Assembly (NCBI GenBank): GCA_035708865.1
Contig: DASTFF010000001.1
Location: 4,333 to 68,332, forward strand
Source: Gemmatimonadota bacterium
Lineage (GTDB): Bacteria > Gemmatimonadota > Gemmatimonadetes > JACCXV01 > JAHWKZ01
Reading direction: 5' to 3'
Length of the DNA stretch: 64,000 nucleotides
The notes under the pieces were generated by a model. It was given only the letters and a program-made list of their open reading frames with translations. It searched no databases and had not been told where the DNA came from. Each line of letters opens with the position of its first letter. Position 1 is the stretch's first letter. Below, one piece after another: positions 1 to 64,000 of this stretch. Made by a program: the position numbers and the translations under genes.

Positions 1-683
1 AGGCTCGTCTTCCCGGTGCTCGGACGGCCGGCCACGATGATCAAATCGCCGAGCTGGAACCCGGCCGTGTAGTTGTCCAGGTCCGTGAGGCCCGTCGGCG
101 CGCCGGTGATCTTTTCCTTGCGTGAGGACAGCGATTCGAGCTGATTGATGGCGCCGTGCAGGAGCTGGCTGATGGGCATGAACGACTTCTTGAAACGATG
201 CTCCGACAGGCCGAAGATCCGGGCCTCGGCCCGGTTGAGCAGATCGTCGGCATCGTCGGGCGACTCGAAGGCCTCGGATACGATCTCGGTGCCCGCCGAG
301 ATGAGCCGTCTCTTGATCGCCAGGTCGAGCACGATCTTGACGTGGTACTTCAGGTTGGCCGCGGTGGGGACGATGTCGACGATGCGGGCCAGGTACTCGG
401 CCCCGCCAGCCTCGTCGAGCAGTCCCATCCGTCTCAGCTCCTCGCGCACCGCGAGCGCGTCGGACGCGTGACCCTGGTCCCGTATGCTGACGACGGCGCG
501 GAAGATGTGGCGATGGGCGGGCTGATGGAAGTCGTCCTCGGAGAGGGTCTCCATCGCCTCGTCGGCGGCCGTCTCCTCCAGCAGCATCGCCCCCAGCACC
601 GAGATCTCCGCCTCGTCGGAATGGGGGGGCACCCGGAACGCCTGGCGACTTCGTGATGGCTGGGCTACCAGCGTGTCATCCAT
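1..683 (-). CDS. dnaB: Replicative DNA helicase DnaB, N-terminal ~227 aa (3' end lies beyond window start)
   Basis: Minus-strand translation from ATG at 681-683 gives MDDTLVAQ..FRVPPHSDEAEISVLGAMLL..QLGDLIIVAGRPSTGKTS (DnaB N-domain, linker and Walker A). Absent from the ORF track because it runs off the window edge. Confidence 0.85.
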   Translation of the reverse strand, partial: MDDTLVAQPSRSRQAFRVPPHSDEAEISVLGAMLLEETAADEAMETLSEDDFHQPAHRHIFRAVVSIRDQGHASDALAVREELRRMGLLDEAGGAEYLARIVDIVPTAANLKYHVKIVLDLAIKRRLISAGTEIVSEAFESPDDADDLLNRAEARIFGLSEHRFKKSFMPISQLLHGAINQLESLSSRKEKITGAPTGLTDLDNYTAGFQLGDLIIVAGRPSTGKTS

Positions 684-701
684 CGGCTTTCCCTCTCGGC
701 T

Positions 702-1433
702 TCATGGCTCGGCCCGCTCGTCGTAGACGCGCCGGGCGAGCTGGACGTCCTCCCAGGTGGGGCGCTTGAGCTGGGGGTTGCGAAGCAGCGCCGCAGGGTG
801 GTAGGTGGCGACCAGCGGGACCCCCCGGAACTCGAACACACGCCCGCGCAGCGCGGCCATCGCGCCGTCCACGCCGAGCAAGGTCCGCGCCGCGTGCCGC
901 CCGAGGGTAAGGATCACGAGGGGGCGAACCAGCTCGATCTGGCGCTCCAGGTACGGCAGGCAGGCCTGGACCTGGTGCGGGGCCGGGTCCGCGTTCCCCG
1001 GCGGCCGGCTCTTTAGGATGTTGGTGATGAAGACCTCTTCCCGGTTGAGCCCGATCGCTTCCAGGATCTTGGTCAGCAGCTGCCCGGCCCGGCCGACGAA
1101 CGCCTCACCCTGCTGGTCCTCGTGAAAGCCCGGCGCCTCTCCCACGACCATGAACCTGGACACGGGGGTCCCGCTGCCGAAGACCCCCTGGGTGCGGGTC
1201 CGATGGAGCTCGCAGCGCGTGCACGCCAGGACTTCGCGCCGAAGGTCCTCCCAGGCCGCCGCGTCGAACTCGCCGGCCGCCGCGTCCGCCGTCGGCCCCT
1301 CGACGGTCCCGGGCGACGCCTCCTCGGGCTCGGCTCCACCTTCGCTTCCCGGGACCCGGTACAGGAAGCGCTCGCCGAGCAAGTGCGCGTGGACGAGCCG
1401 GCGCCGGGCCTCCTCGCGATCGCCCCCGGTCAC
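702..1433 (-). CDS. Uracil-DNA glycosylase, family 4 (4Fe-4S type)
   Basis: C..C cluster followed by the motif GEAPGFHEDQQGEAFVGRAGQLL. The N-terminal ~60 aa of the track ORF are low-complexity and overlap coaBC. Start assigned to a GTG that overlaps the coaBC TGA stop (GTGA). Confidence 0.8.
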   Translation of the reverse strand: MTGGDREEARRRLVHAHLLGERFLYRVPGSEGGAEPEEASPGTVEGPTADAAAGEFDAAAWEDLRREVLACTRCELHRTRTQGVFGSGTPVSRFMVVGEAPGFHEDQQGEAFVGRAGQLLTKILEAIGLNREEVFITNILKSRPPGNADPAPHQVQACLPYLERQIELVRPLVILTLGRHAARTLLGVDGAMAALRGRVFEFRGVPLVATYHPAALLRNPQLKRPTWEDVQLARRVYDERAEP

Positions 1434-2683
1434 CGGACCGGGCTGGCCGCGCCCGCGCGCTCCACGACCTCGCGGAGCAGGCGCTCGGCGAGGGCTTCCT
1501 TGGGCATCCGCTCGAAGCGCATCCGCAGGCCCTCGGAACCCAGCAGCGTCACGGCGTTGGTCTCGTGGGCGAATCCCGCCCCCTCCTCCAGCGGGTTGTT
1601 CACCACCATGAAGTCGCAACCCTTGGCGATCCGCTTCTCTTCCGCGCGACGCTCAGGCTCGTCGGTCTCGACCGCGAAGCCGACGACGACCGTGCCCGGC
1701 TCCCGCTCGACGGCGGCACGGGCGAGGATGTCGGGAGTCGGCTCGAGGCTAAGGATACCATTCCACTCCGACTTCTTGATCTTGTGCGCCGACTTCCGCG
1801 GCGGCCGCCAATCGGTGACGGCGGCTGTCATCCAGAGCTGGGCCGCCCCCGGCAGGGCCTCGAGGACGGCCTCGGACATCTCCTCGGCGGTCCGGACCGC
1901 CCCCGCGGTCATGTAGGGAGGCAAATCGATGCCGGCGGGTCCGTGGATCAACGTGACCTCGGCGCCGTGCCGCCAGGCGGCCCGCGCCACCGCGAACCCC
2001 ATCCGGCCGGTCGAACGATTGGTCAGGATACGGGCCGGGTCGATGTCGGCCTCGGTCCGGCCCGCGGTCACCACGACCCGCCGGCCGGCGAGGGCCCCGC
2101 TCCCGTTCAGCAGCCGATCCGCAGCGGCCAGGATGGGCGCGTTCCCGGGCCAGCGGCCGACGCCGAACTCGCCGCACGCCAGCGGGCCCTCGTCAGGGGT
2201 CACCAGCCACGCGCCCCGCTCCCGCAGGAGGGCCCGGTTGGCGGCCACCGCGGGGTGGGCGTACATGGTCGCGTTCATGGAGGGCACGAAGACGACCGGG
2301 GTCCGGCCCGGATCCACGGCCAGCAACGTCGTGCTGAGGAGGTCATCGGCCAGGCCGGTGGCGGCCTTGGCCAGGATGCTGGCGGTGGCGGGCGCCACCA
2401 GGACGAGGTCGACGCCGCGCGCGAAGTCCAGGTGGGGAAAGCGGGCGTACTCCTCGTCGTCCGCCCCCGCCGGCCAGTCGGTCCACAGCTCGCTGGCGGC
2501 CCGCTCGCCCGACAGGGCCTCGAACAGAGCCGGCCGCACGAGCTCGGCGGCGGACCTGGTGAGAACGATCCTCACGCGCGCGCCCGCCCGCTGCAGGTCG
2601 CGCATCAGGTCGACGGCCTTGTAGCACGCGATCCCCGACGTCACGCCGAGCGTGACGACGCGACCGGCGAGCAGGTCGCTCAC
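1430..2683 (-). CDS. coaBC: Bifunctional phosphopantothenoylcysteine decarboxylase / phosphopantothenate-cysteine ligase CoaBC
   Basis: Flavoprotein motif GVTSGIACYKA and a CoaB domain ending in a KIKK-type motif. The track ORF start (2773) overlaps rpoZ. Start placed at an in-frame GTG (2683) that overlaps the rpoZ TGA (GTGA). Confidence 0.85.
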   Translation of the reverse strand: MSDLLAGRVVTLGVTSGIACYKAVDLMRDLQRAGARVRIVLTRSAAELVRPALFEALSGERAASELWTDWPAGADDEEYARFPHLDFARGVDLVLVAPATASILAKAATGLADDLLSTTLLAVDPGRTPVVFVPSMNATMYAHPAVAANRALLRERGAWLVTPDEGPLACGEFGVGRWPGNAPILAAADRLLNGSGALAGRRVVVTAGRTEADIDPARILTNRSTGRMGFAVARAAWRHGAEVTLIHGPAGIDLPPYMTAGAVRTAEEMSEAVLEALPGAAQLWMTAAVTDWRPPRKSAHKIKKSEWNGILSLEPTPDILARAAVEREPGTVVVGFAVETDEPERRAEEKRIAKGCDFMVVNNPLEEGAGFAHETNAVTLLGSEGLRMRFERMPKEALAERLLREVVERAGAASPVR

Positions 2684-2898
2684 GAGGCGGGGGCCCGCTT
2701 GTCGACGATATCGTACTCGATCCTGCCCGCCACCAGGTCCTCGAGGGAGCGGGTCGTGTACTTCTTTTTCCATTCCTTGCCGCCTTCCTTGGGCAGCTCG
2801 TTGAGCTTGCGCGCGTAGGCGGCGGTCACGACGAGCGCCTCGTACTTGTTGCTGTCGGGCGTCGCCACGGCGATCTGTCCGGGTGTGAATACCTTCAT
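2680..2898 (-). CDS. rpoZ: DNA-directed RNA polymerase omega subunit (RpoZ-like)
   Basis: 72-aa ORF with NKYEALVVTAAYARKL, matching the RpoZ core N(R/K)(F/Y)xLVxxAAxRARQL. It sits in the conserved gmk-rpoZ-coaBC position. Confidence 0.55.
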   Translation of the reverse strand: MKVFTPGQIAVATPDSNKYEALVVTAAYARKLNELPKEGGKEWKKKYTTRSLEDLVAGRIEYDIVDKRAPAS

Positions 2899-2917
2899 GA
2901 GTGTCCTCCTTGACGTT

Positions 2918-3586
2918 TTATCGTGTTCCCCGCTTCAAGCCCGCCGTGCGGGAAAAGTGCTGGTCGATCCAGGCTTCCAGGTCCTCCATCCGCGAGCGGC
3001 GGTGCTCCTCGGCGTGGATGATGTGCGCGAACGTATCGACGGTGTCGTCCAGCTCGCGGTTCACGACGACGTAGTCGTAGCGTCTCACCGCGTCGATCTC
3101 CCCGACCGCGTCTTCGAGCCGGCGGGCGATGGCGGCCGCCGACTCCGTCCCCCGGCCGCGCAGGCGTGCCTCCATGGCCGCGTGGGACGGCGGCAGGAGG
3201 AAGATCGAAACGGCCTCGGGGTAGAGATCCAGCAGGCTCGCTCCTCCCTGGACGTCCACGTCCAGCAGCACGTGGTGACCAGCGCCGAGCGCCGACTCGA
3301 TGTCGGCCTTCGGGGTGCCGTACAGATGGCCGTGGACGACCGCCCACTCGGCCAGCTCCCCGGCGTCCCGGGCGCGTTCGAACTCCACCTCGTCCACGAA
3401 ACGGTAGTCCGAGTCGTCGATCTCGCCCGGCCGCGGTCCTCGCGTGGTCAACGAGACCGCGAACCGGATGTACGGGAAGCGCTGGAAGATCTCCCTGGCG
3501 ACCGTGGTCTTCCCGGTCCCGCTGGGCGCCGACAGCACGATCGGGAACGGGACCATCCGGGGAAGCGGCGTCGCATCACCGGTCAT
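2918..3586 (-). CDS. gmk: Guanylate kinase
   Basis: P-loop SAPSGTGKTT plus the guanylate kinase core. ATG at 3586 overlaps the yicC TGA (ATGA); an alternative internal start is M11. Confidence 0.9.
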   Translation of the reverse strand: MTGDATPLPRMVPFPIVLSAPSGTGKTTVAREIFQRFPYIRFAVSLTTRGPRPGEIDDSDYRFVDEVEFERARDAGELAEWAVVHGHLYGTPKADIESALGAGHHVLLDVDVQGGASLLDLYPEAVSIFLLPPSHAAMEARLRGRGTESAAAIARRLEDAVGEIDAVRRYDYVVVNRELDDTVDTFAHIIHAEEHRRSRMEDLEAWIDQHFSRTAGLKRGTR

Positions 3587-4476
3587 TCCACGTTCTCCGC
3601 CTGCTCGCGCATCTTCTCGAGCTCGGCCTTCATCTCGATCGCCAGGCGCTGCATCTCGGCGTCGTTGGATTTCGACCCGATCGTGTTGGCTTCCCGTCCG
3701 AGCTCCTGCAGGAGGAACGTCAACTTCCTTCCCACCGCCTCGCCGGTGGCCTGCAGCTCCGACTCGAAATGGTCGAGATGGGCCGCCATCCGAGTCAGCT
3801 CCTCGGAGATGTCCAGGCGATCGGCGAGGAGGACGATCTCCTGCGCCACACGCTGATCCACCACCGCGTCATCGTCGATTTCGACGAGGGTCCGGACCTT
3901 GGCCTGCAGACGCTCGCGCTCGCGCTCCTCCCGTTGCGGCGCCAGCGCCGCGACCCCGTCCCGGAGCTCGCGCAGCCGTGCCAGGCGGGAGGAGAAATCG
4001 GCCGCCAACGCTTCGCCTTCCGTGCTGCGGCTCGCCACGACGCCGTCCAGCGCCGTATCGAGCGCGCGCCCCGCGCCGTCCCGGAAGGTCGCCTCCTCGA
4101 TCACCGTGTCGGCCTCCCAGACGAGGACGCCCGGCAGGCCCAGGAGCGCCTCGACCGTGACCCCGCTCCGCACGCCCGGGAGACCTTCCAGGCCGGCCGC
4201 GATTCCGAGCAGCCGGTCCAGCACGTCCCGGTTCAGACGCGGCGGCCGTCCGTCCGCCCGCTCCGCGGGCTCGACCTCCACGCTCACGGACAGATGCCCG
4301 CGCTCGCAGCGGGCCGCGCAACGCGCCGCCACGAAGCTCTCCAGGTGCGAGAACTCGCGCGGAAGCCGGATGTGGGTGTTGAGGAACCGGTGATTGACCG
4401 ATTTGATCTCGGCGAGAAACCGGTAGCCCCCGGCCTCCACCTCGCCGCGGCCATAGCCCGTCATGCTGCGGATCAT
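3583..4476 (-). CDS. yicC: YicC family stress-induced protein (YicC_N/DUF1732)
   Basis: Canonical N-terminus MIRSMTGYGRGE at the internal M18 of the track ORF; the first 17 aa of the track ORF are rejected. Confidence 0.8.
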   Translation of the reverse strand: MIRSMTGYGRGEVEAGGYRFLAEIKSVNHRFLNTHIRLPREFSHLESFVAARCAARCERGHLSVSVEVEPAERADGRPPRLNRDVLDRLLGIAAGLEGLPGVRSGVTVEALLGLPGVLVWEADTVIEEATFRDGAGRALDTALDGVVASRSTEGEALAADFSSRLARLRELRDGVAALAPQREERERERLQAKVRTLVEIDDDAVVDQRVAQEIVLLADRLDISEELTRMAAHLDHFESELQATGEAVGRKLTFLLQELGREANTIGSKSNDAEMQRLAIEMKAELEKMREQAENVE

Positions 4477-4552
4477 TCGCTCCTCCCGCAGCCATTGGAA
4501 TGTATCCGTGAACGCGATCGCCCGCAACGACGGCGGCGCGCCGGATCCGGCC

Positions 4553-4948
4553 TCACACGCGGCGCTCCAGCTCGCCCGGCAGGAGCTGGGAAATCGCCGA
4601 CAGCCCGCTCCGGACCGCCCGGATCAAGTCCACGTTGCCTTCCCAGTGCTCGAGGACGATCGACTCGTCGATCCGGTTGAGAAGGCTGTGCATGGCGAGC
4701 AGGACGACCACCACGTCGTCGACCTGCCCGAGACCCGGGACGAAGTCGGGGACGACGTCCAGCGGCGAGACGAGGTAGAGGAGCGTTCCCCCGACGACGA
4801 GCTTGCTGCGGCGCGGAACGCGGGGGTCGCCGATCAACCGCTTGAGCAGGAGCGCGAAGTGCGGCAGGAAGAGCGCCAGGTCGCGCAGGACCCGCCCGGC
4901 CCGGGAACCCTCCGGCAAGGCCTTGTCGGCCGGCTCCAGCTCACGCAT
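4553..4948 (-). CDS. DUF1232/YkvA-family small membrane protein
   Basis: Hydrophobic 131-aa product. ATG at 4948 lies 5 nt after the larB stop (4941-4943). The upstream part of the track ORF is low-complexity. Confidence 0.5.
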   Translation of the reverse strand: MRELEPADKALPEGSRAGRVLRDLALFLPHFALLLKRLIGDPRVPRRSKLVVGGTLLYLVSPLDVVPDFVPGLGQVDDVVVVLLAMHSLLNRIDESIVLEHWEGNVDLIRAVRSGLSAISQLLPGELERRV

Positions 4949-5738
4949 CGAGCCCCCCCGCCGCGCGCTCCATGCCGTCCTCGACCTCGCGACGGCCGGA
5001 GGCGCTGGCGCGCGCCGCCGCCACCCCGGCCCCGAACCCGTTGTCGATGTTGACGACCACGACCCCGGGCGCACACGAATTCAGCATGGTGAGCAGGGCG
5101 GCCAGGCCCTGGAACGAAGCCCCGTATCCGACCGAGGTCGGCACCGCGATCACCGGCCCGCGGGCCAACCCGCCAACGACCGAAGCCAGCGCGCCGTCCA
5201 TGCCCGCGACCACCACCACCGCCGCGGCGGCGGCGATGCCCGCGGCGCGCTCGAGGATGCGGTCGATCCCCGCGACGCCGACGTCGATCGCGGTTTCGAC
5301 CGGCCGCCCGAACATGCGCAGGGTCTCGAGCGCCTCCTCGGCCACCGGCTGATCGCCGGTTCCGGCCGTGATCACCAGGACCGGCCCGCCGGTCGGACGT
5401 TCCGGACGTCCGGCGGAGACCGTCCGCGCGATCGGGTTGTGGACGGCCCCGGGGACGGCGGCGGCGATCGCCGCGGCGTGGTCGACTTCGGCCCGGGTGG
5501 CGAGCAGCCGGCCCGACCGGCGCCAGATCCGCTCGGCGATGGCGGCCGCCTGGAGCGGCGTCTTCCCCTCGCAGAAGACGACCTCGGGAAGCCCCGTCCG
5601 CTCCTCCCGACGGTGGTCGATGGTGGCGAACGGGAGCCGCTCGTGCGGCCAGCCGGAAAGCCGCCGGCACGCCTCGTCGAGGTCGAGCTCGCCGCTCTCC
5701 AGGGCCAACAGCGTGGTGCGCAGGTAAGAGTCCGCCAT
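4941..5738 (-). CDS. larB: LarB-like PurE-related protein (nickel-pincer cofactor biosynthesis family, COG1691)
   Basis: VAGMDGALASVVGG..VPTSVGYGAS..GLAALLTMLNSCAPGVVVVNIDNGFGAG, typical of LarB/PurE-like proteins. ATG at 5738 (MADSYLRT..); the upstream 81 codons of the track ORF are rejected. Confidence 0.65.
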   Translation of the reverse strand: MADSYLRTTLLALESGELDLDEACRRLSGWPHERLPFATIDHRREERTGLPEVVFCEGKTPLQAAAIAERIWRRSGRLLATRAEVDHAAAIAAAVPGAVHNPIARTVSAGRPERPTGGPVLVITAGTGDQPVAEEALETLRMFGRPVETAIDVGVAGIDRILERAAGIAAAAAVVVVAGMDGALASVVGGLARGPVIAVPTSVGYGASFQGLAALLTMLNSCAPGVVVVNIDNGFGAGVAAARASASGRREVEDGMERAAGGLDA

Positions 5739-5808
5739 TAGGTTGAGTCTATCGCGCCGCGAGATCGAGTTCCACATCCGACCGCACGGCATTCCAAGGG
5801 AGATGACG

Positions 5809-6540
5809 ATGGCGCGCTGGGAGACGCCGCCGGGGAGGCCCCGGCTGGCCAAGGACGAGGTCCACGTCTGGCGGATCTCGCTGCCCTCGATCGAGCCGCG
5901 CCGGGCGTGGGAGACCCTCTCCGACGAGGAGCGACGGCGGGCGGCGCGGCATCGCTTCGCCGTCCACAGGAGCCGCTTCATCGCCGGCCGGGCCGCCCTG
6001 CGTGCGGTGCTGTCCGCCTACCTCGACGTCGACGCCGCCGACGTACCGCTTGTAACCGGGGCCGGCGGAAGACCGCGCCTGGCCGGCGATCCGGACCTCG
6101 ACTTCAACCTGGCCCACTCCGGGGACGTCGCGTTGATCGCGGTGGCACGCGGGCGGGCGGTGGGGATCGACGTCGAGCGCCTGCGGCGCGGGGTCCCCTA
6201 CGATCGGCTGGCCCGACGCTTCTTCGCGCCGCGCGAGGCCGAGGACCTGCGGCGCGTTCCGGCCGCGCTCAGGCCGGCGGCCTTCTTCGCCTGCTGGACG
6301 CGGAAGGAAGCCTGGCTCAAGGCCTCCGGATACGGCCTAGAGCGGGGCCTTCCGTCGGCCCTTCCGCGCTTCGCGGTCCCGGTCGAGCCCCGCCTGCCGG
6401 CTCTCGCGGTCACGCTGCCCGACCGGCCGGAGGAGAGCGCCCGCTGGACCCTGGTCGACGTGGGCGTGGGCTCGGGCTATGCCGGGGCGCTGGCCGTCGA
6501 AGGACCCCTGCAGGCCCGGTTCTACCTTTGGGCGTCCTGA
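5809..6540 (+). CDS. 4'-phosphopantetheinyl transferase (Sfp/EntD type)
   Basis: GIDVERL..FFACWTRKEAWLKASG motifs. ATG at 5809 has an AAGGGAG box 7 nt upstream. Divergent from larB. Confidence 0.7.
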   Translation: MARWETPPGRPRLAKDEVHVWRISLPSIEPRRAWETLSDEERRRAARHRFAVHRSRFIAGRAALRAVLSAYLDVDAADVPLVTGAGGRPRLAGDPDLDFNLAHSGDVALIAVARGRAVGIDVERLRRGVPYDRLARRFFAPREAEDLRRVPAALRPAAFFACWTRKEAWLKASGYGLERGLPSALPRFAVPVEPRLPALAVTLPDRPEESARWTLVDVGVGSGYAGALAVEGPLQARFYLWAS

Positions 6541-7817
6541 GCCCTGCGGCTCGTCGCCCAGCGGTCCTCCTCGTCGGCGCCCTGGCCCTGACCGCCGCGG
6601 CACCCGAGGCGCGGGCCCAGGAGCGCCGGCCGTCCGAACCGATCCCCCTGGGAGAGCCGGCCGAGCCCGGGCCGGCTCCGCTCCCCGGGGTCGACGGGCC
6701 GGTGGCGGCGCTTCCCGAAGCCGAGGAGGCGGGCCAGGCCTGGCCGTGGCTGGTCGACCTGCACGGCGTCTACGGCGTCACGCTCGCGCGCTACAATCGC
6801 GTCCACGGCCTCGTCCCCGCCTGGGGGCTGGATCTCGAGCCGGTCGATCCGGCGCGGACCCCGGCCCTGGGGGGCGAGTACGGGCGTTCGACCACCCATT
6901 CACGGGGCCTGTGGAACGTCTGGCTCGAGCAGCGGCTCCCGCTGCCCGGCGAGGTCCGGCTCCGTTTCGAGCACTTCCAGCGGACGGCCACCTTCGACGG
7001 CTGGAAGATCACCGAGCGCGAGAACGACATGGCCAGCTTCCTGACGGGATCCGACCTGATGGACTGGTGGCGGGAAAAGGGATACCGGATCGAGCTCCAC
7101 GGGGAGACCGTCGACGCCCGGCTCTCCGGCAGGATCTCCCTGCTGGACGCCAGCCAGCACTCGGAGCGTAACCGGTCGCCGTTCGTCCTCTTCGGCGGCG
7201 ACGATGACTTCCGGCCCAATCCGGAGATCGGGGGCGGCGACCTGCGGAGCGTGACGGTGGGGGGCCGCCTCGACACCCGCGATATCCAGAGCCCGCTCCT
7301 GCCGTCCCCGGGATGGCGCCTCGAAGTCGAGGTCGAGGGGGCCGGCGGGCCGCTCGGCGCGGACCTGGACTTCGTGCGCGGGTTCGTCGATCTGCGACGC
7401 TATACGCGGCTGGGAGGCGACGTGTGGTGGGATGCCAGGCTCGTCTGGCTGGGCCCGCTGGACGGAGACGGCGTGCCCCCGCAGCGCAAGGCGGCGCTGG
7501 GCGGCCCGGGCTCGCTGCGGGGTTTTCCCGCCGGCCGCTTCGTGGGCGAAGAGGCGCTCCAGGCCTCCACCGAGGCGCGCTTCCCGCTGCCCCTGTTCCG
7601 GCCGCTCGACGCCCTGTTTCTCTCCTGGCACCTGGTCGGCTTCGCCGACGCGGCGGCCATCGACGACTACGACCGGTGGCACGCCGACGTAGGGGCTGGC
7701 GTATCGGGCATCAATCTCTTTTCTTATGTCGGCTTCTTCGTGGCGCAGCGGGTAACCGACACGGGTGAGCCGGACGACGGCCCGCGCTTCCTGGTCCGCT
7801 TGCGGCGCGATTTCTGA
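6528..7817 (+). CDS. Omp85/bacterial-surface-antigen family outer-membrane beta-barrel protein (no POTRA detected)
   Basis: Signal peptide (M)GVLSPAARRPAVLLVGALALTAAAPEARA after a TTG at 6528. Omp85 C-terminal signature LGGPGSLRGF..EARFPL, and the C-terminus ends in an aromatic F. The first ~207 codons of track ORF 5907..7817 overlap the PPTase and are rejected. Confidence 0.5.
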   Translation: MGVLSPAARRPAVLLVGALALTAAAPEARAQERRPSEPIPLGEPAEPGPAPLPGVDGPVAALPEAEEAGQAWPWLVDLHGVYGVTLARYNRVHGLVPAWGLDLEPVDPARTPALGGEYGRSTTHSRGLWNVWLEQRLPLPGEVRLRFEHFQRTATFDGWKITERENDMASFLTGSDLMDWWREKGYRIELHGETVDARLSGRISLLDASQHSERNRSPFVLFGGDDDFRPNPEIGGGDLRSVTVGGRLDTRDIQSPLLPSPGWRLEVEVEGAGGPLGADLDFVRGFVDLRRYTRLGGDVWWDARLVWLGPLDGDGVPPQRKAALGGPGSLRGFPAGRFVGEEALQASTEARFPLPLFRPLDALFLSWHLVGFADAAAIDDYDRWHADVGAGVSGINLFSYVGFFVAQRVTDTGEPDDGPRFLVRLRRDF

Positions 7818-7923
7818 TGGTTCGTGGAGCGGGGCTGCCGGCATGGCATGGAAATGGTAGCGTCCCCCTCGTCCGACAGGGGCCGCTGGCTCCGACATCT
7901 CCCGAATGGAGGATGAATCCCAC

Positions 7924-8376
7924 ATGAAGCTGGTCGAATTCCTGTCGCGCGACGAAGTGTCGCTCGATCTCCAGGACAGGACCAAGGACGAGGCGCTGCG
8001 CGAGATGGTCGAGCTCCTGCGTCTGGACGAGAGCTCCACCGAGAGCCTGTTCAAGCTGCTCCGGAAACGGGAGAACCTGGGCTCGACGGGCATTGGCAAG
8101 CACGTCGCCATCCCCCACTGCCGGTCGCTCGTGGTCGACCGGTTGCGCGTGGCGTACGGACGCAGCTCAAAGGGAATCGAGTTCGACGCCATCGACGACA
8201 AGCCGGTGAACCACATCTTCCTCATCGTGGCCCCGCCCGTCGAGATCTCCAATCAGTATCTGCCTGTGCTGGGAAAGATCGCGCAGTTCTGCAAGGACCC
8301 ACAGAACCTTGCGCGGCTGGACGAGGTCCAGACCATCGACGAGTTCTTCGACGCCGTCGAGCGGTCGGCCAGCTGA
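7924..8376 (+). CDS. ptsN: PTS EIIA type-2 domain protein (PtsN / EIIA-Ntr-like)
   Basis: Active-site region GIGKHVAIPHCRS in an EIIA_2 fold of 150 aa. GGAGGA box 10 nt upstream of the ATG at 7924. Local GC is lower than the surroundings. Confidence 0.7.
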   Translation: MKLVEFLSRDEVSLDLQDRTKDEALREMVELLRLDESSTESLFKLLRKRENLGSTGIGKHVAIPHCRSLVVDRLRVAYGRSSKGIEFDAIDDKPVNHIFLIVAPPVEISNQYLPVLGKIAQFCKDPQNLARLDEVQTIDEFFDAVERSAS

Positions 8377-8390
8377 ACGAGGAGGACGCC

Positions 8391-8723
8391 CTGGATATCG
8401 GAATCGAGCTGCTGATCGCGCTTCAGGACCTGCTTCAGCTCAAGCGGGACCTGCAGGACAAGAGCTACGAGATGATCGGGTTCGAGACGGGTGGCGAGTC
8501 GGTCATCGATGCGGAGATCGAAAGCCTGCGCGGAGAGATCGACCGCCCCCTGCTGCGCCGCTTCGATCGTATCGCGACCAAGTACGACCGGCCTCTCGTG
8601 CCGGTGCGGAACGGCGTCTGCTACGGCTGCTTCGTCCAGTACCCGACCGCCAAGATTGCGGGGCTCGGCGCCACGCCGACGACCTGCGAGAGCTGCGGCC
8701 GGCTGCTCTACCGCATTCCCTGA
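8391..8723 (+). CDS. Small C4 zinc-ribbon protein (zf-RING_7/COG1579 C-terminal domain type); start uncertain
   Basis: C-terminus CYGCFVQYP..CESCGRLLYRIP matches the zf-RING_7 ending CxxC..CxxCGRILY. A strong GAGGAGGA SD directly follows the ptsN stop, but the first in-frame canonical start is an ATG at 8472 (83 aa). Possible CTG (8391) or ATC (8397) initiation. Confidence 0.45.
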   Translation: MDIGIELLIALQDLLQLKRDLQDKSYEMIGFETGGESVIDAEIESLRGEIDRPLLRRFDRIATKYDRPLVPVRNGVCYGCFVQYPTAKIAGLGATPTTCESCGRLLYRIP

Positions 8724-9172
8724 ATGGGCTCCTCCGCGCCCGGCGGCGCGGAGGGGGCGCGCACCCGCAGGCGCATAAGCGCGGTCTGGTCCCCGGCCTC
8801 CAGCTTGTACCAGTAGACCCCCGCCGGCACCGGCTCCCCGTTCATATCCTGACCGTCCCATGCCACCCGGTGGAGTCCGCGCCCCTGGCGCTGGTCGACG
8901 AGGACGGCGACTTCCTGGGCCAGCAGGTTGTACACGGTGAGCCGCACGTGCGCCTCGTTCTCCAGCCGGTAGGTGAAGATCGTCGGGCTGACGCCGGGGG
9001 TGAACGGATTGGGGAAGTTCTGCTCGAGGCGGAAGCCGGCCTCCGCGCCGCCGGTCTGGGCCGACGCCGACGGCGGCACGATCAGCGCGCCCGCCAGCAG
9101 CGCGAGGAGGGCCGGGCGTGCGATCCGGCTACGGGGCCCGGACGACCCAGGCGTCGGCGTAGCCGGCGGCAC
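8708..9172 (-). CDS. Secreted mini-protein consisting of a signal peptide plus a T9SS C-terminal sorting domain (Por_Secre_tail / FlgD-Ig-like)
   Basis: RLEQNFPNPFTPGVSPTIFTYRL..VRLTVYNLLAQEVAVLVD..GLHRVAWDGQDMNGEPVPAGVYWYKLEAGDQTALMRLRV fits the T9SS type-A CTD pattern. Preceded by ARPALLALLAGALIVPPSASA. GTG start at 9172 is tentative. Confidence 0.6.
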   Translation of the reverse strand: MPPATPTPGSSGPRSRIARPALLALLAGALIVPPSASAQTGGAEAGFRLEQNFPNPFTPGVSPTIFTYRLENEAHVRLTVYNLLAQEVAVLVDQRQGRGLHRVAWDGQDMNGEPVPAGVYWYKLEAGDQTALMRLRVRAPSAPPGAEEPIQGMR

Positions 9173-9770
9173 GGATGCGGTCCCGCGCGCGCGCCCCGGC
9201 GTGCTCGTCCTGGAAGCGGCCCAGGAAGACGCGCACCAGGCCGTCGGGCCCGGCGACCCTCCAGGCCGGCAGGTCGCGGAATCTCTGCTGGAGTTCTCGA
9301 ATGCGGACAAGGGCTCCCGTGTCGCTACCGAAGGCTCCCATCTGAAGGGTCCAAAGTCCGTCGCGGGACGTCGGGTCCGGCGCGGCCACGGCCGGCGGGA
9401 CCCGAGCGGCCGGCACCCCTTGATTATACTGGTCGTCCGACCCCAGGGTTCCGAGGAGCTCTGCGGTGCTCGGGTCACCGCGGTCGCGGGGGGTCGTGAT
9501 CGGGGCCGGCCGGGCCGCGCCCGCCCCGCCTGCGGCGGCCACCGAATCGGGGTGGACGAACGGCTCGTAGACGCCCGCCGCCAGCGCCTCGGCCTGGCTC
9601 TCGAAGTCGGGCCGGGCGGCTTCCCGGGCGGCCTCGAACTCCGGGTCGCCGGACCGGTCGGGGGTCGGCTCCGCCCCTCGCTCAGGTGACGACGCGCAGG
9701 CGAGCGCGGTCACGACCGCCAGCAGGGCGACCGTCGACAGCAGCGCCGCGGATCGCCGCCCGGGCCTCAT
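9129..9770 (-). CDS. SPOR-domain lipoprotein
   Basis: MRPGRRSAALLSTVALLAVVTALAC lipoprotein signal. C-terminal SPOR fold WTLQMGAFGSDTGALVRIREL..WRVAGPDGLVRVFLGRF..AGYADAWVV. ATG at 9770 overlaps the selB TGA (ATGA). Confidence 0.7.
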   Translation of the reverse strand: MRPGRRSAALLSTVALLAVVTALACASSPERGAEPTPDRSGDPEFEAAREAARPDFESQAEALAAGVYEPFVHPDSVAAAGGAGAARPAPITTPRDRGDPSTAELLGTLGSDDQYNQGVPAARVPPAVAAPDPTSRDGLWTLQMGAFGSDTGALVRIRELQQRFRDLPAWRVAGPDGLVRVFLGRFQDEHAGARARDRIRAAGYADAWVVRAP

Positions 9771-11677
9771 CCCGCCTTCCCCAGCGTGCGCCGGTTTCCC
9801 TCGCGGCGGGTGATCCCGACCCGGTCGAAGTGCTCGAGGACCGGGATGAGGTACTTGCGGCTGACCTGCAGAGTCTCCTTGCATATCCCGGTGTCGGCCC
9901 CGCCATGGCGCACGATGGCGGCGGTGAGCGCCCCGCGGGCGCGCTCCAGGGCCCCGGCGTCCGCCCACCAGTCGCTGGCCAGCCGGACCAGCCGTCCCTC
10001 GGCCTCCAGGTATCTCAGCACGGCTCGAAGGCGCCCCACCTCGATCCCCAGAACCGCGGCGACGCCGCCGGTCTCGGGCGCCTCGAGCCCCGCCTCCCGA
10101 TAGCGGTCCAGGACGGCCGCCACCAGCCGCTCCGCCTCCGGGTCGAGCTCGGCCGCCCGGCCGGCCTCGGCCAGCGCGGTCCCGCGCCGTTCCAGCGTCC
10201 GCTCGCCGATCAGCGTCTCGATGGCCGACTCGACGAGCGCGGGATCGGCGTCGGGGACCGCCCGCCGGGCGGCGGGCAGCGGCAGTCCGGGCTCGAGCGG
10301 GTGGCTCTGGTGCCGGCGGGCGGTCTCGGCCGCGATCTCCGCCATGACGAGCTGCCGGGCGCCCTGGGGGAACCACCGCCCGCCGTGCCGCTCGACCTCC
10401 TCCCCGGCGGCGATCGCGGTCAGCGACTCCCGGGTCAGACCCGTCTCCACCGGCAGGTCCCGCTCGGCGACCCCCCGCACGCCGGCCAGCCACAGGACCG
10501 CCGCCAGGCGCCCCGGCCCGCGCGCCTCGGCCAGGCTGGCCAGGATCCGCGCGCGCTCGGCGCGCGCGTGGCCGCGGGTCCAGCTCGGCGTCCGCGCCAG
10601 GACCTCCCCGCCGCCGATCGTGGCCACCGGGCTGTAGGACCGCAGCACGAGCCGATCCCCGACCGCGGGGACGACCGGCTTCTCCAGGATCAGGAGCGCC
10701 ATCGACGCGGTGCCGGGTGGAACGGGTTTCGACTCGTACGTCCGGACCCGCGCCATCACCTCCGCAGTCCCGTGATGGACGCGCACCCGATCCCCACTCT
10801 TGAGGGGCCGGGGCGCACGGGCCGCCAGCCAGAGCCTCGCATCCAGCCGCCGCACCGCCTGCCACCCCCCGTCAGGATCGATCAGCATAGCGCCGCGCCG
10901 CAGACCGCCGGCGGAAGGGCCCGTCAGGGCGAGCGCCGCCCGCGACCCTGCGGCCGCCCTCGCCACCGGCCGGCCATGAACCTCCAGCGAGCGGATCCGG
11001 AGCGTGCCTGCGCCGGGATGGACTGCCACCGTCGCACCCTCGGCGACCTCGCCGCTCCAGATCGTTCCGGTCACCACCGTCCCCGCCCCCGCCACGCGGA
11101 ACGCCCGGTCGACCGGCATCCGGAAGGGGAAGCCTACGGGCCGCTCGCCGACCGCTGAGAGGACCGCCGCCAGCGCCGATCGGAGGCGGTCCAGACCGGT
11201 CCCCCGGAGCGCGGAGACGACGACGATCTCGGCCCCGGCGAGCGCTGAGCCCGCGAGGTCCTCGCGCACTGTCTCGACCACCAGCCGGGCCCAGTCGGGC
11301 GTCACCAGGTCGGCCTTGGTCACCGCGACGACGCCCCGCTCCACGCCGAGCGCCTCGAGGACCAGCAGGTGCTCATGGCTCTGCGGCATGAACCCTTCAT
11401 CCGCGGCGACGGTGAACAGCACCGCGTCGATCCCGCTGGCCCCGGCCACCATGGTCCGAATGAACCCCTCGTGCCCCGGGACGTCGACCACGCTCGCCGG
11501 CGGGGCCCCGGGGCCGAGGTCCAGAGGGGCGAAGCCGAGATCGATCGAGATCCCGCGCTCCCGCTCCTCCGGGAGCCGGTCGGTCCACACGCCGGTCAGC
11601 GCCTGGACGAGGGCCGTCTTGCCGTGATCGATGTGGCCGGCCGTGCCGACGACCCTGCGGGACGCGCGGTCGGTCAT
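9767..11677 (-). CDS. selB: Selenocysteine-specific elongation factor SelB
   Basis: GHIDHGKT, DVPGHE and TKAD G-motifs followed by multiple winged-helix domains. ATG at 11677 (MTDRASRRVVGTAGHIDHGKT) overlaps the recO stop (ATGA). The upstream 106 codons of the track ORF are rejected. Confidence 0.9.
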   Translation of the reverse strand: MTDRASRRVVGTAGHIDHGKTALVQALTGVWTDRLPEERERGISIDLGFAPLDLGPGAPPASVVDVPGHEGFIRTMVAGASGIDAVLFTVAADEGFMPQSHEHLLVLEALGVERGVVAVTKADLVTPDWARLVVETVREDLAGSALAGAEIVVVSALRGTGLDRLRSALAAVLSAVGERPVGFPFRMPVDRAFRVAGAGTVVTGTIWSGEVAEGATVAVHPGAGTLRIRSLEVHGRPVARAAAGSRAALALTGPSAGGLRRGAMLIDPDGGWQAVRRLDARLWLAARAPRPLKSGDRVRVHHGTAEVMARVRTYESKPVPPGTASMALLILEKPVVPAVGDRLVLRSYSPVATIGGGEVLARTPSWTRGHARAERARILASLAEARGPGRLAAVLWLAGVRGVAERDLPVETGLTRESLTAIAAGEEVERHGGRWFPQGARQLVMAEIAAETARRHQSHPLEPGLPLPAARRAVPDADPALVESAIETLIGERTLERRGTALAEAGRAAELDPEAERLVAAVLDRYREAGLEAPETGGVAAVLGIEVGRLRAVLRYLEAEGRLVRLASDWWADAGALERARGALTAAIVRHGGADTGICKETLQVSRKYLIPVLEHFDRVGITRREGNRRTLGKAG

Positions 11678-12408
11678 GCCGCCTCCGGCTTCAGGTCCGC
11701 GTGCCAGCGGACGAAGTCGTGGACCAGCTCCTGGACGAGAAGCTCCTCCCGGTTCGCTGTCGTCAAGCCTTCCAGGAGGCGGTAGTCCGGATGCGCATAA
11801 AGCGCGAGAAACGCGTAGCCCCGCGCCGGCAGCCTCCGCTGGCCGGGCCGCATCGCGCACCCCGGGCAGACGAGGCCGCCCTCGCCGATCGAGAACGCCA
11901 GCTCGCCGCCGTCGGGTAGCTCGCGGCCGCAGCCGACACAGGCGTCCAGCCGCGGCGCGACGCCGAGCTCGCCGGCGGCGGCCAGCCGGTGCCACGTCTC
12001 CCAGCGCCGCTCGGTCCCCGCCCGGGCCCGCTCGAGGCGCTCGAGCCCGGCCACGGTGAGGGCGTACAGCGAGGGGTGCGGGGCCCCGTCCGGAAGCACC
12101 GCCTGGAGGAACCGGAACCAGCGCCCGGCGGCCTCCAGGCGCGGGAGGGACGCCGCGATCCCGCGGTGCGCCTCCAGCAGGTCGACGCCCGACAAGGTCT
12201 GCACCTCGCGGCCCTCCTTCCGGTAGTAGGTCACCAGAAGCCGCCGAAAGGTGCCCAGCGAAGCCCCGAAGCGGCTCTTCGGGCCGCGCACGCCCTTGGC
12301 GATGACGGGGACCACGCCGGCGTCGCGCGTGAACAGCCGGTAGATCATGCTCGTTTCGCCGAAACGGACGGCTTTCAGCACGAACGCTTCGGTCCTGACG
12401 ATGGCCAT
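11674..12408 (-). CDS. recO: DNA repair protein RecO
   Basis: MAIVRTEAFVLKAVRFGETS N-terminus plus C4 zinc motif CVGCGR..CPGC. ATG at 12408 overlaps the mgtE TAA (TAATG). Confidence 0.85.
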   Translation of the reverse strand: MAIVRTEAFVLKAVRFGETSMIYRLFTRDAGVVPVIAKGVRGPKSRFGASLGTFRRLLVTYYRKEGREVQTLSGVDLLEAHRGIAASLPRLEAAGRWFRFLQAVLPDGAPHPSLYALTVAGLERLERARAGTERRWETWHRLAAAGELGVAPRLDACVGCGRELPDGGELAFSIGEGGLVCPGCAMRPGQRRLPARGYAFLALYAHPDYRLLEGLTTANREELLVQELVHDFVRWHADLKPEAA

Positions 12409-13769
12409 TACAGCAGCCCGCCCAGGAAGATCGTCGCCGAGCCGAGGATCAGCAGGAACGACACGATGTCGGTCATGGTCGTCAGGAAGACCGACGACGA
12501 GACCGCCGGATCCAGGCCGAGCCGGTGAAGCAGGATCGGGAACGACGCCCCCCACAGGACGCCAATCGAGATCGCCACCCACATCGAGGCTCCGACCACC
12601 AGCCCGACCCGCAATTCTCCCTGCCACAGCACCCCACCCAGGCCGATGCACGACGCGATCACGAAGCCTATCACGAGCCCCGCCACGACCTCGCGCGCCA
12701 CCGACCGCAGCGGGCGGAAGGGGGTGCTCGACAGGGCCAGCCGCCGGACCGCGACGGCCGTCGCCTGGACGGCGGAGTTGCCGGCCATGGCCGCCACCAC
12801 CGGCATGAACACCGCGATGAACGCCATCCGTTCGATCGTCTCCTCGAAGTACGCCACGACGAGCGCGCCCAGACCGGAGGTGAAGAGCGTGATCAGCAGC
12901 CACGGAATCCGCGAACGGACGATCTCGCTCGGCGTGGCGTACGTCTCCTCCTCCTGGTGGACGCCGGAGAGCCGGAAGATGTCCTCGGTCGCCTCGGCCT
13001 CGAGGATGTCGATCACGTCGTCGACCGTGATGCGGCCGAGCAGCCGGTCGAACTCGTCGACAACCGGGATCGAGATCAGGTTGTACTTGGCGATGAGCCG
13101 CGCGACCTCCTCCTGATCGACGGTCGGCAGCACGCGGACGACGTCCGCCTCCATGATCTGCTCGACACGCGTTCCCCCGTCCGCGACGATCAGGTAGCGC
13201 AGGGGCAGGGTCCCTACAAGGCGGCCCTCGTCGTCGACGACATAGACGGTGAAGAAGTCGCGCACCTCCTGCCCCTGCCGGCGGACCGCCGCAATCGCCT
13301 CGTCGGCGGTCAGCGTGGCGGGGACGCTCACGAGGTCGGTGGTCATCACGCCGCCCGCCGACTCGTCGTCGTAGCGCATCAGGGCGGCGATCTCCCGGGA
13401 CTCCTCGGGCTCGATCGCGTCCAGGATCGCGCGCGCGTGACGGGCCGGGAGTTCGCTCAGGATGTCGGCGGCGTCGTCGAGCTCGAGCTCGCGGAAGAGG
13501 GCCTGCCGCTCCGCCTCTTCGACCCCGACCAGGAGCTCCGGCCACCACTCCTCTTCGACCTCGCTCAGCGTCTCGGCGCGGAGCTCCCGGGGCACGCGAC
13601 GGAAGAACGAGACGCGCTCGTCGCCGTCCAGCCGGTCGATGATCTCGGCCAGGTCCGCCGGCCGCAGCTCGCCGAGCAGCGAGTCGACGGCGGAGGCGTC
13701 GCCCCCGTCCGCGAGGGTGCCCAGGATACGGTCGACCAGCTCCTTGGTCTGTTCGGCCGATTCCGCCAC
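12408..13769 (-). CDS. mgtE: Magnesium transporter MgtE
   Basis: MgtE N-domain, tandem CBS domains and a C-terminal TM domain; full-length 453 aa with a GTG start. Confidence 0.9.
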   Translation of the reverse strand: MAESAEQTKELVDRILGTLADGGDASAVDSLLGELRPADLAEIIDRLDGDERVSFFRRVPRELRAETLSEVEEEWWPELLVGVEEAERQALFRELELDDAADILSELPARHARAILDAIEPEESREIAALMRYDDESAGGVMTTDLVSVPATLTADEAIAAVRRQGQEVRDFFTVYVVDDEGRLVGTLPLRYLIVADGGTRVEQIMEADVVRVLPTVDQEEVARLIAKYNLISIPVVDEFDRLLGRITVDDVIDILEAEATEDIFRLSGVHQEEETYATPSEIVRSRIPWLLITLFTSGLGALVVAYFEETIERMAFIAVFMPVVAAMAGNSAVQATAVAVRRLALSSTPFRPLRSVAREVVAGLVIGFVIASCIGLGGVLWQGELRVGLVVGASMWVAISIGVLWGASFPILLHRLGLDPAVSSSVFLTTMTDIVSFLLILGSATIFLGGLL

Positions 13770-13890
13770 GATGGGGGCTGCTCCGGGCGCGGGGAGTGAT
13801 GGCCCGCGAACGCGGGGCGCGCGCTCGGGGACCGGGGTCGGGCGACGGGTTCCGCGGCGCGATTCAATCTGGATAGCGGGCCGGTTGCCG

Positions 13891-14322
13891 TCAACGCGCG
13901 AGGCGCGCCACCCACTCCTCCTGAAGCGCGATCATCGCGCGCTCGGCCGCGGGGGTGCGGTGATCGCGCCCGGCCAGATGCAGCGCGCCGTGGACGAAGA
14001 GCCGCACGATCTCCCGCCCGACAGGCTCCTTGCGGGCGGCGGCCTGTGCCTCCGCGTGTGGAAGCGACACGAAGACGTCACCGAGGCTCCCTCCGGCGAC
14101 CTCGGGGTCGTACGGAAACGCGAGCACGTCGGTGGGGGCGTCGATTCCGCGGAAGCGGCGGTTGAGATCCCCGAGCTCCGCGGAGCCGGTCAGGACACAA
14201 TGGACCTCGCCTTCGGCGCGTGGCCACTCCGACTCCAGCAGACGCGCCAGCGCCGCGCCCGGAAACGGGTCCAGATCAGCCGGGGGTGGTACCGACGGAT
14301 GGAACCGAACCGCGATCCGCAT
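13891..14322 (-). CDS. ybeY: rRNA maturation RNase YbeY
   Basis: HGALHLAGRDH zinc-binding motif. 143 aa from the ATG at 14322; the upstream part of the track ORF is rejected. Confidence 0.85.
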   Translation of the reverse strand: MRIAVRFHPSVPPPADLDPFPGAALARLLESEWPRAEGEVHCVLTGSAELGDLNRRFRGIDAPTDVLAFPYDPEVAGGSLGDVFVSLPHAEAQAAARKEPVGREIVRLFVHGALHLAGRDHRTPAAERAMIALQEEWVARLAR

Positions 14323-16546
14323 CGGGGTCCTGGACCTCCGGGGCGTGGAGCGAGACCGACGGGTAGTCGACCCGCTGGTGGTGCATGCCGCACAGGACCC
14401 CCACGAACTTCTCCTGCACGATGGCCAGGTCGCGGAAGGTGAGATCGGCGTCGTCCAGCTGGTGCTCCTCGAGCTTGAGCTCCACGATCGTTCGCACGAC
14501 CTCCTCGAACCGCTCGGGAGAAGAGTCGCGGACGACGCGGCTTGCCGCCTCCACCGAGTCCGCCAGCATGACGACCGCGGTCTCCTTCGAGCGGGGGCGC
14601 GGTCCGGGATAGATGAAATCCTGGAGCGCAACCGGCTCCAGCCGTCCTTCCCTCTCGGCCTGGTGCCAGAAGTAGGACAGCCGCGTCGTTCCGTGATGCT
14701 CGCGAACGAAGTCGATCACGCTTTCGGGCAGACCCGCGCCGCGGGCCATGGCGACACCCTCGCTCACGTGCCGCGAGACGATCCGCGCGCTGGCGGCGGG
14801 ACGCAACGAGTTGTGGGGGTTGATGCCATCACGCTGGTTCTCGACGAAGTATTCGGGGCGCCTGATCTTCCCGATGTCGTGGTAGTACGCGCCGACGCGG
14901 GCAAGGAGCGAGTTCGACCCGATCCCCTCGGCCGCCGCCTCGGCCAGGTTCCCGACGACCACCGAGTGATGGAAGGTGCCAGGGGCCTCGACCAGGAGCT
15001 GCTTGAGGATCGGCCGGTTGAGGTCGGCCAGCTCGAGGAGCGTCAGGTCGGTCGTCCGCCCCGAGGCCCACTCGAGGATCGGCAGGAGCCCCATGGCGAT
15101 GAACACCGACAGCGCCGCGCTCAGCGCCCCCCACGCGAGGGCCACCGCCAGGTCCACCGAGGTCCACAGCTGAACGAGCGCGAGGCTCCCGAGAGCGAAG
15201 GTGTGGCCGACGATGATGAAGAGGAGCGACTCGTAGAACTGCGTGCGGCGCCGGATCCGGCGCACGCTCCAGGCGCCGGCAAGACCACCCAGGAGGCCGG
15301 TCCAGAGGACCGGAAAGCCGAGCTCGACCTGGCCCACGATCAGCACCGACAGGAACAGCGTGGTGGCGACGCTCAGCCGGGCGTCCCAGAGGATGGCGAC
15401 AAGGATCGAGCCGAGGGCCACCGGAGCGGCGAAGTCGGGCATCGCGTCGACACGCTCGGCGAACGCAGCCAGCCCGACGACCAGCACCCAGACCATCGCC
15501 AGGACGGACAGCGCCCGGTAGTCGTCGAAGATGTCCCGCCGGTACTGGAAGAGGTAGAAACCGTAGAGGAAGAGGATCGCGATCCCGATCGCGAATCCAC
15601 CCAGGCCCGCCCGGACGTCGTCGGCCGAGAAGCCGGCGTGACGCAGGTCCAGCTCCTGCCTCAGGCTGGCCACCTTCGCGTACTGCTCGGGGGTCACCCG
15701 TGTGTGCGCGGCCACGATCAGCTCGCCGCGCAGGACCTCGCCGGCGTACGGGCTCACCGAGCGCCGCGCCTCCTCGCGCCGGACCGTCGTCAGCGCCGGA
15801 CGCGCCTCCAGGTTGGGTGGCATGAGGGCCGGGAGAAGATCGAGGACCAGCCGCCGGAGTTCGGGATCCAGCCGCTCGGCCCGCCGCGCGAGGGGCGCGA
15901 TCTCGGCCCCCGCCTCGAGGGACACGAGGGCGTCCCTGGATACGATCTCGGCGTCGCCTTCAGACCGGACTTCGAGCTGGGTCCCCACGATGGCCGACGC
16001 CTCGTCCCCCGCCAGCAGCCAGCTCTCTTCGTACACCCCGGGCACGGACTGCCGGGCGAACTCCCGCAGGCGCTCGCGGACTCCGGGATCGGTCAGCTCG
16101 CGCAGCTCCGATGCCCGGAGGTCGACTGCCCTGGCGCCGATCCTCGCCAGCTCGGGATGCGCCGCCACCGACTCGGGCGGTACCGCCGCGAAGCGGGCCA
16201 GGAACGCGTCGATCGCCGCCAGCGCCGAGTCCGCTCCCGCGGGGCGGACCGCGTAGACGGGAGGCACCGAGGCGGCCGCCTGCTCGCGCAGCTGCACGAG
16301 CTCCTGCTCGTCTCGGCGCACCGGGTAGTCGAACGGTGCGAGCAGGTCCTCCGAGGCGACCGCGCCGACCCGCACCGCAGGGATGTCGTAGCCGCCGGGT
16401 GGCGGGAAAAGGAACAGCGTGAACCCCGCCACCATCCCGCCCAGCACCAGCCGCAGCACCAGGTCGCGTCCCGACGTGGAATCTCTCGACGGGCGCCAGC
16501 CCGCCATCAGCGCCCGAAGCCACGCCCCCCAGCGCCCGCGGCTCAT
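14276..16546 (-). CDS. pgpH: 7TM-HD membrane phosphohydrolase PgpH/YqfF family (c-di-AMP phosphodiesterase type)
   Basis: Extracellular domain, 7TM region, then HD domain (HHSVVVGNLAEAAA..YYHDIGK). ATG overlaps the phoH TGA (ATGA). Conserved phoH-pgpH-ybeY synteny. Confidence 0.85.
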   Translation of the reverse strand: MSRGRWGAWLRALMAGWRPSRDSTSGRDLVLRLVLGGMVAGFTLFLFPPPGGYDIPAVRVGAVASEDLLAPFDYPVRRDEQELVQLREQAAASVPPVYAVRPAGADSALAAIDAFLARFAAVPPESVAAHPELARIGARAVDLRASELRELTDPGVRERLREFARQSVPGVYEESWLLAGDEASAIVGTQLEVRSEGDAEIVSRDALVSLEAGAEIAPLARRAERLDPELRRLVLDLLPALMPPNLEARPALTTVRREEARRSVSPYAGEVLRGELIVAAHTRVTPEQYAKVASLRQELDLRHAGFSADDVRAGLGGFAIGIAILFLYGFYLFQYRRDIFDDYRALSVLAMVWVLVVGLAAFAERVDAMPDFAAPVALGSILVAILWDARLSVATTLFLSVLIVGQVELGFPVLWTGLLGGLAGAWSVRRIRRRTQFYESLLFIIVGHTFALGSLALVQLWTSVDLAVALAWGALSAALSVFIAMGLLPILEWASGRTTDLTLLELADLNRPILKQLLVEAPGTFHHSVVVGNLAEAAAEGIGSNSLLARVGAYYHDIGKIRRPEYFVENQRDGINPHNSLRPAASARIVSRHVSEGVAMARGAGLPESVIDFVREHHGTTRLSYFWHQAEREGRLEPVALQDFIYPGPRPRSKETAVVMLADSVEAASRVVRDSSPERFEEVVRTIVELKLEEHQLDDADLTFRDLAIVQEKFVGVLCGMHHQRVDYPSVSLHAPEVQDPDADRGSVPSVGTTPG

Positions 16547-17568
16547 GGCTTCCCACTCTCCCTGCGCGGGCGCCTTGAAGGCGCCGCCGCATTCCGGTCC
16601 TGCCCGGTCTCCGAGGTCTCGTACGCTTCCAGGATGCGCTGCACGAGCGCGTGCCGGATCACGTCCCGGCCGGTGAGATAGACGAACGCGATCCCGTCGA
16701 TCCCCTTCAGGATGCGCTCCACCTGAAGCAGCCCCGACTCCTCGCGGGGAGGCAGGTCGATCTGGGTCTTGTCGCCGGTGACCACCGCGCGCGAGTTCAG
16801 GCCGAGCCGGGTGAGGAACATCTTCATCTGCCTGGTGGTGGCGTTCTGGGCCTCGTCCAGGATCACGAACGAATCCGCCAGCGTGCGCCCGCGCATGTAC
16901 GCCAGCGGAGCGATCTCGATCGTCCGCGCCTCGAGATAGCGCCTGACCTTCTCGTGGGGCAGCATATCCTCGAGCGCGTCGTACAGGGGACGCAAGTACG
17001 GGTCCACTTTCTCCTGCAGATCACCGGGCAGGAAGCCGAGCGTCTCGCCCGCCTCCACGGCCGGACGGGCCAGCACGATGCGGCGGACCATCTTGCGATG
17101 CAGGGCATCGAGGGCCATCGCCACCGCCAGGTAGGTCTTGCCGGTCCCGGCCGGCCCGATCGATACCGTGATGTCGTTCTCGGCCATGGCGGTCAGGTAC
17201 GCCTCCTGTCCCGCCGTCTTGGGCTTGATGATCTTCTGGGTCCCCCGGATCGGCACCCGCCCGCGCTCGAGTCGTTCGAGCGGATCCTCGGTGCCGGTCG
17301 CCAGCTCCTCGTAGAACCGGCGCACGTCGTCGCCATCGAACCCGGCGCCCGTCTGGACCAGGTTCACCAGGTGCTCGATCAGCGACGCGACCCGCGCGAC
17401 GACTTCAGGCGGCCCCTCGATGCGGAGCTCGCCGTGGCGGACGATCAGGCGCGCATCGCTCAGCCGCTCGATCAGCTTGAGGTTCTGATCGTTCGTTCCG
17501 AAGAGCGTGAGCTGGTCGACGCCGTCGAGGGGGATGGCGTGCTGGTGGGCCGTAGTCCGGGTGGGCAC
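16543..17568 (-). CDS. phoH: PhoH-like ATPase
   Basis: Walker A GPAGTGKTYLAV and the PhoH family core. Confidence 0.9.
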   Translation of the reverse strand: MPTRTTAHQHAIPLDGVDQLTLFGTNDQNLKLIERLSDARLIVRHGELRIEGPPEVVARVASLIEHLVNLVQTGAGFDGDDVRRFYEELATGTEDPLERLERGRVPIRGTQKIIKPKTAGQEAYLTAMAENDITVSIGPAGTGKTYLAVAMALDALHRKMVRRIVLARPAVEAGETLGFLPGDLQEKVDPYLRPLYDALEDMLPHEKVRRYLEARTIEIAPLAYMRGRTLADSFVILDEAQNATTRQMKMFLTRLGLNSRAVVTGDKTQIDLPPREESGLLQVERILKGIDGIAFVYLTGRDVIRHALVQRILEAYETSETGQDRNAAAPSRRPRRESGKP

Positions 17569-17603
17569 GTCGGAGCGAGTCTAACGATCGCCGCGCGAAG
17601 CGG

Positions 17604-19400
<1,797 letters not shown>

Positions 19401-19460
19401 GGATTCACCTCCGAGGGGAACGGACCGGCGTGGCCGGGCAGTATAGCCGTGGCCGGCGGC

Positions 19461-20294
19461 TCAGAACAAGCGTTCGGAATGGGCCCGGAGGACCTGGCGG
19501 CTGGGGATCGCCACCGGCATTCCCTCCGGGGAATCGAGGGTCAGCGTGGAGTCCAGCACCTGTTCCTGCTCGTGAAGGTCGAAGATCCGCTCTCCCGGGT
19601 CGTACAGGTAGTGGCCGCTGACGGTGCCCCGGCCCGAGAGCGAGACGTTGGAGCCCCCCAGCGTCCCCGAGCCCCGGACGACGATCGACCCCTCGTACTC
19701 GACCGGGACAACGGCCCGGCCGGCGAGCGCGCTCGTGTCGGAGACCGTGTAGTTCACCACCGTCTCGATCTCGGTGGTCACGCCCTGGAGGACCTCGGTC
19801 ACGGTCAGCGTGTCGGTCCACGAAGACACCGGCCGCTCCGCCGAGGGCAGGTGCGGTAGAAACGCGGTCGCCGCCCGTTCGACGTAGCGCGCGCCGAGCC
19901 CGGGCGGCACGACCCCGCTCGCCACCGCCTCGAGAACCACGCCGCGCGAGTTGGTGGTCAGGTTCACCACGGTGCCCCGCAGCTCCTCGACGCGCGGCGA
20001 CGGGAAGGCGCCCTCGACGCGCATCGACAGCTCGTCGAAGCCGAGCCGCCACAGCAGGCGGTTGCCGGGATGGAGCAGCGTCAGCCGGACGACCCCGCCG
20101 GACTTCAGGACGTAGAGGTTCTCACGCCCCAGGATGCGTTGTGAGACTTGCAGCTCGTTGTCGGTGCGGTAGCGGAAGGAGGCGCCCTGCTCGGGCCCGT
20201 AGCGGAGCGACTGCGCAGCGACCGGCGGGCACCCCAGCAGACCGACCGCCGCGCCCGCTCCCCAGGCGCAGGTTACGTACAGAGCTTTCCGCAA
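19461..20294 (-). CDS. Hypothetical secreted/lipoprotein (signal peptide, lipobox-like LLGC)
   Basis: Co-oriented and tightly packed between aspS and the transglycosylase gene, with normal composition and no recognisable domain. Ends in F. Confidence 0.45.
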   Translation of the reverse strand: MRKALYVTCAWGAGAAVGLLGCPPVAAQSLRYGPEQGASFRYRTDNELQVSQRILGRENLYVLKSGGVVRLTLLHPGNRLLWRLGFDELSMRVEGAFPSPRVEELRGTVVNLTTNSRGVVLEAVASGVVPPGLGARYVERAATAFLPHLPSAERPVSSWTDTLTVTEVLQGVTTEIETVVNYTVSDTSALAGRAVVPVEYEGSIVVRGSGTLGGSNVSLSGRGTVSGHYLYDPGERIFDLHEQEQVLDSTLTLDSPEGMPVAIPSRQVLRAHSERLF

Positions 20295-20863
20295 TGGGCA
20301 AGCACCTTGCTCGCGTATCGGTTACGAGGCAGGATCCCGCGCGACAGGACCCGGCTCAGCCGGGTCCGCCCCATGTTGTAGGAAAGCAGACCCAGCGTCC
20401 AGTCATGGCCGAAGTGGGCCAGCTCGCGGCGCAGGTGGGTCAGGCCGACGCGGAGGTTGATCTCGGGGATGAAGAGCCGCTCGCGGGTCACGCTCGCGTC
20501 GTAGGCACGGGCTGTCGACGGCTTGATCTGCATCAGCCCGATCGCACCGGCCCGGCCCACCGCGCGGGCATTGAAGCCGCTCTCTGTGGCGATCAGGCCG
20601 AACACGGCGGCCGGCTCCAGGCCGTGCTCGACCGCCAGCCGGTGGATGAGGCCGGCCAGCTCCGGCTGGATCCCGTAGCGGGCCGCGAACGAGGCCACCA
20701 GGGTGTCGGGCACGGCGCGGACGACGACGGCCTCCGGAGTGCGGGGGACGCCGGTCATCGTGGATGGCGGAAGGGCCAGCCACATGAGCGCGGCGGCGAC
20801 GATCAGGGTGGCGGATCGGCGGTACGACACGGGACACCTCACGTATGATGAATGACAATGCAT
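20273..20863 (-). CDS. Lytic transglycosylase (SLT domain)
   Basis: ESGFNARAVGRAGAIGLMQIKPSTA catalytic motif. Signal peptide after the ATG at 20863, or a GTG 11 codons downstream. AT-rich promoter-like region upstream. Confidence 0.7.
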   Translation of the reverse strand: MHCHSSYVRCPVSYRRSATLIVAAALMWLALPPSTMTGVPRTPEAVVVRAVPDTLVASFAARYGIQPELAGLIHRLAVEHGLEPAAVFGLIATESGFNARAVGRAGAIGLMQIKPSTARAYDASVTRERLFIPEINLRVGLTHLRRELAHFGHDWTLGLLSYNMGRTRLSRVLSRGILPRNRYASKVLAHCGKLCT

Positions 20864-21039
20864 GACGCGTTTCGGCCCCTTACAACAAAAAAGGATCGAA
20901 CGCCGGTCCGATCCGTTGAGGGTGCCGTGTATACCCCCTCGCGACGGCCGTGTTTCCTGGCTCTCCGCGACGCCCGATCCTCTTGACACGTCGGGAGAAG
21001 GCCGGCATCTTCTCGGCGGGTCGGACCGCGACCCTCCGA

Positions 21040-21115
<76 letters not shown>

Positions 21116-21168
21116 AGATCATGCCCCGAGGGCCCTCCCGGACGCGGGAGGGCCTTCGTGTTCCCGGG

Positions 21169-21244
<76 letters not shown>

Positions 21245-21273
21245 ACTCCGTTCTTCCACCGGCGACGTCAAGG

Positions 21274-21312
21274 TAGCGGGTCGTTGAAGAGAGGCGTTCT
21301 CAACGCCCGCTA
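21274..21312. terminator. Imperfect palindromic hairpin between the convergent tRNA-Cys and SDR gene (candidate bidirectional terminator, no U-tract)
   Basis: tagcggg-tcgttgaagagaggcgttctcaacg-cccgcta: a 7-bp outer stem with an imperfectly paired interior. Confidence 0.3.
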
Positions 21313-22128
21313 GAGGAACAGATCGGGCTTGAGCGGCGTCCCCGGTCGAACCGCATACGGCTCCAGGTCCAGGACCCCGCTTTCCGAGACGACCCGATCG
21401 TCGAGCAGGAAGCGTCCGCTCACCTCCAGATCCTCCCGGGTGACGATCCAGTGCGCGGCGTCGGCCACGATCTCCGGCCGCCGGCACTCTTCCGGACGCA
21501 CCAGGCCGGCCAGCTCCCGCAGCGCCTCGGTGGCGATCGTGGTCGCCGGCCAGAGCGCGTTGACCGCGATTCCGTCCGGTCGCAGCTCTTCGGCCCACCC
21601 GATCACGCACAGGCTCATGCCGTACTTCGAGATCGTGTAGCCGAGGTGGGGGGCCAGCCAGCGCGGGTCGAGATCGATCGGCGGAGCGAGCACGAGGATG
21701 TGCGGGTTGGGCGAACGCCGCAGATGCGGCAGGCAGCGCTGCGTACAGAGAAAGGTGGCCCGGACGTTGACGGCCATCATGAGATCGAAGCGGCGGATCG
21801 GCGTGTCGGCGGTCGAAGTCAGCCGGATCGCCCCGGCGTTGTTGACCAGCACGTCGATCCCGCCGAAGCGCTCGACCGTGGCGGCCACGGCGCGCTCGAC
21901 CTGATCCTCGTCGCGGACGTCGACCTCGACCGCCAGCGGCCTGCCGCCGGCTTCCTCGACCTCGCGCGCGACCGTGTGGATGGTTCCAGGAAGCCGCGGA
22001 TGGGGTGTACCGGACTTGGCGGCGATCACGACGTTCGCCCCGTCCCGCGCCGCCCGAACCGCGATCGCCCGCCCGATCCCCCGACTCGCCCCCGTAACGA
22101 ACACGGTCCTGCCACGCAGGGAGGTCAC
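21310..22128 (-). CDS. SDR-family NAD(P)-dependent oxidoreductase
   Basis: TGASRGIGRAIA Rossmann motif, NNAG, and catalytic YxxxK (YTISKYG). Confidence 0.85.
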   Translation of the reverse strand: MTSLRGRTVFVTGASRGIGRAIAVRAARDGANVVIAAKSGTPHPRLPGTIHTVAREVEEAGGRPLAVEVDVRDEDQVERAVAATVERFGGIDVLVNNAGAIRLTSTADTPIRRFDLMMAVNVRATFLCTQRCLPHLRRSPNPHILVLAPPIDLDPRWLAPHLGYTISKYGMSLCVIGWAEELRPDGIAVNALWPATTIATEALRELAGLVRPEECRRPEIVADAAHWIVTREDLEVSGRFLLDDRVVSESGVLDLEPYAVRPGTPLKPDLFL

Positions 22129-22274
22129 GGTAGGATCAAGCGAAGGATGTCCGGCCTCTCAAAACGGTCCAGATCCGAGGCGCGCGAGCGAGGACGTCCG
22201 AGGCGTACGTCTTCTGTACGCCGCAGGACGGCCGAGGGAGTGCAACGAAGGAGATGGGCCGTTTTCAGAGGCCG

Positions 22275-23447
22275 TCAAGCGGGAACAAGAAGAGCTGTGG
22301 CGTACATCAGGATCACCCCCACGCCGGCCCCCGCCAGCACCTCCCCCCGCCACAGGCCCGACATCCCTTCCTGCCCGCGCCCCGCGACGAGCCGCCCGAC
22401 CTCGACGACCACCTGGAGGATCGCTCCCACCCCCACGGCCAGGAACACGGCCGCCCAAAGCGGATCGAAGACCAGCCCGCCGATCCAGCAGCCGAGGACG
22501 GCCGGACCACCCGCCAGCAGGGTCAGTCCGGCGAAGTCACGCAGCCGGGGCTCGCCCCGCAGCAGGGGCGCGGCGATCCCGATCCCTTCGGTGATGTTGT
22601 GGAGCGTGAAGCCGACCACCAGGAAAGTCCCCAGCCCGACCGCGCCGGTGGCCAGCGCGGCGCCGATCGCCAGGCCCTCCCCGAGATTGTGCAGCCCGAT
22701 CCCGAGCGCGATGAGGGTCGCCACAGCCAGCGGCGAGACTTCACCGCCCCGGCCACGGCGCCGGCCGGTGATCGCCAGGAGGCCGATCAGCGTCGCCAGC
22801 GCGACGATCCAGACGAGGATGTTCGCATGGAACGCGCCCGCCGCCTTTTCCGCGAGCTCGAGAGCCTCGGCGAGGGTGTCGATCGCCAGGAACACGAGCA
22901 GCCCGACCGTAAGGGCGAGCAGGAAGTCGATCCCGCGCCGGCCGAGGGCGCGCAGGAACGGGTAGGTCGCCAGGCCGAGGGCCACCGGCAGGATCCCCAC
23001 GTACACCCCCAGCAGGGCCAGCCGGCCGAACCAGCCGGGCGTCGCGCTGGGCGTTCGCGTGGCGACCTCGATGGTGGCGTCGAAGGTGACCCCGTTGCGC
23101 GACAGGAGCCGGACCTCGTGGGCCTCTCCCTCGACCCACGGATACGGGATCTCGACCGTCGCCCGGCCCAGGCGATCGATGGTCGGACCGGGGCGGATGC
23201 CGAAGGCCCACACCGCATCGTCGACCGCCACCTGATGGATGGTGACCGGATCTTGCCCCCCGTTCACGACGTGGACCACGATGCGCCCCGCCGCGGGCAT
23301 CTCGATCCGTTCGACGGTCAGCTCCTCGATCGGGGGGACCGCCCGTTCGAGGCCCACCCCACGTCCCAGCAAGAACGCCAGCAGGCCGACCAGGACCACG
23401 ATCGTCACCAGCCCGAGGATACGGCCGCCGTTACCCTTCGCGGACAT
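22275..23447 (-). CDS. ZIP-family metal importer (ZupT-like) with an extra ~110-aa N-terminal extracytoplasmic domain
   Basis: ZIP signature helices with GIGLHNLGEGLAIGA and FTLHNITEGIGIAAP. An N-terminal TM anchor followed by a soluble domain precedes the ZIP core. Confidence 0.75.
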   Translation of the reverse strand: MSAKGNGGRILGLVTIVVLVGLLAFLLGRGVGLERAVPPIEELTVERIEMPAAGRIVVHVVNGGQDPVTIHQVAVDDAVWAFGIRPGPTIDRLGRATVEIPYPWVEGEAHEVRLLSRNGVTFDATIEVATRTPSATPGWFGRLALLGVYVGILPVALGLATYPFLRALGRRGIDFLLALTVGLLVFLAIDTLAEALELAEKAAGAFHANILVWIVALATLIGLLAITGRRRGRGGEVSPLAVATLIALGIGLHNLGEGLAIGAALATGAVGLGTFLVVGFTLHNITEGIGIAAPLLRGEPRLRDFAGLTLLAGGPAVLGCWIGGLVFDPLWAAVFLAVGVGAILQVVVEVGRLVAGRGQEGMSGLWRGEVLAGAGVGVILMYATALLVPA

Positions 23448-24450
23448 CGAAGAACCCCATCCACCCGAGCTCGGCGAACTCGCTCTGGTGCGCGTGGAAC
23501 ATGAACCGCCCGGGATGCCGGAACGTCAGCTCGAGCACGTGCCGTTCGCCCTGACAGAACATGAGCGTGTCGGTGAAATCGGCCGGCTCGAGCGTCGTGC
23601 CGGTCCGGTAGACGTGGAAGAAGTTGGCGTGCAGGTGGATGGAGTTGATGAGGTCGAACTCCAGCGTGTTGACCACGTAGAGCCGTACCGGCTCCCCGAC
23701 CACGGCGGGGAGAGGATGACGCATGTAGTGGAAGGCGACCGTGTTGACGGCGTAGAACTCGTTCTCGTTGTCGAAGTTCGTGTCGAACCCGTTCATCACC
23801 ATGACGTATTCGCGGGCCGGCGGCCGCCCGCCCTGCGGATCCACCAGGAAGGCCCCGTAGAGCCCCTTGTGGATGTGCCGCCTGAGCGGCGTCGTATGGC
23901 AATGGTAGAGATGCAAGCCGTAGGGCTCGGCGTCGAACTCGTAGACGAAGCCCCGCCCCGGCTCGACGACCTCGAACACACCGTCCATGTCCGCCCGGTG
24001 GAAGCCATGGAAGTGGATCGTGTGCGCGTGGCTTCCGGCGTTGGTGAACCGGACCCTGATGCGGTCCCCCTCCGTGCAGCGGATCGTCGGTCCCGGGACG
24101 CGGCCGTTGTACGTCCAGGCCGGGAACCACACCCCGGGCGCGATCTCGATCTCCCGATCGAGAGCCACCAGTTCGTACTCGCGGCGGATCCGGCCGTCGG
24201 GCAGCCGAGTCACTATGCCGGTGTCGAAATGGGTGGCGAAGGCGCTCGGGTCGAAGCCGCCGGGGCGGATGTCGCTGACCGGACCGCTCCCCGCGGCTCC
24301 GCCATGCAGGTGCGGAACCTCGACCCGCGGCTGGAGGAGGCCCCCGCGTCGGCCGGTCTGGGAGAAGGCGGCCCCTCCCAGCGCCACCGCACCGGCCAGG
24401 GCGCCCCCCTTGAGGACGGTGCGTCGGCTGAGGCCGGACCGATCGGCCAT
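23431..24450 (-). CDS. Two-domain multicopper oxidase with Tat signal (SLAC-like)
   Basis: Tat motif MADRSGLSRRTVLKGGALAGAVALGGAAF. Copper ligand motifs HTIHFHG, HLYHCH and HLHANFFH. Alternative upstream ATGs at 24504 and 24528. Confidence 0.8.
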   Translation of the reverse strand: MADRSGLSRRTVLKGGALAGAVALGGAAFSQTGRRGGLLQPRVEVPHLHGGAAGSGPVSDIRPGGFDPSAFATHFDTGIVTRLPDGRIRREYELVALDREIEIAPGVWFPAWTYNGRVPGPTIRCTEGDRIRVRFTNAGSHAHTIHFHGFHRADMDGVFEVVEPGRGFVYEFDAEPYGLHLYHCHTTPLRRHIHKGLYGAFLVDPQGGRPPAREYVMVMNGFDTNFDNENEFYAVNTVAFHYMRHPLPAVVGEPVRLYVVNTLEFDLINSIHLHANFFHVYRTGTTLEPADFTDTLMFCQGERHVLELTFRHPGRFMFHAHQSEFAELGWMGFFDVREG

Positions 24451-24583
24451 CGGCTCGGCCCCGGGCCCGTCCTTCTCGTGGATCTCCTTATCCTCGTTCG
24501 ACATGCGGTGTTCCGTCCGGTTCGGCATGTTGAGGGGTCGTAAATTAGACGTGCCTAAATATTGCCGTCCGGACGCGACCCTG

Positions 24584-25975
24584 TCAACCCGACCCGGGGT
24601 CCAGCCGCGCCGCGAGACGCCGTAGCCGTTCGCGCAGCCCGTCGTCGTCCCCCACGTCCATCGCCGCCCGCAGCCGGTTGGCGACCACAGCTCCAAGAGG
24701 CGGGGGCGGGCTGGCCCGCTCGAGCGAGCCAGCCAGGCTGCCGTCCAGCGGCGTGGTGGCCGCTCGGTAGTCCTCTTCGGCGTCCCGCTCCACCACCTCG
24801 AGGGCGATCCCGGCCGCCTCCGCCGGGGTGACGCCCGTATCCCCGGCCCGGGCCAGGATCCGCTCGAGCCGCGCCTTCCTGCCGACCAGCCTGTCGGGCT
24901 GGATCTCGGCGTCGGCGAAATGCCAGCCTGCCCCCTTCAACCGCCGGACGACGGTCAACCGGTCGGCCCGCGCGAGCGCTCTCGTCGCCAGGAGCTCCCA
25001 CACTCCGGCCAGCGCCGGCCGTCCATCCGCCCCGCGGGCGAGCTCGGAGAAGATCCGGCTCGCCAGCCGCTCGCTGGCGGCCAGGGTCTCGACGACGAGC
25101 GTCGAGTCGAGTACCGGATCGACGTGGACGAAGGCCCGGTCGATCTCCGGCAGCCGCTCGACCGCATGCCGCACCCCCCCGCCCACGTCATGGGACTGGC
25201 GCGTCCGCATCTCCTCGTCCACCTCGACGTGGAGCTCGACGTGCACGTGGTGTCCCACGTAGTGACCGCGGACGTCGTGGACGCCCTGGACGCCGGCCAC
25301 TCCCAGCGCCGCCTCGCGGATCTCACCGAGCAGCTTCGGGCCGGGGCTCGCGCCCATCAGGTAGTCGATGTTGCGGCGCCCGAACCGGAAGCCCCCGACG
25401 ACGATCCAGATCCCCACCACCGCTCCCGCCACCGCGTCCAGCGCGGGGACCCCGACCACCGCCGCGCCGACGCCGGCCAGCGCCGCCAGCGAGGTCCAGA
25501 TGTCGTTCTCGGACTCGACCGCGTTGGCGAGGATCGCCGGGCTGTCGAGCGCCTCGCCGCGCCGCCGCAGGTACCGCGACAGGATCAGGTTGCCGAGCAT
25601 GGAGAGGAGAAGGGTCGCCAGCGCCCACCCGGGCGCCCGGATGGGCTCGATCCCCCCGGCCAGCCGCTCCACGGCGGCGCGGGTCACCGAGACGCCGAGG
25701 ATGGCGGTGAAGATCGCGACGCCGAGCGCCGCCAGAGGCTCGGCCCGCTGGTGGCCGAACGGGTGGCCCTGGTCGGGGGCCCGGCGCGACACCGCGACCG
25801 AGTACGCGATGCCGACCGAGGCCGCGACGTCGACCAGTGAGTTCAGGGCGTCCGATAAGAGGGCCAGCGACCCGGAGACGATCCCGACCGCGCCCTTGAC
25901 CACGAAGAGGAGGCCGTTCCCGACGATCCCGACGCGGGTCGCCCGCCTCGCTGCCCGGTCCGCCTCGGCCGTCAC
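24584..25975 (-). CDS. Cation diffusion facilitator (FieF-like) with ~150-aa C-terminal extension
   Basis: CDF TM core (GNGLLFVVKGAVGIVSGSLALLSDALNS..HPFGHQRAEP) plus a cytoplasmic domain. GTG start overlaps the czcD TGA (GTGA). The upstream ~240 codons of the track ORF are rejected. Confidence 0.7.
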   Translation of the reverse strand: MTAEADRAARRATRVGIVGNGLLFVVKGAVGIVSGSLALLSDALNSLVDVAASVGIAYSVAVSRRAPDQGHPFGHQRAEPLAALGVAIFTAILGVSVTRAAVERLAGGIEPIRAPGWALATLLLSMLGNLILSRYLRRRGEALDSPAILANAVESENDIWTSLAALAGVGAAVVGVPALDAVAGAVVGIWIVVGGFRFGRRNIDYLMGASPGPKLLGEIREAALGVAGVQGVHDVRGHYVGHHVHVELHVEVDEEMRTRQSHDVGGGVRHAVERLPEIDRAFVHVDPVLDSTLVVETLAASERLASRIFSELARGADGRPALAGVWELLATRALARADRLTVVRRLKGAGWHFADAEIQPDRLVGRKARLERILARAGDTGVTPAEAAGIALEVVERDAEEDYRAATTPLDGSLAGSLERASPPPPLGAVVANRLRAAMDVGDDDGLRERLRRLAARLDPGSG

Positions 25976-26922
25976 TCCACGGTCGGAACGGGCCGCGCCA
26001 TCGGACGGGCATGATCGGGCGGTGTTTCCGGCTCGAGCTGAATGGTCGTGTGGGTGATTCCGTAGCGCTCCCTGAGGACCCGGTTCAGTCGCGCCAGCAG
26101 CATGTCCCGCGCCTCGCCGTGGTCGCAGACGACGTGGGCCGAGAGGGCCGGATAACCGGAGGTGATCGTCCAGACGTGCAGGTCGTGGACGCCGGCCACG
26201 CCCTCGACCCGCCGCAGGGTTTCGATCAGGTCGCCCACGTCGACCCCCGCAGGCGCCCCCTCGAGCAGCACGTGGACGGCGTCCCGCACGACGCGCCACG
26301 AGGAGAGCAGGATCAGGATCGCGATGGCGAGGCTGGCCAGCGGATCGGCGCGGGTCCATCCGGTCAGCCGGATCACGATCGCGGCGGTCATCGCGCCGAC
26401 CGATCCGAGAAGGTCGCCGAGGACGTGCAGTCCGGCGCCGCGCAGGTTCAGGCTCCGCTCGGCCGCCCCCCCGGCGTGGTGGAGAATCGCGTACGCGATG
26501 AGGTTCACGACCAGACCCCCGGACGCCACCACGAGCATGGGGACGGCGTCGACCGGGGCCTCTTCCGCCAGCCGCCGGACGGCTTCGAGCGCGATCCACA
26601 CCACCACCCCCCACATGAACAGGCCGTTGACGAGGGCGACCAGGATCTCGACCCGGCCATAGGCGTAGGTGTGGCGGATCGTGGCCGGGCGGCCGGACAT
26701 CCACAGGGCCCCCAGCGCCAGCCCCAGCGACGCGACGTCGGTGAGCATGTGGCCGGCGTCCGCCAGCAGGGCCAGGCTTCCGGTCGCCAGGCCGCCGACG
26801 ATCTCGGCGACCGCATACCCCAGCGTGAGGACGAGGACGATCCGCAGGCGTCGCCGCTCGCCGCGGCGGTCCGGCCCCCCGCTCGGGGCACGACCGGAAG
26901 GGTGGGGGTGGGGCTTGTGCAA
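25972..26922 (-). CDS. czcD: Cation diffusion facilitator CzcD-like (Zn/Co/Cd efflux)
   Basis: CDF signature with His-rich N-terminus and HMLTDVASLGLAL, plus the CTD fold. The start may be slightly downstream of 26922. Confidence 0.8.
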   Translation of the reverse strand: MHKPHPHPSGRAPSGGPDRRGERRRLRIVLVLTLGYAVAEIVGGLATGSLALLADAGHMLTDVASLGLALGALWMSGRPATIRHTYAYGRVEILVALVNGLFMWGVVVWIALEAVRRLAEEAPVDAVPMLVVASGGLVVNLIAYAILHHAGGAAERSLNLRGAGLHVLGDLLGSVGAMTAAIVIRLTGWTRADPLASLAIAILILLSSWRVVRDAVHVLLEGAPAGVDVGDLIETLRRVEGVAGVHDLHVWTITSGYPALSAHVVCDHGEARDMLLARLNRVLRERYGITHTTIQLEPETPPDHARPMARPVPTVE

Positions 26923-27002
26923 GGAAGGAAAGCTAGCCCGATCCGCGCCGTGGGCGCGAGCGGTGGGCCGGACGTGCGGTCAGGTACGGAAGGCGGCCGG
27001 GC

Positions 27003-29012
27003 TCAGGTCGCGCCCGCGCCGGCGGTTCCGGTCGCGGCCGGCTCGATCGTGAGCCGCTCGGCGAGGTCGGCGACGATCGCGTCCCGCGTTCCCGAGCGCC
27101 CCGACCAGCGCAGCTCGGCGCCGTCCACCTGCACGAGCTCGACGTTCCGCTCCAGCGCCCACCGCTTCACGTGCTCCAGGTCCGTCACCACCATCCGAGC
27201 GCCGATCGTGAGGGCCCGGAGCTCCGAGCGGCCGGTGTAAGGGACGTACTCGGCGGCCACGCCGCCGCCGTTCGATTCACCGCTCAGCGGGCGCGTCAGC
27301 AGGGAGTCGAAGGCCGCCACGTTGTCCGGGGCGACGAGGAACTTCACCTGTCCGTGGCCGACCAGCGTCTCGACCAGCGTCGCGCACGTCACCCAGCTCT
27401 CGGGCGGAAGCCCGGTCCAGCGCTGGTCGAGCGCGACCAGTACGTACCCATCGCGGCGCGGGCGCGCGTCGGTCGGACGCCACGGCCGGATGACGACGCC
27501 GGAGTCGGTGACGTGCCCGTCCGAGTCGCGGTGGCCGAACTTCGAGGCGAGTCCGATCGTGAAGAACACCGTCTCCAGCATGATCAGGAGATCCAGCAGC
27601 AGCGACCGGTGGTGGATGTAGTAGAGATCGTACTCGAGGTTCTCGTGAATTTCCGCGTGGCGGTCGGAGCTTAGCTGCCAGATCCCGGTGATCCCCGGCT
27701 TGGCCTCCAGCCGCTGACGCTCGAGCGCGGTGTACTTCTCGACGATGAAGGGCATCTCGGGACGCGGCCCGACGATGCTCATCTCCCCCTTGAGAACGTT
27801 GACGAGCTGCGGGAGCTCGTCCATCCCGACCATCCGGAGGAGGCGTCCCACGCGCGTGATCCGCGGGTCGGAGTTGTCCCCGATGGGCGAGGTCTCGTAC
27901 GGGTTCGTGTCCTTCCTCATAGTCCGGAACTTGAACATCTGGAAGGGCCGTCCGCCCTCGCCGATCCGCATCTGGCGGAACAGGACGGGCGACCCGGACT
28001 CGAGCCGGATCCCGATCGCGGCGAGCGCCCACGCGGGGAGGAAGACCAGCATGAGGGCGCTGGCGACGAGCAGATCGACGCCCCGCTTAGCCGCCGGATA
28101 GAGCCGTCCGGAACGCGTCGAGCGCGGCCTCAGGAGCGTGATCGCGCTCAGGTCCTCGACCTCGAGCTGATCGGCGCGCACCTCTCCGAAACGGGGGACC
28201 ACGCCGACGTTGACGCCCGCCTCGCGGGCCAGCTTGAGGAGCTCGTGATGCCGCTCGGCATTGGTGAGCGATACGGTGACCAGCAGCTCGTTCACGCCCT
28301 TCTCGCGGGCGATCTCCCTGAGGTCCTGGAGGCGGCCCAGAACACGGGCCTCGTACACCTCCATGGTGGTCTGGTCGATCCGGCAGTAGACGGGCGTTCC
28401 GCGGGGAGCGAAGTCATCCAGGAACCCGATCACCGAGCACGCTTTGTGGGGTGCCTGGACGAGCTTCTTCATGAGCAGCCGGCCGGTCTCTCCGCTGCCG
28501 TAGATCAGGACGGTGCGCCGGCCGACCCGCCCGCTGAGCCCCAGCCCGCGCGCGAAGGCGGAGAAGAGCCTGCGTTGGAGGACGATGAACAGCATCGAGA
28601 AGCCGAACCCGGCGAACGCCACAAACCGCGAGAAGGGGGTGATCTGGCCCAGGAACATCACGACCAGGAACAGGGCCGAGGCCAGCGTGATTCCCTTCAG
28701 GGCATCCGCCATCTCCTGCAGGTTCAGGATGCTCGCGCGCTCCTTGTAAAGGCCGAGACGCCAGAACACGAGCACGACCAGCACCCCGTAGAGGATCCCC
28801 ATGTTGATGTAGGGAGCCGGCTCGATGTTGATAGGCGCGAGCCAGTCGAGGGTCGACACCCAGGCGCGGACCAGAATGCTGGTCCAGAACGCGAGCAGCA
28901 CCGCGAAGAAGTCGAGAAGTGCGCGGAGAATGGGGATGAGCCGCTGGTCGGCTCGCCGGGACGAAGGGGCGGGCGAGCGTTGCTCGTGGGGGATGGAGGG
29001 TCTCGTGATCAT
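27003..29012 (-). CDS. Polyprenyl-phosphate hexose-1-phosphate transferase (bacterial sugar transferase, WcaJ/EpsE-like) with ~190-aa C-terminal extension
   Basis: N-terminal TM segments, a CoA-binding-like linker, and catalytic domain PRPEMPFIVEKY..GITGIWQLS. ATG at 29010-29012 (MITRPSIPHEQRSP). The upstream 48 codons of the track ORF are rejected. Confidence 0.8.
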   Translation of the reverse strand: MITRPSIPHEQRSPAPSSRRADQRLIPILRALLDFFAVLLAFWTSILVRAWVSTLDWLAPINIEPAPYINMGILYGVLVVLVFWRLGLYKERASILNLQEMADALKGITLASALFLVVMFLGQITPFSRFVAFAGFGFSMLFIVLQRRLFSAFARGLGLSGRVGRRTVLIYGSGETGRLLMKKLVQAPHKACSVIGFLDDFAPRGTPVYCRIDQTTMEVYEARVLGRLQDLREIAREKGVNELLVTVSLTNAERHHELLKLAREAGVNVGVVPRFGEVRADQLEVEDLSAITLLRPRSTRSGRLYPAAKRGVDLLVASALMLVFLPAWALAAIGIRLESGSPVLFRQMRIGEGGRPFQMFKFRTMRKDTNPYETSPIGDNSDPRITRVGRLLRMVGMDELPQLVNVLKGEMSIVGPRPEMPFIVEKYTALERQRLEAKPGITGIWQLSSDRHAEIHENLEYDLYYIHHRSLLLDLLIMLETVFFTIGLASKFGHRDSDGHVTDSGVVIRPWRPTDARPRRDGYVLVALDQRWTGLPPESWVTCATLVETLVGHGQVKFLVAPDNVAAFDSLLTRPLSGESNGGGVAAEYVPYTGRSELRALTIGARMVVTDLEHVKRWALERNVELVQVDGAELRWSGRSGTRDAIVADLAERLTIEPAATGTAGAGAT

Positions 29013-29316
29013 GCACGCCCTGACTCGAGCCGCTTCGGCCGTAGGTGTCCAGCGTCGAGGCGGTGCGCGGCCTGGGCACCTCCACCCGCCTCGCGGCGGT
29101 CGAGACGTGCACGCACCCGATCGGTCCACGTCAGATCGAGATTCGTACGTCCTCAATCATACGCTGGTGGACTCCGTTTACGCAAGAGCCAAGCCAGCCA
29201 CGCGGGACCCGACCGGCCACGCTCTCGGCCCCTTCCTACCGGCAACGGAGCGCAAGGTTCCGGAGCCGATCCCTCCGGCACGGCCGCTGCGCGGGATGCT
29301 ATCTTGGGGGACCATC

Positions 29317-29403
29317 GCCGGGGTGGCGGAACTGGTAGACGCGCGGGACTTAAAATCCTGTGGGCGAGAGCCCGTGCGGGTTCGACCCCCGCCCCCGGCA
29401 CCA
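29317..29403 (+). tRNA. tRNA-Leu (anticodon TAA), class II with long variable arm
   Basis: 87 nt: gccgggg..GGTAGACGC..cuUAAaa..long variable arm..ttcgacc..ccccggc-a-CCA. Confidence 0.85.
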
Positions 29404-29408
29404 CCCGC

Positions 29409-31934
29409 TCAGTTGGTCGCGTCGGCAGTCTCCTCGGGGGCCGGCTCAGGCTCGGGCTCGGGGGTGGCCGGCGCTCTCCCGCCCGCTGGAGGCTCGGAGA
29501 GCGCGGCCCTGAGGACGTCCCCGATCGTCTCGGCGAACACGAACTCGAGCCCCTCTACGAGCTCGGGCTCGACCTCGGCGACGTGCTCCCGGTTTCGCGC
29601 CGGCAGGATGACGGTCCGGATCTCCGACCGCCGGGCCGCCACCAGCTTCTCCTTGATCCCGCCCACCGGCAGGACCTGACCGGTGAGCGTGATCTCTCCG
29701 GTCATCGCCACCTCGGGACGGATGGGGCGTCCGGTCAGCGCGCTCGCCAGCGCGGCCGCCATGGTGACGCCGGCCGAGGGGCCGTCCTTGGGCGTTGCGC
29801 CGGCCGGCACGTGGAGGTGGATGTCGAACTTGTCGAAAAAGTCGGCCGGGATGCCGAGCTCGGTCGCGTGGCTGCGGATGTAGCCCAGCGCGGCGCGCGC
29901 GGACTCCTGCATGACCGCACCCAGCTGGCCGGTCAGCACGAACCCCTTGCTGCCGGGCATCGTGGTCGCCTCCACGAACAGGATCTCACCCCCGGCGGGC
30001 GTCCAGGCGAGCGCGGTCGCCACTCCCGGCTGAGCCGTGCGCCGGGCGACCTCGTGGTAGGCCTTCTGCGCCCCCAGGTACTCCGGCACGTCGTCGTGAT
30101 CGACGACGAACGGCCCCTCCTCCCCGCTGGCCACCTTGGCCGCCACCTTGCGCGCGATCTTGGCGATCTCCCGCTCCAGGTTCCGGACCCCCGCCTCCCG
30201 CGTGTAACCGTTGATGATGCGCTCGATGGCGGCGTCTGTGATATCGAGCGTCCCGGGCTCCAGCCCGTTCTCGCTGAGCTGCTTCGGGATCAGGTGGTCA
30301 CGCGCGATGTGGAGCTTCTCCGGGTCCGTGTAGCCGGGCAGCCGGATCGTCTCCATTCGGTCGAGTAGCGCCGGCTGGATCGTCTCCAGCACGTTCGCGG
30401 TGGCAATGAACAGAACGCTCGAGAGGTCCAGCGGCAGATCCAGATAGTGGTCGCGGAAGCTGTCGTTCTGCTCCGGGTCTAGCACCTCGAGCAGCGCGCT
30501 CGACGGGTCCCCCCGGAAGTCGGCGCCGACCTTGTCGATCTCGTCGAGCATGAAGACCGGGTTGTTGACCCCGACCCTCTTCAGCGACTGGACGATCCTT
30601 CCGGGCATGGCGCCGATGTAGGTCCTGCGGTGGCCGCGAATCTCCGCCTCGTCGCGCAGGCCTCCCAGCGACATGCGCACGAACTCGCGTCCGAGCGCCC
30701 GCGCGATCGACTTCCCCAGCGATGTCTTCCCGACCCCGGGCGGTCCCACGAAGCACAGGATCGGTCCCTTCAAGTCTTGCTTTAGCTTGAGTACCGCAAA
30801 ATATTCCAGGATACGGTCTTTGATCTCCTTGAGATCGTAATGATCCGTGTCCAGGACCGTCCGCGCGTGGCCAAGATCCAGGCGATCCTCCGTGGATCGG
30901 GTCCAGGGCACCGTGCAGAGCCAGTCCACGTAATTGACGATCACCGAGTACTCGGGGCTGGCGGGCGGCACGCTGGTCAGCCGCTCCAGCTGCTCCTCGG
31001 CCGCTTCCATCACGTAGTCGGGGACCTCGGACTCGACCAGGCATTTTCTCAGCCGCTCCGCCTCCGCGCCCTCGTCGGGTCCCTCGCCAAGCTCCTCCTG
31101 GATCGCCTTGAGCTGCTCGCGCAGGTAGTACTCGCGTTGCTTCTTCTGGATCTCCTCGTCGACCTGGCTGCGGATCTCCCCGCCGATCCGGATCACGTTC
31201 AGCTCGCGCCGGAGCCCTTCGACCACCAGCTCCAGACGCTCCTCGGGGTCGCCGCTCGCCAGGACGCGCTGCCGCTTCTCGTCGTCGAGGTGGATCATCG
31301 ACGCGACCATATACACGAACTGGTTCGCCTGATCGAGCCGGCGTACCGCGGTCTGGAGCTCGTCGGGAAGAAAGCTCGACTCGCGGATCACCTGGCTGGC
31401 CAGCTCCTGTCCCTCGCGGAGCAGCGCCTCCCCACGCTCGGTGAGCTGGTCGGTGGGCTCGGAAAGGACGAGGATGCGGGCTTCGATATGCGATTCGGTG
31501 GAGGTCACCGATACCAGGCTGCAACGGGCGATCCCCTGCAACAGGATCCGCACCGCCTGGGGAGACCTCACCATGCGGTGGATGATCGCCACCGTCCCGA
31601 TGTCGTGGAGGTCCTCGCGGGCGGGAACACGCCCCTCCTCGACGGCGTCGCGGAGCGCCACCACCGCCACCATCCTCTGCCCGCGCATGGCGGCGTCGAC
31701 GGCCGAGATCAGCGCCGGCTCGGCGACCGCCAGAGGAATCACCGTGTACGGGTAGAGGGCGCCGTCCCGCAGCGTGAGGACCGGCAGCCGGTCGGGAATC
31801 GAGGACAGGTCGACGGTGATCTCGCCCGGGCCCGGCGACTCGACGGTCCCCGAGGCATCCGGCGAAGCTTCTTCCGGGCTCGTCCCGGCGCCGGCCTGTT
31901 CGTTCTCGTTCGCCTTTCGCTCTTCGTCAGCCAC
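29409..31934 (-). CDS. lon: ATP-dependent protease Lon
   Basis: Lon N-domain, AAA+ (GPPGVGKTS) and a proteolytic domain with catalytic PKDGPSAG. GTG start (MADEERKANEN..) has a GAGG box and lies 2 nt after the pgsA stop. Confidence 0.9.
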   Translation of the reverse strand: MADEERKANENEQAGAGTSPEEASPDASGTVESPGPGEITVDLSSIPDRLPVLTLRDGALYPYTVIPLAVAEPALISAVDAAMRGQRMVAVVALRDAVEEGRVPAREDLHDIGTVAIIHRMVRSPQAVRILLQGIARCSLVSVTSTESHIEARILVLSEPTDQLTERGEALLREGQELASQVIRESSFLPDELQTAVRRLDQANQFVYMVASMIHLDDEKRQRVLASGDPEERLELVVEGLRRELNVIRIGGEIRSQVDEEIQKKQREYYLREQLKAIQEELGEGPDEGAEAERLRKCLVESEVPDYVMEAAEEQLERLTSVPPASPEYSVIVNYVDWLCTVPWTRSTEDRLDLGHARTVLDTDHYDLKEIKDRILEYFAVLKLKQDLKGPILCFVGPPGVGKTSLGKSIARALGREFVRMSLGGLRDEAEIRGHRRTYIGAMPGRIVQSLKRVGVNNPVFMLDEIDKVGADFRGDPSSALLEVLDPEQNDSFRDHYLDLPLDLSSVLFIATANVLETIQPALLDRMETIRLPGYTDPEKLHIARDHLIPKQLSENGLEPGTLDITDAAIERIINGYTREAGVRNLEREIAKIARKVAAKVASGEEGPFVVDHDDVPEYLGAQKAYHEVARRTAQPGVATALAWTPAGGEILFVEATTMPGSKGFVLTGQLGAVMQESARAALGYIRSHATELGIPADFFDKFDIHLHVPAGATPKDGPSAGVTMAAALASALTGRPIRPEVAMTGEITLTGQVLPVGGIKEKLVAARRSEIRTVILPARNREHVAEVEPELVEGLEFVFAETIGDVLRAALSEPPAGGRAPATPEPEPEPAPEETADATN

Positions 31935-32586
31935 CTTGTTCCTCTCTGCCTGGCCTCGCGGCGGGCTCCGACGCGTCAGAGTCTGCCACCTGTCCACCAT
32001 GACCGCCACCGGATACCCCACGCGCGGGCCTGTAGCTCCACGCCCGCCGGCCGTAGGAGATGTACGAGAGCACGAGCGCCACGACCGCGATCACGGTAAG
32101 CGGCAGATAGAGCGCTTCCGAGCGCAGGACGTAGGCCAGGATCAGGAGACCCAGGCAGAAGGTGGTGAGCTTGCCGCTCCAGTTGGCCCCGAAGACCACC
32201 CGGTCGCGGCGGAAGAAGAGGACCGCGCCCAGCACCAGCGCCAGGTCGCGCGCCAGGATCGCGGCCACCAGCCACCACGGGAAGCCCCGGGCGAGCGCCA
32301 GATAGATCACCAGGCCCCCGATCAGCACCTTGTCGGCGATCGGGTCGAACAGCTTGCCGGACGGAGAGATCGAGCCACGGCGGCGGGCGAGGAGACCGTC
32401 CAGCAGGTCGGTGGCCCCGGCGAAGAGCAGCACCAGGATCGCGATCCGGTCGCCGGTCGTCTCCGACCGCGAGAGCAGGAGCAGGACCGGGACGACGAGG
32501 AGGAGCCGGATCAGCGACAGCAGGTTGGGCAGGGTCGCCAGCCTGAGGTCGTGGACGCGCTCCGGGGACCGTGCGGAATCCGTCAC
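31927..32586 (-). CDS. pgsA: CDP-alcohol phosphatidyltransferase (PgsA-like)
   Basis: D-G-x2-A-R...G...D motif region (DLLDGLLARRRG..GKLFDPIADK). GTG start overlaps the recN TGA (GTGA). Confidence 0.8.
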   Translation of the reverse strand: MTDSARSPERVHDLRLATLPNLLSLIRLLLVVPVLLLLSRSETTGDRIAILVLLFAGATDLLDGLLARRRGSISPSGKLFDPIADKVLIGGLVIYLALARGFPWWLVAAILARDLALVLGAVLFFRRDRVVFGANWSGKLTTFCLGLLILAYVLRSEALYLPLTVIAVVALVLSYISYGRRAWSYRPARGVSGGGHGGQVADSDASEPAARPGREEQGG

Positions 32587-34235
32587 CGTATCCCTCCCAG
32601 CATCTCCTCGGCGTGATGGCGCGAGACGTCGCGGTCGGGATCTCCGCCCAGCAGCCGGCTGACCTCGCGCACGCGCTCCTCCCCGTCCACCGCCCGGACC
32701 TCGGTTACCGAGCGCCCGGCGCGGGTGGCCTTGGCGGCCACCAGATGGCGGTCGGCCCCGGCCGCGATGGCGGCCAGGTGGGTGACCACGATCACTTGGT
32801 GATGTCGCGCCACCTCGGCCAGCTGGCGGGCCACCAGATGCGCGGTCGCCCCGCCGATCCCGGCGTCCACCTCGTCGAAGACGAGCGTCGGCGTCCGGTC
32901 AGCCTCGGCCAACGCCGCCTCGAGCGCCAGAAGCGTCCGCGAGAGCTCGCCGCCGGACGCGATCTCGGCCAGCGGCCGAAGGGGCTCGCCTCGATTGGGG
33001 GCGATGAGAAAGACCACCCGTTCCAGGCCCCCGCGTGACCAAGCCAGGCGCTCGCCGTCGTACACGATCCCGGCCGGGTCCGGCGTGCGCTCCAGCCGCG
33101 CCTGGAACGCGCCGTCCCCCATCCCGAGGTCGGCCAGCCGGCTGCGGACCGCCGCCTCGAGACGGTCGGCGCCCGCCTCGCGGGCACCGGCCAGCGCCAC
33201 GGCCGCCGCCTCCAGCGCCGCGCGGGCGCTCTCGATCTCGCCGTCCAGCGAGCGGTCGCGGGCCCCCTCCCGCTCGAGCTCCGCGATCTCGGCGGCCATC
33301 GCCCCGGCGTGATCGAGGATCTCCTCGACCGTCCGGCCGTGCTTCTGCCGGAGCCGGAAGAGGAGGTCCCGCCGGGCCTCGATCACGGCCAGCCGCTCCG
33401 GATCCTGGTCGACCGAGCCGGCATAGCGCTCGGTCTCGCGCGTCAGATCGTCGATCTCGTAGCGGAGGTCGCTCGCCCGCCGCGCCACCTCCGACATCTC
33501 CGGGTCGAGCTCGGCCAGCCGCTCGAGCGCCCGGCCGAGCGCTCTCAGGACCTCGCCGACCGGCCGCTCGCCCCCCTCGAGGGCGGCGTGCGCCTCGGCC
33601 GCCAGGCGGGCCCGCTCGGCGCCGTGACCCAGGAGCCGGGCGGTGGCCGCCAGCGCCTCCTCCTCTCCCGGCTCGAGCCGGGCGGCCTCGATCTCCTCGA
33701 CCTGGGCGCGCAGGTACTCCAGGCGGCTCTCCCGCTCGCCGCGGCGCGCGGCGATCGCCGCCTGCTCGCGCCGCAGCGCCTCGAGGGCCCCGGCGGACGC
33801 GGCCACCTCCCCGGCCAACCCCGCGGCCCCGGCGAAGGCGTCCAGGATCTCGCGCTGCGCCCCCCGTTCGAGAAGCCGCTGGTCGTCGTGCTGACCGTGG
33901 ATCGCGACCCGTCCTCCGACCCGCTCGCGGAGCGATCGCGCGGTCGCCATCGCCCCGTCCAGGTAGCAGCGGTTGGTCCGGTCGCGCCAGACCTCGCGGC
34001 GCACCACCCACTCCTCGCCGTCGGCGTCGAGGAACAGTCCTTCCACGGCAGCGTGGCCGGCGCCCTCGCGGACCACCGACGCCGACGCCCGGCCGCCGAT
34101 CAGCAGCCCGATCGACTCGACGATCACCGACTTGCCGGCCCCGGTCTCGCCGGTCAGCACGTTGAGCCCGGGGCCGAAGTCGATCTCCAGGTCCTCGACG
34201 AGCGCCAGGTCGGCGATCCTGAGGCGGCTCAGCAC
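32583..34235 (-). CDS. recN: DNA repair protein RecN
   Basis: Walker A GETGAGKS, long coiled coil, and a C-terminal signature/Walker B region. Confidence 0.9.
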   Translation of the reverse strand: MLSRLRIADLALVEDLEIDFGPGLNVLTGETGAGKSVIVESIGLLIGGRASASVVREGAGHAAVEGLFLDADGEEWVVRREVWRDRTNRCYLDGAMATARSLRERVGGRVAIHGQHDDQRLLERGAQREILDAFAGAAGLAGEVAASAGALEALRREQAAIAARRGERESRLEYLRAQVEEIEAARLEPGEEEALAATARLLGHGAERARLAAEAHAALEGGERPVGEVLRALGRALERLAELDPEMSEVARRASDLRYEIDDLTRETERYAGSVDQDPERLAVIEARRDLLFRLRQKHGRTVEEILDHAGAMAAEIAELEREGARDRSLDGEIESARAALEAAAVALAGAREAGADRLEAAVRSRLADLGMGDGAFQARLERTPDPAGIVYDGERLAWSRGGLERVVFLIAPNRGEPLRPLAEIASGGELSRTLLALEAALAEADRTPTLVFDEVDAGIGGATAHLVARQLAEVARHHQVIVVTHLAAIAAGADRHLVAAKATRAGRSVTEVRAVDGEERVREVSRLLGGDPDRDVSRHHAEEMLGGIR

Positions 34236-34236
34236 G

Positions 34237-35103
34237 TCACGACCCCCAGTCCGCGCGACCGCCCCACATGAGCTTCTCGCGCAGTCGGTCGTAGTAGCCG
34301 CCGGTGTCGACGCCGGCCAGCGTCACCTCGTGGTCCCCGCGCGAGACCCGGACCACGTCGCCGACGGCGATCGGCTCGTCGACCTGGCCGTCCATCACCA
34401 GGTGGACGTCCTCGGTGGCCTTCTCGAGACGGACCTCGATGCGCCGCTCACCGGCCACCACGATCGGCCGCACGGCGAGCGTATGGGCGCAGATCGGCGT
34501 CACCACCAGGACGTCGGTGTCGGGCGAGACCAGCGGGCCGCCTGCCGACAGGTTGTAGCCGGTCGATCCGGTGGGGGTCGAAAGGATCAGGCCGTCGGCC
34601 AGGTAGGGTCCGAGCGCGCTGCCCGACACCTTGAGATCGAGCCGCAGGGTGCGCTGCCCGCCGCCCTTGTGGACCACCGCGTCGTTGAGGGCGTGGTGAC
34701 GTGCGCGGACCTTTCCGTCGCGTACGATCTCGGCGGCAAGCGTCGACCGCCGCGCCTGCGGGGCGCGCCCGTCGAGGGCGTCCTCCAGCCGCGGCCACAG
34801 CCCGTCCACGGAGGTCGAGGTGAGAAAGCCGAGCCCGCCGAGGTTGACGCCGAAGACCGGCACGGCTCGCCCGTTCAGCCGGCGGACGGCGGAGAGGAGC
34901 GTCCCGTCGCCGCCCAGCGTGACCACCAGCGAGGCGTCCGGGCGGTCCCAGTTCAGGACCGGCGCGTCCACCCCCAGCCGTTCGAGAGCGACGGCGTCCA
35001 CCACGGCTTCCCACCCACGGTGGGCCAGACCCTGGAGGACCTCCTTCAGCACCGGCCCGACGTTGGGCCGGTCGGGATTGGCTACGAGGGCCGCGCGAGG
35101 CAT
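34237..35103 (-). CDS. nadK: NAD kinase
   Basis: GGDGT motif (VTLGGDGTLL) and NE/D short motif. ATG at 35101-35103; the upstream part of the track ORF is rejected. Confidence 0.85.
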   Translation of the reverse strand: MPRAALVANPDRPNVGPVLKEVLQGLAHRGWEAVVDAVALERLGVDAPVLNWDRPDASLVVTLGGDGTLLSAVRRLNGRAVPVFGVNLGGLGFLTSTSVDGLWPRLEDALDGRAPQARRSTLAAEIVRDGKVRARHHALNDAVVHKGGGQRTLRLDLKVSGSALGPYLADGLILSTPTGSTGYNLSAGGPLVSPDTDVLVVTPICAHTLAVRPIVVAGERRIEVRLEKATEDVHLVMDGQVDEPIAVGDVVRVSRGDHEVTLAGVDTGGYYDRLREKLMWGGRADWGS

Positions 35104-35167
35104 CCGCGCAGGGCTAGCGGCGGGACGGCGCGGCGCGCGGAAACGCGCGGATTCCCGCCATCGACCA

Positions 35168-37060
35168 CTACCGGCCGACCCGCTCCTCCGCGAGCGCCAG
35201 CGCCGACGCGCGGATCGAGGCGGGATCGAGGCCGCACTGCTCGAGCTGGATTTTGCGGGGGGCGTGGTCGATGATCCGGTCGGGCATGCCCAGCGAGCGC
35301 AGCTCCGGGCGCAGGCCACGCTCGGCGAGCAGTCGCGCCACGTTGGCTCCGAAGCCGCTCCAGACCGCGCTCTCCTCAACGGTCAGGATGCGGTCGAAGC
35401 GGGCACCGAGCTCGGCCAGCAGGTTCTCGTCCATCGGCTTCAGGTAGCGGCAGTTCACCACGTGCGCCTCTACGCCGTCGGCCTCCAGCGCTGCGGCCGC
35501 CTCGAGCGCCGGGCGGACCATCGTTCCCACGGCCAGCACGCAGAGGTCGCTGCCCTCCCGCAGCGTCTCCCAGCGCCCGATCGGCAGGAGCGCGAAATCG
35601 CGCCGATCGAGATCCACGCCTTCGGCGATCGACGCCCGCGGATAGCGGATCGCGAACGGGTGCTCGCGCTGGGACACGGCGGTGTAGAGCAGGTCCTGGA
35701 GCTCGTGCTCGTCCTTGGGCGCGGTCAGGATCATGTTCGGCACCACCGACAGGTATCCGACGTCGTAGGCGCCCATGTGGGTGGGTCCGTCCTCACCGAC
35801 CAGGCCCGCCCGGTCGAGCACGAACACGACCGGCAGGTCCTGGATGCAGACGTCGTGGACGATCTGGTCGTACGCGCGCTGCAGGAAAGTCGAGTAGATC
35901 GCGCAGACGGGGATCCATCCTTCGCGAGCCAGCCCGGCCGCGAAGGTGACCGCGTGCTGCTCGGCGATCCCGACGTCGAAGCCGCGCTCCGGAAACGCCT
36001 CGAGAAACGCCTGGACCCCGGCTCCGTCCGGCATGGCCGCGGTGATCGCGCAGACGCGCGGGTTCCTGCGTCCGACCTCGACGAGCGCGTTGGAGAAGAC
36101 CTTCGTCCACTTGGAGCGCGAGGGGGGACCCTCGACCTTGCCCGACTCCAGGTTGATCGCCCCGACGCCGTGGTACTTCCACTGATCGGCCTCGGCGAAC
36201 GGATAGCCCTTGCCCTTGACGGTCAGGATGTGCAGCAGTCGCGGGCCCCTGAGATCCTTGATCCGCTCCAGCGTGTCGAGGAGCTCGTCCAGGTCATGCC
36301 CGTCGATGGGGCCGAAGTAGCGGAAGCCGAGCTCCTCGAACAGGACACCGGGAGTCACCAGCCCCTTGACGCTCTCCTCCACCCGATGGGCGAAGCTTCG
36401 GACCTCGTCGGCGACGATCGGGATCTTTCCCGTCACCTGCCATATCTCGTCACGGATCCGGTTGTAGAGCGGGTTCGTCTGGATGCCGGTCAGGTAATTG
36501 TGCATGGCCCCCAGGTTGGGGGCGATCGACATCTTGTTGTCGTTGAGGATGACCAGCAGGTCGGTCTCGGTGGCACCCGCGTTGTTGAGCGCTTCGTAGG
36601 CGAGCCCGGCGGTCATGGCGCCGTCGCCGGTGACCGAGACGACCTCGAACGAGTCGCCCGCCAGGTCGCGCGCGGTGGCGATCCCCAGCGCGGCCGAGAT
36701 CGAGGTCGATGCGTGGCCCGCCCCGAAGATGTCGTGCTCGCTCTCCACGATCCGGCAGAACCCCGACGGCCCGTCGGCCTGACGCAGGCGCCCCATGGCC
36801 TCGTTGCGGCCGGTCAGGATCTTGTGGGGGTAGCACTGATGTCCGACGTCCCAGACGATCTTGTCCCGCGGGCTGTCGAAGACGTGGTGCAGGGCCACCG
36901 TGAGCTCCACGACCCCCAGGGGAGCGCCGAGGTGTCCGCCCCGGACCGACACCACGTCGAGCACCCGGTGCCGGACCTCGCCGGCGAGCTGGTGGAGCGC
37001 CTCGCGGGAGAGACCCTTGAGATCCTCGGGGCTGCGGATACGGTCGAGAATGCGACCCAT
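35168..37060 (-). CDS. dxs: 1-deoxy-D-xylulose-5-phosphate synthase
   Basis: TPP-binding GHxS..GDG motifs. Canonical Dxs N-terminus [14 protein letters not shown]. Confidence 0.9.
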
Positions 37061-37072
37061 GGAGGGGCGAAA

Positions 37073-38698
37073 CTAACCGGGGCCTGGGTCGGGGCCAAGC
37101 GGACGCAACGACGCGGGCGGGGTCGCCGGGTCGGCCTCGCGGAGGAGCTCGAGAAAGGACTCGCCGTAGCGCTCGAGCTTGACCGGCCCGACGCCCGGGA
37201 CGGCCAGCAGGGCGTCCCGGTCGGCGGGGCGCTCGCGGGCCATGTCGCGGAGGGTGGCGTCACTGAAGACGACGTAGGCGGGGACGTCGCGCTGGTCGGC
37301 CAGCTCGCGGCGGAGGGCGCGCAGGCGCTGGAAGAGGTCCTCGTCGGCGTCGGTCCAGCCGGCCGCGTCGAGTGTCTCGCCCCCGCGATACGCGGGGATC
37401 GACGCGGGGCGCCGGCCGCGAGAGCCCGCCTGGATCCGCATCAACCTTTCGATATGGGCCTCTGCGGTGACGCCGAGACACACGTCGCAGGCGTCGCCGC
37501 ACGGCGGCATCTGCTCGCCGAAGTGAGAGACCACCGCCTGGTGGCGGCAGCTGTGGCGTTCGGCCATCCGGAAGAGCCCGGTCGTGGCCGCCCGCCTCGC
37601 CCGCCGCAGATCCGGATCCTCGATCGACTCGAGGAACCGCTCGTGCAGGATCACGTCGGCCCAGGAGTAGAACAGGACGCAGTCGCTCAGGAGCCCGTCG
37701 CGGCCGGCGCGACCGAACTCCTGATACCACGACTCGACGTCCTTGGGCATGTCGCGGTGGATCACGAACCGGACATCCGGCTTGTCGATCCCCATCCCGA
37801 ACGCGATCGTCGCCACGACCACCTCGGCATCGCCGCGGGCGAACGCCTCCTGGTGACGATGGCGGTCGCCGTCCTCCATCCCGGCGTGATAGGGAAGCGC
37901 CCGGATCCCCTTCCGGACCAGCCACGCGGCGGTGGAGTCGACCGCGCGCCGCGACTGGCAGTATACGATCCCGCTGACCTGGGGCGCCGCCCGGATCAGG
38001 CTCAGGATCTCGGTCCGCGTGTGGCCACCCGCGCCCTTCCTGCGGACCCACAGCCGCAGGTTCGGCCGGTAGAAGGACCCCTTGAAGCCGGCCGGTCTCC
38101 GGAGCCCGAGCTGGCGCAGGATGTCGCGCGCGACCTGGCGCGTGGCGGTCGCCGTGAGGGCCAGCACGGGCACGTCTCCCAGCTCATCCCTGAGCCCGGC
38201 CAGCCGCCGGTAGGAGGGCCTGAAGTCGTGACCCCACTGGCTGATGCAGTGGGCCTCGTCGACGACGAGGAGCGACACCGGCCAGCCACCGAGGAGACGC
38301 CGCAGCGAGCCCTCCAGCGCCTCGGGCGCCAGGTACACGAGCTCGTAGGCCCCGGCCGCGATCCCTTCCAACCGCCGCGACCGTTCGCCCGGGTCGAGCG
38401 TCGAGTTGATCGCGGTCGCGCGCAGGCCGAGCTCGGTCAGGGCGTCGACCTGGTCCTTCATGAGCGAGATGAGCGGCGAGACCACCAGGACCGTGCCCGG
38501 CAGGAGCTTCGCCGGGAGCTGAAAGGTCAGCGACTTGCCCGCTCCCGTCGGCATGACCGCGATGCAGTCCCGGCCGGCCAGCACCGCCTCCACGACCTCG
38601 CGCTGCCCGGGCCGGAATTGGTCGAAGCCGAACACCTCGCGCAGAACGCGGTAGCCGGCGCCGCTCCGGTCGGTCCCGGGCCCCCCTCGGCCGCTCAC
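37073..38698 (-). CDS. recQ: ATP-dependent DNA helicase RecQ
   Basis: DEAH-box helicase core ([14 protein letters not shown]), RQC zinc-binding region, and a C-terminal HRDC-like region. Confidence 0.85.
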
Positions 38699-39588
38699 TC
38701 CAGCCGCTCGAGGACGTAGTGGACGAAGGCCTCGAGCAAGGTGGGGTCATCCAGGCCGGCCAGGCTCGCACGCGCCTCACCGGCGACCCGCTCGGCGAGC
38801 CGGCGGGCGGCCTCGATCCCGTAGACGGCGGGATAGGTGGCCTTGGCGAGACGCCGGTCGGCGCCGACGGCCTTCCCCAGCCGGGCCGCGTCGCCGGTCT
38901 CGTCCAGCAGGTCATCGACGATCTGGAAGGCCAGCCCGAGGTAGGTCCCGTACGCGGCGAGCGCCTCGACGTGGTCCGGCTCCCCCCCGCCGGCGATCGC
39001 GCCGAGCGCGCAGGCGGTCGAGAAGAGAGCGGCGGTCTTGGAGCGGTGGATCGCCTCGAGCCCGGCGCCGTCCACCGGCTTCCCCTCCGCCTCGAGGTCC
39101 AGATACTGCCCTCCGACCATCCCGTCCACACCGGCGCCGATGGCGAGCCGGCGAAGCATGGCCGGCAGGCGCGGCTGCAGGTCCTCCGCGGCGGCCGCGC
39201 GGGCGAGGGTCAGGAAGGCCTGCTGCTGGAGGGCGGCGCCGGCGGCGGTCGCGACCGGAACCCCGTACACGCGATGCGCGGTCGGGAGGCCGCGCCGCAG
39301 AAGGTCGTCGTCCATGGCCGGCAGGTCGTCGTGGAGGAGCGAGTAGGTGTGGACGAGCTCGACCGCCGCCGCCATCGAGTGGAGAGCCGACAGCCCGTCC
39401 GGCGGATCCCCGCCCACCGCGCGGTGGCAGGCCAGCGTGAGGAGGGGGCGGATCCGCTTGCCCCCGGCGCGCACGCTGTAGGCGGCGGCCGCACCGACCG
39501 GCGGGGCGAGCCCCGACAGCGAGAGCTCGAGCGCGGCTTCGATCCGCGGCCGCTCGAGCTCGCCAAACGCCTGGAGCTCCGCGATCAC
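38695..39588 (-). CDS. ispA: Polyprenyl (farnesyl/geranyl) diphosphate synthase IspA-like
   Basis: DDxxD motifs ([17 protein letters not shown] and the second DD motif). ATGA overlap with recQ. Confidence 0.85.
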
Positions 39589-39619
39589 GCCGCGCGCGCC
39601 GACGGGCCCCGCCGCCGCC

Positions 39620-39913
39620 TCACTCGAGATCGAAGTCCTCGAGGCTGAACAGTCCCTCGGAACGCTCGACGATCCGCTTGATCCTTCCCTCCGAGACCTC
39701 GAGGCGTCTCCGCACCGCGACCGCCAGCTCGACGCCTTCCTCGAACAGGGCGATCGACTCGTCCAGCGAGACCGCCTCGCTCTCCAGCTTCTGGACGATG
39801 GCCTCGAGCCGGCGGAGCTGCTCCTCGACCGGCGTCGCGGCGGCGTCCGGAGCGGCCGGGACCCGGCTGCCCGGCTCGTCGCCTTCGGGCACGTCGATCG
39901 GAATCTGGGTCAT
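39620..39913 (-). CDS. xseB: Exodeoxyribonuclease VII small subunit
   Basis: 97-aa helical protein (EEQLRRLEAIVQKLESEAVSLDESIALFEEGVEL). ATG overlaps the xseA TGA. The upstream part of the track ORF is rejected. Confidence 0.8.
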   Translation of the reverse strand: MTQIPIDVPEGDEPGSRVPAAPDAAATPVEEQLRRLEAIVQKLESEAVSLDESIALFEEGVELAVAVRRRLEVSEGRIKRIVERSEGLFSLEDFDLE

Positions 39914-41289
39914 CGCTCCTCCTCGTCTTCGATACGGGTGACCCGCGCCGCCACGCTCCCGCGTGCGAAGCGGATCGCGAGATCGTCGTCCTCCGCCAGC
40001 GCCCCGGCCCGCTGGACGACATGCCCCCTGACGTCGGTGACCACCGCATAGCCCCGCTCGAGGATCGAGTACGGGCTGGCGGCCCGAAGCCGCTCTTCGA
40101 GGTGGCGGGCGCGGACGTGGACGCGCTCGTGCCTTCGGGAGAGGCCGCGGCCGAGCTCGGGGGCCCGGCCGAGCGTGCGCTCGGCGCCGGCCAGCCGGCC
40201 CGCCACCGGCGCCGACAATCCGGCCGCCGCCTCCTCCATCCGGGCGCGCTCTGCCGCCATCCGCCGGCGGACCACCGGGCCCATGTCCCCGGCGGCTTCG
40301 GCCCATCGCTGGCGCGCCTCGTGGGCGCGATCCCGGACCCGCCGGAACCCGTAGCGGCGGATCGGGGCCAGCGCCTCCTCGAGCCGCCGCAGGCGCTGCC
40401 GCTCGACCGCCCGCGCCAGACGCCGGAACTGGTGGACCACCCCGCGCGCGATCTCCCGGGTCTCAGGGACCACGTGCTCCCCGGCGGCCGAAGGGGTCGG
40501 CGCGCGCAGGTCGGCGGCGTAATCGGCGAGCGTGGTGTCGGTCTCGTGGCCGACCGCGCTCACCACCGGCACCGGGGAGTCGGCGATCGCCCGGACGACG
40601 ATCTCCTCGTTGAAGGCCCACAGATCCTCGAGCGAGCCGCCGCCTCGGCCGACGATCACCACCTCGGCCACACGGTGGCGGGCGAACCAGCGCACCGCGC
40701 GCGCGATCTCGGGCGCCGCCTCGCGTCCCTGGACGGCCACCGGCTTGAGCAGGATGCGGGTCGCCGGCGCGCGGCGCAGGACCACCGACACCATGTCGCG
40801 CAGGGCAGCCCCCTCGGCCGAGGTGACCACGCCGATCGAGACGGGCCAGAACGGCAGGCTCCGCTTCCGCGCCGGGTCGAACAGCCCCTCTTCGCCGAGC
40901 CTCCGCTTGAGCGCCTCGAACTGCAGATACAGGGCCCCCAGACCGCGCGGAACCACCTGGGTCACCTCGAGCTGGAACTGGCCCCGCGCCCGATAGATGG
41001 TCGGCCGCGCGACCACGACCACGTGCATCCCCTCCTCGAGCGGAAAGGCGAGCCGCTCGTTGTCGAGCCGGAACATCACGCAGCGCACCTCGCTGGCGCG
41101 GTCCTTGAGCGTCCAGTACATGTGGCCCGACGGGCGGTGATGATGAAAGGACGACACCTCGCCCTCCACGCCGACCGTCCCGAACTCGGCCACCAGCGCG
41201 CTGGAGGCGCGGAAGACGAGCTCGCTCACCGACATCACCACCGGCGTCTCGGCAGGAGCCGGGTGTCCGAGGCCGGCCGCGCGGTTCAT
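39910..41289 (-). CDS. xseA: Exodeoxyribonuclease VII large subunit
   Basis: OB-fold N-domain and XseA catalytic core; ATGA overlap with folD. Confidence 0.85.
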
Positions 41290-42191
41290 GACGGCCGCTC
41301 CGCCACCGTGGCGATCCCCGCGCGCGCCCGGCGGGCGGCCTTCAGCGTGTTGTCGAGCAGCATGGCGATCGTCATCGGGCCGACACCTCCCGGCACCGGG
41401 GTCAGCCAGCCGGCGACCTCGCCGACCGCGGGATCCACGTCGCCGACCAGCCGGTAGCCCCGCTCCACGGCCGGATCTTCGATCCGGTTCATGCCGACGT
41501 CGATCACCGTCGCTCCCGGCTTGACCATCTCCTTCGTGACGACGCCGGCCCGCCCCACCGCGGCCACGAGGATGTCGGCGCGGCGAACGTGGGCGGCCAG
41601 GTCCGCCGTCCGGCTGTGGCAGATGGTCACCGTGGCGTGGGCGTGGAGCAGCAGGAGCGCGGTCGGCTTCCCGACGATGTCGCTCCTGCCGATCACCACC
41701 GCCTCGGCCCCCTTCGGCTGGATGCCGGTCGCGGCGACGAGACGCATGATCCCGGCCGGCGTGGCGGGCACGAAGCCGGTCTCAAGGTCACCCGCCACCA
41801 GCCGGCCGACGTTCAGCGGGTGGAAGCCGTCGACGTCCTTGCCCGGATCGACGGCGATCAGGACCCGCCGAGTGTCGATCTGGGGCGGCAGCGGAAGCTG
41901 GACGAGGAGGCCGTGAATCGCGGGGTCGCCGTTCAGCTCCGCCACCAGCTCCAGCACCCCGGCCTCGGAGATCGAGGCCGGCCGGCGCACCGTCCGCGAC
42001 ACAAACCCCGCCTCCTCGCACGCCTTGCCCTTCATCCGCACGTAGGTGGCGGAGGCGGGGTCGTCCCCCACCAGGACCGCCGCCAGGCCGGGAACGATGC
42101 CGGTCTCCTCGCTGAGCCGCGCCGCTTCCCGGGCCACCGCCTGACGGACGTCGCGGGCTACCGCCCGGCCGTCGAGCGTGCGCGCGCTCAT
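41286..42191 (-). CDS. folD: Bifunctional methylenetetrahydrofolate dehydrogenase/cyclohydrolase
   Basis: [13 protein letters not shown] plus NAD(P)-binding [12 protein letters not shown] at 42191 overlaps the tdk TGA. The upstream part of the track ORF is rejected. Confidence 0.9.
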
Positions 42192-42802
42192 CCGCCGCCC
42201 GCCTGGCGCGGGCCGATGTCCAGGGCGAGCTCCCGCTGCCCGGGCCGCGGCTCGAAGCACTGCCGGCACCGCGCCTCGTAGGACGCCGAGCCGCCGACCA
42301 CGATCCGCTCCTCGTTGTCCACGATCCGTTGCGTGAAGTTGGCGGGGTTCCCGCAGCGAACGCAGATGGCCAGGGTCTTGGTGATGTCTTCGGCCCTGGC
42401 GAGGAGCTGCGGGAGGGGCTCGAAGGGGCGCCCCATGAAATCCAGGTCGAGCCCGGCGACGACCACGCGCTTGCCAAGGTACGCCAGCCGATCGCACACC
42501 TCGATCAGCCGCTCGTCGAAGAACTGGGCCTCGTCGACCCCGACCACCTCGGTGCGAGGGTCGAGACGCTCGAGGATCTGCGGAGCGTGAGGGACCCGCT
42601 CGGCCTCGATCCGCATCGCCGAGTGGCTGACGATCTCGTCGGCGGCGAAGCGGTCGTCGACCAGCGGCTTGAACACCTGGACCCTCTGGCGCGCGATCTC
42701 GGCCCGCCGCAGGCGCCGGATCAGCTCCTCCGACTTGCCGCTGAACATGGGGCCGCAGATCACCTCGATCCATCCCATCGAGCCACGGACGAACGGGCTC
42801 AT
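42188..42802 (-). CDS. tdk: Thymidine kinase
   Basis: P-loop [11 protein letters not shown] and C-terminal zinc ribbon (CVRCG..CRQC). Alternative start at M9. Confidence 0.85.
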
Positions 42803-42841
42803 CGGCCGGACTCCGCCCGCGCCGGTGCCGTAGTGCAGGCG

Positions 42842-43624
42842 TCAATCGTACGGCTCATCGATCCTCTCGATGGCGGTCGCCCGGCCGATGGCCGGGTCGA
42901 CCGTGATGACGACGGCCTGGAACCGGACGTCCTCCTCGGCGACTTCGAATCGGTTCGGCGTCTGCTTGAGGAAGCGCTCGATCGCGCTGCCGGCCCGGAC
43001 GCCGATCACCCCGCCGTGCGGCCCCGTCATGCCGACATCGGTGACGTAAGCCGTCCCGCGGGGCAGGATGCGGGCGTCCGCCGACGGGACGTGCGTGTGG
43101 GTGCCGACCAGGGCGCTGACCCGGCCGTCCGCATAGTGGGCGAGCGCGATCTTCTCGGCCGTCGCCTCGGCGTGAAAGTCGACCACCACCACCTCCGCGG
43201 CACCGACCTCCGGCCGATCCAGGAGGGCGTCCAGCCGCCGGAAGGGGCAGTCGAGGTCCTTCATGAACACCCGCCCTTGCAGGTTGAGGACGGCCACCTG
43301 GCGCCCGGCCCGCGTCGCTGCCCATACGCCGCGTCCGGGATTGCCGCGTGGGTAGTTGTCGGGGCGCAGGATGCGCGATTCGCGGTCGAGGGCCTCGTAG
43401 ATCTCGCGCCGGTCCCAGACGTGGTTGCCGGTGGTGACGACGTCCACGTCGTCGCCGAGGATGGAATCCAGGATCGACGGGGTGATCCCGAAGCCGCCGG
43501 CCGCGTTCTCGCCGTTGACGATCACGAGGTCGGGGGCATGCGTCGCGCGGCTCGACGCCAGGCCCCGCTTGAGGGCCCGGCGGCCCGGCCGGCCGAAAAC
43601 GTCGCCGACGAACAGAACTTTCAT
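42842..43624 (-). CDS. ymdB: YmdB-like metallophosphoesterase (TIGR00282 family)
   Basis: [35 protein letters not shown] metallophosphatase motifs. Confidence 0.8.
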
Positions 43625-43639
43625 GCGCGAGGGGGCCTC

Positions 43640-43850
43640 GGGACGGAACGAGAAAGACCCCGCCGCGACGCACCGGAGAGGATTTTTTGACGCCCTCGCT
43701 GATACAGTGGGTATCCTGCTCGCCCGATTCTCGCTTCCTCCTGGGAGGCGTGCGATCGGCAGGCGAAACGAGGATCCCTTCGAGTGCGTGTTGGCTCAAA
43801 AAATGGTCTCCCCGGATCCGCGCGAGCGGGGTCTTTCCCGCCCGTTTCGA
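43640..43850 (-). ncRNA. Candidate structured ncRNA, 6S (SsrS)-like architecture; strand assigned by synteny with zapA
   Basis: 260-nt gap between zapA and ymdB with locally lower GC. A 12-bp perfect long-range complement (gaaagaccccgc at 43652-43663 with gcggggtctttc at 43826-43837) encloses ~162 nt. A nested 8-bp complement follows (ttttttga ~43683-43690 with tcaaaaaa ~43796-43803). This gives a rod-like closing stem with internal loops and a ~105-nt central region, and lies downstream of zapA as ssrS does in E. coli. Confidence 0.35.
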
Positions 43851-43884
43851 TCGATCGGCCCTGTCGTCTCCTTTCCTCTTCGTC

Positions 43885-44241
43885 CTACTTCCTGCGGGTC
43901 TGCTTCCTGTTCCTGGCGTCAGTGGACGGCTTGGCGGCGAGGACGGCCGTCTCGGCCAGCGCCTCGTCCACGTCCGTCTCGAGCCCGCGAACCCGGGCCA
44001 CCGCGTCGGCCAGGCTGACGGCGCCGAGGCGGCGCGTCTCGAACAGGCCGTCGGTGATCTCCATCGCCCCCAAAACCGCGGTCTGGAACGGCTCGAGCGT
44101 CGGCGCCGAGCCCCGCAGCTGGCGCAAGGTGCGGTCCACGTGGGCCGCCACGTCGCGGGTGTAATCCGGGTCGGCCGCCGAGCGCAGCCGAAACGGCTCG
44201 TCCAGGACGGTGACCTTGATCGTCTTCTTGTCGTCGCTCAT
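43885..44241 (-). CDS. zapA: Cell division protein ZapA
   Basis: MSDDKKTIKVTVLDEPFRLRS..AAHVDRTLRQL ZapA fold, 118 aa. ATGA overlap with the upstream coiled-coil gene. The upstream part of the track ORF is rejected. Confidence 0.8.
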   Translation of the reverse strand: MSDDKKTIKVTVLDEPFRLRSAADPDYTRDVAAHVDRTLRQLRGSAPTLEPFQTAVLGAMEITDGLFETRRLGAVSLADAVARVRGLETDVDEALAETAVLAAKPSTDARNRKQTRRK

Positions 44242-44543
44242 GCCTCGACCACGTATCGCACGCGCGACAGCAGCTCCTTCAGCTTCGTCTCGAGGAACTC
44301 CGCATGACGGGAGATGCGCTCGTTCTCCGACTCCAGCTCGCGGACCCGCTCGTCGAGCGCCACCGGATCGAGACCGCCTTCGAGCCGCCGGCGGACGGCT
44401 TCTTCCTCCCGGCATCGCTCGGCGAGCTGACGGGTCCGCTCGACGAGCAACTTAACCTTGTCCCCCAGCGCGTCCAGCGCGACCGCCAGCTCCGCAGCGC
44501 GCTCGCGCGCCTCGTCCCGCTCCTTGGTCTCACGCGCCGTCAT
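44238..44543 (-). CDS. Small coiled-coil protein (ZapB-like / cell-division associated, uncertain)
   Basis: 101-aa all-helical heptad-rich product, translationally coupled on both sides (pheT stop and zapA start, ATGA overlaps). Confidence 0.45.
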   Translation of the reverse strand: MTARETKERDEARERAAELAVALDALGDKVKLLVERTRQLAERCREEEAVRRRLEGGLDPVALDERVRELESENERISRHAEFLETKLKELLSRVRYVVEA

Positions 44544-46933
44544 CGCAACCGGTACCCGTGCTCCCTGCCCAGGGTCTCGACCAGCGCGGCGATCCGCGCG
44601 TCGATCGACTCGTCCGTCAGCGTGCGCTCGGCCTGGAACGTGAGCCTGAGGCCGAGGCTGAGGTGCCCATCCGGGACCTGGGGCCCCCGGTAACGGTCGA
44701 AGACCTCGATCCGGACGAGATCTTCCACGCCCGCTTCGCGGACCGCTTGCACCACTCGCTCGCTGGCCTGGCCTTCGGGCACGATCAGCGCCAGATCCCG
44801 CTCCACGGCGGGCTCCCTCGGTACGCCTCGCAGCGAGAGCGGCGAGGGCTCGCGTGTCACGGCGTCCAGCGCCAGCTCGGCCACTACCAGCCGGCCTTCC
44901 ACACCCCACCCTTCCGCGACCGCCGGATGGACCTCGCCGATGAACCCCACCTCGCGGTCCGTCCGGAGCCCGATCCGCCGGCCGGCGTGCAGGAAGGCGT
45001 GGTCGGTCGGCGCGAACGAGACGTCCCCGGCGCCCACTTGCGAGAGGAGCTCCTCGATCGTCCCCTTGACGTCGAAGAAGTCGGTCGGCTCGACCGGCCG
45101 CGACCAGTCGGCCGGCCGCGTGGGACCGATCGCGGCCAGCGACACGCGCCGGCTCTCCTCCACGCCGCCTTGCCGGCCGCGCCGGAAGGCGTGCCCGATC
45201 TCGAACAGCCGCACTCCGCTCGCCCCGCGATTCAGGTTGTGGACCACGGCCCCCGCGAGGGTGACGATGAGGAACGGCCTCAAGAACCGCTCCGCCTTGG
45301 AAATAGGATTTCGAATCTCAACCAGATTGTCAACTCCCGCCGCGGCCTCGACGACGGCCTCGCCCACGAAGGTGGGGGTCCGTGCCTCGTCGTAGCCGGC
45401 GCCGCGAAGGATCTCCCGGACGCGCTCGAGCGCGCGCTCGGCGGGGCCCGGAGCCGGGGCCATCGGCGGCGCCGGCAGACGGACCGCCGGGATCATGTCG
45501 TAGCCGGTCGTCCGGGCCACCTCCTCGATCAGGTCCACCTCCCGCTCGACGTCGAAGCGCCACGAGGGGACCCCGGCGACGAGCGTCCCGTCGCCCTCGG
45601 CCCGAACCGCGAACCCCAGGCTCCGAAGCGCGCGGCCGGCCTCCTCCTCAGCGATCGGCCGGCCGACGAGGACCTCGAGACGCCGAGTCCGGAGCTCGAT
45701 CCGGGGGCGCTCGGCGGGAGCCGTTGCATCCCCCACCCGCCCCTCCGCCACGCGGCCGCCCGCCAGCTCCGCGATCAGGGCCGCCGCGCGGTCCAGGGCC
45801 GGCGCGGTGATGGCCGGGTCGACCCCGCGCGAGAAGCGGATCGCGGCGTCGGTCCGCAAGCCGAGGCCGCGCGCCGTGCGCGCGACCCGGGCCGGCTCGA
45901 ACCAGGCCGCCTCGAGGAACACCTCGCTCGTACCCGCCCCGACCTCGCTGTCGAGCCCGCCCATCACGCCTCCGACCGCCACCGCCCGTTCGCCGTCGGC
46001 GATCACCGTCGTCTCCGGGTCGAGCCGGCGGGCCCGGCCGTCCAGCGTCACGATCTCCTCGCCCGGGCGGGGCCGGCGCACCACGATGCGCCGCCCGGCC
46101 AGCCGGGCCGCGTCGAACGGATGAAGCGGCTGCCCGCACTCGAGCATGACCCAGTTGGTCGCGTCGACGACGTTGTTGACCGGCCGGGCGCCAAGGGCGA
46201 GCAGCCGGACCTGGAGCCAGGCCGGGCTCGGGCCGACCGCGACACCGCGAATCAGCCGGCCCAGATAGGCCGGGCAGCCCTCACGGTCCTCCACCTCCAC
46301 CGCGACGTCGACCCGCGGGCCGGACTCCTCCAGCCCGCGCACGGGCAGGCTCGCTTCGGCGCCCGCCAACCATTGCGCCTCGCGCGCCATCCCCAGGTGG
46401 CACAGCAGGTCACCCCGATTGGACGCCACGTCCACCACGAGGATCCGGTCGTCCAGGTCGAGCACCTCGACCAGGTCGCGGCCGAGGTCACCCTCGCCGA
46501 CGCCCGGCACCGGCCAGATCCCCTCGGCCGAGCCGAGCGCCTCCAGGCCCAGCTCGGGGGCCGAGCAGAGCATCCCCTGGGACTCCACGCCGCGGATCCG
46601 GGCGCGGCGGATCTCGCGCCCCCCGGGGAGGCGCGCGCCTTCGGTGGCGTACGCGTAGATCGTCCCGACCTCGACGTTGGGGGCCCCGCACACCACTTGC
46701 CGCTCGCCGTCCCCCGCCGCCACACGGCACAGCGTCAGGCGGTCGGCGTTCGGGTGCCGGCCGGCCTCCAGGACCCGCCCCAGAACCACCCCCTCGAGCT
46801 CGGCGAACGGCCGCCGGATCTCGTCCACCGCCAGCCCCTGCAGGGTCAGGCGCTGCGCCACCCGGTCCGGATCGAGGCCGGCGAGCGCCCCGTCCGGGAA
46901 CAGTTCCCGAAGCCAGCTCCAGGAGACGTTCAT
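44540..46933 (-). CDS. pheT: Phenylalanine--tRNA ligase beta subunit
   Basis: tRNA-binding OB domain (MNVSWSWLREL..), B3/B4, B5 and FDX-ACB domains. ATG at 46933 overlaps the pheS TGA. The upstream 153 codons of the track ORF are rejected. Confidence 0.9.
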   Translation of the reverse strand: MNVSWSWLRELFPDGALAGLDPDRVAQRLTLQGLAVDEIRRPFAELEGVVLGRVLEAGRHPNADRLTLCRVAAGDGERQVVCGAPNVEVGTIYAYATEGARLPGGREIRRARIRGVESQGMLCSAPELGLEALGSAEGIWPVPGVGEGDLGRDLVEVLDLDDRILVVDVASNRGDLLCHLGMAREAQWLAGAEASLPVRGLEESGPRVDVAVEVEDREGCPAYLGRLIRGVAVGPSPAWLQVRLLALGARPVNNVVDATNWVMLECGQPLHPFDAARLAGRRIVVRRPRPGEEIVTLDGRARRLDPETTVIADGERAVAVGGVMGGLDSEVGAGTSEVFLEAAWFEPARVARTARGLGLRTDAAIRFSRGVDPAITAPALDRAAALIAELAGGRVAEGRVGDATAPAERPRIELRTRRLEVLVGRPIAEEEAGRALRSLGFAVRAEGDGTLVAGVPSWRFDVEREVDLIEEVARTTGYDMIPAVRLPAPPMAPAPGPAERALERVREILRGAGYDEARTPTFVGEAVVEAAAGVDNLVEIRNPISKAERFLRPFLIVTLAGAVVHNLNRGASGVRLFEIGHAFRRGRQGGVEESRRVSLAAIGPTRPADWSRPVEPTDFFDVKGTIEELLSQVGAGDVSFAPTDHAFLHAGRRIGLRTDREVGFIGEVHPAVAEGWGVEGRLVVAELALDAVTREPSPLSLRGVPREPAVERDLALIVPEGQASERVVQAVREAGVEDLVRIEVFDRYRGPQVPDGHLSLGLRLTFQAERTLTDESIDARIAALVETLGREHGYRLR

Positions 46934-47970
46934 CGGCCGGCGAACTGATGCAGGAAGCGGAGGTCGTTCTCGAAGAACATCCGGATGTCGGGCACGCCGT
47001 ACTTGATCATGGCGACGCGCTCGATCCCCATGCCCCAGGCGAAGCCGGTGTACCGCTCGCTGTCGTACCCCACCGCCTCGAGCACGGCCGGGTGCACCAT
47101 CCCGCACCCCAGGAGCTCGAGCCATCCGCTCCCCTTGCAGGCCCGACACCCCGCGCCGCGGCACAGCATGCAGCGGCCGTCGAGCTCGGCGGACGGCTCG
47201 GTGAACGGGAAGTAAGAGGCGCGGAAGCGTACGTCGACCTCGGGGCCGTAACAGCGGTGGACGAACTCCGTGAGCGCCCACTTGAGATGGGCGAGCGAGA
47301 TCCCCTCGTCCACCCACAGCCCCTCGATCTGATGGAAGTAGGGGGAGTGGGAGGCGTCCGGCGTGTCGTTGCGGAAGACCCGTCCCGGGCACACCACCCG
47401 GACCGGCGGCGGGCCCGACTCCATCACCCGGACCTGGACCGGCGACGTGTGGGTCCGCAGCACCAGGTCATCGCTGACGTAGATCGTGTCCATCTCTTCA
47501 CGCGCGGGGTGGCCGGCCGGGATGTTGAGGGCCTCGAAATTGTGCCACACCGTTTCGACCTCGGGACCCGACGCGACATCGAACCCCATGTCGCGGAAGG
47601 TCTCGAGCAGCTCCTCGGTGACGATGGTGAGGGGATGCCGCGTCCCGAACGGGCGGCGGCGACCGGGAAGCGTGACGTCGATCCGCTCGGCTTCGAGCCG
47701 CTCCGCCAGAGCGCCCCCCGCGAGCTCGCGGGCGCGCTCCCCCAGGACTGATTCGATGCCCTCCTTGACGCGGTTCACCAGCTCGCCGGCGGCCGGGCGC
47801 TCATCCGCCGGCAGGGCGCCGATGGACCGCGCCTCGAGGGTCAGCCGCCCCTTGCGGCCGAGCGTCCGGACACGGATCTCCTCGACCTCGTCGGGGCTGG
47901 TCGCCGCCCTCAGCTCACGCTCCACGTCGCGCTGGAGGGCCTCCAGCCGCTCGTGCAGCGAGCTGGTCAT
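46930..47970 (-). CDS. pheS: Phenylalanine--tRNA ligase alpha subunit
   Basis: Class II aaRS core with motifs 1-3 (FRNDTPDASHSPYFHQIEG; GWMGFGMG-like region). Confidence 0.9.
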   Translation of the reverse strand: MTSSLHERLEALQRDVERELRAATSPDEVEEIRVRTLGRKGRLTLEARSIGALPADERPAAGELVNRVKEGIESVLGERARELAGGALAERLEAERIDVTLPGRRRPFGTRHPLTIVTEELLETFRDMGFDVASGPEVETVWHNFEALNIPAGHPAREEMDTIYVSDDLVLRTHTSPVQVRVMESGPPPVRVVCPGRVFRNDTPDASHSPYFHQIEGLWVDEGISLAHLKWALTEFVHRCYGPEVDVRFRASYFPFTEPSAELDGRCMLCRGAGCRACKGSGWLELLGCGMVHPAVLEAVGYDSERYTGFAWGMGIERVAMIKYGVPDIRMFFENDLRFLHQFAGR

Positions 47971-48004
47971 GGAAGGGACGCGGGCAGGACTCCGGGCCGG
48001 TCGT

Positions 48005-48358
48005 TCAAAGCCTGGCCTTGGCGGTCGCGGCCAGCTCCGCGAACCCCTCCGGATCGTTGACCGCGAGCTCGGCGAGGAGCTTGCGATCGATCTCGATCTC
48101 GGCCGTCTTCAAGCCGTACATGAACCGGGAGTACGACAGCCCGTGCTCGCGGGCGGCGGCGTTGATGCGTGTGATCCAGAGCTTGCGAAACTGCCGCTTG
48201 CGGTCGCGCCGGTCGCGATAGGCGAACTGGAGACCCCGCTCGAGGGTCTCGCGGGCGGGGATGTACAACCGGTGACGGCCGCCTCGGTAGCCGCGGGCCT
48301 GCTTGAGGATCTTCTTGCGGCGCCGGGTGCGCTGCACGTTGTTGGACGCGCGGGGCAT
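48005..48358 (-). CDS. rplT: 50S ribosomal protein L20
   Basis: [26 protein letters not shown].. is near-universal L20 sequence. Confidence 0.95.
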
Positions 48359-48367
48359 GGTGACCTC

Positions 48368-48562
48368 CTAGGCGGAGAGAAGCCGCCGGATGCGGCCCTC
48401 GTCGACCGGGTGGACGTACGCGGTCTTGCGCAGATGGCGCTTCCGCTTGGTCGTCTTTTTCGTCAGGATGTGGCGCATGTAGCCGTGCTTGCGCTTGATG
48501 CGCCCGCCGGCGGTCTTCCGGAAGCGCTTCGCGGCGCCCCGGTTCGTCTTCATCTTCGGCAT
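48368..48562 (-). CDS. rpmI: 50S ribosomal protein L35
   Basis: [26 protein letters not shown].. is canonical L35. Confidence 0.95.
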
Positions 48563-48579
48563 GGCTGTCTCCTACCGGC

Positions 48580-49110
48580 TCACTTCTTCACGTTGGCCTT
48601 CATGTTGGGCGCCAGGATGAGGAACATGTTCCGTCCCTCCAGACGCGCCGCCTGCTCGACCACCGCCAGATCCCCTATCTCCTCGATGACGTCGTCGAGG
48701 ACCTCGCGGCCGTTCTCCGTATGGGCCATCTCGCGACCCCGGAACATGATCGTCACCTTGACCTTGTTGCGTTCCTCGAGGAAGCGCTTGATGTGACGCG
48801 TCTTGAACTCGAAGTCGTGCTCCTCGATGTTCGGACGCATCTTGATCTCCTTCATCTGCGTTACGTGCTGCTTGCGCCGCGCTTCCCGATCGGCCTTGGC
48901 CTGCTCGTACTTGTAGCGCCCATAGTCCATGATGCGGCAGACGGGCGGCCGGGCGGTGGGCGCCACCTCCACCAGATCGAGACCTCGTTCGCGGGCCGTC
49001 GCTTGCGCTTCTTCGATCGGTACCACGCCGACCTGCTCACCCTTGTCGTCGATCAGCCGGACCGGTGAAAAGCGGATCTGCTCGTTGACCCGCGGTTCGT
49101 TGTTGGCGAT
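48580..49110 (-). CDS. infC: Translation initiation factor IF-3 with a non-AUG (AUC) start
   Basis: IF3 N- and C-domains (NEQIRFSPVRLIDDKGEQVGVV..; KEIKMRPNIEEHDFEFKTRHIKRFLE..). Perfect AGGAGG SD 5 nt upstream of an in-frame ATC at 49108-49110. No ATG/GTG/TTG lies between the SD and the IF3 N-domain. The upstream 160 codons of the track ORF are rejected. Confidence 0.85.
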   Translation of the reverse strand: MANNEPRVNEQIRFSPVRLIDDKGEQVGVVPIEEAQATARERGLDLVEVAPTARPPVCRIMDYGRYKYEQAKADREARRKQHVTQMKEIKMRPNIEEHDFEFKTRHIKRFLEERNKVKVTIMFRGREMAHTENGREVLDDVIEEIGDLAVVEQAARLEGRNMFLILAPNMKANVKK

Positions 49111-49462
49111 GCAAACCTCCTGGTTGGACGTCGAGGCCGCGCGGTCGCTCCGACCGCTCTGGCCGTGCGTGAAAAAGGCGAGTCCCCCGCCTGCCGCGGA
49201 CGCCCGCCCCAAAAAGCGCCGCGCCGGCGTCTGCCCGAGGCAGCGTCGGCGTCGCGCCACGATACCCGCGGACAGCGCGTGGCGTCCGTCGGGCGAGAAG
49301 CCCGGGGCTTCTGCTTCCTCTGTCGAGAGCCGTCCCCGCGCAGGCGGACGGCAAGGGCAAAGATAACGTCCCGGTGTGGCCCGGGTCAACGCGACCGGAT
49401 CGGTGTCCAGGCCGCACCTGCCGGCCCCCGGCGCGCGGGGATCGACCCGGGACCGGACCCGG
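49111..49462 (-). promoter_or_regulatory. Long structured infC leader with two hairpin+U-tract elements (candidate attenuator / ribosomal-protein autoregulatory leader)
   Basis: 352-nt untranslated gap. The transcript strand carries cgccg-gcg-cggcg followed by cUUUUU (plus-strand 49211-49229), then aggcg-ggggacu-cgccu followed by UUUU (plus-strand 49171-49192), about 85-130 nt upstream of the infC start. Confidence 0.35.
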
Positions 49463-49846
49463 TCAGCCGCGCTCGATGAGCTCGATCTCGATCCCGTCCG
49501 GATCGCGGATGAAGGCGATCCGGCTCCCCCCCTCGGTGACCCGGTAGGGTCCGCGGGAAAACTCCACGCCGTGCCCCCGCAGCTCTTCACGGGTGGCGTC
49601 GAGGTCCGCGACGCCGAACGCGAAATGGCCGAACTGGTTCCCCAGCTCGTAGTCGCGGCCGTCGTGGTTGAAGGTGAGCTCGAGCGGATGGTTCCCCGTC
49701 TCGTCGACGAGGAAGACGAGCGTGGCGTCGGCCTTCTCTAGCACCGCGCGCCGATCCTCCTTCAGTCCCAGCACCTGCGTGTAGAAACCGACCGCGCGGT
49801 CGAGATCCTTGACGCGGATCATCGTGTGCAGAAGCCGTGTCTTCAT
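49463..49846 (-). CDS. Glyoxalase/VOC-family protein (lactoylglutathione lyase-like)
   Basis: 127 aa with paired beta-alpha-beta-beta-beta modules (MIRVKDLDRAVGFYTQVLGL..HFAFGVADLDA..GIEIELIE). ATG at 49844-49846. Confidence 0.8.
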   Translation of the reverse strand: MKTRLLHTMIRVKDLDRAVGFYTQVLGLKEDRRAVLEKADATLVFLVDETGNHPLELTFNHDGRDYELGNQFGHFAFGVADLDATREELRGHGVEFSRGPYRVTEGGSRIAFIRDPDGIEIELIERG

Positions 49847-49872
49847 GTGATCCCTCGTCCGGGGGTTTCGGT

Positions 49873-50748
49873 TCAACGCGGCGCGGGCTCCCGGTGGCGG
49901 CCGCGCCGCTCGCGCCAGGCCCGTACCACGCGCGCCAGGTCGCCACCGGCCTCGACCTCGCGGTTCAGCGCGCGCATGCCGGCCTCGTCGAGCGATCCCT
50001 CCAGCCCCGCCAGGACCCCGCCCACCGCCGGGTGCCGCCCGAGCGTCTCCGAGCGCACCACCGGCGCCGCCTGGTACGGCGGAAAGTAGCGGCGGTCGTC
50101 GGCCAGCACTACGAGGTCCAGCGACTCGATGCGGCCGTCGGTCGAGTTGGCGACCGCGACGTCGATCCGGCGCTCCGCGAGAGCCCGGTACATGAGGCCG
50201 AGGTCGAGCTGGAGGATCCGGCCGAACTCGAATCCGTACGCCTTCGCGAGCCCCGGATACCCGTCCTCGCGCGCCATGAACTCGGGGCCGAAGCCGGCCC
50301 TCATCCGCGCCGCGACCGGGCCCAGGTCGGTGATCGTCGCGAGGTCGAGCGATTCGGCGTCGGCCCGCCGGACGACCAGCGCGAACGTGTTCTGGAAACC
50401 CAGCGGGGGCCCCCACTCCAGCCCCCACCGCTCCGCGTACGCGTCGGCGACCTCCCGGAACGCACGCTCCGGTTCCTGGATCGGAGGCCGCTTTAGGATC
50501 GCGGTCAGGGCCGTCCCCGTGTACTCGGGATAGAGATCGATCCCTCCGTTCACGATCGCGCTGTGACAGACGAACGTCCCCCCCAGGTGAAAGCGCCGCT
50601 CGACCGGGACCCCGCGCGCCTCGAGCTCCTGCGCGAGGATCTCTCCGAGGACGTCCTGCTCGGTGAAGTTTTTCGAGCCGATCACGACCGCGTCCGCCGG
50701 ATGGCAGGCGAGGCCGAGAACGAGCAGGGCGGGGAACGCGCGTCTCAC
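49873..50748 (-). CDS. Quaternary-amine (glycine betaine/choline/ergothioneine-type) ABC transporter substrate-binding protein, OpuAC/OpuBC family
   Basis: Signal peptide (V)RRAFPALLVLGLACHPADA, then OpuAC fold (VIGSKNFTEQDVLGEILAQ..YPEYTG). GTG start overlaps the permease TGA (GTGA). The upstream ~174 codons of the track ORF are rejected. Confidence 0.8.
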   Translation of the reverse strand: MRRAFPALLVLGLACHPADAVVIGSKNFTEQDVLGEILAQELEARGVPVERRFHLGGTFVCHSAIVNGGIDLYPEYTGTALTAILKRPPIQEPERAFREVADAYAERWGLEWGPPLGFQNTFALVVRRADAESLDLATITDLGPVAARMRAGFGPEFMAREDGYPGLAKAYGFEFGRILQLDLGLMYRALAERRIDVAVANSTDGRIESLDLVVLADDRRYFPPYQAAPVVRSETLGRHPAVGGVLAGLEGSLDEAGMRALNREVEAGGDLARVVRAWRERRGRHREPAPR

Positions 50749-51416
50749 GCCGGCCGCCGCTCGACGCGCCGGGTCGCGTGCCCGGCGGGAGTGACGCGGC
50801 GCTCGAGCAGCCCGAGCAGCGCGTCGGCGAAGAGCGCCAGCAGGGCCGCCGGCACCGCGCCCGCCAGGATCACCGTGTCGTTCACCATCGCCAGGCCCTG
50901 GAAGATGTACACGCCGAGCCCCCCCGCCCCGATCGCCGCGGCGATCGTCGCGATACCGACCGAGATCACCGTCGCCACGCGGACGCCGGACAGGATGACC
51001 GGCGCCGCCAGCGGGAGCTCGACCCGGCCCAGGAGCTGTCCGCCGGTCATCCCGAGCCCCAGGCCGGCCTCGCGAACGGCGGGATCCACGCCCCGGATCC
51101 CGGCATGCGTCCCGCGGACGACCGGCAGCAGCGCGTACAGCGTGAGCGCCACGATCGCGGTCCGGGCACCGACCCCGCCGATGAACGGGACCGGGATCAG
51201 GAAGCCGAACAGGGCCAGGCTGGGGATCGTCTGGAGGACGTTGGCGGTTCCCATCACCACCCGCTCCCACCGCTGCCAGCGGGTGGCGGCGATCCCCAGC
51301 GGCACGCCCACCGCGACCGCCACCCCAACCGCCAGCGCGACCATCGTGACGTGCTCGAGGGTCAGTCCCGCGGCCTGGCCGGCGTGGTCGCGCAGGTAGC
51401 GAAGAAGCTCACCCAC
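50745..51416 (-). CDS. Quaternary-amine ABC transporter permease (OpuBB/ProW-like)
   Basis: Binding-protein-dependent permease with EAA-like loop and five TM segments. Confidence 0.85.
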   Translation of the reverse strand: MGELLRYLRDHAGQAAGLTLEHVTMVALAVGVAVAVGVPLGIAATRWQRWERVVMGTANVLQTIPSLALFGFLIPVPFIGGVGARTAIVALTLYALLPVVRGTHAGIRGVDPAVREAGLGLGMTGGQLLGRVELPLAAPVILSGVRVATVISVGIATIAAAIGAGGLGVYIFQGLAMVNDTVILAGAVPAALLALFADALLGLLERRVTPAGHATRRVERRPA

Positions 51417-52170
51417 CCGGACCTCCGCCCAGCGCCTCGACCAGCCCGCGGACTTCGGGGTGGCTCGAGGCCAGGAACTCCGCCGGCGGGGCGATCTCCG
51501 CCAGCCCGTCCTCGGTGAGCAGGCCGACCCGGCCGCCCAGCGCGAGCGCCTCGCGCAGGTCGTGGGTGACGAACAGGGCCGCCTTTTCCAGCCGTTGGAC
51601 GAGCTGCCGGAACTCCTGCTGGAGATCGGCCCTCGTCAGGGGATCCAGGGCGCCGAACGGCTCGTCGAGGAGAAGCAGCGGCGGGTCGGCGGCGAGCGCC
51701 CGGGCCACCCCTACCCGCTGCCGCTGGCCGCCCGAGAGCTCGTGCGGGTAACGCCGGCCGAACTCGCCGGCCGGCAGCCCCACCAGCTCGAGGAGCTCGG
51801 CCGTCCGCTCATCGATCCGGATCCGCTCCCATCCCAGCAGGTCCGGCACCAGACCCACGTTGCCGGCCACCGTGAGGTGCGGGAACAGCCCGACCTCCTG
51901 GATCACGTAACCGGTCCGCCGTCGCAGCGCCACGGGGTCCCAGTCGGTCGTGGGGCGCCCGGCGACGCGGACTACTCCCGCTGCCGGATCGAGGAGCCGG
52001 TTCACCAGCTTGAGGAGGGTCGTCTTGCCGACCCCCGAGCGGCCCACGAGGACAACCGTCTCGTCGGTCCCGACGGCCAGCGTGAGGCCCGCGAACAGGA
52101 CGCGCCCGTCGGGGAGCGAGAACGCCACTTGGTCGAACTCGACCGCCGGGGCCGCGGAGTCCGCCGACAA
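51409..52170 (-). CDS. Quaternary-amine ABC transporter ATP-binding protein (OpuBA/ProV-like)
   Basis: Walker A GRSGVGKTT, signature LSGGQRQRV and Walker B LLLDEP. TTG start at 52168-52170. Confidence 0.9.
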   Translation of the reverse strand: MSADSAAPAVEFDQVAFSLPDGRVLFAGLTLAVGTDETVVLVGRSGVGKTTLLKLVNRLLDPAAGVVRVAGRPTTDWDPVALRRRTGYVIQEVGLFPHLTVAGNVGLVPDLLGWERIRIDERTAELLELVGLPAGEFGRRYPHELSGGQRQRVGVARALAADPPLLLLDEPFGALDPLTRADLQQEFRQLVQRLEKAALFVTHDLREALALGGRVGLLTEDGLAEIAPPAEFLASSHPEVRGLVEALGGGPGG

Positions 52171-52221
52171 CGAAGCGGGTGGGGGGTTCGCGTACGACGA
52201 TGAGCCATGCTGAGCGATCCG

Positions 52222-52229
52222 TTAATATA
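52222..52229 (+). promoter_or_regulatory. Candidate -10 element (TAATAT) 8 nt upstream of the egtDB ATG (leaderless / very short leader)
   Basis: cgttaatatagggccccATG; no SD is present. A divergent 66-bp intergenic region is shared with the ABC transporter operon. Confidence 0.3.
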
Positions 52230-52236
52230 GGGCCCC

Positions 52237-54588
52237 ATGGCGGGCACCACCCGACCGGTCGCCCTCCCGGCGGCCGACCTTCGAGCCCCCGCCTTCGTCG
52301 AACGTGCCGGCGAGGGCTGGGTGGTGTTCGTCGATGCGACGCCCACCACCGCCGAGGCATTCGCCCACTCCGTCGCGCGCGGGCTCTCGGACCATCCCCG
52401 ATGGCTTCATTGCAGGTATCTCTACGACGAAACCGGGGGCGAGCTGTTCGGGCGGATCACCGAGCAGCCCGAATACTACCTGACACGGGCGGAGACCGAG
52501 ATCCTCGCGCGCCAGTCGGACGCGATCCGCGCGGCCGCGGGACCGGTGCCCCTCGTCGAGCTGGGCGCCGGCATGGCGATCAAGACCCGCCATCTGCTCG
52601 CGGCGTGGGACCGGGCCGGTGGGCCGGTCGAGTACGTCCCCGTGGACATCGACGCGTCCGTACTTACCGCGGCCGCCCAACGGCTGGCGGAGGAGTTTCC
52701 GGGGATCACGATCACCGGCCTAGCGACCTCGTACGAGCGCGGCCTGGACCTGATCGAAGGGCGCTCCCCGCTGTGTCTCGTCTTTCTGGGCTCGACGATC
52801 GGCAACTTCAATCCCGAGGAGACCGACGCCTTCCTGACCCGGCTCCGGGATGCCCTTTCGCCCGGGGACCGGCTGCTGCTGGGCGTCGACCTGGTCAAGC
52901 CGGTCGAGGAACTCGAGGCCGCCTACAACGATGCCGCCGGCGTGAGCCGCGAGTTCACCCGCAACCTCTTCCAGCGGATGAACCGGGACCTGGGCACCGC
53001 GATCCCGCTGGAAGCGATCGACCACGTCGCTTACTGGAACGACCGCCTCGAGCGGATCGAGATCTACGCCCAGGCACGGCGCGCCGTGAACGTAGAGCTG
53101 GCCTCGATCCAGCGGCGTTTTCGCATCGCGGCCGGCGAGATGGTCCTCACCGAGATCAGTCGCAAGTATCGGCTCGACGGCGTCGAGTCGGACTTCGCGC
53201 GGTTCGGTTTCAAGCTGGAACAGTCGTTCACCGACTCCGGCAGCCGGTTCGGTCTGCTCCTCTTCCGGCTCATCGATCCCGGCGCACGGCCGGACCAGGT
53301 GACCCGTCTGGCGGCAACGCTGCAGCGGGTACGCCGCCGTACGCTCGAGCTGATCGACGCGCTCGACGACGAGCGGCTCCGGCGGCAGGAGCTTTCGATC
53401 CTGAGCCCGATCGCGTGGGACCTCGGCCACATCGCCGAGTTCGAGGAGCTGTGGCTCGTGGATACGATCGACGCGCTGCTGACCGGCGGCGATCCATCCC
53501 GACTGTCTCCCGAATACGACGCCATCCGGACACCGCGGAGCGAGCGTGGCCATCTCCCGTTTCCCGCGCGGGGGGAGATCCTGGAGCGGCTCGAGCGCGT
53601 CCGGAAGGAGGCCCTGCGCCGGCTGCGCGCCATCGATCTGGCGGGCCATCCGCTCCTCGAACACGGGTTCGTCTACCACCTCCTGGCACAGCACGAGGCG
53701 CAGCACCAGGAGACGTTCCTGCAGGCGATCGCGCGGATGGCGGACCTGGCCTACGAGCCCGCTTTCCGCGAGCCCACCCCGCGCCCCTCGCTCCCGCCCG
53801 ATACCGACATGGTCCTCGTCGGCGAGGGTCCGTTTCCGGTCGGCGCCGCGCGCATCGCGGAGGCCTACGACAACGAGCGGCCGGTGACCCGGGTCGACGT
53901 GGACGCCTTCTGGATCGACGCCGCCCCGGTCACCAACGGCGTCTACCTCGCGTTCATGGAGGCCGGTGGCTACGAGCGCCGCGACGCGTGGAGCGACGAG
54001 GGATGGGCGTGGCGGGAGAAACACGCCGTCCGGTACCCGCTCGGCTGGCGGCGGGACGAGGGCGGCTGGGTCGACGTCCAGTTCGGCCACGTCGAGCCGC
54101 TCGTCCCCGCGCGGCCGGTCCAGCACGTCTCGTGGTACGAGGCCGACGCCTGCGCGCGCTGGCTGGGCAAGCGGCTCCCGACCGAGATCGAGTGGGAGAA
54201 GGCCGCGGCCTGGGATCCCGAGGTCCGGGTCCCGCGGCGCTACCCGTGGGGAGACGCCCAGCCCGACGCGCGCTGCGCCAACCTGGACGCCCGCACGTTC
54301 GCGCCGGCTCCCGTAGGTGCGTATCCGCGCGGCCGATCCTTCTACGGCTGCCATCAGATGCTGGGCGATGTCTGGGAGTGGACGGCGAGCGAGTTCCTTC
54401 CCTATCCCGGCTTCGAGGCGTTCCCCTACCCGGAGTACTCGGAGGCCCACTTCGGCAAGGGGTACCGGGTGCTGCGCGGCGGCTCGTGGGCGACCGCCGC
54501 GATCGTGGCGCGCAACTCGTTCCGTAACTGGGACCTTCCCGAGCGCCGCCAGATCTTTGCCGGGTTCCGCTGCGCCCGGGACGCGTGA
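52237..54588 (+). CDS. egtDB: Fused ergothioneine biosynthesis protein: EgtD-type L-histidine N-alpha-methyltransferase plus EgtB-type sulfoxide synthase (DinB_2 + FGE-sulfatase domains); Egt1-like architecture
   Basis: N-terminal 330 aa carry EgtD/Methyltransf_33 motifs (EYYLTRAETEIL, LVELGAGMAIKTRHLL, YVPVDIDASVL, FLGSTIGNF). C-terminal ~450 aa carry a DinB_2 region with an HLLAQHEAQHQETF iron-binding motif, then an FGE-sulfatase domain (GDVWEWT, RGGSWAT). Confidence 0.85.
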   Translation: MAGTTRPVALPAADLRAPAFVERAGEGWVVFVDATPTTAEAFAHSVARGLSDHPRWLHCRYLYDETGGELFGRITEQPEYYLTRAETEILARQSDAIRAAAGPVPLVELGAGMAIKTRHLLAAWDRAGGPVEYVPVDIDASVLTAAAQRLAEEFPGITITGLATSYERGLDLIEGRSPLCLVFLGSTIGNFNPEETDAFLTRLRDALSPGDRLLLGVDLVKPVEELEAAYNDAAGVSREFTRNLFQRMNRDLGTAIPLEAIDHVAYWNDRLERIEIYAQARRAVNVELASIQRRFRIAAGEMVLTEISRKYRLDGVESDFARFGFKLEQSFTDSGSRFGLLLFRLIDPGARPDQVTRLAATLQRVRRRTLELIDALDDERLRRQELSILSPIAWDLGHIAEFEELWLVDTIDALLTGGDPSRLSPEYDAIRTPRSERGHLPFPARGEILERLERVRKEALRRLRAIDLAGHPLLEHGFVYHLLAQHEAQHQETFLQAIARMADLAYEPAFREPTPRPSLPPDTDMVLVGEGPFPVGAARIAEAYDNERPVTRVDVDAFWIDAAPVTNGVYLAFMEAGGYERRDAWSDEGWAWREKHAVRYPLGWRRDEGGWVDVQFGHVEPLVPARPVQHVSWYEADACARWLGKRLPTEIEWEKAAAWDPEVRVPRRYPWGDAQPDARCANLDARTFAPAPVGAYPRGRSFYGCHQMLGDVWEWTASEFLPYPGFEAFPYPEYSEAHFGKGYRVLRGGSWATAAIVARNSFRNWDLPERRQIFAGFRCARDA

Positions 54589-54589
54589 G

Positions 54590-55603
54590 GTGAGCGGGCC
54601 GGCCGGGCCGGGCGACCTGGCGCGGCGGCTGGCCCGCCTGCCACTGGAGATCGAGAGCCATTCGGTCGAGCTGGGCTCCGTCCCGCTGGCCGGCTACTAC
54701 GACGGCGCCGAGCGCCCGACCGGGGTGGTCGGGATGGCCGGCCGGGGCCACGTCGGCCGCGGGGAAAACGTCGACTGGACACCGGCCGGGCAGGAGCGGT
54801 TCGCGGCCGTCTGCCGGGAGGTGGTCCAGGACGCCCTCCCGGCGGGGCCGACCACGCTGGGGGCGGTCGGTGCGGCGCTCACCCGCTCGCGTGCCCATCC
54901 CCACCACCGGGCGGCCCTCGAGGCGGCGGCCCTCGATCTCGCGCTCCGGCTGGCCGGTCTCGACCTCTTCCAGCTGAGCGGTCGGCAGCCCCGGGCGGTC
55001 CGCACCTGCCGCTCGATCGGCCGGGAGGAGATCGCCCGGGCGGGACCCCTGACCGCGGTCCTGGCCCTTCTCGCCCGCGAGCCGGACGCCCGGGTCAAGA
55101 TCGACGGCCCCGCCGGTGGATGGCCCGAGGACCTGTGGAGACGGCTGGCCGGGACGGGGCGGGTGGTCGTCGTCGACTTCAAGCGCGAGGGGACGGCCGA
55201 GCAGGTCGCGCTCGCCCACCGCTTCCTGCCCGGCGCCTGGATCGAGGACCCGCCCGCCGACCTCCTCGGACAGGCGGGGGCCGGGTCCTGGCTCTCACGC
55301 CTCGCGCTGGACGGGTACGTGGCGGCGGCTTCCGACCTCGACGCGCCGCCGGCCCCGCCGGCCGCCGTCAACGTGAAGCCCGCCCGGGTCGGGGGTCCCT
55401 GCGAGGCGCTGGCGATCCTCGAGCGGTGCCGGAGCTCGGGTTGGAGCGCCTACTTCGGCGGGATGTTCGAGGTCGACGTGGGCCGGCGGCAAGCGCAGGT
55501 CTTGGCTTCGCTGTTCACGGCCGGGGCGTGGAACGATCTGGCCCCGCTCACCGGGCCGTCCGGCCAGGACGGCGTTCCGGCCGGGGGGCCGGGGTTCGGC
55601 TGA
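54590..55603 (+). CDS. Enolase-superfamily enzyme, MLE subgroup (OSBS/dipeptide-epimerase/NSAR-like)
   Basis: Metal ligands and base in canonical order: VKIDGPAGGW (D), WIEDP (E), LALDGY (D), AAVNVKPARVGG (K). GTG start 2 nt after the egtDB TGA. The first 91 codons of track ORF 54317..55603 overlap egtDB and are rejected. Confidence 0.7.
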   Translation: MSGPAGPGDLARRLARLPLEIESHSVELGSVPLAGYYDGAERPTGVVGMAGRGHVGRGENVDWTPAGQERFAAVCREVVQDALPAGPTTLGAVGAALTRSRAHPHHRAALEAAALDLALRLAGLDLFQLSGRQPRAVRTCRSIGREEIARAGPLTAVLALLAREPDARVKIDGPAGGWPEDLWRRLAGTGRVVVVDFKREGTAEQVALAHRFLPGAWIEDPPADLLGQAGAGSWLSRLALDGYVAAASDLDAPPAPPAAVNVKPARVGGPCEALAILERCRSSGWSAYFGGMFEVDVGRRQAQVLASLFTAGAWNDLAPLTGPSGQDGVPAGGPGFG

Positions 55604-55625
55604 GCGGGTCCAGTGGTTTCGCCGC

Positions 55626-57200
55626 TCACCCGCGGCGCGCGAGGATCGCGGCCGCCGCCAGGCGTCCGGAGACGCCGGTGACCGCGCCCGCCGGGTGGGT
55701 GCCCGGGCCGCACAGGTAGAGCCCTTCGATGGGGGTCCCATACCGGCCCCAGCCGGGCACCGGGCGCATGAAGAGGAGCTGGTCGAGCGCCAGCTCCCCG
55801 TGGTGGGGATCCCCGCGGGTCAGTCGGTAGCGCGTCTCGAGGTCGGCCGGCGTCAGGACCCGCCTTTCGAGGATCGCCCCGGGGAGGTTGGGGGCGTGCT
55901 CGGCGAGTAGCTCGACCACGCGGTCCCCCATCGCGCCGGCCAGATCGGGCTCGGGAGCCGGGTGGTCTCCGAGCGGGACGAAACGTGCGTCGATCGACAT
56001 CACGTGCCGACCGGAAGGGGCCACCGAGGGGTCGGCGAGCGACGGGATACGCGCCTCCAGTACGGGGCGCCCCGACATCCGTCCGTGCTTGGCGTCATCG
56101 TACGCCCGCTCCACCGCATCCAGCTCCGGCGCGATCACCAGCGACCCCTGCGGTTCCACGTCGAGGCCTTCGAACCGCGGCGCCTCGGCCAGCGCCAGGT
56201 GGACTCGGACATAGCCGCCGCGGAAGCGGATCTGCCGGACCGCGTGGACGAAGTCGGGATCCAGGTGCCGGGCGCCCGTGAGGTCGAGAAAGGTGCGCGC
56301 GGGGTCCGCTCCCGACAGGACCCATCCGGCCGCGATCACCTCTCCGCCGTCCAGCGACACGCCGACCGCGCGACCCTCCTCGACCTCGATCGCGGCCACC
56401 TCCGCCCCGCACCGGACCTGGACCCCGCGCTCCTTCGCAGCCGCCGTCAGCGCCGCCGCGAGCGCGCCCACTCCCCCCCGCACCACGGTGCGCGGGCCGA
56501 ACGTCCCGGCCGGGCTTCCGACCTGGCGGTGGAGGAGCGCCAGCGACGTGCCCGGCGAGCGCGGGCCCTGGAAGACCCCGCGCACCGACAGCGCTCCCAG
56601 CGCGCCCTTCAGTAGATCGTTTTCGAAGCAGTCGTCGAGGAGATCGTAGGCGGGAAGCGGAAGCACGCGGAGCAGCTCGATCATCCGTGACCGTCCGAGC
56701 GAGCGGATCCGGCGGCCGACGCCGAAATACGGAAGCATCTCGCGGAGCGGCCCCGCCGGCCGGGCGGGGGGCCGCATCGCGACCGCCTCGAGGATACCCG
56801 AGAACGAAGCGATCCGGCCGGCGAACCCCATCCACCGCTCGGCGTCGCGGGGCGAACGTCTGGCGATCGAGGCGCGCGTCGCTTGCGGGTCGCGCCACAG
56901 GACCAGGGGCTCCCCGCCCGCCGCCGGGGCGGCGAGAACGGGATCGGGTCGTAGCTCGGCCAGGCCGTGCCTGGCGAGCCCCAGCCCGTTGACGATCGCC
57001 GGAGGCAGGTGGCCGGCGTCCGGGTGGACGGGGTCGATGCGGAAGCCGGGCAGGATCTCCTCGGAGGCGGCCTGCCCGCCCGGGACCTCGCCCGGCTCGA
57101 GCACCGTCACGCCCAGTCCCGCCTGCGCCAGCTCGAGGGCCGCGACCAGCTCCTCGATGCCGGATCCGATCACGACCACGTCCCGCCGGCCCCCGCTCAC
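55626..57200 (-). CDS. CrtI/phytoene-desaturase-family FAD-dependent oxidoreductase (paralog B)
   Basis: FAD dinucleotide motif VVVIGSGIEELVAALELAQAGLGVTVLE and C-terminal GLYLCGPGTHPAGAVTGVSG. GTG start overlaps the paralog A TGA (GTGA). The upstream ~548 codons of the track ORF are rejected. Confidence 0.75.
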   Translation of the reverse strand: MSGGRRDVVVIGSGIEELVAALELAQAGLGVTVLEPGEVPGGQAASEEILPGFRIDPVHPDAGHLPPAIVNGLGLARHGLAELRPDPVLAAPAAGGEPLVLWRDPQATRASIARRSPRDAERWMGFAGRIASFSGILEAVAMRPPARPAGPLREMLPYFGVGRRIRSLGRSRMIELLRVLPLPAYDLLDDCFENDLLKGALGALSVRGVFQGPRSPGTSLALLHRQVGSPAGTFGPRTVVRGGVGALAAALTAAAKERGVQVRCGAEVAAIEVEEGRAVGVSLDGGEVIAAGWVLSGADPARTFLDLTGARHLDPDFVHAVRQIRFRGGYVRVHLALAEAPRFEGLDVEPQGSLVIAPELDAVERAYDDAKHGRMSGRPVLEARIPSLADPSVAPSGRHVMSIDARFVPLGDHPAPEPDLAGAMGDRVVELLAEHAPNLPGAILERRVLTPADLETRYRLTRGDPHHGELALDQLLFMRPVPGWGRYGTPIEGLYLCGPGTHPAGAVTGVSGRLAAAAILARRG

Positions 57201-58795
57201 CACCTCCCGCCCCCCTGCGCGAGGACGGCGCGCGCCGCCAGGTGGCCGCTCGCGCCCATGACCCCACCACCCGGGTGCGTCCCCGAGCCGCACTGGTAGT
57301 AGCCGCGAATGGGAGTCGTGTGGCCGGCCCACGCCGGAGCCGGCCTCAGGAAGAAGAGCTGGCTCAGCGCCAGCTCGCCCTGGAAGATGTTCCCCTCCGA
57401 GAGCCCCGTTACGGTCTCGATGTCGGCCGGCGTGATCACCTGGCGATGGAGGATGGCGGAGCGGACGTTGGGCGCGTACTCGGCCAGAGTGTCGATCACC
57501 GCGTCGCCGAACGCCTCGCGGCTCCGGTCGTCCCAACCCCCGTTCCGGTGATACGGAGCGTATTGGACGAAGATCGACATGACGTGCTTCCCCGGCGGCG
57601 CCATGCCGGGATCGATGAGCGACGGGATCACGATGTCGAGGAAGGGACGGCGGGAGAACTCGCCGTACTTGGCGTCGTCGTAGGCGCGCTCGAGGTAGTC
57701 CACCCCGGGCGCGATTGCGATCGCCCCCCGCAGGTGGGGCCCGTCGCCGGGAAGCGCCGTGAAGTCGGGCGGCTCGGACAGCGCCAGGTTGACCTTGCCC
57801 GACGAACCGCGGAAGCGGAACCGCCGGACGGCCTCCACGAGCTCGTCGGGGAGCTCCGCCGGCTCGACCAGCTCGAGGAACGTGCGCCGCGGATCGAGAC
57901 CCGAGATCACGGCCCGCGCGCGGATCTCCTCCCCATCGTCCAGGACCACTCCCGCCGCCCGTCCGTTCTCGACGAGGACCTGCCGGACAGGGGCGTCGGT
58001 CCGGATCTCGGCCCCGAAGCTCCGCGCCGCTGAAGCGATGGCATCGCTGACCGCGCCGGTCCCGCCACGGGCGAACCCCCAGGCCCGGAACACCCCGTCG
58101 ATCTCCCCCATGTAGTGATGGAGGAGGACGTAGGCCGTTCCCGGCGAGCGGGGTCCGAGGAAGGTCCCGATGATGCCGCTCGCCGACTTGGCCGCCTTGA
58201 GAGGCTCGCTCTCGAACCATTCCGCCAGGTAATCCGCCGAACTCATCGTCATGAGCTTGACGAGCGCGTGGAGGTCCCGCTCGCCGAGGCCGCGGAAATG
58301 CCGTGCCAGCCGGCCCATCGCCAGGAGATCCCGCGGCCGCCATGAGGCGGGGTCGGGTGGCGAGACGCTCAGCAGCGGCTTGACCGCCATCGCCATCCGC
58401 TGCATGAGCCGGCCGAACTCCAGGTACGCGTCGGCGTCGCGCGGAGAATGGCGGTACAGCTCGCGCCGCGTCGCGTCGGGGTCGGCCCACGTCGCCAGAT
58501 AGTCGCCGTCCGGGAGTGGGTTGAACGTGCTCTCGAGCGGAACGATGTGAAGACCGTGGCCGGGCAAATCGAGGTCGCGGATAATCTCCGGCCGGAGCAG
58601 GCTCACGACGTACGAGAAGACCGAGAAGCGGAAGCCCGGGAACACCTCCTCGGTGACCGCCGCTCCCCCCACCACCGGACGGCGCTCGAGGACCAGGACC
58701 CGGCGGCCGGCACGGGCGAGATACGCCGCGCAGACGAGGCCGTTGTGGCCCCCGCCCACCACCACGTCGTCCCAAACCGCGGCGGGCGACGTCAC
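57197..58795 (-). CDS. CrtI/phytoene-desaturase-family FAD-dependent oxidoreductase (paralog A)
   Basis: VVVGGGHNGLVCAAYLARAGRRVLVLE FAD motif and C-terminal GYYQCGSGTHPGGGVMGASG. GTG start overlaps the gcvT-like TGA (GTGA). Confidence 0.75.
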   Translation of the reverse strand: MTSPAAVWDDVVVGGGHNGLVCAAYLARAGRRVLVLERRPVVGGAAVTEEVFPGFRFSVFSYVVSLLRPEIIRDLDLPGHGLHIVPLESTFNPLPDGDYLATWADPDATRRELYRHSPRDADAYLEFGRLMQRMAMAVKPLLSVSPPDPASWRPRDLLAMGRLARHFRGLGERDLHALVKLMTMSSADYLAEWFESEPLKAAKSASGIIGTFLGPRSPGTAYVLLHHYMGEIDGVFRAWGFARGGTGAVSDAIASAARSFGAEIRTDAPVRQVLVENGRAAGVVLDDGEEIRARAVISGLDPRRTFLELVEPAELPDELVEAVRRFRFRGSSGKVNLALSEPPDFTALPGDGPHLRGAIAIAPGVDYLERAYDDAKYGEFSRRPFLDIVIPSLIDPGMAPPGKHVMSIFVQYAPYHRNGGWDDRSREAFGDAVIDTLAEYAPNVRSAILHRQVITPADIETVTGLSEGNIFQGELALSQLFFLRPAPAWAGHTTPIRGYYQCGSGTHPGGGVMGASGHLAARAVLAQGGGRW

Positions 58796-59991
58796 GCGCG
58801 CTTGCGCCCGGGTTCGAAGAACGGCGTCTCGACGACGGTCGCACGGGCCCTCTTCCGGCGATGCTCGATCGTCATCTCGAGCGCGACGTCCGTTCCAGGC
58901 TCGGCATGCGAGGCCGGGACGTGACTCAAGGCGATGTACTTCTTGAGGAGCGGCGACCAGCAGCCGCTGGTCGCGTACCCCACCTGCTCGCCCCCGTCGT
59001 AGACCGGCGTGCTCGTCCGCCAGGCGGTGGTCGGGAGCTGGGGCGGGAGCCCGACCTCGGAGAACAGCGCCTCCAGCGAGTCCCACTCCACGATCAGGCC
59101 GCGCAAGGCCCACGTCGAGCCGCGCTCGCGCTCCGCCTCGAGCGCCGCCTGGCCGACGAAGCGCGATTTCGCGCGGGCCACCGTCCACCCCAGGCCGAGC
59201 TCGAAGGGGGACGACTTCTGGGTTTCGATGAGGGCCCGCCGCGCCGAGACATAGTCGACGTCGATCAGCAGCAGCCCGGCCTCGATCCGCGCGACGTCCA
59301 TCGCCAGAAGGCCGGTCGGCAGCAGGCCCGCGGGCGCGCCGGCCGCGACGAGGAGGTCCCACAGCGCCTCGGCCCGTCCATTGGCGACCCAGATCTCGTA
59401 CCCCAGGTCACCGGTGTAGCCGGTGCGCGTCACGGTGACCGGGATCCCTCCCAGACACGCCTCCGCGGCGCGGAAGAAGCGCAGCCCCGTCAGGTCGGTG
59501 TCGGCGACACCCGTCAGGATCTCGCGGGCCGCCGGCCCCTGGAGGGACAGGGCGGCCGTCGCGGCGGTCTCGTCCTCGATCGCGACGTTCATCCCGACCG
59601 CGTTCTGGTGGAGCCAGCGCAGGTTGGGGTGGGCGGACGTCATGCGGAACCGGTCCTCCTCGAGCCGCGCCACCGTTCCGTCGTCGATCACCTTCCCCTC
59701 GGGGTCGCACCACGGCGTGTACAGGACCTGCCCCACCGCGCAGCGGGCCACGTCCCGGGTCACGATCCGGTCCAGGAGCGCGGCCGCGTCCGGCCCCCGG
59801 ATCCGGTACTTGAACAGCGGGGTCACGTCGATCAGCGCGGCGGTGCCACGGATGGCCGCATACTCCAGATCGTGGACCAGGTCGTATGAGGACGCCACCA
59901 CGTAGCCGGCCCAGCGGCGCCAGGCATGGCCGCGCACGAGCGCCGCAGTGCGGGAATGGAAGGGAGTGGTCCTCAGCCCGTGGATGGTCAT
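58792..59991 (-). CDS. GcvT-family aminomethyltransferase (folate-binding; glycine-cleavage T-protein-like)
   Basis: ALIDVTPLFKYRIRGPDA (compare DVSHMGK..GPDA), RTGYTGDLGYEIW and a C-terminal barrel. No gcvH or gcvP nearby. Confidence 0.8.
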   Translation of the reverse strand: MTIHGLRTTPFHSRTAALVRGHAWRRWAGYVVASSYDLVHDLEYAAIRGTAALIDVTPLFKYRIRGPDAAALLDRIVTRDVARCAVGQVLYTPWCDPEGKVIDDGTVARLEEDRFRMTSAHPNLRWLHQNAVGMNVAIEDETAATAALSLQGPAAREILTGVADTDLTGLRFFRAAEACLGGIPVTVTRTGYTGDLGYEIWVANGRAEALWDLLVAAGAPAGLLPTGLLAMDVARIEAGLLLIDVDYVSARRALIETQKSSPFELGLGWTVARAKSRFVGQAALEAERERGSTWALRGLIVEWDSLEALFSEVGLPPQLPTTAWRTSTPVYDGGEQVGYATSGCWSPLLKKYIALSHVPASHAEPGTDVALEMTIEHRRKRARATVVETPFFEPGRKRA

Positions 59992-60015
59992 CCTTCGCCC
60001 CGCCGTCCCGGCGGA

Positions 60016-61947
60016 TCACCCAGGCGGGGGCGGAGAGGCCTCCTGGACCAGCCGGTCCACGAGGTGGTCGAGGTCCATCGTCCCGAGCTCACCCTCAGCG
60101 TGGGAGCGGACGCTCACCTTCCCGGTTCCCACCTCGCGCTCCCCCACGACGAGCATGTACGGGATCTTGTGAACCTCGGCATCGCGGATCTTGTAGCCGA
60201 CCCCCTCCCGCCGCGCGTCCACGTGCGGCCGCAGGCCCTTCCGGCGGAGGTGCTCGGCGACGGTCTCGGCATACTCGATGAACACGTCGCTCACCGGGAC
60301 GATCCGCACCTGCTCGGGCGCGAGCCAGGTCGGAAAGGCGCCGCCGTAGTGCTCGATCAGGATCCCCATGAAGCGCTCGATCGAGCCCAGGATGGCACGA
60401 TGGATGACGACCGGCCGCGCCTCGTCCCCCTCGGTGGCGGTGTAGACCAGATCGAACCGCTCTGGCAGGTTGAAGTCGCACTGGATTGTCGAGAGCTGCC
60501 ACCTCCGCCGCAGGACGTCGGTCACCTGGAAGTCGATCTTGGGGCCGTAGAAGGCGCCTTCGCCGGTCGCCTGGCGGTACTCGAGCCCGTTGGCCTCGAG
60601 CGCCTTCCTGAGCGCCGCCTCCGCCTTGTCCCACACCTCCTCCGACCCAAGCCGGCTCTCCGGCCTGAGCGAAAGATCGATGGCGATCTCGAACCCGAAC
60701 ACGTCCTCCATGACGTACCGTACCAGGCCGATGAGAGACGTCACCTCGTCCTGGATCTGGTCCGGCGTGCAGTAGATGTGGGCGTCGTCCTGCACGAAGG
60801 TCCGGACCCTGAAAAGACCGGTTACGACGCCCGATTTCTCGAACCGGTGGAGGCGCCCGAAGTCGGCGTAACGGAGCGGCAGGTCACGGTAGGATCGCTT
60901 CTGGGACGCGTACACGTAGACCGACGCAGGGCAGTTCATGGGCTTGACGGTCATCTCCCTCTCGTCGGCGGCCGTGAAGAACATGTTCTCCTTGTAGTGC
61001 TCGTAATGTCCGGAGCGGTGCCACAGCTCGACATCGAAGATCTGCGGGGTCACGATCTCGTCGTGCGGCCACCCATCCTCGTGAAGGTCGCGCATGAACC
61101 GCTGCAGGCGGTTGTAGATCCACGCCCCCTTGGGGTGGAAGTACGGGCTGGCGGGCGCATTGGGATGGAACGAGAACAGGTCCAGCTCCCTCCCCAGCTT
61201 CCGGTGGTCGCGCTTGCGCGCCTCCTCGATCCGCGCGAGGTGCTCCGCGAGCTCCTTCCGGGAGAAGAACGCGGTCCCGTAGATCCGCGTCAGCATCTTG
61301 TTGTGCTCGTCGCCCCGCCAGTAGGCGCCGGCGGTCGAGAGCAGCTTGAAGGTTCCGAGACGGCCGGTCGAGGGGACGTGCGGCCCGCGGCAGAGGTCGA
61401 GCCACTCCCCCTGCCGGTACAGGGTCAGCGTCTCGCCTTGGGGGATCGCCTCCACGATCTCGACCTTGTAGGACTCGTCCAGCTTCCGGAAGAGCTCCAC
61501 GGCGGCGTCCCGGGAGACTTCCTCGCGCTCGATCGGCAGGTCCTCGGCGACGATCTTCTGCATCTCGGCCTCGATGGCCTCGAAGTCGTCCGGCGTGAAC
61601 GGGCTCTGCCGGTCGAAGTCGTAGAAGAAGCCGTCCTCGATAACCGGGCCGATCGTGACCTTGGTCACGGGCCACAGCCGCTGGACGGCCTGCGCCATGA
61701 GATGGGCGGTCGAATGCCGGTACACTTCGAGCGCGAGCGCGTCACGCTCGGTCAGGATGCGGAGCGTGGCGTCGCCCTCCAGCGGCCGGCTCAGGTCCCA
61801 GGGGCGGCCGTCCACCTCGGCCACCAGCGCCGCCCGGGCGAGCCCGGCACCGATCCGGCCGGCCACATCGGCCGGCGTCGACCCGACCGGCATCTCGAGC
61901 ACCGAGGCGTCGGGGAGGGTCACGCGGATGATTTGTGAAGCGGACAT
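60016..61947 (-). CDS. thrS: Threonine--tRNA ligase
   Basis: TGS domain, second additional domain (HSTAHLMAQA), class II core and anticodon-binding domain. ATG at 61945-61947. Confidence 0.9.
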   Translation of the reverse strand: MSASQIIRVTLPDASVLEMPVGSTPADVAGRIGAGLARAALVAEVDGRPWDLSRPLEGDATLRILTERDALALEVYRHSTAHLMAQAVQRLWPVTKVTIGPVIEDGFFYDFDRQSPFTPDDFEAIEAEMQKIVAEDLPIEREEVSRDAAVELFRKLDESYKVEIVEAIPQGETLTLYRQGEWLDLCRGPHVPSTGRLGTFKLLSTAGAYWRGDEHNKMLTRIYGTAFFSRKELAEHLARIEEARKRDHRKLGRELDLFSFHPNAPASPYFHPKGAWIYNRLQRFMRDLHEDGWPHDEIVTPQIFDVELWHRSGHYEHYKENMFFTAADEREMTVKPMNCPASVYVYASQKRSYRDLPLRYADFGRLHRFEKSGVVTGLFRVRTFVQDDAHIYCTPDQIQDEVTSLIGLVRYVMEDVFGFEIAIDLSLRPESRLGSEEVWDKAEAALRKALEANGLEYRQATGEGAFYGPKIDFQVTDVLRRRWQLSTIQCDFNLPERFDLVYTATEGDEARPVVIHRAILGSIERFMGILIEHYGGAFPTWLAPEQVRIVPVSDVFIEYAETVAEHLRRKGLRPHVDARREGVGYKIRDAEVHKIPYMLVVGEREVGTGKVSVRSHAEGELGTMDLDHLVDRLVQEASPPPPG

Positions 61948-62000
61948 GGGCGAGGGCAAGCTATCCGGGCCGTCCGGGCGCGGCAAAAGAATCGCCGCCG

Positions 62001-62387
62001 CTACAGGGCGCCGTACCGCCGCAGCGTCTTCTCGGTAACGACATAGACGAAGGCCGGCTCCGGAGCGCCCCCGGAGCCGGCCTCGCCGGCGACCGCGCGG
62101 GCCTTGATCCGCACGTAGAGCCCTTCGTGGACCCCCTCGTAAGCGTCCAGCCGCGCATAGTCCTCGCCGGTCAACCGGCGGTAGAGATTCCCTTCCACGA
62201 CGTCCCCGGGGGCGCCGAAGACGGTCGGAAAGGCGAGGCCTTCCAGTCGCAGGAGCTCGAAGTCGAGGAGCCGGGCGGCCTCAGCCTCGACAGGCTTCTC
62301 CAGGAGCCGGGCCGCGAACTCGGTGTCCAGGAGGGTCCCGTAGACGAACAGAGGCAGGGCGGGCGGGGGACCGAGCGTCTTCGTCAG
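62001..62387 (-). CDS. Gamma-glutamylcyclotransferase-like (AIG2/GGCT fold) protein; start codon unresolved
   Basis: PLFVYGTLLD..E..YARLDAYEG GGCT-like motifs. No in-frame ATG/GTG/TTG exists downstream of the ATL stop. Only a CTG overlapping the ATL TGA (cTGA) is available, unless the gene overlaps ATL extensively. Confidence 0.4.
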   Translation of the reverse strand: MTKTLGPPPALPLFVYGTLLDTEFAARLLEKPVEAEAARLLDFELLRLEGLAFPTVFGAPGDVVEGNLYRRLTGEDYARLDAYEGVHEGLYVRIKARAVAGEAGSGGAPEPAFVYVVTEKTLRRYGAL

Positions 62388-62686
62388 CGGCTCCCGGGGC
62401 CGCGCCAGCCCCAGCGCCCGAGATCCACGGTCCCGTCCGGCCGGAACACCACTCCCTCCTCCTCCAGGAGCGCGCGCTGGAGCGCGGCCGGCACACCCAC
62501 CTTCCAGATCGAGATCCCGCCCCGGTGGTTGACGACCCGCTGCCAGGGGACGTCGGACTCGTCCGGCAGGGCGTGCAGGGCCCAGCCCACCGTGCGCGCA
62601 GCGCGTGGCTTGCCACACAGGGCGGCGACGTGGCCGTAGGTGGTCACCTTACCGGCCGGAATCCTGCGCACCATGGCGTGGACCAC
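62384..62686 (-). CDS. Alkyltransferase-like protein (MGMT DNA-binding domain, active-site Cys replaced by Trp)
   Basis: IPAGKVTTYGHVAALCGKPRAARTVG helix-turn-helix and PWQRVVN in place of PCHRVV. About 100 aa from a GTG at 62686 or an ATG at 62674. Confidence 0.65.
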   Translation of the reverse strand: MVHAMVRRIPAGKVTTYGHVAALCGKPRAARTVGWALHALPDESDVPWQRVVNHRGGISIWKVGVPAALQRALLEEEGVVFRPDGTVDLGRWGWRGPGSR

Positions 62687-62712
62687 CCCGAAGAAGCCCC
62701 CCGGCCGCCCGC

Positions 62713-63651
62713 TCACCACGGCAGCGCGCTCCTGGCGACGAACCACACGTTGGCCGGCCGCTCGGCCAGCCGGCGCATGTACCACGGGAACCACGCGTCT
62801 CCGTAGCTGATCAGGACCCGCGTCCGGCATCCGGCGGCGGCCAGCCGGCGCTGGTGCTCGGCCCGGATGCCGTACAGCATCTGGAACTCGAGGTCGCCGT
62901 CCTCGATCCCCTGCTCGAGGGCCTGCCGCCGGATCCACGCGACGAGCCCCAGGTCGTGGGTCGCGAACGCGGCGCGCACCCCCCCCTGGCGCTGGGCGTC
63001 CAGCAGGATTTCCGCCAGGAGCATGTAGCGCTCGTCCACGTCCCTTTTTCGCGGGTAGGCCACATCCCCCGGTTCGCTGTACGCCCCCTTCACGAGCCGG
63101 ATGCCCGGGGCCAGCGGGAGGAGCGCAGCCAGGTCTTCGGCCGTCCGGTAGAGGTAGGCCTGCAGGCAGACGCCCACGTTGGTGTGACGCGCGCGGAGCG
63201 CACGGTAGAGGCGCAGGGTGGGCTCCACGTACGGGCTCGCCTCCATGTCGATCCAGAGCCACCGGTCGAGGGCCCCGCTCCGGGTGGCCAGCCGTTCCAG
63301 ATGGCCGAGCGTCCGGTCCGCGTCCAGGTCCAGCCCGAGCTGGCTCGGCTTGACCGAGATCTCGGCGTCGAGCCCGCGGCGACCGATCTCGTCCAGCACG
63401 CCGGCGTAGTGGTCGGCGACGGCGCCGGCCTGGGCCGGCTCGGTGATGTTCTCGCCGAGCTGGGTCAGCACCGTGCTCAGCCCGTGCGGCTCCAGGTCGC
63501 GCGCCGCGTCCAGCGCGTCCTCGGCGCGCTCGCCGGGCATGAACCGGCGGACCGCGCGGCGGGCGAACGGCAGCCGCGGGAAGCTCTCCTTGAGCCGCGC
63601 GCTCTGCGAGGCGCGCAGGAGGAGCCGGCGTGTCAGGCTCATCCTCGACAC
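62713..63651 (-). CDS. Proline dehydrogenase (PutA PRODH-domain family)
   Basis: PRODH TIM-barrel motifs (VKPSQLG, WIDMEAS, LVKGAY). Confidence 0.8.
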   Translation of the reverse strand: MSRMSLTRRLLLRASQSARLKESFPRLPFARRAVRRFMPGERAEDALDAARDLEPHGLSTVLTQLGENITEPAQAGAVADHYAGVLDEIGRRGLDAEISVKPSQLGLDLDADRTLGHLERLATRSGALDRWLWIDMEASPYVEPTLRLYRALRARHTNVGVCLQAYLYRTAEDLAALLPLAPGIRLVKGAYSEPGDVAYPRKRDVDERYMLLAEILLDAQRQGGVRAAFATHDLGLVAWIRRQALEQGIEDGDLEFQMLYGIRAEHQRRLAAAGCRTRVLISYGDAWFPWYMRRLAERPANVWFVARSALPW

Positions 63652-63672
63652 ACGGCGGTCAGGTTCCGGTTC

Positions 63673-64000
63673 TCATTTGTGATAGGGCTCGCCACGGAGG
63701 ATCGTGAACGCCCGGTAGATCTGCTCGGCCAGGACGACCTGGGCCAGCTCGTGAGAGAGGGTCTGGCGGCCGAGCGACACCCGCCGGTCGGCCTGCGCCA
63801 CCGCGGCCGCCGACATCCCGCCCGCTCCGCCGACCAGGAACACGACCCGTCCCGCACCTTCCTGCTGCCAGGCCGAGAGCATGGCCGCCCACTCCTCGGA
63901 GGTCAGGCTGTCGCCGCCGGGCGCGAGCGCCACCCGTCGGGTGCCCGGCCGGTCGCCGGCCGCCGCCAGCAGCCGCTCGCTCTCCTCGTCCACCGCCCGG
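63673..64000 (-). CDS. rlmH: 23S rRNA (pseudouridine1915-N3)-methyltransferase RlmH, C-terminal part (5' end beyond window)
   Basis: SPOUT C-terminal motif FLVGGAGG..SLGRQTLSHELAQVVLAEQIYRAFTILRGEPYHK. The ORF is open to the window end. Confidence 0.7.
   Translation of the reverse strand, partial: RAVDEESERLLAAAGDRPGTRRVALAPGGDSLTSEEWAAMLSAWQQEGAGRVVFLVGGAGGMSAAAVAQADRRVSLGRQTLSHELAQVVLAEQIYRAFTILRGEPYHK

What the first reader, a model, noticed from the sequence alone, without database searches (positions are those of the whole stretch)
54590..55603. Enolase-superfamily gene translationally coupled to egtDB: candidate PLP-independent partner enzyme, or a stray menC
An MLE-subgroup enolase-superfamily protein (D/E/D metal ligands and the N-x-K-x-R-x-GG base all present) starts 2 nt after the egtDB stop, so it is almost certainly co-translated. 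The known pathway ends with the PLP-dependent C-S lyase EgtE, which is absent here. Enolase-superfamily enzymes abstract an alpha-proton from a carboxylate and can catalyse beta-elimination. That is the chemistry needed to release ergothioneine from hercynyl-cysteine sulfoxide. The alternative is an ordinary o-succinylbenzoate synthase placed here by chance.
Basis: inference. Interest (0 to 1): 0.65.

Follow-up and report, generated by a model that had tools for sequence, protein, structure and literature searches.

The report
Enolase-type partner of ergothioneine synthase
The gene right after the fused ergothioneine genes egtD-egtB encodes an uncharacterised enolase-superfamily enzyme (Pfam DUF8230) that sits next to egtB/egtD in at least six phyla and never alongside egtA or egtC, so it is probably a new, vitamin-B6-independent enzyme that finishes ergothioneine synthesis; it is not a stray menaquinone gene.

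Summary
The ORF is real: 54590-55603 (+), 337 aa, with a GTG start one base after the egtDB TGA. It has an enolase-superfamily fold, and its nearest solved relatives are N-succinylamino-acid racemase/OSBS enzymes. It is not MenC: the menC model scores 33 bits against a cut-off of 201, and the OSBS base lysine is an invariant Asp. It belongs to Pfam DUF8230, a family with no assigned function. Invariant residues are K170-x-D172, D196-x-K198, E219, D241 and N-x-K263-x-x-R266. So the metal site and the L-specific base with its tuning Arg are kept, and the D-specific base is lost. Linkage to egt genes is strongly conserved in the window's subtype: 40 of 42 loci, with stop/start overlap or a gap of 20 nt or less in 39 of 45 junctions. 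A Thermoleophilia/Actinomycetes subtype is linked in 6 of 6 loci. A third subtype is unlinked in 10 of 10. Among egtB loci, none of the 48 with DUF8230 has egtA or egtC, while 62 loci have egtA or egtC without DUF8230. The linked EgtBs keep the gamma-glutamylcysteine pocket residues. Best reading, which is inference: a Mg-dependent beta-lyase that releases ergothioneine from the EgtB sulfoxide product, probably the gamma-glutamyl form, replacing EgtC and EgtE. No activity has been tested.

The parts
52237..54588 (+). egtDB fusion gene (783 aa). The N-terminal part is a histidine N-alpha-methyltransferase (EgtD, aa about 1-350). The C-terminal part is a type-I sulfoxide synthase (EgtB, aa about 351-783).
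   Evidence: Pfam and NCBIfam scores are above the curated cut-offs. The best solved match is M. thermoresistibile EgtB 4x8b at 347 bits, against 166 bits for the Cys-type Chloracidobacterium EgtB. Arg87, Arg90, Trp415, Asp416 and Arg420 (MthEgtB numbering) are kept.
54586..54592 (+). Gene junction TGA-G-GTG: the egtDB stop, a 1-nt spacer and the DUF8230 start.
   Evidence: Read from the sequence. No promoter-like or terminator-like site lies between the genes. In 45 same-strand junctions from other loci, a start codon overlaps the egtB stop in 30 (typically by 4 nt) and lies within 0-20 nt in 9.
54590..55603 (+). DUF8230 gene (337 aa): a divergent enolase-superfamily enzyme of subtype A (GGMFE).
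   Evidence: Precomputed Pfam hits PF26684/PF26685. AF2 model with pLDDT 95.3. Foldseek and profile hits to NSAR/OSBS and dipeptide epimerases.
55097..55105 (+). Codons K170-I-D172 at the end of barrel strand 2. K170 corresponds to K161 of Amycolatopsis NSAR. D172 replaces the catalytic K163.
   Evidence: Alignments to 2zc8, 1sja and 1wue. Invariant in 69 + 56 + 117 sequences.
55175..55183 (+). Codons D196-F-K198. D196 is the first metal ligand. K198 sits where relatives have Asn.
55244..55249 (+). Codons E219-D220. E219 is the second metal ligand.
55310..55312 (+). Codon D241, the third metal ligand.
55370..55396 (+). Codons N261-V-K263-P-A-R266-V-G-G. K263 is the strand-6 general base. R266 is the second-shell Arg that tunes it.
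   Evidence: The roles of K263 and R266 in NSAR are taken from bioRxiv 10.1101/2022.03.03.481873 and PMC12006748.
49873..52170 (-). Divergently transcribed OpuA-type ABC importer: substrate-binding protein 49873-50748, permease 50745-51416, ATPase 51409-52170. It is an associated module, not shown to be part of the pathway.
   Evidence: Pfam OpuAC/BPD_transp_1/ABC_tran. The binding protein matches EgtUC (150 bits) and OpuBC/ProX/OpuCC (160-190 bits). The ATPase family (cluster C1) is present in 25 and the permease/binding-protein family (C3) in 19 of the 54 loci clustered (53 genome loci plus the window's own contig), in several arrangements.

Best explanation
The gene encodes a dedicated third enzyme of a distinct ergothioneine gene-cluster type: the egtD-egtB fusion plus DUF8230.

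Proposed mechanism (inferred):
- A divalent metal held by D196, E219 and D241 binds the free alpha-carboxylate of the cysteinyl part of the EgtB product. That product is S-(hercyn-2-yl)-cysteine S-oxide, most likely still carrying its N-gamma-glutamyl group.
- K263, tuned by R266, removes the L-alpha-proton. K170 helps stabilise the enediolate.
- The imidazol-2-yl sulfenate leaves by beta-elimination. This gives ergothioneine sulfenic acid, which cellular thiols reduce to ergothioneine, plus (gamma-glutamyl-)dehydroalanine, which decays to pyruvate.
- The leaving group is good and no reprotonation is needed, so the opposite-face base of racemases is dispensable. Here it has been replaced by D172.

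Unlike PLP-dependent EgtE, such an enzyme needs no free amine. One step could therefore replace both EgtC and EgtE.

What is shown: the fold, the conserved metal and base residues, the loss of the second base, the conserved operon linkage, the cluster-level exclusivity with egtA/egtC, and the gamma-glutamylcysteine-type pocket of the linked EgtB.

What is inferred: the substrate, the reaction and the products.

My confidence that it is a functional partner of egtDB is about 0.85. The 0.5 given below is for the lyase mechanism.
For: Linkage:
- In subtype A (the window's type), 40 of 42 species-level genome loci have egtD-egtB immediately upstream on the same strand.
- In subtype B (Thermoleophilia/Actinomycetes), 6 of 6 have egtB-egtD adjacent and convergent.
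- In 39 of 45 same-strand junctions a candidate start overlaps the egtB stop or lies within 20 nt.
- Identity of EgtB and of DUF8230 to the window copies co-varies (Spearman 0.90, n=43).
- Pfam-annotated contexts show a bare two-gene unit, with no PLP enzyme, egtA or egtC within +-10 kb.

Complementarity:
- Among EgtB-containing loci, 0 have both DUF8230 and egtA/egtC. 48 have DUF8230 only, 62 have egtA and/or egtC only, and 16 (mostly truncated contigs) have neither.

Substrate class:
- All 46 DUF8230-linked EgtBs keep W415/D416/R420, as do 45 egtC-linked EgtBs. The Cys-specific Chloracidobacterium EgtB has F/F/A at those positions.
- The nearest solved relatives are NSAR/OSBS enzymes (1wue 2e-21, 1sja 6.5e-19), followed by dipeptide epimerases. 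All of these act on N-acylated amino acids with a free alpha-carboxylate.

Chemistry:
- In NSAR, K263 exchanges the proton of the L-substrate and K163 that of the D-substrate. R266 is needed for K263 reactivity. OSBS uses K163 as its base.
- DUF8230 keeps K263 and R266 and has Asp at the K163 position in every sequence examined.

No curated model or paper covers the family.
Against: - No activity data exist, and no enolase-superfamily C-S lyase is known.
- EgtE-like genes are rarely clustered even in classical loci (4 of 80). Their absence next to DUF8230 therefore says little about the rest of the genome, which I could not search.
- At least 11 type-I loci have egtB-egtD-egtA-like genes with neither egtC nor DUF8230. 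A missing egtC does not have to be compensated by a neighbouring gene.
- Subtype C, found in Thermoleophilia, haloarchaea and Acidobacteria, has identical catalytic residues but no egt genes within 7-10 kb in 10 of 10 loci. The chemistry is therefore not specific to ergothioneine.
- The invariant K198 or D172 could act as a second base, which would permit epimerisation.
- The Thermoleophilia loci lack a nearby egtA, although they would need gamma-glutamylcysteine.
- The exclusivity counts mix two differently sampled sets of related genomes, so the Fisher p-values are not real probabilities.
- I had no model coordinates, so no pocket or docking analysis was possible.
Confidence: 0.5

Rival explanations
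1. It is a racemase or epimerase, the commonest activity among its nearest relatives. It would act on an amino-acid betaine (hercynine or ergothioneine, as 4-hydroxyproline-betaine 2-epimerase acts on a betaine) or on a gamma-glutamyl dipeptide. Its link to egtDB and to the betaine-type ABC importer would then reflect a shared substrate rather than a biosynthetic step.
For: The nearest structures are racemases and epimerases. An OpuA/EgtU-type importer is linked in 25 of the 54 clustered loci. One Binatia locus keeps DUF8230 with the importer but has no egtDB. The invariant K198 and D172 could in principle supply a second base.
Against: The D-specific base of the two-base mechanism (K163 of NSAR) is Asp in every member (roles). 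No D-ergothioneine or D-hercynine biology is known to me (own knowledge). An epimerase would not explain the strict exclusivity with egtA/egtC.
Confidence: 0.15
2. It is an accessory enzyme with another role connected to ergothioneine. Examples are salvage or repair of an oxidised or conjugated form, or processing of an imported betaine. Alternatively, it acts on a general N-acyl-cysteine S-conjugate and only sits in the egt operon in some lineages.
For: Subtype C has the same catalytic residues without egt linkage in 10 of 10 loci. It occurs in haloarchaea, whose main thiol is gamma-glutamylcysteine according to the Newton & Javor 1985 title in the reference list read. Linkage to the importer is frequent.
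Against: In subtype A the gene is almost always fused into the egtDB transcription unit with overlapping stop and start, and it co-varies with EgtB. That pattern is typical of consecutive pathway enzymes. No other conserved partner gene was found.
Confidence: 0.2
3. It is an ordinary o-succinylbenzoate synthase (MenC) placed here by chance.
For: Some source annotations call homologues 'O-succinylbenzoate synthase'. There is a weak C-terminal hit to TIGR01928.
Against: The score is 32.9 bits against a cut-off of 200.65 and covers 50 residues only. The OSBS general base (K163 in Amycolatopsis numbering) is an invariant Asp. No men genes lie in any annotated context. The conserved neighbours are egt genes.
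Confidence: 0.01
4. It is a catalytically dead enolase-fold protein that serves as a structural or regulatory subunit of EgtDB.
For: One canonical catalytic Lys is lost.
Against: All three metal ligands, K263, R266, K170 and a further set of pocket residues are invariant from 29% to 100% identity, across bacteria and archaea. That pattern indicates selection on an active site.
Confidence: 0.03

Closest known systems
[quoted passage not shown] Amycolatopsis 1sja, E. faecalis 1wue, T. thermophilus 2zc8)
   Same: Capping domain plus barrel fold. D/E/D metal ligands at the ends of strands 3, 4 and 5. The strand-6 Lys in an N-x-K-x-x-R-x-G-G motif, including the second-shell R266. The GGM(F/I)E..GR segment. 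These are the best sequence-profile and fold matches.
   Different: Only 21-25% identity. K163, the D-specific and OSBS base, is Asp. Asn191 is Lys198. Standard MR_MLE and menC models do not reach their thresholds. The genomic context is egt, not men or N-succinyl-amino-acid genes.
EgtE / Egt2 (PLP-dependent C-S lyases of ergothioneine biosynthesis) together with EgtC (amidohydrolase)
   Same: The proposed overall role is the same: converting the EgtB sulfoxide product to ergothioneine. DUF8230 sits in the egt cluster in place of egtC.
   Different: The fold and cofactor are unrelated: an enolase barrel with a divalent metal, against a class-V aminotransferase with PLP. It would not need prior removal of the gamma-glutamyl group. 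The activity is untested.
Lyases of the enolase superfamily (OSBS, 3-methylaspartate ammonia-lyase, acid-sugar and cis-3-hydroxy-L-proline dehydratases)
   Same: They use alpha-proton abstraction from a metal-bound carboxylate followed by beta-elimination, which is the chemistry proposed here (own knowledge of the superfamily).
   Different: Their leaving groups are OH or NH3. No member is known to expel a sulfenate or to cleave a C-S bond.
4R-hydroxyproline betaine 2-epimerase (HpbD), MLE subgroup
   Same: It is an enolase-superfamily enzyme acting on an amino-acid betaine, and it is genomically linked to betaine ABC transporters (own knowledge; the family is named in the paper read).
   Different: HpbD has both catalytic lysines. 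DUF8230 lacks the strand-2 one. HpbD did not appear among the matches to solved structures listed.

Membership tests
o-succinylbenzoate synthase (MenC) | Score above the curated cut-off of a menC equivalog model | tested here: not met
   TIGR01928 scores 32.9 bits against a cut-off of 200.65, matching residues 259-310 only.
o-succinylbenzoate synthase (MenC) | General-base Lys at the end of barrel strand 2 (K163 in Amycolatopsis, K133 in E. coli) | tested here: not met
   It aligns to D172, which is invariant in all sequences examined.
o-succinylbenzoate synthase (MenC) | Genomic association with men genes | tested here: not met
   No men-type families appear in nine Pfam-annotated contexts. 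The conserved neighbours are egtD/egtB and an ABC importer. The rest of the genome could not be searched.
Enolase superfamily | N-terminal alpha+beta capping domain plus C-terminal (beta/alpha)7-beta barrel | tested here: met
   AF2 model with pLDDT 95.3 and pTM 0.93. Foldseek gives TM 0.70-0.78 and probability 1.00 to many superfamily structures.
Enolase superfamily | Three carboxylate metal ligands at the ends of strands 3, 4 and 5 | tested here: met
   D196, E219 and D241 align to D189, E214 and D239 of 1sja and are invariant.
MLE subgroup | Catalytic Lys at the end of strand 6 | tested here: met
   K263 is invariant. The subgroup definition is taken from the paper read.
MLE subgroup | Catalytic Lys at the end of strand 2 (second Lys of K-x-K) | tested here: not met
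   The motif is K170-x-D172. I therefore treat the protein as a divergent relative of the subgroup, not a canonical member.
NSAR/OSBS subfamily | Second-shell Arg three residues after the strand-6 Lys (R266) | tested here: met
   R266 is invariant. Its role is described in the papers read.
NSAR/OSBS subfamily | Racemase or OSBS activity | not testable with these tools
   This needs an enzyme assay. The missing K163 argues against both activities.
Pfam DUF8230 (PF26684 + PF26685) | Hits to both family models | tested here: met
   Precomputed Pfam hits exist for the identical protein P0001 and for all listed homologues. The models are not in the local Pfam copy.
EgtE (PLP-dependent C-S lyase) | Class-V aminotransferase fold with a PLP-binding Lys (TIGR04343) | tested here: not met
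   There is no similarity. The protein has an enolase fold. The claim here concerns only what it may work like.
Type-I (gamma-glutamylcysteine-dependent) EgtB, for the upstream partner | TIGR03440 score above cut-off, and the thiol-pocket residues Arg87, Arg90, Asp416 and Arg420 | tested here: met
   384 bits against a cut-off of 360. The residues are conserved. The Cys-type enzyme has Phe and Ala at positions 416 and 420. The actual thiol preference was not measured.

The most novel reading that the evidence does not exclude
DUF8230 would be the first C-S beta-lyase of the enolase superfamily. It would be a PLP-independent, metal-dependent enzyme that takes the N-gamma-glutamyl sulfoxide made by type-I EgtB straight to ergothioneine, collapsing the EgtC and EgtE steps into one. 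That would define a two-gene aerobic ergothioneine pathway (egtDB + DUF8230) present in at least six phyla. Its egt-unlinked subtype C would then be a wider family of N-acyl-cysteine S-conjugate lyases.
Probability: 0.35. Interest if true: 0.85.

Novelty: new variant of a known kind. Interest (0 to 1): 0.72.

Why it matters
Ergothioneine is a widely studied antioxidant, and its known aerobic bacterial route needs a PLP lyase (EgtE) and, with type-I EgtB, an amidohydrolase (EgtC). A conserved and so far unannotated enolase-type enzyme welded to egtDB would have several consequences:
- It would add a new last step to a textbook pathway.
- It would extend the enolase superfamily to C-S bond cleavage.
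- It would give a function to a DUF family.
- It would offer a compact two-gene cassette for production strains.
- It would explain how many soil lineages (Gemmatimonadota, Binatia, Myxococcota, Thermoleophilia) could complete the pathway without a clustered egtC.

The hypothesis can be tested directly with one recombinant protein and a substrate that EgtB makes.

Tried and rejected
- MenC or a stray men gene: rejected on model score, the missing base and context.
- SenA (selenoneine) instead of EgtB: the SenA model scores 343 bits against a cut-off of 420. Arg87 and Asp416, which SenA replaces, are present.
- L032's large molybdopterin protein as a MES-type ergothioneine synthase, which would have argued against a sulfoxide substrate: rejected. 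It is FdhF-like, shows no match to cysteine desulfurases in Pfam or among solved structures, and has no EgtD nearby.
- Rosetta-stone fusions of DUF8230 with EgtB: none found. The long hits show no EgtB domain, and one carries an ABC-3 fragment.
- Plasmid collection: no homologue.
- Literature: no paper joins ergothioneine with the enolase superfamily, with DUF8230, or with MR/MLE/OSBS terms.
- My crude GC3-based gene caller often picked antisense ORFs. I used it only for neighbour clustering, and I relied on tblastn and Pfam-annotated contigs for all counts.
- The window's ABC binding protein could not be assigned to ergothioneine rather than choline or betaine specificity.
- Annotation of the whole 64-kb window was not done. 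A tblastn of EgtA, EgtC and EgtE seeds against it found nothing.
Full report
**Observation**

The window is 71% GC and matches a Gemmatimonadota MAG. The ORF at 54590-55603 (+) is 337 codons long. It begins with GTG one base after the TGA of the upstream gene and ends with TGA at 55601-55603. Codon-position GC (about 0.85/0.58/0.92) supports this strand and frame.

The upstream gene, 52237-54588, is a genuine EgtD-EgtB fusion. It matches Methyltransf_33, DinB_2 and FGE-sulfatase. TIGR03438 scores 309 bits against a cut-off of 290.9, and TIGR03440 scores 384 against 360. The SenA model stays below its cut-off. No promoter-like or terminator-like site separates the two genes.

**What the protein is**

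Standard enolase-superfamily models barely see it. MR_MLE_C gives E=0.047, and the menC model TIGR01928 scores 32.9 bits against a cut-off of 200.65. The identical protein and all its homologues carry precomputed hits to Pfam DUF8230_N and DUF8230_C, a family with no assigned function.

An AlphaFold model built on 69 homologues is confident, with pLDDT 95.3 and pTM 0.93. Foldseek places it with N-acylamino-acid racemases, dipeptide epimerases and muconate-lactonizing enzymes at TM 0.70-0.78 and 21-25% identity. A family profile searched against PDB sequences ranks the NSAR/OSBS subfamily first (1wue 2e-21, 1sja 6.5e-19). Dipeptide epimerases follow (1jpd 4e-11).

**Active site**

Alignments to 1sja, 2zc8 and 1wue, combined with the model's strand positions, give the following.
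- D196, E219 and D241 are the three metal ligands.
- K263 is the strand-6 base, with R266 three residues later.
- K170 corresponds to K161.
- The strand-2 catalytic lysine (K163) is Asp172.
- The Asn after the first metal ligand is Lys198.

These residues are invariant in 69 database homologues. They are also invariant in 56 genes translated from genome loci, down to 29% identity and including archaea, and in 117 Thermoleophilia-type proteins.

Published work on NSAR/OSBS enzymes shows four relevant points:
- MLE-subgroup members have catalytic lysines on strands 2 and 6.
- K163 exchanges the proton of the D-substrate and K263 that of the L-substrate.
- R266 is needed for K263 to act as an acid/base.
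- OSBS chemistry uses K163 as its base.

DUF8230 therefore keeps the L-specific base and its tuning residue, and has lost the D-specific and OSBS base. That pattern fits a one-base reaction on an L-configured substrate. It argues against both OSBS and a classical two-base racemase.

**Linkage**

A scan of one genome per species with the family alignment returned 53 loci. A tblastn with the window's EgtD and EgtB domains found egt genes next to DUF8230 in 46 of them. The scan patterns favoured the window's subtype, so I split the family by pocket residues.
- **Subtype A** (GGMFE, P43; Gemmatimonadota, Binatia, Myxococcota/'delta', Thermodesulfobacteriota, Limnocylindria). 40 of 42 loci have egtD-egtB immediately upstream on the same strand.
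- **Subtype B** (GGQ[S/H]E, R43; Thermoleophilia/Actinomycetes). 6 of 6 loci have separate egtB-egtD genes adjacent and convergent.
- **Subtype C** (GGQ[F/Y/W/T]E, Y63; Thermoleophilia, haloarchaea, Acidobacteria). 0 of 10 loci are linked, and the context shows no coherent theme.

In 45 same-strand junctions, a start codon overlaps the egtB stop in 30 and lies within 0-20 nt in 9. Identity of EgtB and of DUF8230 to the window copies correlates with Spearman 0.90 (n=43). Pfam-annotated contigs from distant members show a bare egtDB + DUF8230 pair with unrelated neighbours.

**Complementarity**

I collected 80 metagenome loci using an alignment of the linked EgtB domains. From these I took verified seeds for EgtA (TIGR03444, 375 bits), EgtC (TIGR03442, 262 bits) and an EgtE-like lyase. 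I then searched all loci and the window with them.
- Of the 80 EgtB-selected loci, 62 have egtA and/or egtC, and none of those has DUF8230.
- The two loci with DUF8230 have the fused D-to-B order and have neither egtA nor egtC.
- Two more fused loci end right after egtB, so they cannot be scored.
- None of the 53 DUF8230-selected loci, nor the 64-kb window, has egtA, an adjacent egtC or egtE.
- Pooled across EgtB-containing loci, the counts are 0 / 48 / 62 / 16 for both / DUF8230 only / egtA or egtC only / neither.

The sequences are related and the two samples were drawn differently. I therefore read this as a clear pattern, not a probability.

**Which substrate**

The window's EgtB domain is far closer to the gamma-glutamylcysteine-dependent M. 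thermoresistibile enzyme (347 bits) than to the cysteine-dependent Chloracidobacterium enzyme (166 bits). It keeps Arg87, Arg90, Trp415, Asp416 and Arg420, which are listed as substrate-binding residues of MthEgtB. The cysteine-type enzyme keeps the two Arg but has Phe, Phe and Ala at positions 415, 416 and 420. All 46 DUF8230-linked EgtBs have W/D/R there, exactly like the 45 egtC-linked ones.

The linked EgtB therefore probably makes the N-gamma-glutamyl sulfoxide. That product is an N-acyl amino acid with a distal carboxylate, which is the substrate class of the nearest relatives, the N-succinylamino-acid racemases. A PLP lyase cannot use it until EgtC frees the amine. An enolase-type enzyme would not have that limit.

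**Mechanism proposed (inference)**
- The metal binds the cysteinyl carboxylate.
- K263, tuned by R266, abstracts the L-alpha-proton.
- The enediolate expels the imidazolyl sulfenate.
- The sulfenic acid is reduced to ergothioneine.
- (Gamma-glutamyl-)dehydroalanine decays to pyruvate.

The roles of D172 and K198 are unknown.

**Rivals**
- An epimerase on a betaine or a gamma-glutamyl dipeptide is possible if K198 or D172 acts as a second base. It would also fit the frequent OpuA/EgtU-type importer nearby. It does not explain the exclusivity with egtA/egtC.
- A broader role on N-acyl-cysteine conjugates is suggested by the unlinked subtype C.
- A stray MenC and a dead scaffold are both very unlikely.

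**Caveats**
- EgtE is rarely clustered anywhere (4 of 80 loci), and whole genomes could not be searched.
- Eleven or more egtB-egtD-egtA-like loci lack both egtC and DUF8230.
- The Thermoleophilia loci lack a nearby egtA.
- No cultured host was found.

**Novelty**

No curated NCBIfam model names the family, and Pfam lists it as a DUF. Sources label homologues 'hypothetical', 'Ala-Glu epimerase-like' or 'OSBS'. Full-text searches found no paper that connects ergothioneine to this superfamily. In 1.84 billion representatives, 192 clusters score at E<=1e-30 or better.

**Verdict**

The partner-enzyme reading is strongly supported by context (about 0.85). The lyase mechanism is the best-supported inference (about 0.5) and has not been tested. 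I file it as a new variant of the ergothioneine pathway and of enolase-superfamily chemistry.

Noticed in passing
window 49873-52170 (-): An OpuA-type ABC importer (binding protein, permease, ATPase) is transcribed divergently from egtDB. The ATPase family recurs next to egtDB/DUF8230 in 25 of the 54 clustered loci, in different arrangements. The binding protein resembles both the ergothioneine-specific EgtUC (150 bits) and choline/betaine binders (160-190 bits). It could import ergothioneine or hercynine.
   Followed up: partly
window 49463-49846 (-): A glyoxalase-I-like VOC protein (TIGR00068 scores 96 bits, below the cut-off of 120) sits beside the importer. It is conserved there in 12 Gemmatimonadota loci. 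A thiol-dependent enzyme next to a thiol-biosynthesis cluster may not be a coincidence.
   Followed up: no
window 55626-59991 (-): Three genes converge on DUF8230, each overlapping the next by 4 nt: two CrtO/CrtI-like FAD oxidoreductases and a GcvT-like aminomethyltransferase. The best hit of the last is the C-terminal half of trimethylamine-N-oxide demethylase (288 bits). This may be a methylated-amine demethylation module next to a betaine cluster.
   Followed up: partly
L032:3215-10577: In this Binatia locus DUF8230 has no egtDB. It is followed by a PNPOx-like protein, an OpuA-type ABC (ATPase plus a permease fused to the binding protein) and an FdhF-like molybdopterin enzyme. The last is not a MES-type ergothioneine synthase.
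   Followed up: partly
L050:1787-4766: In this Thermoleophilia locus a subtype C DUF8230 starts 2 nt after a 617-aa AMP-binding (acyl-adenylate-forming) enzyme. No egt genes lie nearby.
   Followed up: no
L070, L072-L075, L080, L092, L093, L096, L101, L115: This type-I egt cluster architecture is egtB-egtD-egtA-like, with no egtC and no DUF8230. It has the same apparent EgtC gap, filled (if at all) by something else.
   Followed up: no
L051, L053, L054 (haloarchaea); L141-L145 (Thermoleophilia): Subtype C DUF8230 genes keep every catalytic residue but have no egt genes within 7-10 kb, and their neighbours differ from locus to locus. Haloarchaea use gamma-glutamylcysteine as their main thiol, which hints at a related N-acyl-cysteine substrate.
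   Followed up: partly
L062:6829-7748: This is the only same-strand locus where DUF8230 is not adjacent to egtDB. Two small ORFs (84 and 194 aa) with no NCBIfam match at E<=1e-8 lie in the roughly 0.9-kb gap.
   Followed up: partly
L026:18260-19090 (-): This is the only EgtC-like tblastn hit in any DUF8230 locus (103 bits). It lies 8 kb away on the opposite strand and may belong to a different amidotransferase-type protein; this was not examined.
   Followed up: no

What the first reader, a model, noticed from the sequence alone, without database searches (positions are those of the whole stretch)
55626..59991. GcvT-family aminomethyltransferase translationally coupled to two tandem CrtI-family flavoproteins, convergent on the egtDB operon
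Three genes are linked by GTGA overlaps: gcvT-like, CrtI-like A and CrtI-like B. There is no gcvH/gcvP and no carotenoid synthase (crtB/crtM) nearby. GcvT-fold proteins transfer one-carbon units from amines to tetrahydrofolate, as in DmdA, LigM, and the C-terminal domains of sarcosine and dimethylglycine dehydrogenases. Pairing with two amine-oxidase/desaturase-fold flavoenzymes resembles a split oxidative N- or S-demethylation module. Its placement tail-to-tail with a betaine-synthesis locus raises the possibility of a trimethylammonium (betaine) demethylation pathway. The two CrtI paralogs are clearly divergent copies and are not identical.
Basis: inference. Interest (0 to 1): 0.55.

Follow-up and report, generated by a model that had tools for sequence, protein, structure and literature searches.

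The report
PYROXD2-like, folate-linked amine demethylation module
Three overlapping genes encode a folate-binding one-carbon transferase and two flavoproteins, one of them the bacterial counterpart of the human orphan enzyme PYROXD2; the trio is conserved across many bacterial phyla and most likely strips methyl groups from amines, which makes PYROXD2's unknown function testable.

Summary
Three minus-strand genes (58792-59991, 57197-58795, 55626-57200) are joined by two GTGA start/stop overlaps. The organism is a Gemmatimonadota bacterium.

The first gene is a GcvT-fold protein. It fails every canonical GcvT cutoff and is closest to the folate domain of TMAO demethylase.

The two flavoproteins are not carotenoid enzymes, and both fail the CrtI and CrtO cutoffs. 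Copy A is a full-length homolog of mammalian PYROXD2 (42% identity, 129 shared invariant positions). Copy B is a fast-evolving paralog that is variable at exactly the A/PYROXD2 signature sites.

The trio recurs in more than 80 loci from at least seven phyla. A GbcA-like Rieske oxygenase is often adjacent. In cultured Alphaproteobacteria the trio sits with an omega-aminotransferase and a polyamine-type transporter.

The egt neighbour is conserved only in the two closest relatives examined and in 0 of 82 other loci. Those two relatives also carry an IclR regulator and a Rieske gene, both of which this window lacks.

Best reading: a split, folate-linked oxidative N-demethylase. The substrate is unknown. 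N-epsilon-methyl-lysines are the leading guess, based on human PYROXD2 genetics. No experimental characterisation was found.

The parts
58792..59991 (-). GcvT-fold, folate-dependent aminomethyltransferase-family protein (399 aa). Proposed one-carbon acceptor subunit.
   Evidence: Pfam GCV_T plus GCV_T_C. The best NCBIfam hit is the C-terminal half of TMAO demethylase (288 bits), and all GcvT models score below cutoff. The best PDB hit is Tdm 9q5a residues 409-784. D104 aligns with DMGO D552. D104, Y192, E199 and R235 are invariant in 73 orthologs.
57197..58795 (-). Flavoprotein A (532 aa), a PYROXD2-type FAD oxidoreductase. Proposed catalytic amine oxidase/dehydrogenase.
   Evidence: A has a canonical GGGHNG dinucleotide motif. 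It is 42% identical over its full length to mouse PYROXD2 (416 bits). It shares 129 invariant columns with PYROXD2. Identity is 62-79% across bacterial phyla. The AF2 model has pLDDT 96.7 and a CrtI/amine-oxidase fold.
55626..57200 (-). Flavoprotein B (524 aa), a divergent paralog of A. Proposed partner subunit, or a less constrained second oxidase.
   Evidence: B is 43% identical to A and 34% to PYROXD2. Its dinucleotide motif is the degenerate GSGIEE. It keeps 71% of the A/PYROXD2 invariant residues but is variable at the signature sites. The B family has 61 columns at >=90% conservation, against 239 in A.
58792..58795 (-). GTGA overlap: stop codon of the GcvT-like gene and start codon of A.
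   Evidence: Sequence read. The same overlap is present in L001 and L088.
57197..57200 (-). GTGA overlap: stop codon of A and start codon of B, preceded by GGGAGG.
59992..60015 (-). 24-nt spacer between the thrS stop codon and the start of the GcvT-like gene. This is the position where close relatives carry an IclR regulator gene.
   Evidence: no IclR hit in the window. No promoter- or terminator-like site was found.
55604..55625 (.). 22-nt convergent spacer between the stop codon of B and the stop codon of the DUF8230-like gene. This is the position where relatives carry a GbcA-like Rieske oxygenase gene.
   Evidence: and 17 and 81 (no Rieske hit anywhere in the window).
60016..61986 (-). Context: threonyl-tRNA synthetase (thrS), directly upstream and probably co-transcribed with the trio.
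   Evidence: Pfam TGS, tRNA_SAD, tRNA-synt_2b and HGTP_anticodon. 81% identical to the L088 ThrRS.
52237..55603 (+). Context: fused egtD-egtB gene (52237-54588) plus a DUF8230-like gene (54593-55603), convergent on B.
   Evidence: The fusion passes the NCBIfam cutoffs for EgtB (384 > 360) and EgtD (309 > 290.9). Codon-position G+C supports the second gene. Collinear with L088 and L089.
49891..52170 (-). Context: OpuAC-type (betaine-class) ABC transporter made up of ATPase, permease and substrate-binding protein.
   Evidence: Pfam ABC_tran, BPD_transp_1 and OpuAC. OsmF-like at 139 bits, below cutoff. Collinear with L088.

Best explanation
The three genes encode a split, tetrahydrofolate-linked oxidative N-demethylase.

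Shown: the gene architecture, its conservation across phyla, the family assignments and the conservation of key residues.

Inferred mechanism:
- Flavoprotein A is the catalytic subunit. Its FAD oxidises the N-CH3 bond of a secondary or tertiary methylamine to an iminium ion.
- The GcvT-fold protein uses tetrahydrofolate to capture that one-carbon unit as 5,10-methylene-THF, releasing the demethylated amine. The flavin and folate parts of dimethylglycine oxidase and sarcosine oxidase work this way.
- Flavoprotein B keeps the nucleotide-binding scaffold but not A's substrate-site signature. It most likely acts as a structural or regulatory partner in an A-B heteromer. Less likely, it is a second oxidase for the next methyl group.
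- In most relatives a GbcA-like Rieske mono-oxygenase removes the first methyl from a quaternary (trimethylammonium) precursor, and an IclR or TetR regulator controls the genes.

This window has lost both the Rieske gene and the IclR gene. The trio now abuts thrS and can probably act only on tertiary and secondary amines.

The substrate is not established. Omega-N-methylated amino acids or polyamines are the best guess, with N-epsilon-methyl- and dimethyl-lysine leading. The electron acceptor (O2 or the respiratory chain) is unknown.
For: (1) Conserved trio. The best 80 come from Gemmatimonadota, Acidobacteriota, Chloroflexota, Beta-/Gammaproteobacteria, Desulfobacterota, Eisenbacteria and Chlamydiota. 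The GcvT-like gene lies immediately upstream of A in 66 of 75 informative loci, and within 9 kb in 6 more. B lies immediately downstream of A in 68 of 71. The gene order differs in Alphaproteobacteria (A-B-GcvT) and the GcvT-like gene is divergent in Acidobacteriota, yet the association persists.

(2) Demethylation context. A Rieske oxygenase whose best NCBIfam match is glycine-betaine mono-oxygenase GbcA lies within 8 kb in 28 of 63 loci. Alphaproteobacterial operons add one or two such Rieske genes, a class-III omega-aminotransferase, a PotF-like ABC transporter and sometimes a large (~680 aa) OYE-family Fe-S flavoprotein. APC amino-acid permeases are adjacent in 8-10 Acidobacteriota loci.

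(3) The GcvT-like protein keeps the catalytic Asp (aligned with DMGO D552) and folate-site residues in all 73 orthologs. Its nearest solved relatives are folate domains that accept formaldehyde-level carbon: Tdm, then GcvT and DMGO.

(4) A is homologous to PYROXD2: 42% identity and 416 bits, 129 shared invariant columns, an A+PYROXD2 clade with 88% bootstrap, and animal and choanoflagellate PYROXD2 among the best 150 of 1.84 billion representatives. The human PYROXD2 missense variant M461T explains about 50% of the variance in plasma N6-methyllysine and 48% for N6,N6-dimethyllysine. It also associates with trimethyllysine, N-methylpipecolate, TMA and DMA (PMC8109053, PMC5780481, PMC13352909). 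Residue 461 lies inside an A/PYROXD2-invariant motif.

(5) One eukaryotic protein fuses a PYROXD2-like domain to a GFA (formaldehyde-activating) domain.

(6) Finch PYROXD2 showed no carotenoid activity (PMC12010460).
Against: - No member of the bacterial trio, nor PYROXD2 itself, has a demonstrated activity. All functional evidence is from gene context and human genetics.
- The closest fold match is a carotenoid desaturase (4rep, TM 0.78), and the best NCBIfam hit is CrtO.
- No gene fusion of A or B with a GcvT domain was seen among the 150 best representative clusters.
- No folate-recycling genes (folD, purU) appeared among the 25 most frequent neighbour families of each of the three batches.
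- The transporters associated with the trio differ between phyla (OpuAC, APC, PotF-like), so the substrate may not be the same everywhere.
- The GFA fusion is a single case.
- The human DMA and TMA associations could instead reflect oxidation of the lysyl C-N bond, which would release methylamines and not formaldehyde.
Confidence: 0.6

Rival explanations
1. A and B form a deaminating amine oxidase. They oxidise a non-methyl C-N bond of a polyamine or omega-amino compound, for example releasing methylamine or dimethylamine from N-methylated lysine. The GcvT-like protein then processes an aminomethyl fragment or plays a separate role. Under this reading no methyl group is transferred directly from the flavin site to folate.
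For: Structural neighbours include putrescine, monoamine, nicotine and cyclohexylamine oxidases. Alphaproteobacterial operons carry PotF-like polyamine transporters and omega-aminotransferases. Human PYROXD2 variants associate with free dimethylamine and trimethylamine.
Against: The near-obligate pairing with a GcvT-fold protein that keeps the catalytic Asp, and the frequent GbcA-like demethylating Rieske partner, are more simply explained by removal of methyl carbon. A deaminating oxidase needs no folate partner.
Confidence: 0.15
2. The GcvT-like protein is a redox-neutral methyltransferase of the DmdA/LigM type, moving an S-, O- or N-methyl group to THF. A and B then oxidise or desaturate the demethylated product.
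For: DmdA and LigM/DesA models give significant though weak matches of 130, 64 and 69 bits.
Against: The protein scores much higher against Tdm, GcvT and DMGO-type folate domains, which accept methylene-level carbon, and it keeps the Asp used by those enzymes. In this model A's 62-79% conservation across phyla and its tight translational coupling would go unexplained.
Confidence: 0.07
3. A and B are carotenoid or isoprenoid enzymes (a CrtO-like ketolase, or a CrtN/HpnE-like desaturase), and the GcvT-like gene is an unrelated neighbour.
For: The best NCBIfam hit is the CrtO ketolase, at 327 bits for A and 245 for B. The best fold match is a carotenoid desaturase, 4rep. Gemmatimonadota do make carotenoids (general knowledge).
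Against: Scores are far below the CrtO (1000) and crtI_fam (238) cutoffs. No phytoene/squalene synthase or other crt gene lies in the window neighbourhood or among the 25 most frequent neighbour families of each batch from 82 loci. The GcvT association holds across phyla and gene orders. The vertebrate homolog showed no carotenoid activity.
Confidence: 0.04
4. The first gene is the genome's ordinary glycine-cleavage T protein, and the two oxidoreductases are unrelated passengers.
For: It has the GCV_T plus GCV_T_C architecture and a significant match to GcvT models. The rest of the genome could not be inspected.
Against: It falls below every GcvT cutoff: 166.5 < 235.85, 224.5 < 300 and 143.8 < 459. 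No gcvH or gcvP is nearby. No glycine riboswitch is present. The gene travels with A and B in 72 of 75 loci.
Confidence: 0.03

Closest known systems
Dimethylglycine oxidase (DMGO), DMGDH/SARDH and heterotetrameric sarcosine oxidase (SoxBDAG)
   Same: An amine-oxidising flavoprotein is coupled to a GcvT-fold folate site that captures the methyl-derived carbon as 5,10-methylene-THF. The catalytic Asp of the folate domain is conserved. In sarcosine oxidase a non-catalytic nucleotide-binding module accompanies the catalytic flavoprotein (general knowledge). This resembles the proposed relationship between A and B.
   Different: The flavoproteins here have the PYROXD2/CrtI (PF01593) fold, not the DAO/MSOX fold. 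The folate domain is a free-standing 399-aa protein and not a fused domain. No activity or complex has been shown.
PYROXD2 (animal mitochondrial orphan flavoprotein)
   Same: A aligns over its full length at 42% identity and shares 129 invariant positions. It groups with PYROXD2 in a rooted NJ tree. Human genetics point to N-methyl-lysines and methylamines as substrates.
   Different: The searches here recovered PYROXD2 as a single family in animals, with no B-like paralog among the hits and no GcvT-like domain in the protein. The bacterial protein is cytoplasmic and operon-encoded. The PYROXD2 reaction itself is unknown (PMC8777681).
CrtO beta-carotene ketolase and CrtI/CrtD carotenoid desaturases
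   Same: Same overall fold (4rep TM 0.78; 4dgk). CrtO is the best-scoring named model.
   Different: A and B score at a third or less of the CrtO cutoff and about half the crtI_fam cutoff. They have no carotenoid gene context and are constantly linked to a folate protein.
Trimethylamine N-oxide demethylase (Tdm)
   Same: The GcvT-like protein is most similar to the C-terminal folate domain of Tdm (288 bits against the NCBIfam model; PDB 9q5a, 1e-55).
   Different: It lacks Tdm's N-terminal catalytic half (residues 1-408 of 9q5a), so the carbon donor must come from another protein, proposed here to be A.
Glycine betaine mono-oxygenase GbcAB and related Rieske quaternary-amine demethylases
   Same: Relatives of this locus carry a GbcA-like Rieske oxygenase directly after B.
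   Different: Those proteins score 150-220 bits against a cutoff of 670, so they are not GbcA orthologs. No reductase partner lies next to them. The gene is absent from this window.

Membership tests
Glycine-cleavage T protein (canonical GcvT) | Scores above the curated GcvT equivalog/subfamily cutoffs | tested here: not met
   TIGR00528: 166.5 vs 235.85. NF001567: 224.5 vs 300. NF010093: 143.8 vs 459.
Glycine-cleavage T protein (canonical GcvT) | GCV_T folate-binding domain plus GCV_T_C barrel, with the catalytic Asp and folate-site residues | tested here: met
   Pfam E-values 4.5e-63 and 4.2e-16. D104 aligns with DMGO D552. D104, Y192, E199 and R235 are invariant in 73 orthologs. The residue roles are recalled from published T-protein structures.
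Glycine-cleavage T protein (canonical GcvT) | Works with the H and P proteins (gene linkage to gcvH/gcvP, and often a glycine riboswitch) | tested here: not met
   No gcvH or gcvP lies within about 6-9 kb or among the 25 most frequent neighbour families of each batch from 82 loci. Rfam gave no hits. The rest of the genome was not available.
Folate-linked flavoprotein amine demethylases (DMGO, DMGDH, SARDH, SoxBDAG) | An amine-oxidising flavoprotein physically or genetically coupled to a GcvT-fold folate module | tested here: met
   GTGA-coupled genes. The pairing is conserved in 72 of 75 loci across phyla.
Folate-linked flavoprotein amine demethylases (DMGO, DMGDH, SARDH, SoxBDAG) | The flavoprotein belongs to the DAO/MSOX family | tested here: not met
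   The full-length match is to PF01593 Amino_oxidase. DAO matches cover only the N-terminal dinucleotide motif. The fold is of the CrtI/MAO type.
Folate-linked flavoprotein amine demethylases (DMGO, DMGDH, SARDH, SoxBDAG) | Releases formaldehyde, or 5,10-methylene-THF, from an N-methyl amine | not testable with these tools
   Requires an enzyme assay.
CrtI / phytoene desaturase family (including CrtO, CrtD, CrtN, HpnE) | Scores above the family cutoffs | tested here: not met
   crtI_fam: 123.2 (A) and 99.2 (B) vs 238.1. CrtO: 327.5 and 244.8 vs 1000. HpnE: 31 and 27 vs 283.
CrtI / phytoene desaturase family (including CrtO, CrtD, CrtN, HpnE) | Gene linkage to phytoene/squalene synthase or other carotenoid genes | tested here: not met
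   None lies in the window neighbourhood. None is among the 25 most frequent neighbour families of each batch from 82 loci.
CrtI / phytoene desaturase family (including CrtO, CrtD, CrtN, HpnE) | Three-domain CrtI-type flavoprotein fold | tested here: met
   AF2 model pLDDT 96.7. Foldseek: 4rep TM 0.78/0.84 and 4dgk 0.55/0.70, but flavin amine oxidases score similarly to 4dgk.
PYROXD2 family | Full-length collinear homology to animal PYROXD2, closer than to other CrtI-fold families | tested here: met
   A vs mouse PYROXD2: 42% identity, 416 bits over residues 8-525. Median 41.7% over 82 A orthologs, against 34% for B. Oyster, flatworm and choanoflagellate PYROXD2 are among the best 150 representatives.
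PYROXD2 family | Shares the family's invariant residues and groups with PYROXD2 in a tree | tested here: met
   129 columns are invariant in both A and PYROXD2. Signature sites (S61, Y62, S65, L66, R68, Y222, W239, F409, N469, F471) are absent from B. The A+PYROXD2 clade has 88/100 bootstrap support.
PYROXD2 family | Same biochemical reaction as PYROXD2 | not testable with these tools
   The PYROXD2 reaction is itself unknown (PMC8777681).
TMAO demethylase (Tdm) | N-terminal catalytic half plus C-terminal GcvT-like domain in one ~760-790 aa protein | tested here: not met
   The match covers only model positions 386-761 and 9q5a residues 409-784. The protein is 399 aa. It scores 288 vs a cutoff of 1100.

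The most novel reading that the evidence does not exclude
Flavoprotein A is the bacterial ortholog of human PYROXD2, and the conserved bacterial operon reveals the function of that orphan enzyme. Under this reading it is an FAD-dependent oxidative demethylase of free N-epsilon-methyl- and dimethyl-lysine or closely related omega-N-methyl amines. That would make it the long-unassigned 'epsilon-alkyllysinase' activity described in rat kidney in 1963-64. In bacteria the enzyme works as an A-B heteromer that hands the methyl carbon to a stand-alone GcvT-fold folate protein. A Rieske oxygenase opens the pathway from trimethyl-lysine.
Probability: 0.3. Interest if true: 0.85.

Novelty: new variant of a known kind. 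Interest (0 to 1): 0.66.

Why it matters
PYROXD2 is one of the strongest and most replicated loci in human metabolite genetics. One missense variant explains about half the variance in plasma N6-methyllysine. Biallelic variants cause a severe infantile mitochondrial disorder. Even so, papers up to mid-2026 in the searched library still describe its reaction as unknown.

The trio lies in more than 80 bacterial loci from at least seven phyla. There its closest bacterial counterpart is locked to a folate-dependent one-carbon acceptor, and often to a betaine-type Rieske demethylase. This context gives a concrete biochemical hypothesis that can be tested in cultured bacteria and with the recombinant human enzyme.

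For microbiology, it would define a widespread and so far unnamed route for recycling methylated amines into the folate pool in soil phyla that are hard to culture (Gemmatimonadota, Acidobacteriota, Chloroflexota). It would also show that the folate-coupled demethylase design arose a second time, on a CrtI-type flavoprotein scaffold.

Tried and rejected
- First AF2 run of A with a shallow 12-sequence alignment failed (pLDDT 47). It was repeated with 134 diverse sequences (pLDDT 96.7).
- The afdb50 fold library was unavailable.
- Literature searches found no paper on the bacterial module. The terms tried were aminomethyltransferase + phytoene dehydrogenase + Rieske + betaine, PYROXD2 + demethylase and related terms, butyrobetaine/valerobetaine + Rieske + THF, and methyl-lysine oxidase/alkyllysinase. 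Only a historical account of epsilon-alkyllysinase turned up.
- I looked for a Rieske or IclR remnant in the window using proteins from L001, L002 and L088. None was found.
- The spacers are only 22 and 24 nt.
- The promoter/terminator scan gave nothing above chance.
- Rfam found no riboswitch in the window region or in four related loci.
- I tested whether egtDB, thrS or the OpuAC transporter travel with the trio. They occur in 0 of 82 loci and only in the two closest relatives examined. A general functional link to ergothioneine synthesis is therefore rejected.
- I looked for a further conserved partner by clustering and by Pfam counts of 407 neighbouring ORFs. The only recurrent ones are Rieske, APC permease, peptidase S9, IclR, PLP decarboxylase and cupin, each in a minority of loci.
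- No folD, purU, gcvH, gcvP or crt genes appeared among the frequent families.
- I looked for A-GcvT fusion proteins among the 150 best representative clusters. There were none, only one GFA fusion.
- The substrate could not be resolved.

Full report
**What is in the sequence.** The window has about 72% G+C, and its closest relatives are Gemmatimonadota. Three genes lie head-to-tail on the minus strand:
- a GcvT-fold gene, 58792-59991 (399 aa, ATG start);
- flavoprotein A, 57197-58795 (532 aa, GTG start);
- flavoprotein B, 55626-57200 (524 aa, GTG start).

Both junctions are GTGA overlaps, and the second is preceded by GGGAGG. Pfam assigns GCV_T plus GCV_T_C to the first gene and Amino_oxidase (PF01593) to the other two.

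**Surroundings.**
- *Upstream on the same strand:* thrS ends 24 nt before the GcvT-like start. Genes for GGACT, a DNA_binding_1 protein and proline dehydrogenase lie further upstream.
- *Downstream and convergent:* a single fused egtD-egtB gene (52237-54588) passes both NCBIfam cutoffs. It is followed by a 336-aa gene (54593-55603) that ends 22 nt from the stop codon of B.
- *Beyond that:* an OpuAC-type ABC transporter, a glyoxalase gene and infC.

**What the three proteins are not.**
- *The GcvT-fold protein.* It fails all curated GcvT cutoffs. Its best match is the C-terminal folate half of TMAO demethylase (288 bits; PDB 9q5a residues 409-784, 1e-55). Bacillus GcvT and the folate domain of dimethylglycine oxidase come next.
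- *A and B.* Their best match is the CrtO ketolase, at 327 and 245 bits against a cutoff of 1000, and they reach only about half the crtI_fam cutoff. The closest solved sequences are 16-20% identical.
- *Other signals.* No glycine or THF riboswitch is present, and no promoter or terminator signal exceeds chance.

**The trio is a conserved unit.** The 80 best come from Gemmatimonadota, Acidobacteriota, Chloroflexota, Beta- and Gammaproteobacteria, Desulfobacterota, Eisenbacteria and Chlamydiota, with A at 62-79% identity.
- A GcvT-like gene (49-66% identical) lies immediately upstream of A in 66 of 75 informative loci. It is on the same strand in 52 and divergent in 14, mostly Acidobacteriota. 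It lies within 9 kb in 6 more.
- A second paralog lies immediately downstream of A in 68 of 71 loci.
- A Rieske oxygenase lies within 8 kb in 28 of 63 loci. Its best NCBIfam match is the glycine-betaine mono-oxygenase subunit GbcA, at 150-220 bits and well below the cutoff of 670.

Cultured Alphaproteobacteria carry the same three genes in the order A-B-aminomethyltransferase. Examples are Rhizobium sp. SL42, Shinella zoogloeoides ATCC 19623, Parasedimentitalea marina and Fuscovulum ytuae; Ensifer adhaerens has two comparable A-family matches, but its locus was not inspected. In these operons the trio sits with:
- a TetR regulator;
- a class-III omega-aminotransferase;
- one or two GbcA-like Rieske genes;
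- a PotF-like polyamine-type ABC transporter;
- in two cases, a large (~680 aa) OYE-family Fe-S flavoprotein.

Clustering and Pfam counts of 407 neighbouring ORFs found no other constant partner. APC amino-acid permeases (8-10 loci, Acidobacteriota), peptidase S9 (8), IclR (7), PLP decarboxylase (4) and cupin (4-5) recur only in minorities. No gcvH/gcvP, folD/purU or carotenoid genes appear among the frequent families.

**The egt neighbour.** EgtDB, thrS and the OpuAC transporter were found in none of the 82 loci and in none of the alphaproteobacterial loci. The two closest relatives examined (A 86-88% identical; L088, L089) are collinear with the window over the whole stretch:

ProDH, DNA_binding_1, GGACT, thrS, IclR (opposite strand), GcvT-like, A, B, Rieske, DUF8230 and EgtDB (opposite strand), ABC ATPase, permease, OpuAC, glyoxalase, infC, rpmI, rplT.

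The window differs in exactly two places. The IclR gene and the Rieske gene are missing, and nothing in the 64 kb resembles either. From this I draw three conclusions:
- The egt adjacency is a feature of one narrow lineage and not of the module.
- In that lineage a roughly 12-kb block sits between thrS and infC, which are neighbours in the classical thrS-infC-rpmI-rplT arrangement (general knowledge).
- The window carries a trimmed version of the module that probably depends on read-through from thrS.

**Identity of the flavoproteins.** The consensus of A recalled human PYROXD2.
- A is 42% identical to mouse PYROXD2 over residues 8-525 (416 bits). B is 34% identical (266 bits). A and B are 43% identical to each other.
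- Over all loci, PYROXD2 is 41.7% identical to A on median (412 bits) and 34% to B (271 bits).
- A orthologs are 69% identical to each other across phyla, whereas B orthologs are only 41% identical.
- 129 alignment columns are invariant in both A and PYROXD2. B keeps a median of 69% of them, mostly nucleotide-binding residues.
- B is variable, with no consensus of its own, at a set of A/PYROXD2 signature positions: S61, Y62, S65, L66, R68, T183, I209, P218, Y222, M229, W239, F409, N469 and F471.
- A has 239 columns at >=90% conservation and B has 61.
- B's dinucleotide motif is canonical in 57 of 74 loci and degenerate elsewhere. In the window it reads GSGIEE, and some B proteins are shortened and lack the GG motif.
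- In an exhaustive search of 1.84 billion representatives, oyster, flatworm and choanoflagellate PYROXD2 are among the best 150 matches to A.
- With a diverse alignment, A folds confidently (pLDDT 96.7). Its best solved neighbour is a carotenoid desaturase (4rep, TM 0.78), followed by nicotine, monoamine, putrescine and cyclohexylamine oxidases and CrtI. The fold is thus shared by carotenoid desaturases and flavin amine oxidases and does not decide between them.

**What is known about PYROXD2.** Its reaction is unknown, and biallelic variants cause an infantile mitochondrial disorder (PMC8777681).
- The missense variant rs2147896 (M461T) explains about 50% of the variance in plasma N6-methyllysine and 48% for N6,N6-dimethyllysine.
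- The same variant associates with trimethyllysine, the N2-acetyl derivatives, N-methylpipecolate, urinary trimethylamine and plasma dimethylamine (PMC8109053, PMC5780481, PMC13352909).
- Residue 461 lies inside a motif (H-V-x-S-x-F-x-Q-Y-x-P-Y) whose flanking residues are invariant between A and PYROXD2. The motif includes the signature residue F409.
- Finch PYROXD2 is about 35% identical to CrtO and showed no carotenoid-metabolising activity (PMC12010460).
- An oxidative demethylase of free epsilon-N-methyl-lysine, 'epsilon-alkyllysinase', was described in rat kidney in 1963-64. Its discoverers later equated it with LSD1 (PMC3936616). Linking it to PYROXD2 is my inference.
- One protein from a microbial-eukaryote contig fuses a GFA (glutathione-dependent formaldehyde-activating) domain to a PYROXD2-like domain. 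This is a single case, but it is consistent with formaldehyde-level chemistry.

**Mechanism proposed.** All steps below are inferred.
1. A oxidises an N-methyl C-N bond through FAD.
2. The GcvT-fold protein captures the carbon on tetrahydrofolate. It keeps the Asp aligned with DMGO D552 and the folate-site residues Y192, E199 and R235 in all 73 orthologs. The flavin and folate parts of dimethylglycine and sarcosine oxidases cooperate in this way.
3. B is nearly always present, evolves about twice as fast as A and is relaxed at the substrate site. It is best read as a partner subunit, loosely comparable to the non-catalytic nucleotide-binding part of the sarcosine oxidase alpha subunit. A role as a second oxidase for the next methyl is not excluded.
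4. The Rieske partner in relatives would take the first methyl off a quaternary amine, which a flavin amine oxidase cannot attack. Its absence here suggests that this organism handles only tertiary and secondary amines, or that it encodes the oxygenase elsewhere.

**Substrate.** The substrate is open. The extreme conservation of A and of the residues it shares with PYROXD2 favours a common substrate class, for which human genetics suggests N-epsilon-methyl-lysines. The omega-aminotransferase and PotF-like transporters in Alphaproteobacteria would fit methylated polyamines or omega-amino-acid betaines equally well. The OpuAC transporter in this lineage's block would fit a betaine.

**Verdict.** Its reasoning from the egt locus does not hold beyond one narrow lineage, and 'CrtI-family' understates what these proteins are.

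The module is widespread, and I found no characterisation of it in the searched literature. I rate it a new variant of a known kind: a folate-coupled amine demethylase built on a PYROXD2/CrtI-fold flavoprotein pair with a free-standing GcvT-fold subunit. Its main value is that it turns the function of PYROXD2 into a directly testable question.

Noticed in passing
window 52237-54588 (+): EgtD (histidine methyltransferase) and EgtB (sulfoxide synthase) are fused into one 783-aa protein in the order D then B. This is the architecture known from fungal Egt1. The protein passes both NCBIfam cutoffs. The fusion is conserved in relatives L088 and L089.
   Followed up: partly
window 54593-55603 (+): A 336-aa gene directly after egtDB has a clear coding signal (GC3 about 0.92) but no significant Pfam hit in the local library, only a weak MR_MLE_C/enolase-like match (E = 0.046). 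Its homologs in relatives are tagged DUF8230_N/C. As a constant partner of the fused egtDB in this lineage, it could be a missing ergothioneine-pathway step. That is speculation.
   Followed up: partly
window 49466-60015, compared with L088 and L089: The whole block lies between thrS and infC-rpmI-rplT, which are normally adjacent. The block comprises the demethylation trio, egtDB plus DUF8230, the OpuAC ABC transporter and glyoxalase, so it looks like an insertion into that conserved cluster. The window lacks exactly two genes present in both relatives, IclR and the Rieske oxygenase, leaving clean 24-nt and 22-nt spacers.
   Followed up: yes
L087 1437-3887 (protein P0293): An 816-aa protein from a contig with eukaryote-type neighbours (VMP1, RNA cyclase) fuses a GFA (glutathione-dependent formaldehyde-activating) domain to a PYROXD2-like domain that is 43% identical to A. 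Only one instance was seen.
   Followed up: partly
L059 13513-14637, L064 13307-14395, L068 13407-14438: Longimicrobiales loci carry a second, distant GcvT-fold gene (32-33% identical to the window protein) just downstream of B, in addition to the one upstream of A.
   Followed up: no
L002 11569-13169: In this Gemmatimonadota contig the B gene is split into two ORFs of 430 and 103 aa that together match a full-length B. This is either a frameshift or sequencing error, or decay of B.
   Followed up: no
L008, L010, L011, L015, L023, L029, L033, L039, L077 (B genes): In several Gemmatimonadales and Burkholderiales loci B is shortened (roughly 370-490 aa) and lacks the GG motif that follows the first beta-alpha-beta unit. 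Some also have Asp, Glu or Ala in place of the third Gly of GxGxxG. This suggests loss of flavin binding in those lineages.
   Followed up: partly
L083 1185-3859: In Rhizobium sp. SL42 the module lies about 5 kb from genes annotated as a fatty-acid-desaturase-family protein, a MocE-family ferredoxin and an FAD oxidoreductase. These resemble the rhizopine (3-O-methyl-scyllo-inosamine) demethylation genes mocDEF, pointing to a second demethylation system in the same region.
   Followed up: no
window 62001-63651 (-): Proline dehydrogenase, a small DNA_binding_1 (methyltransferase-like) gene and a GGACT (gamma-glutamyl cyclotransferase-like) gene precede thrS. They appear in the same order in relative L088.
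   Followed up: no
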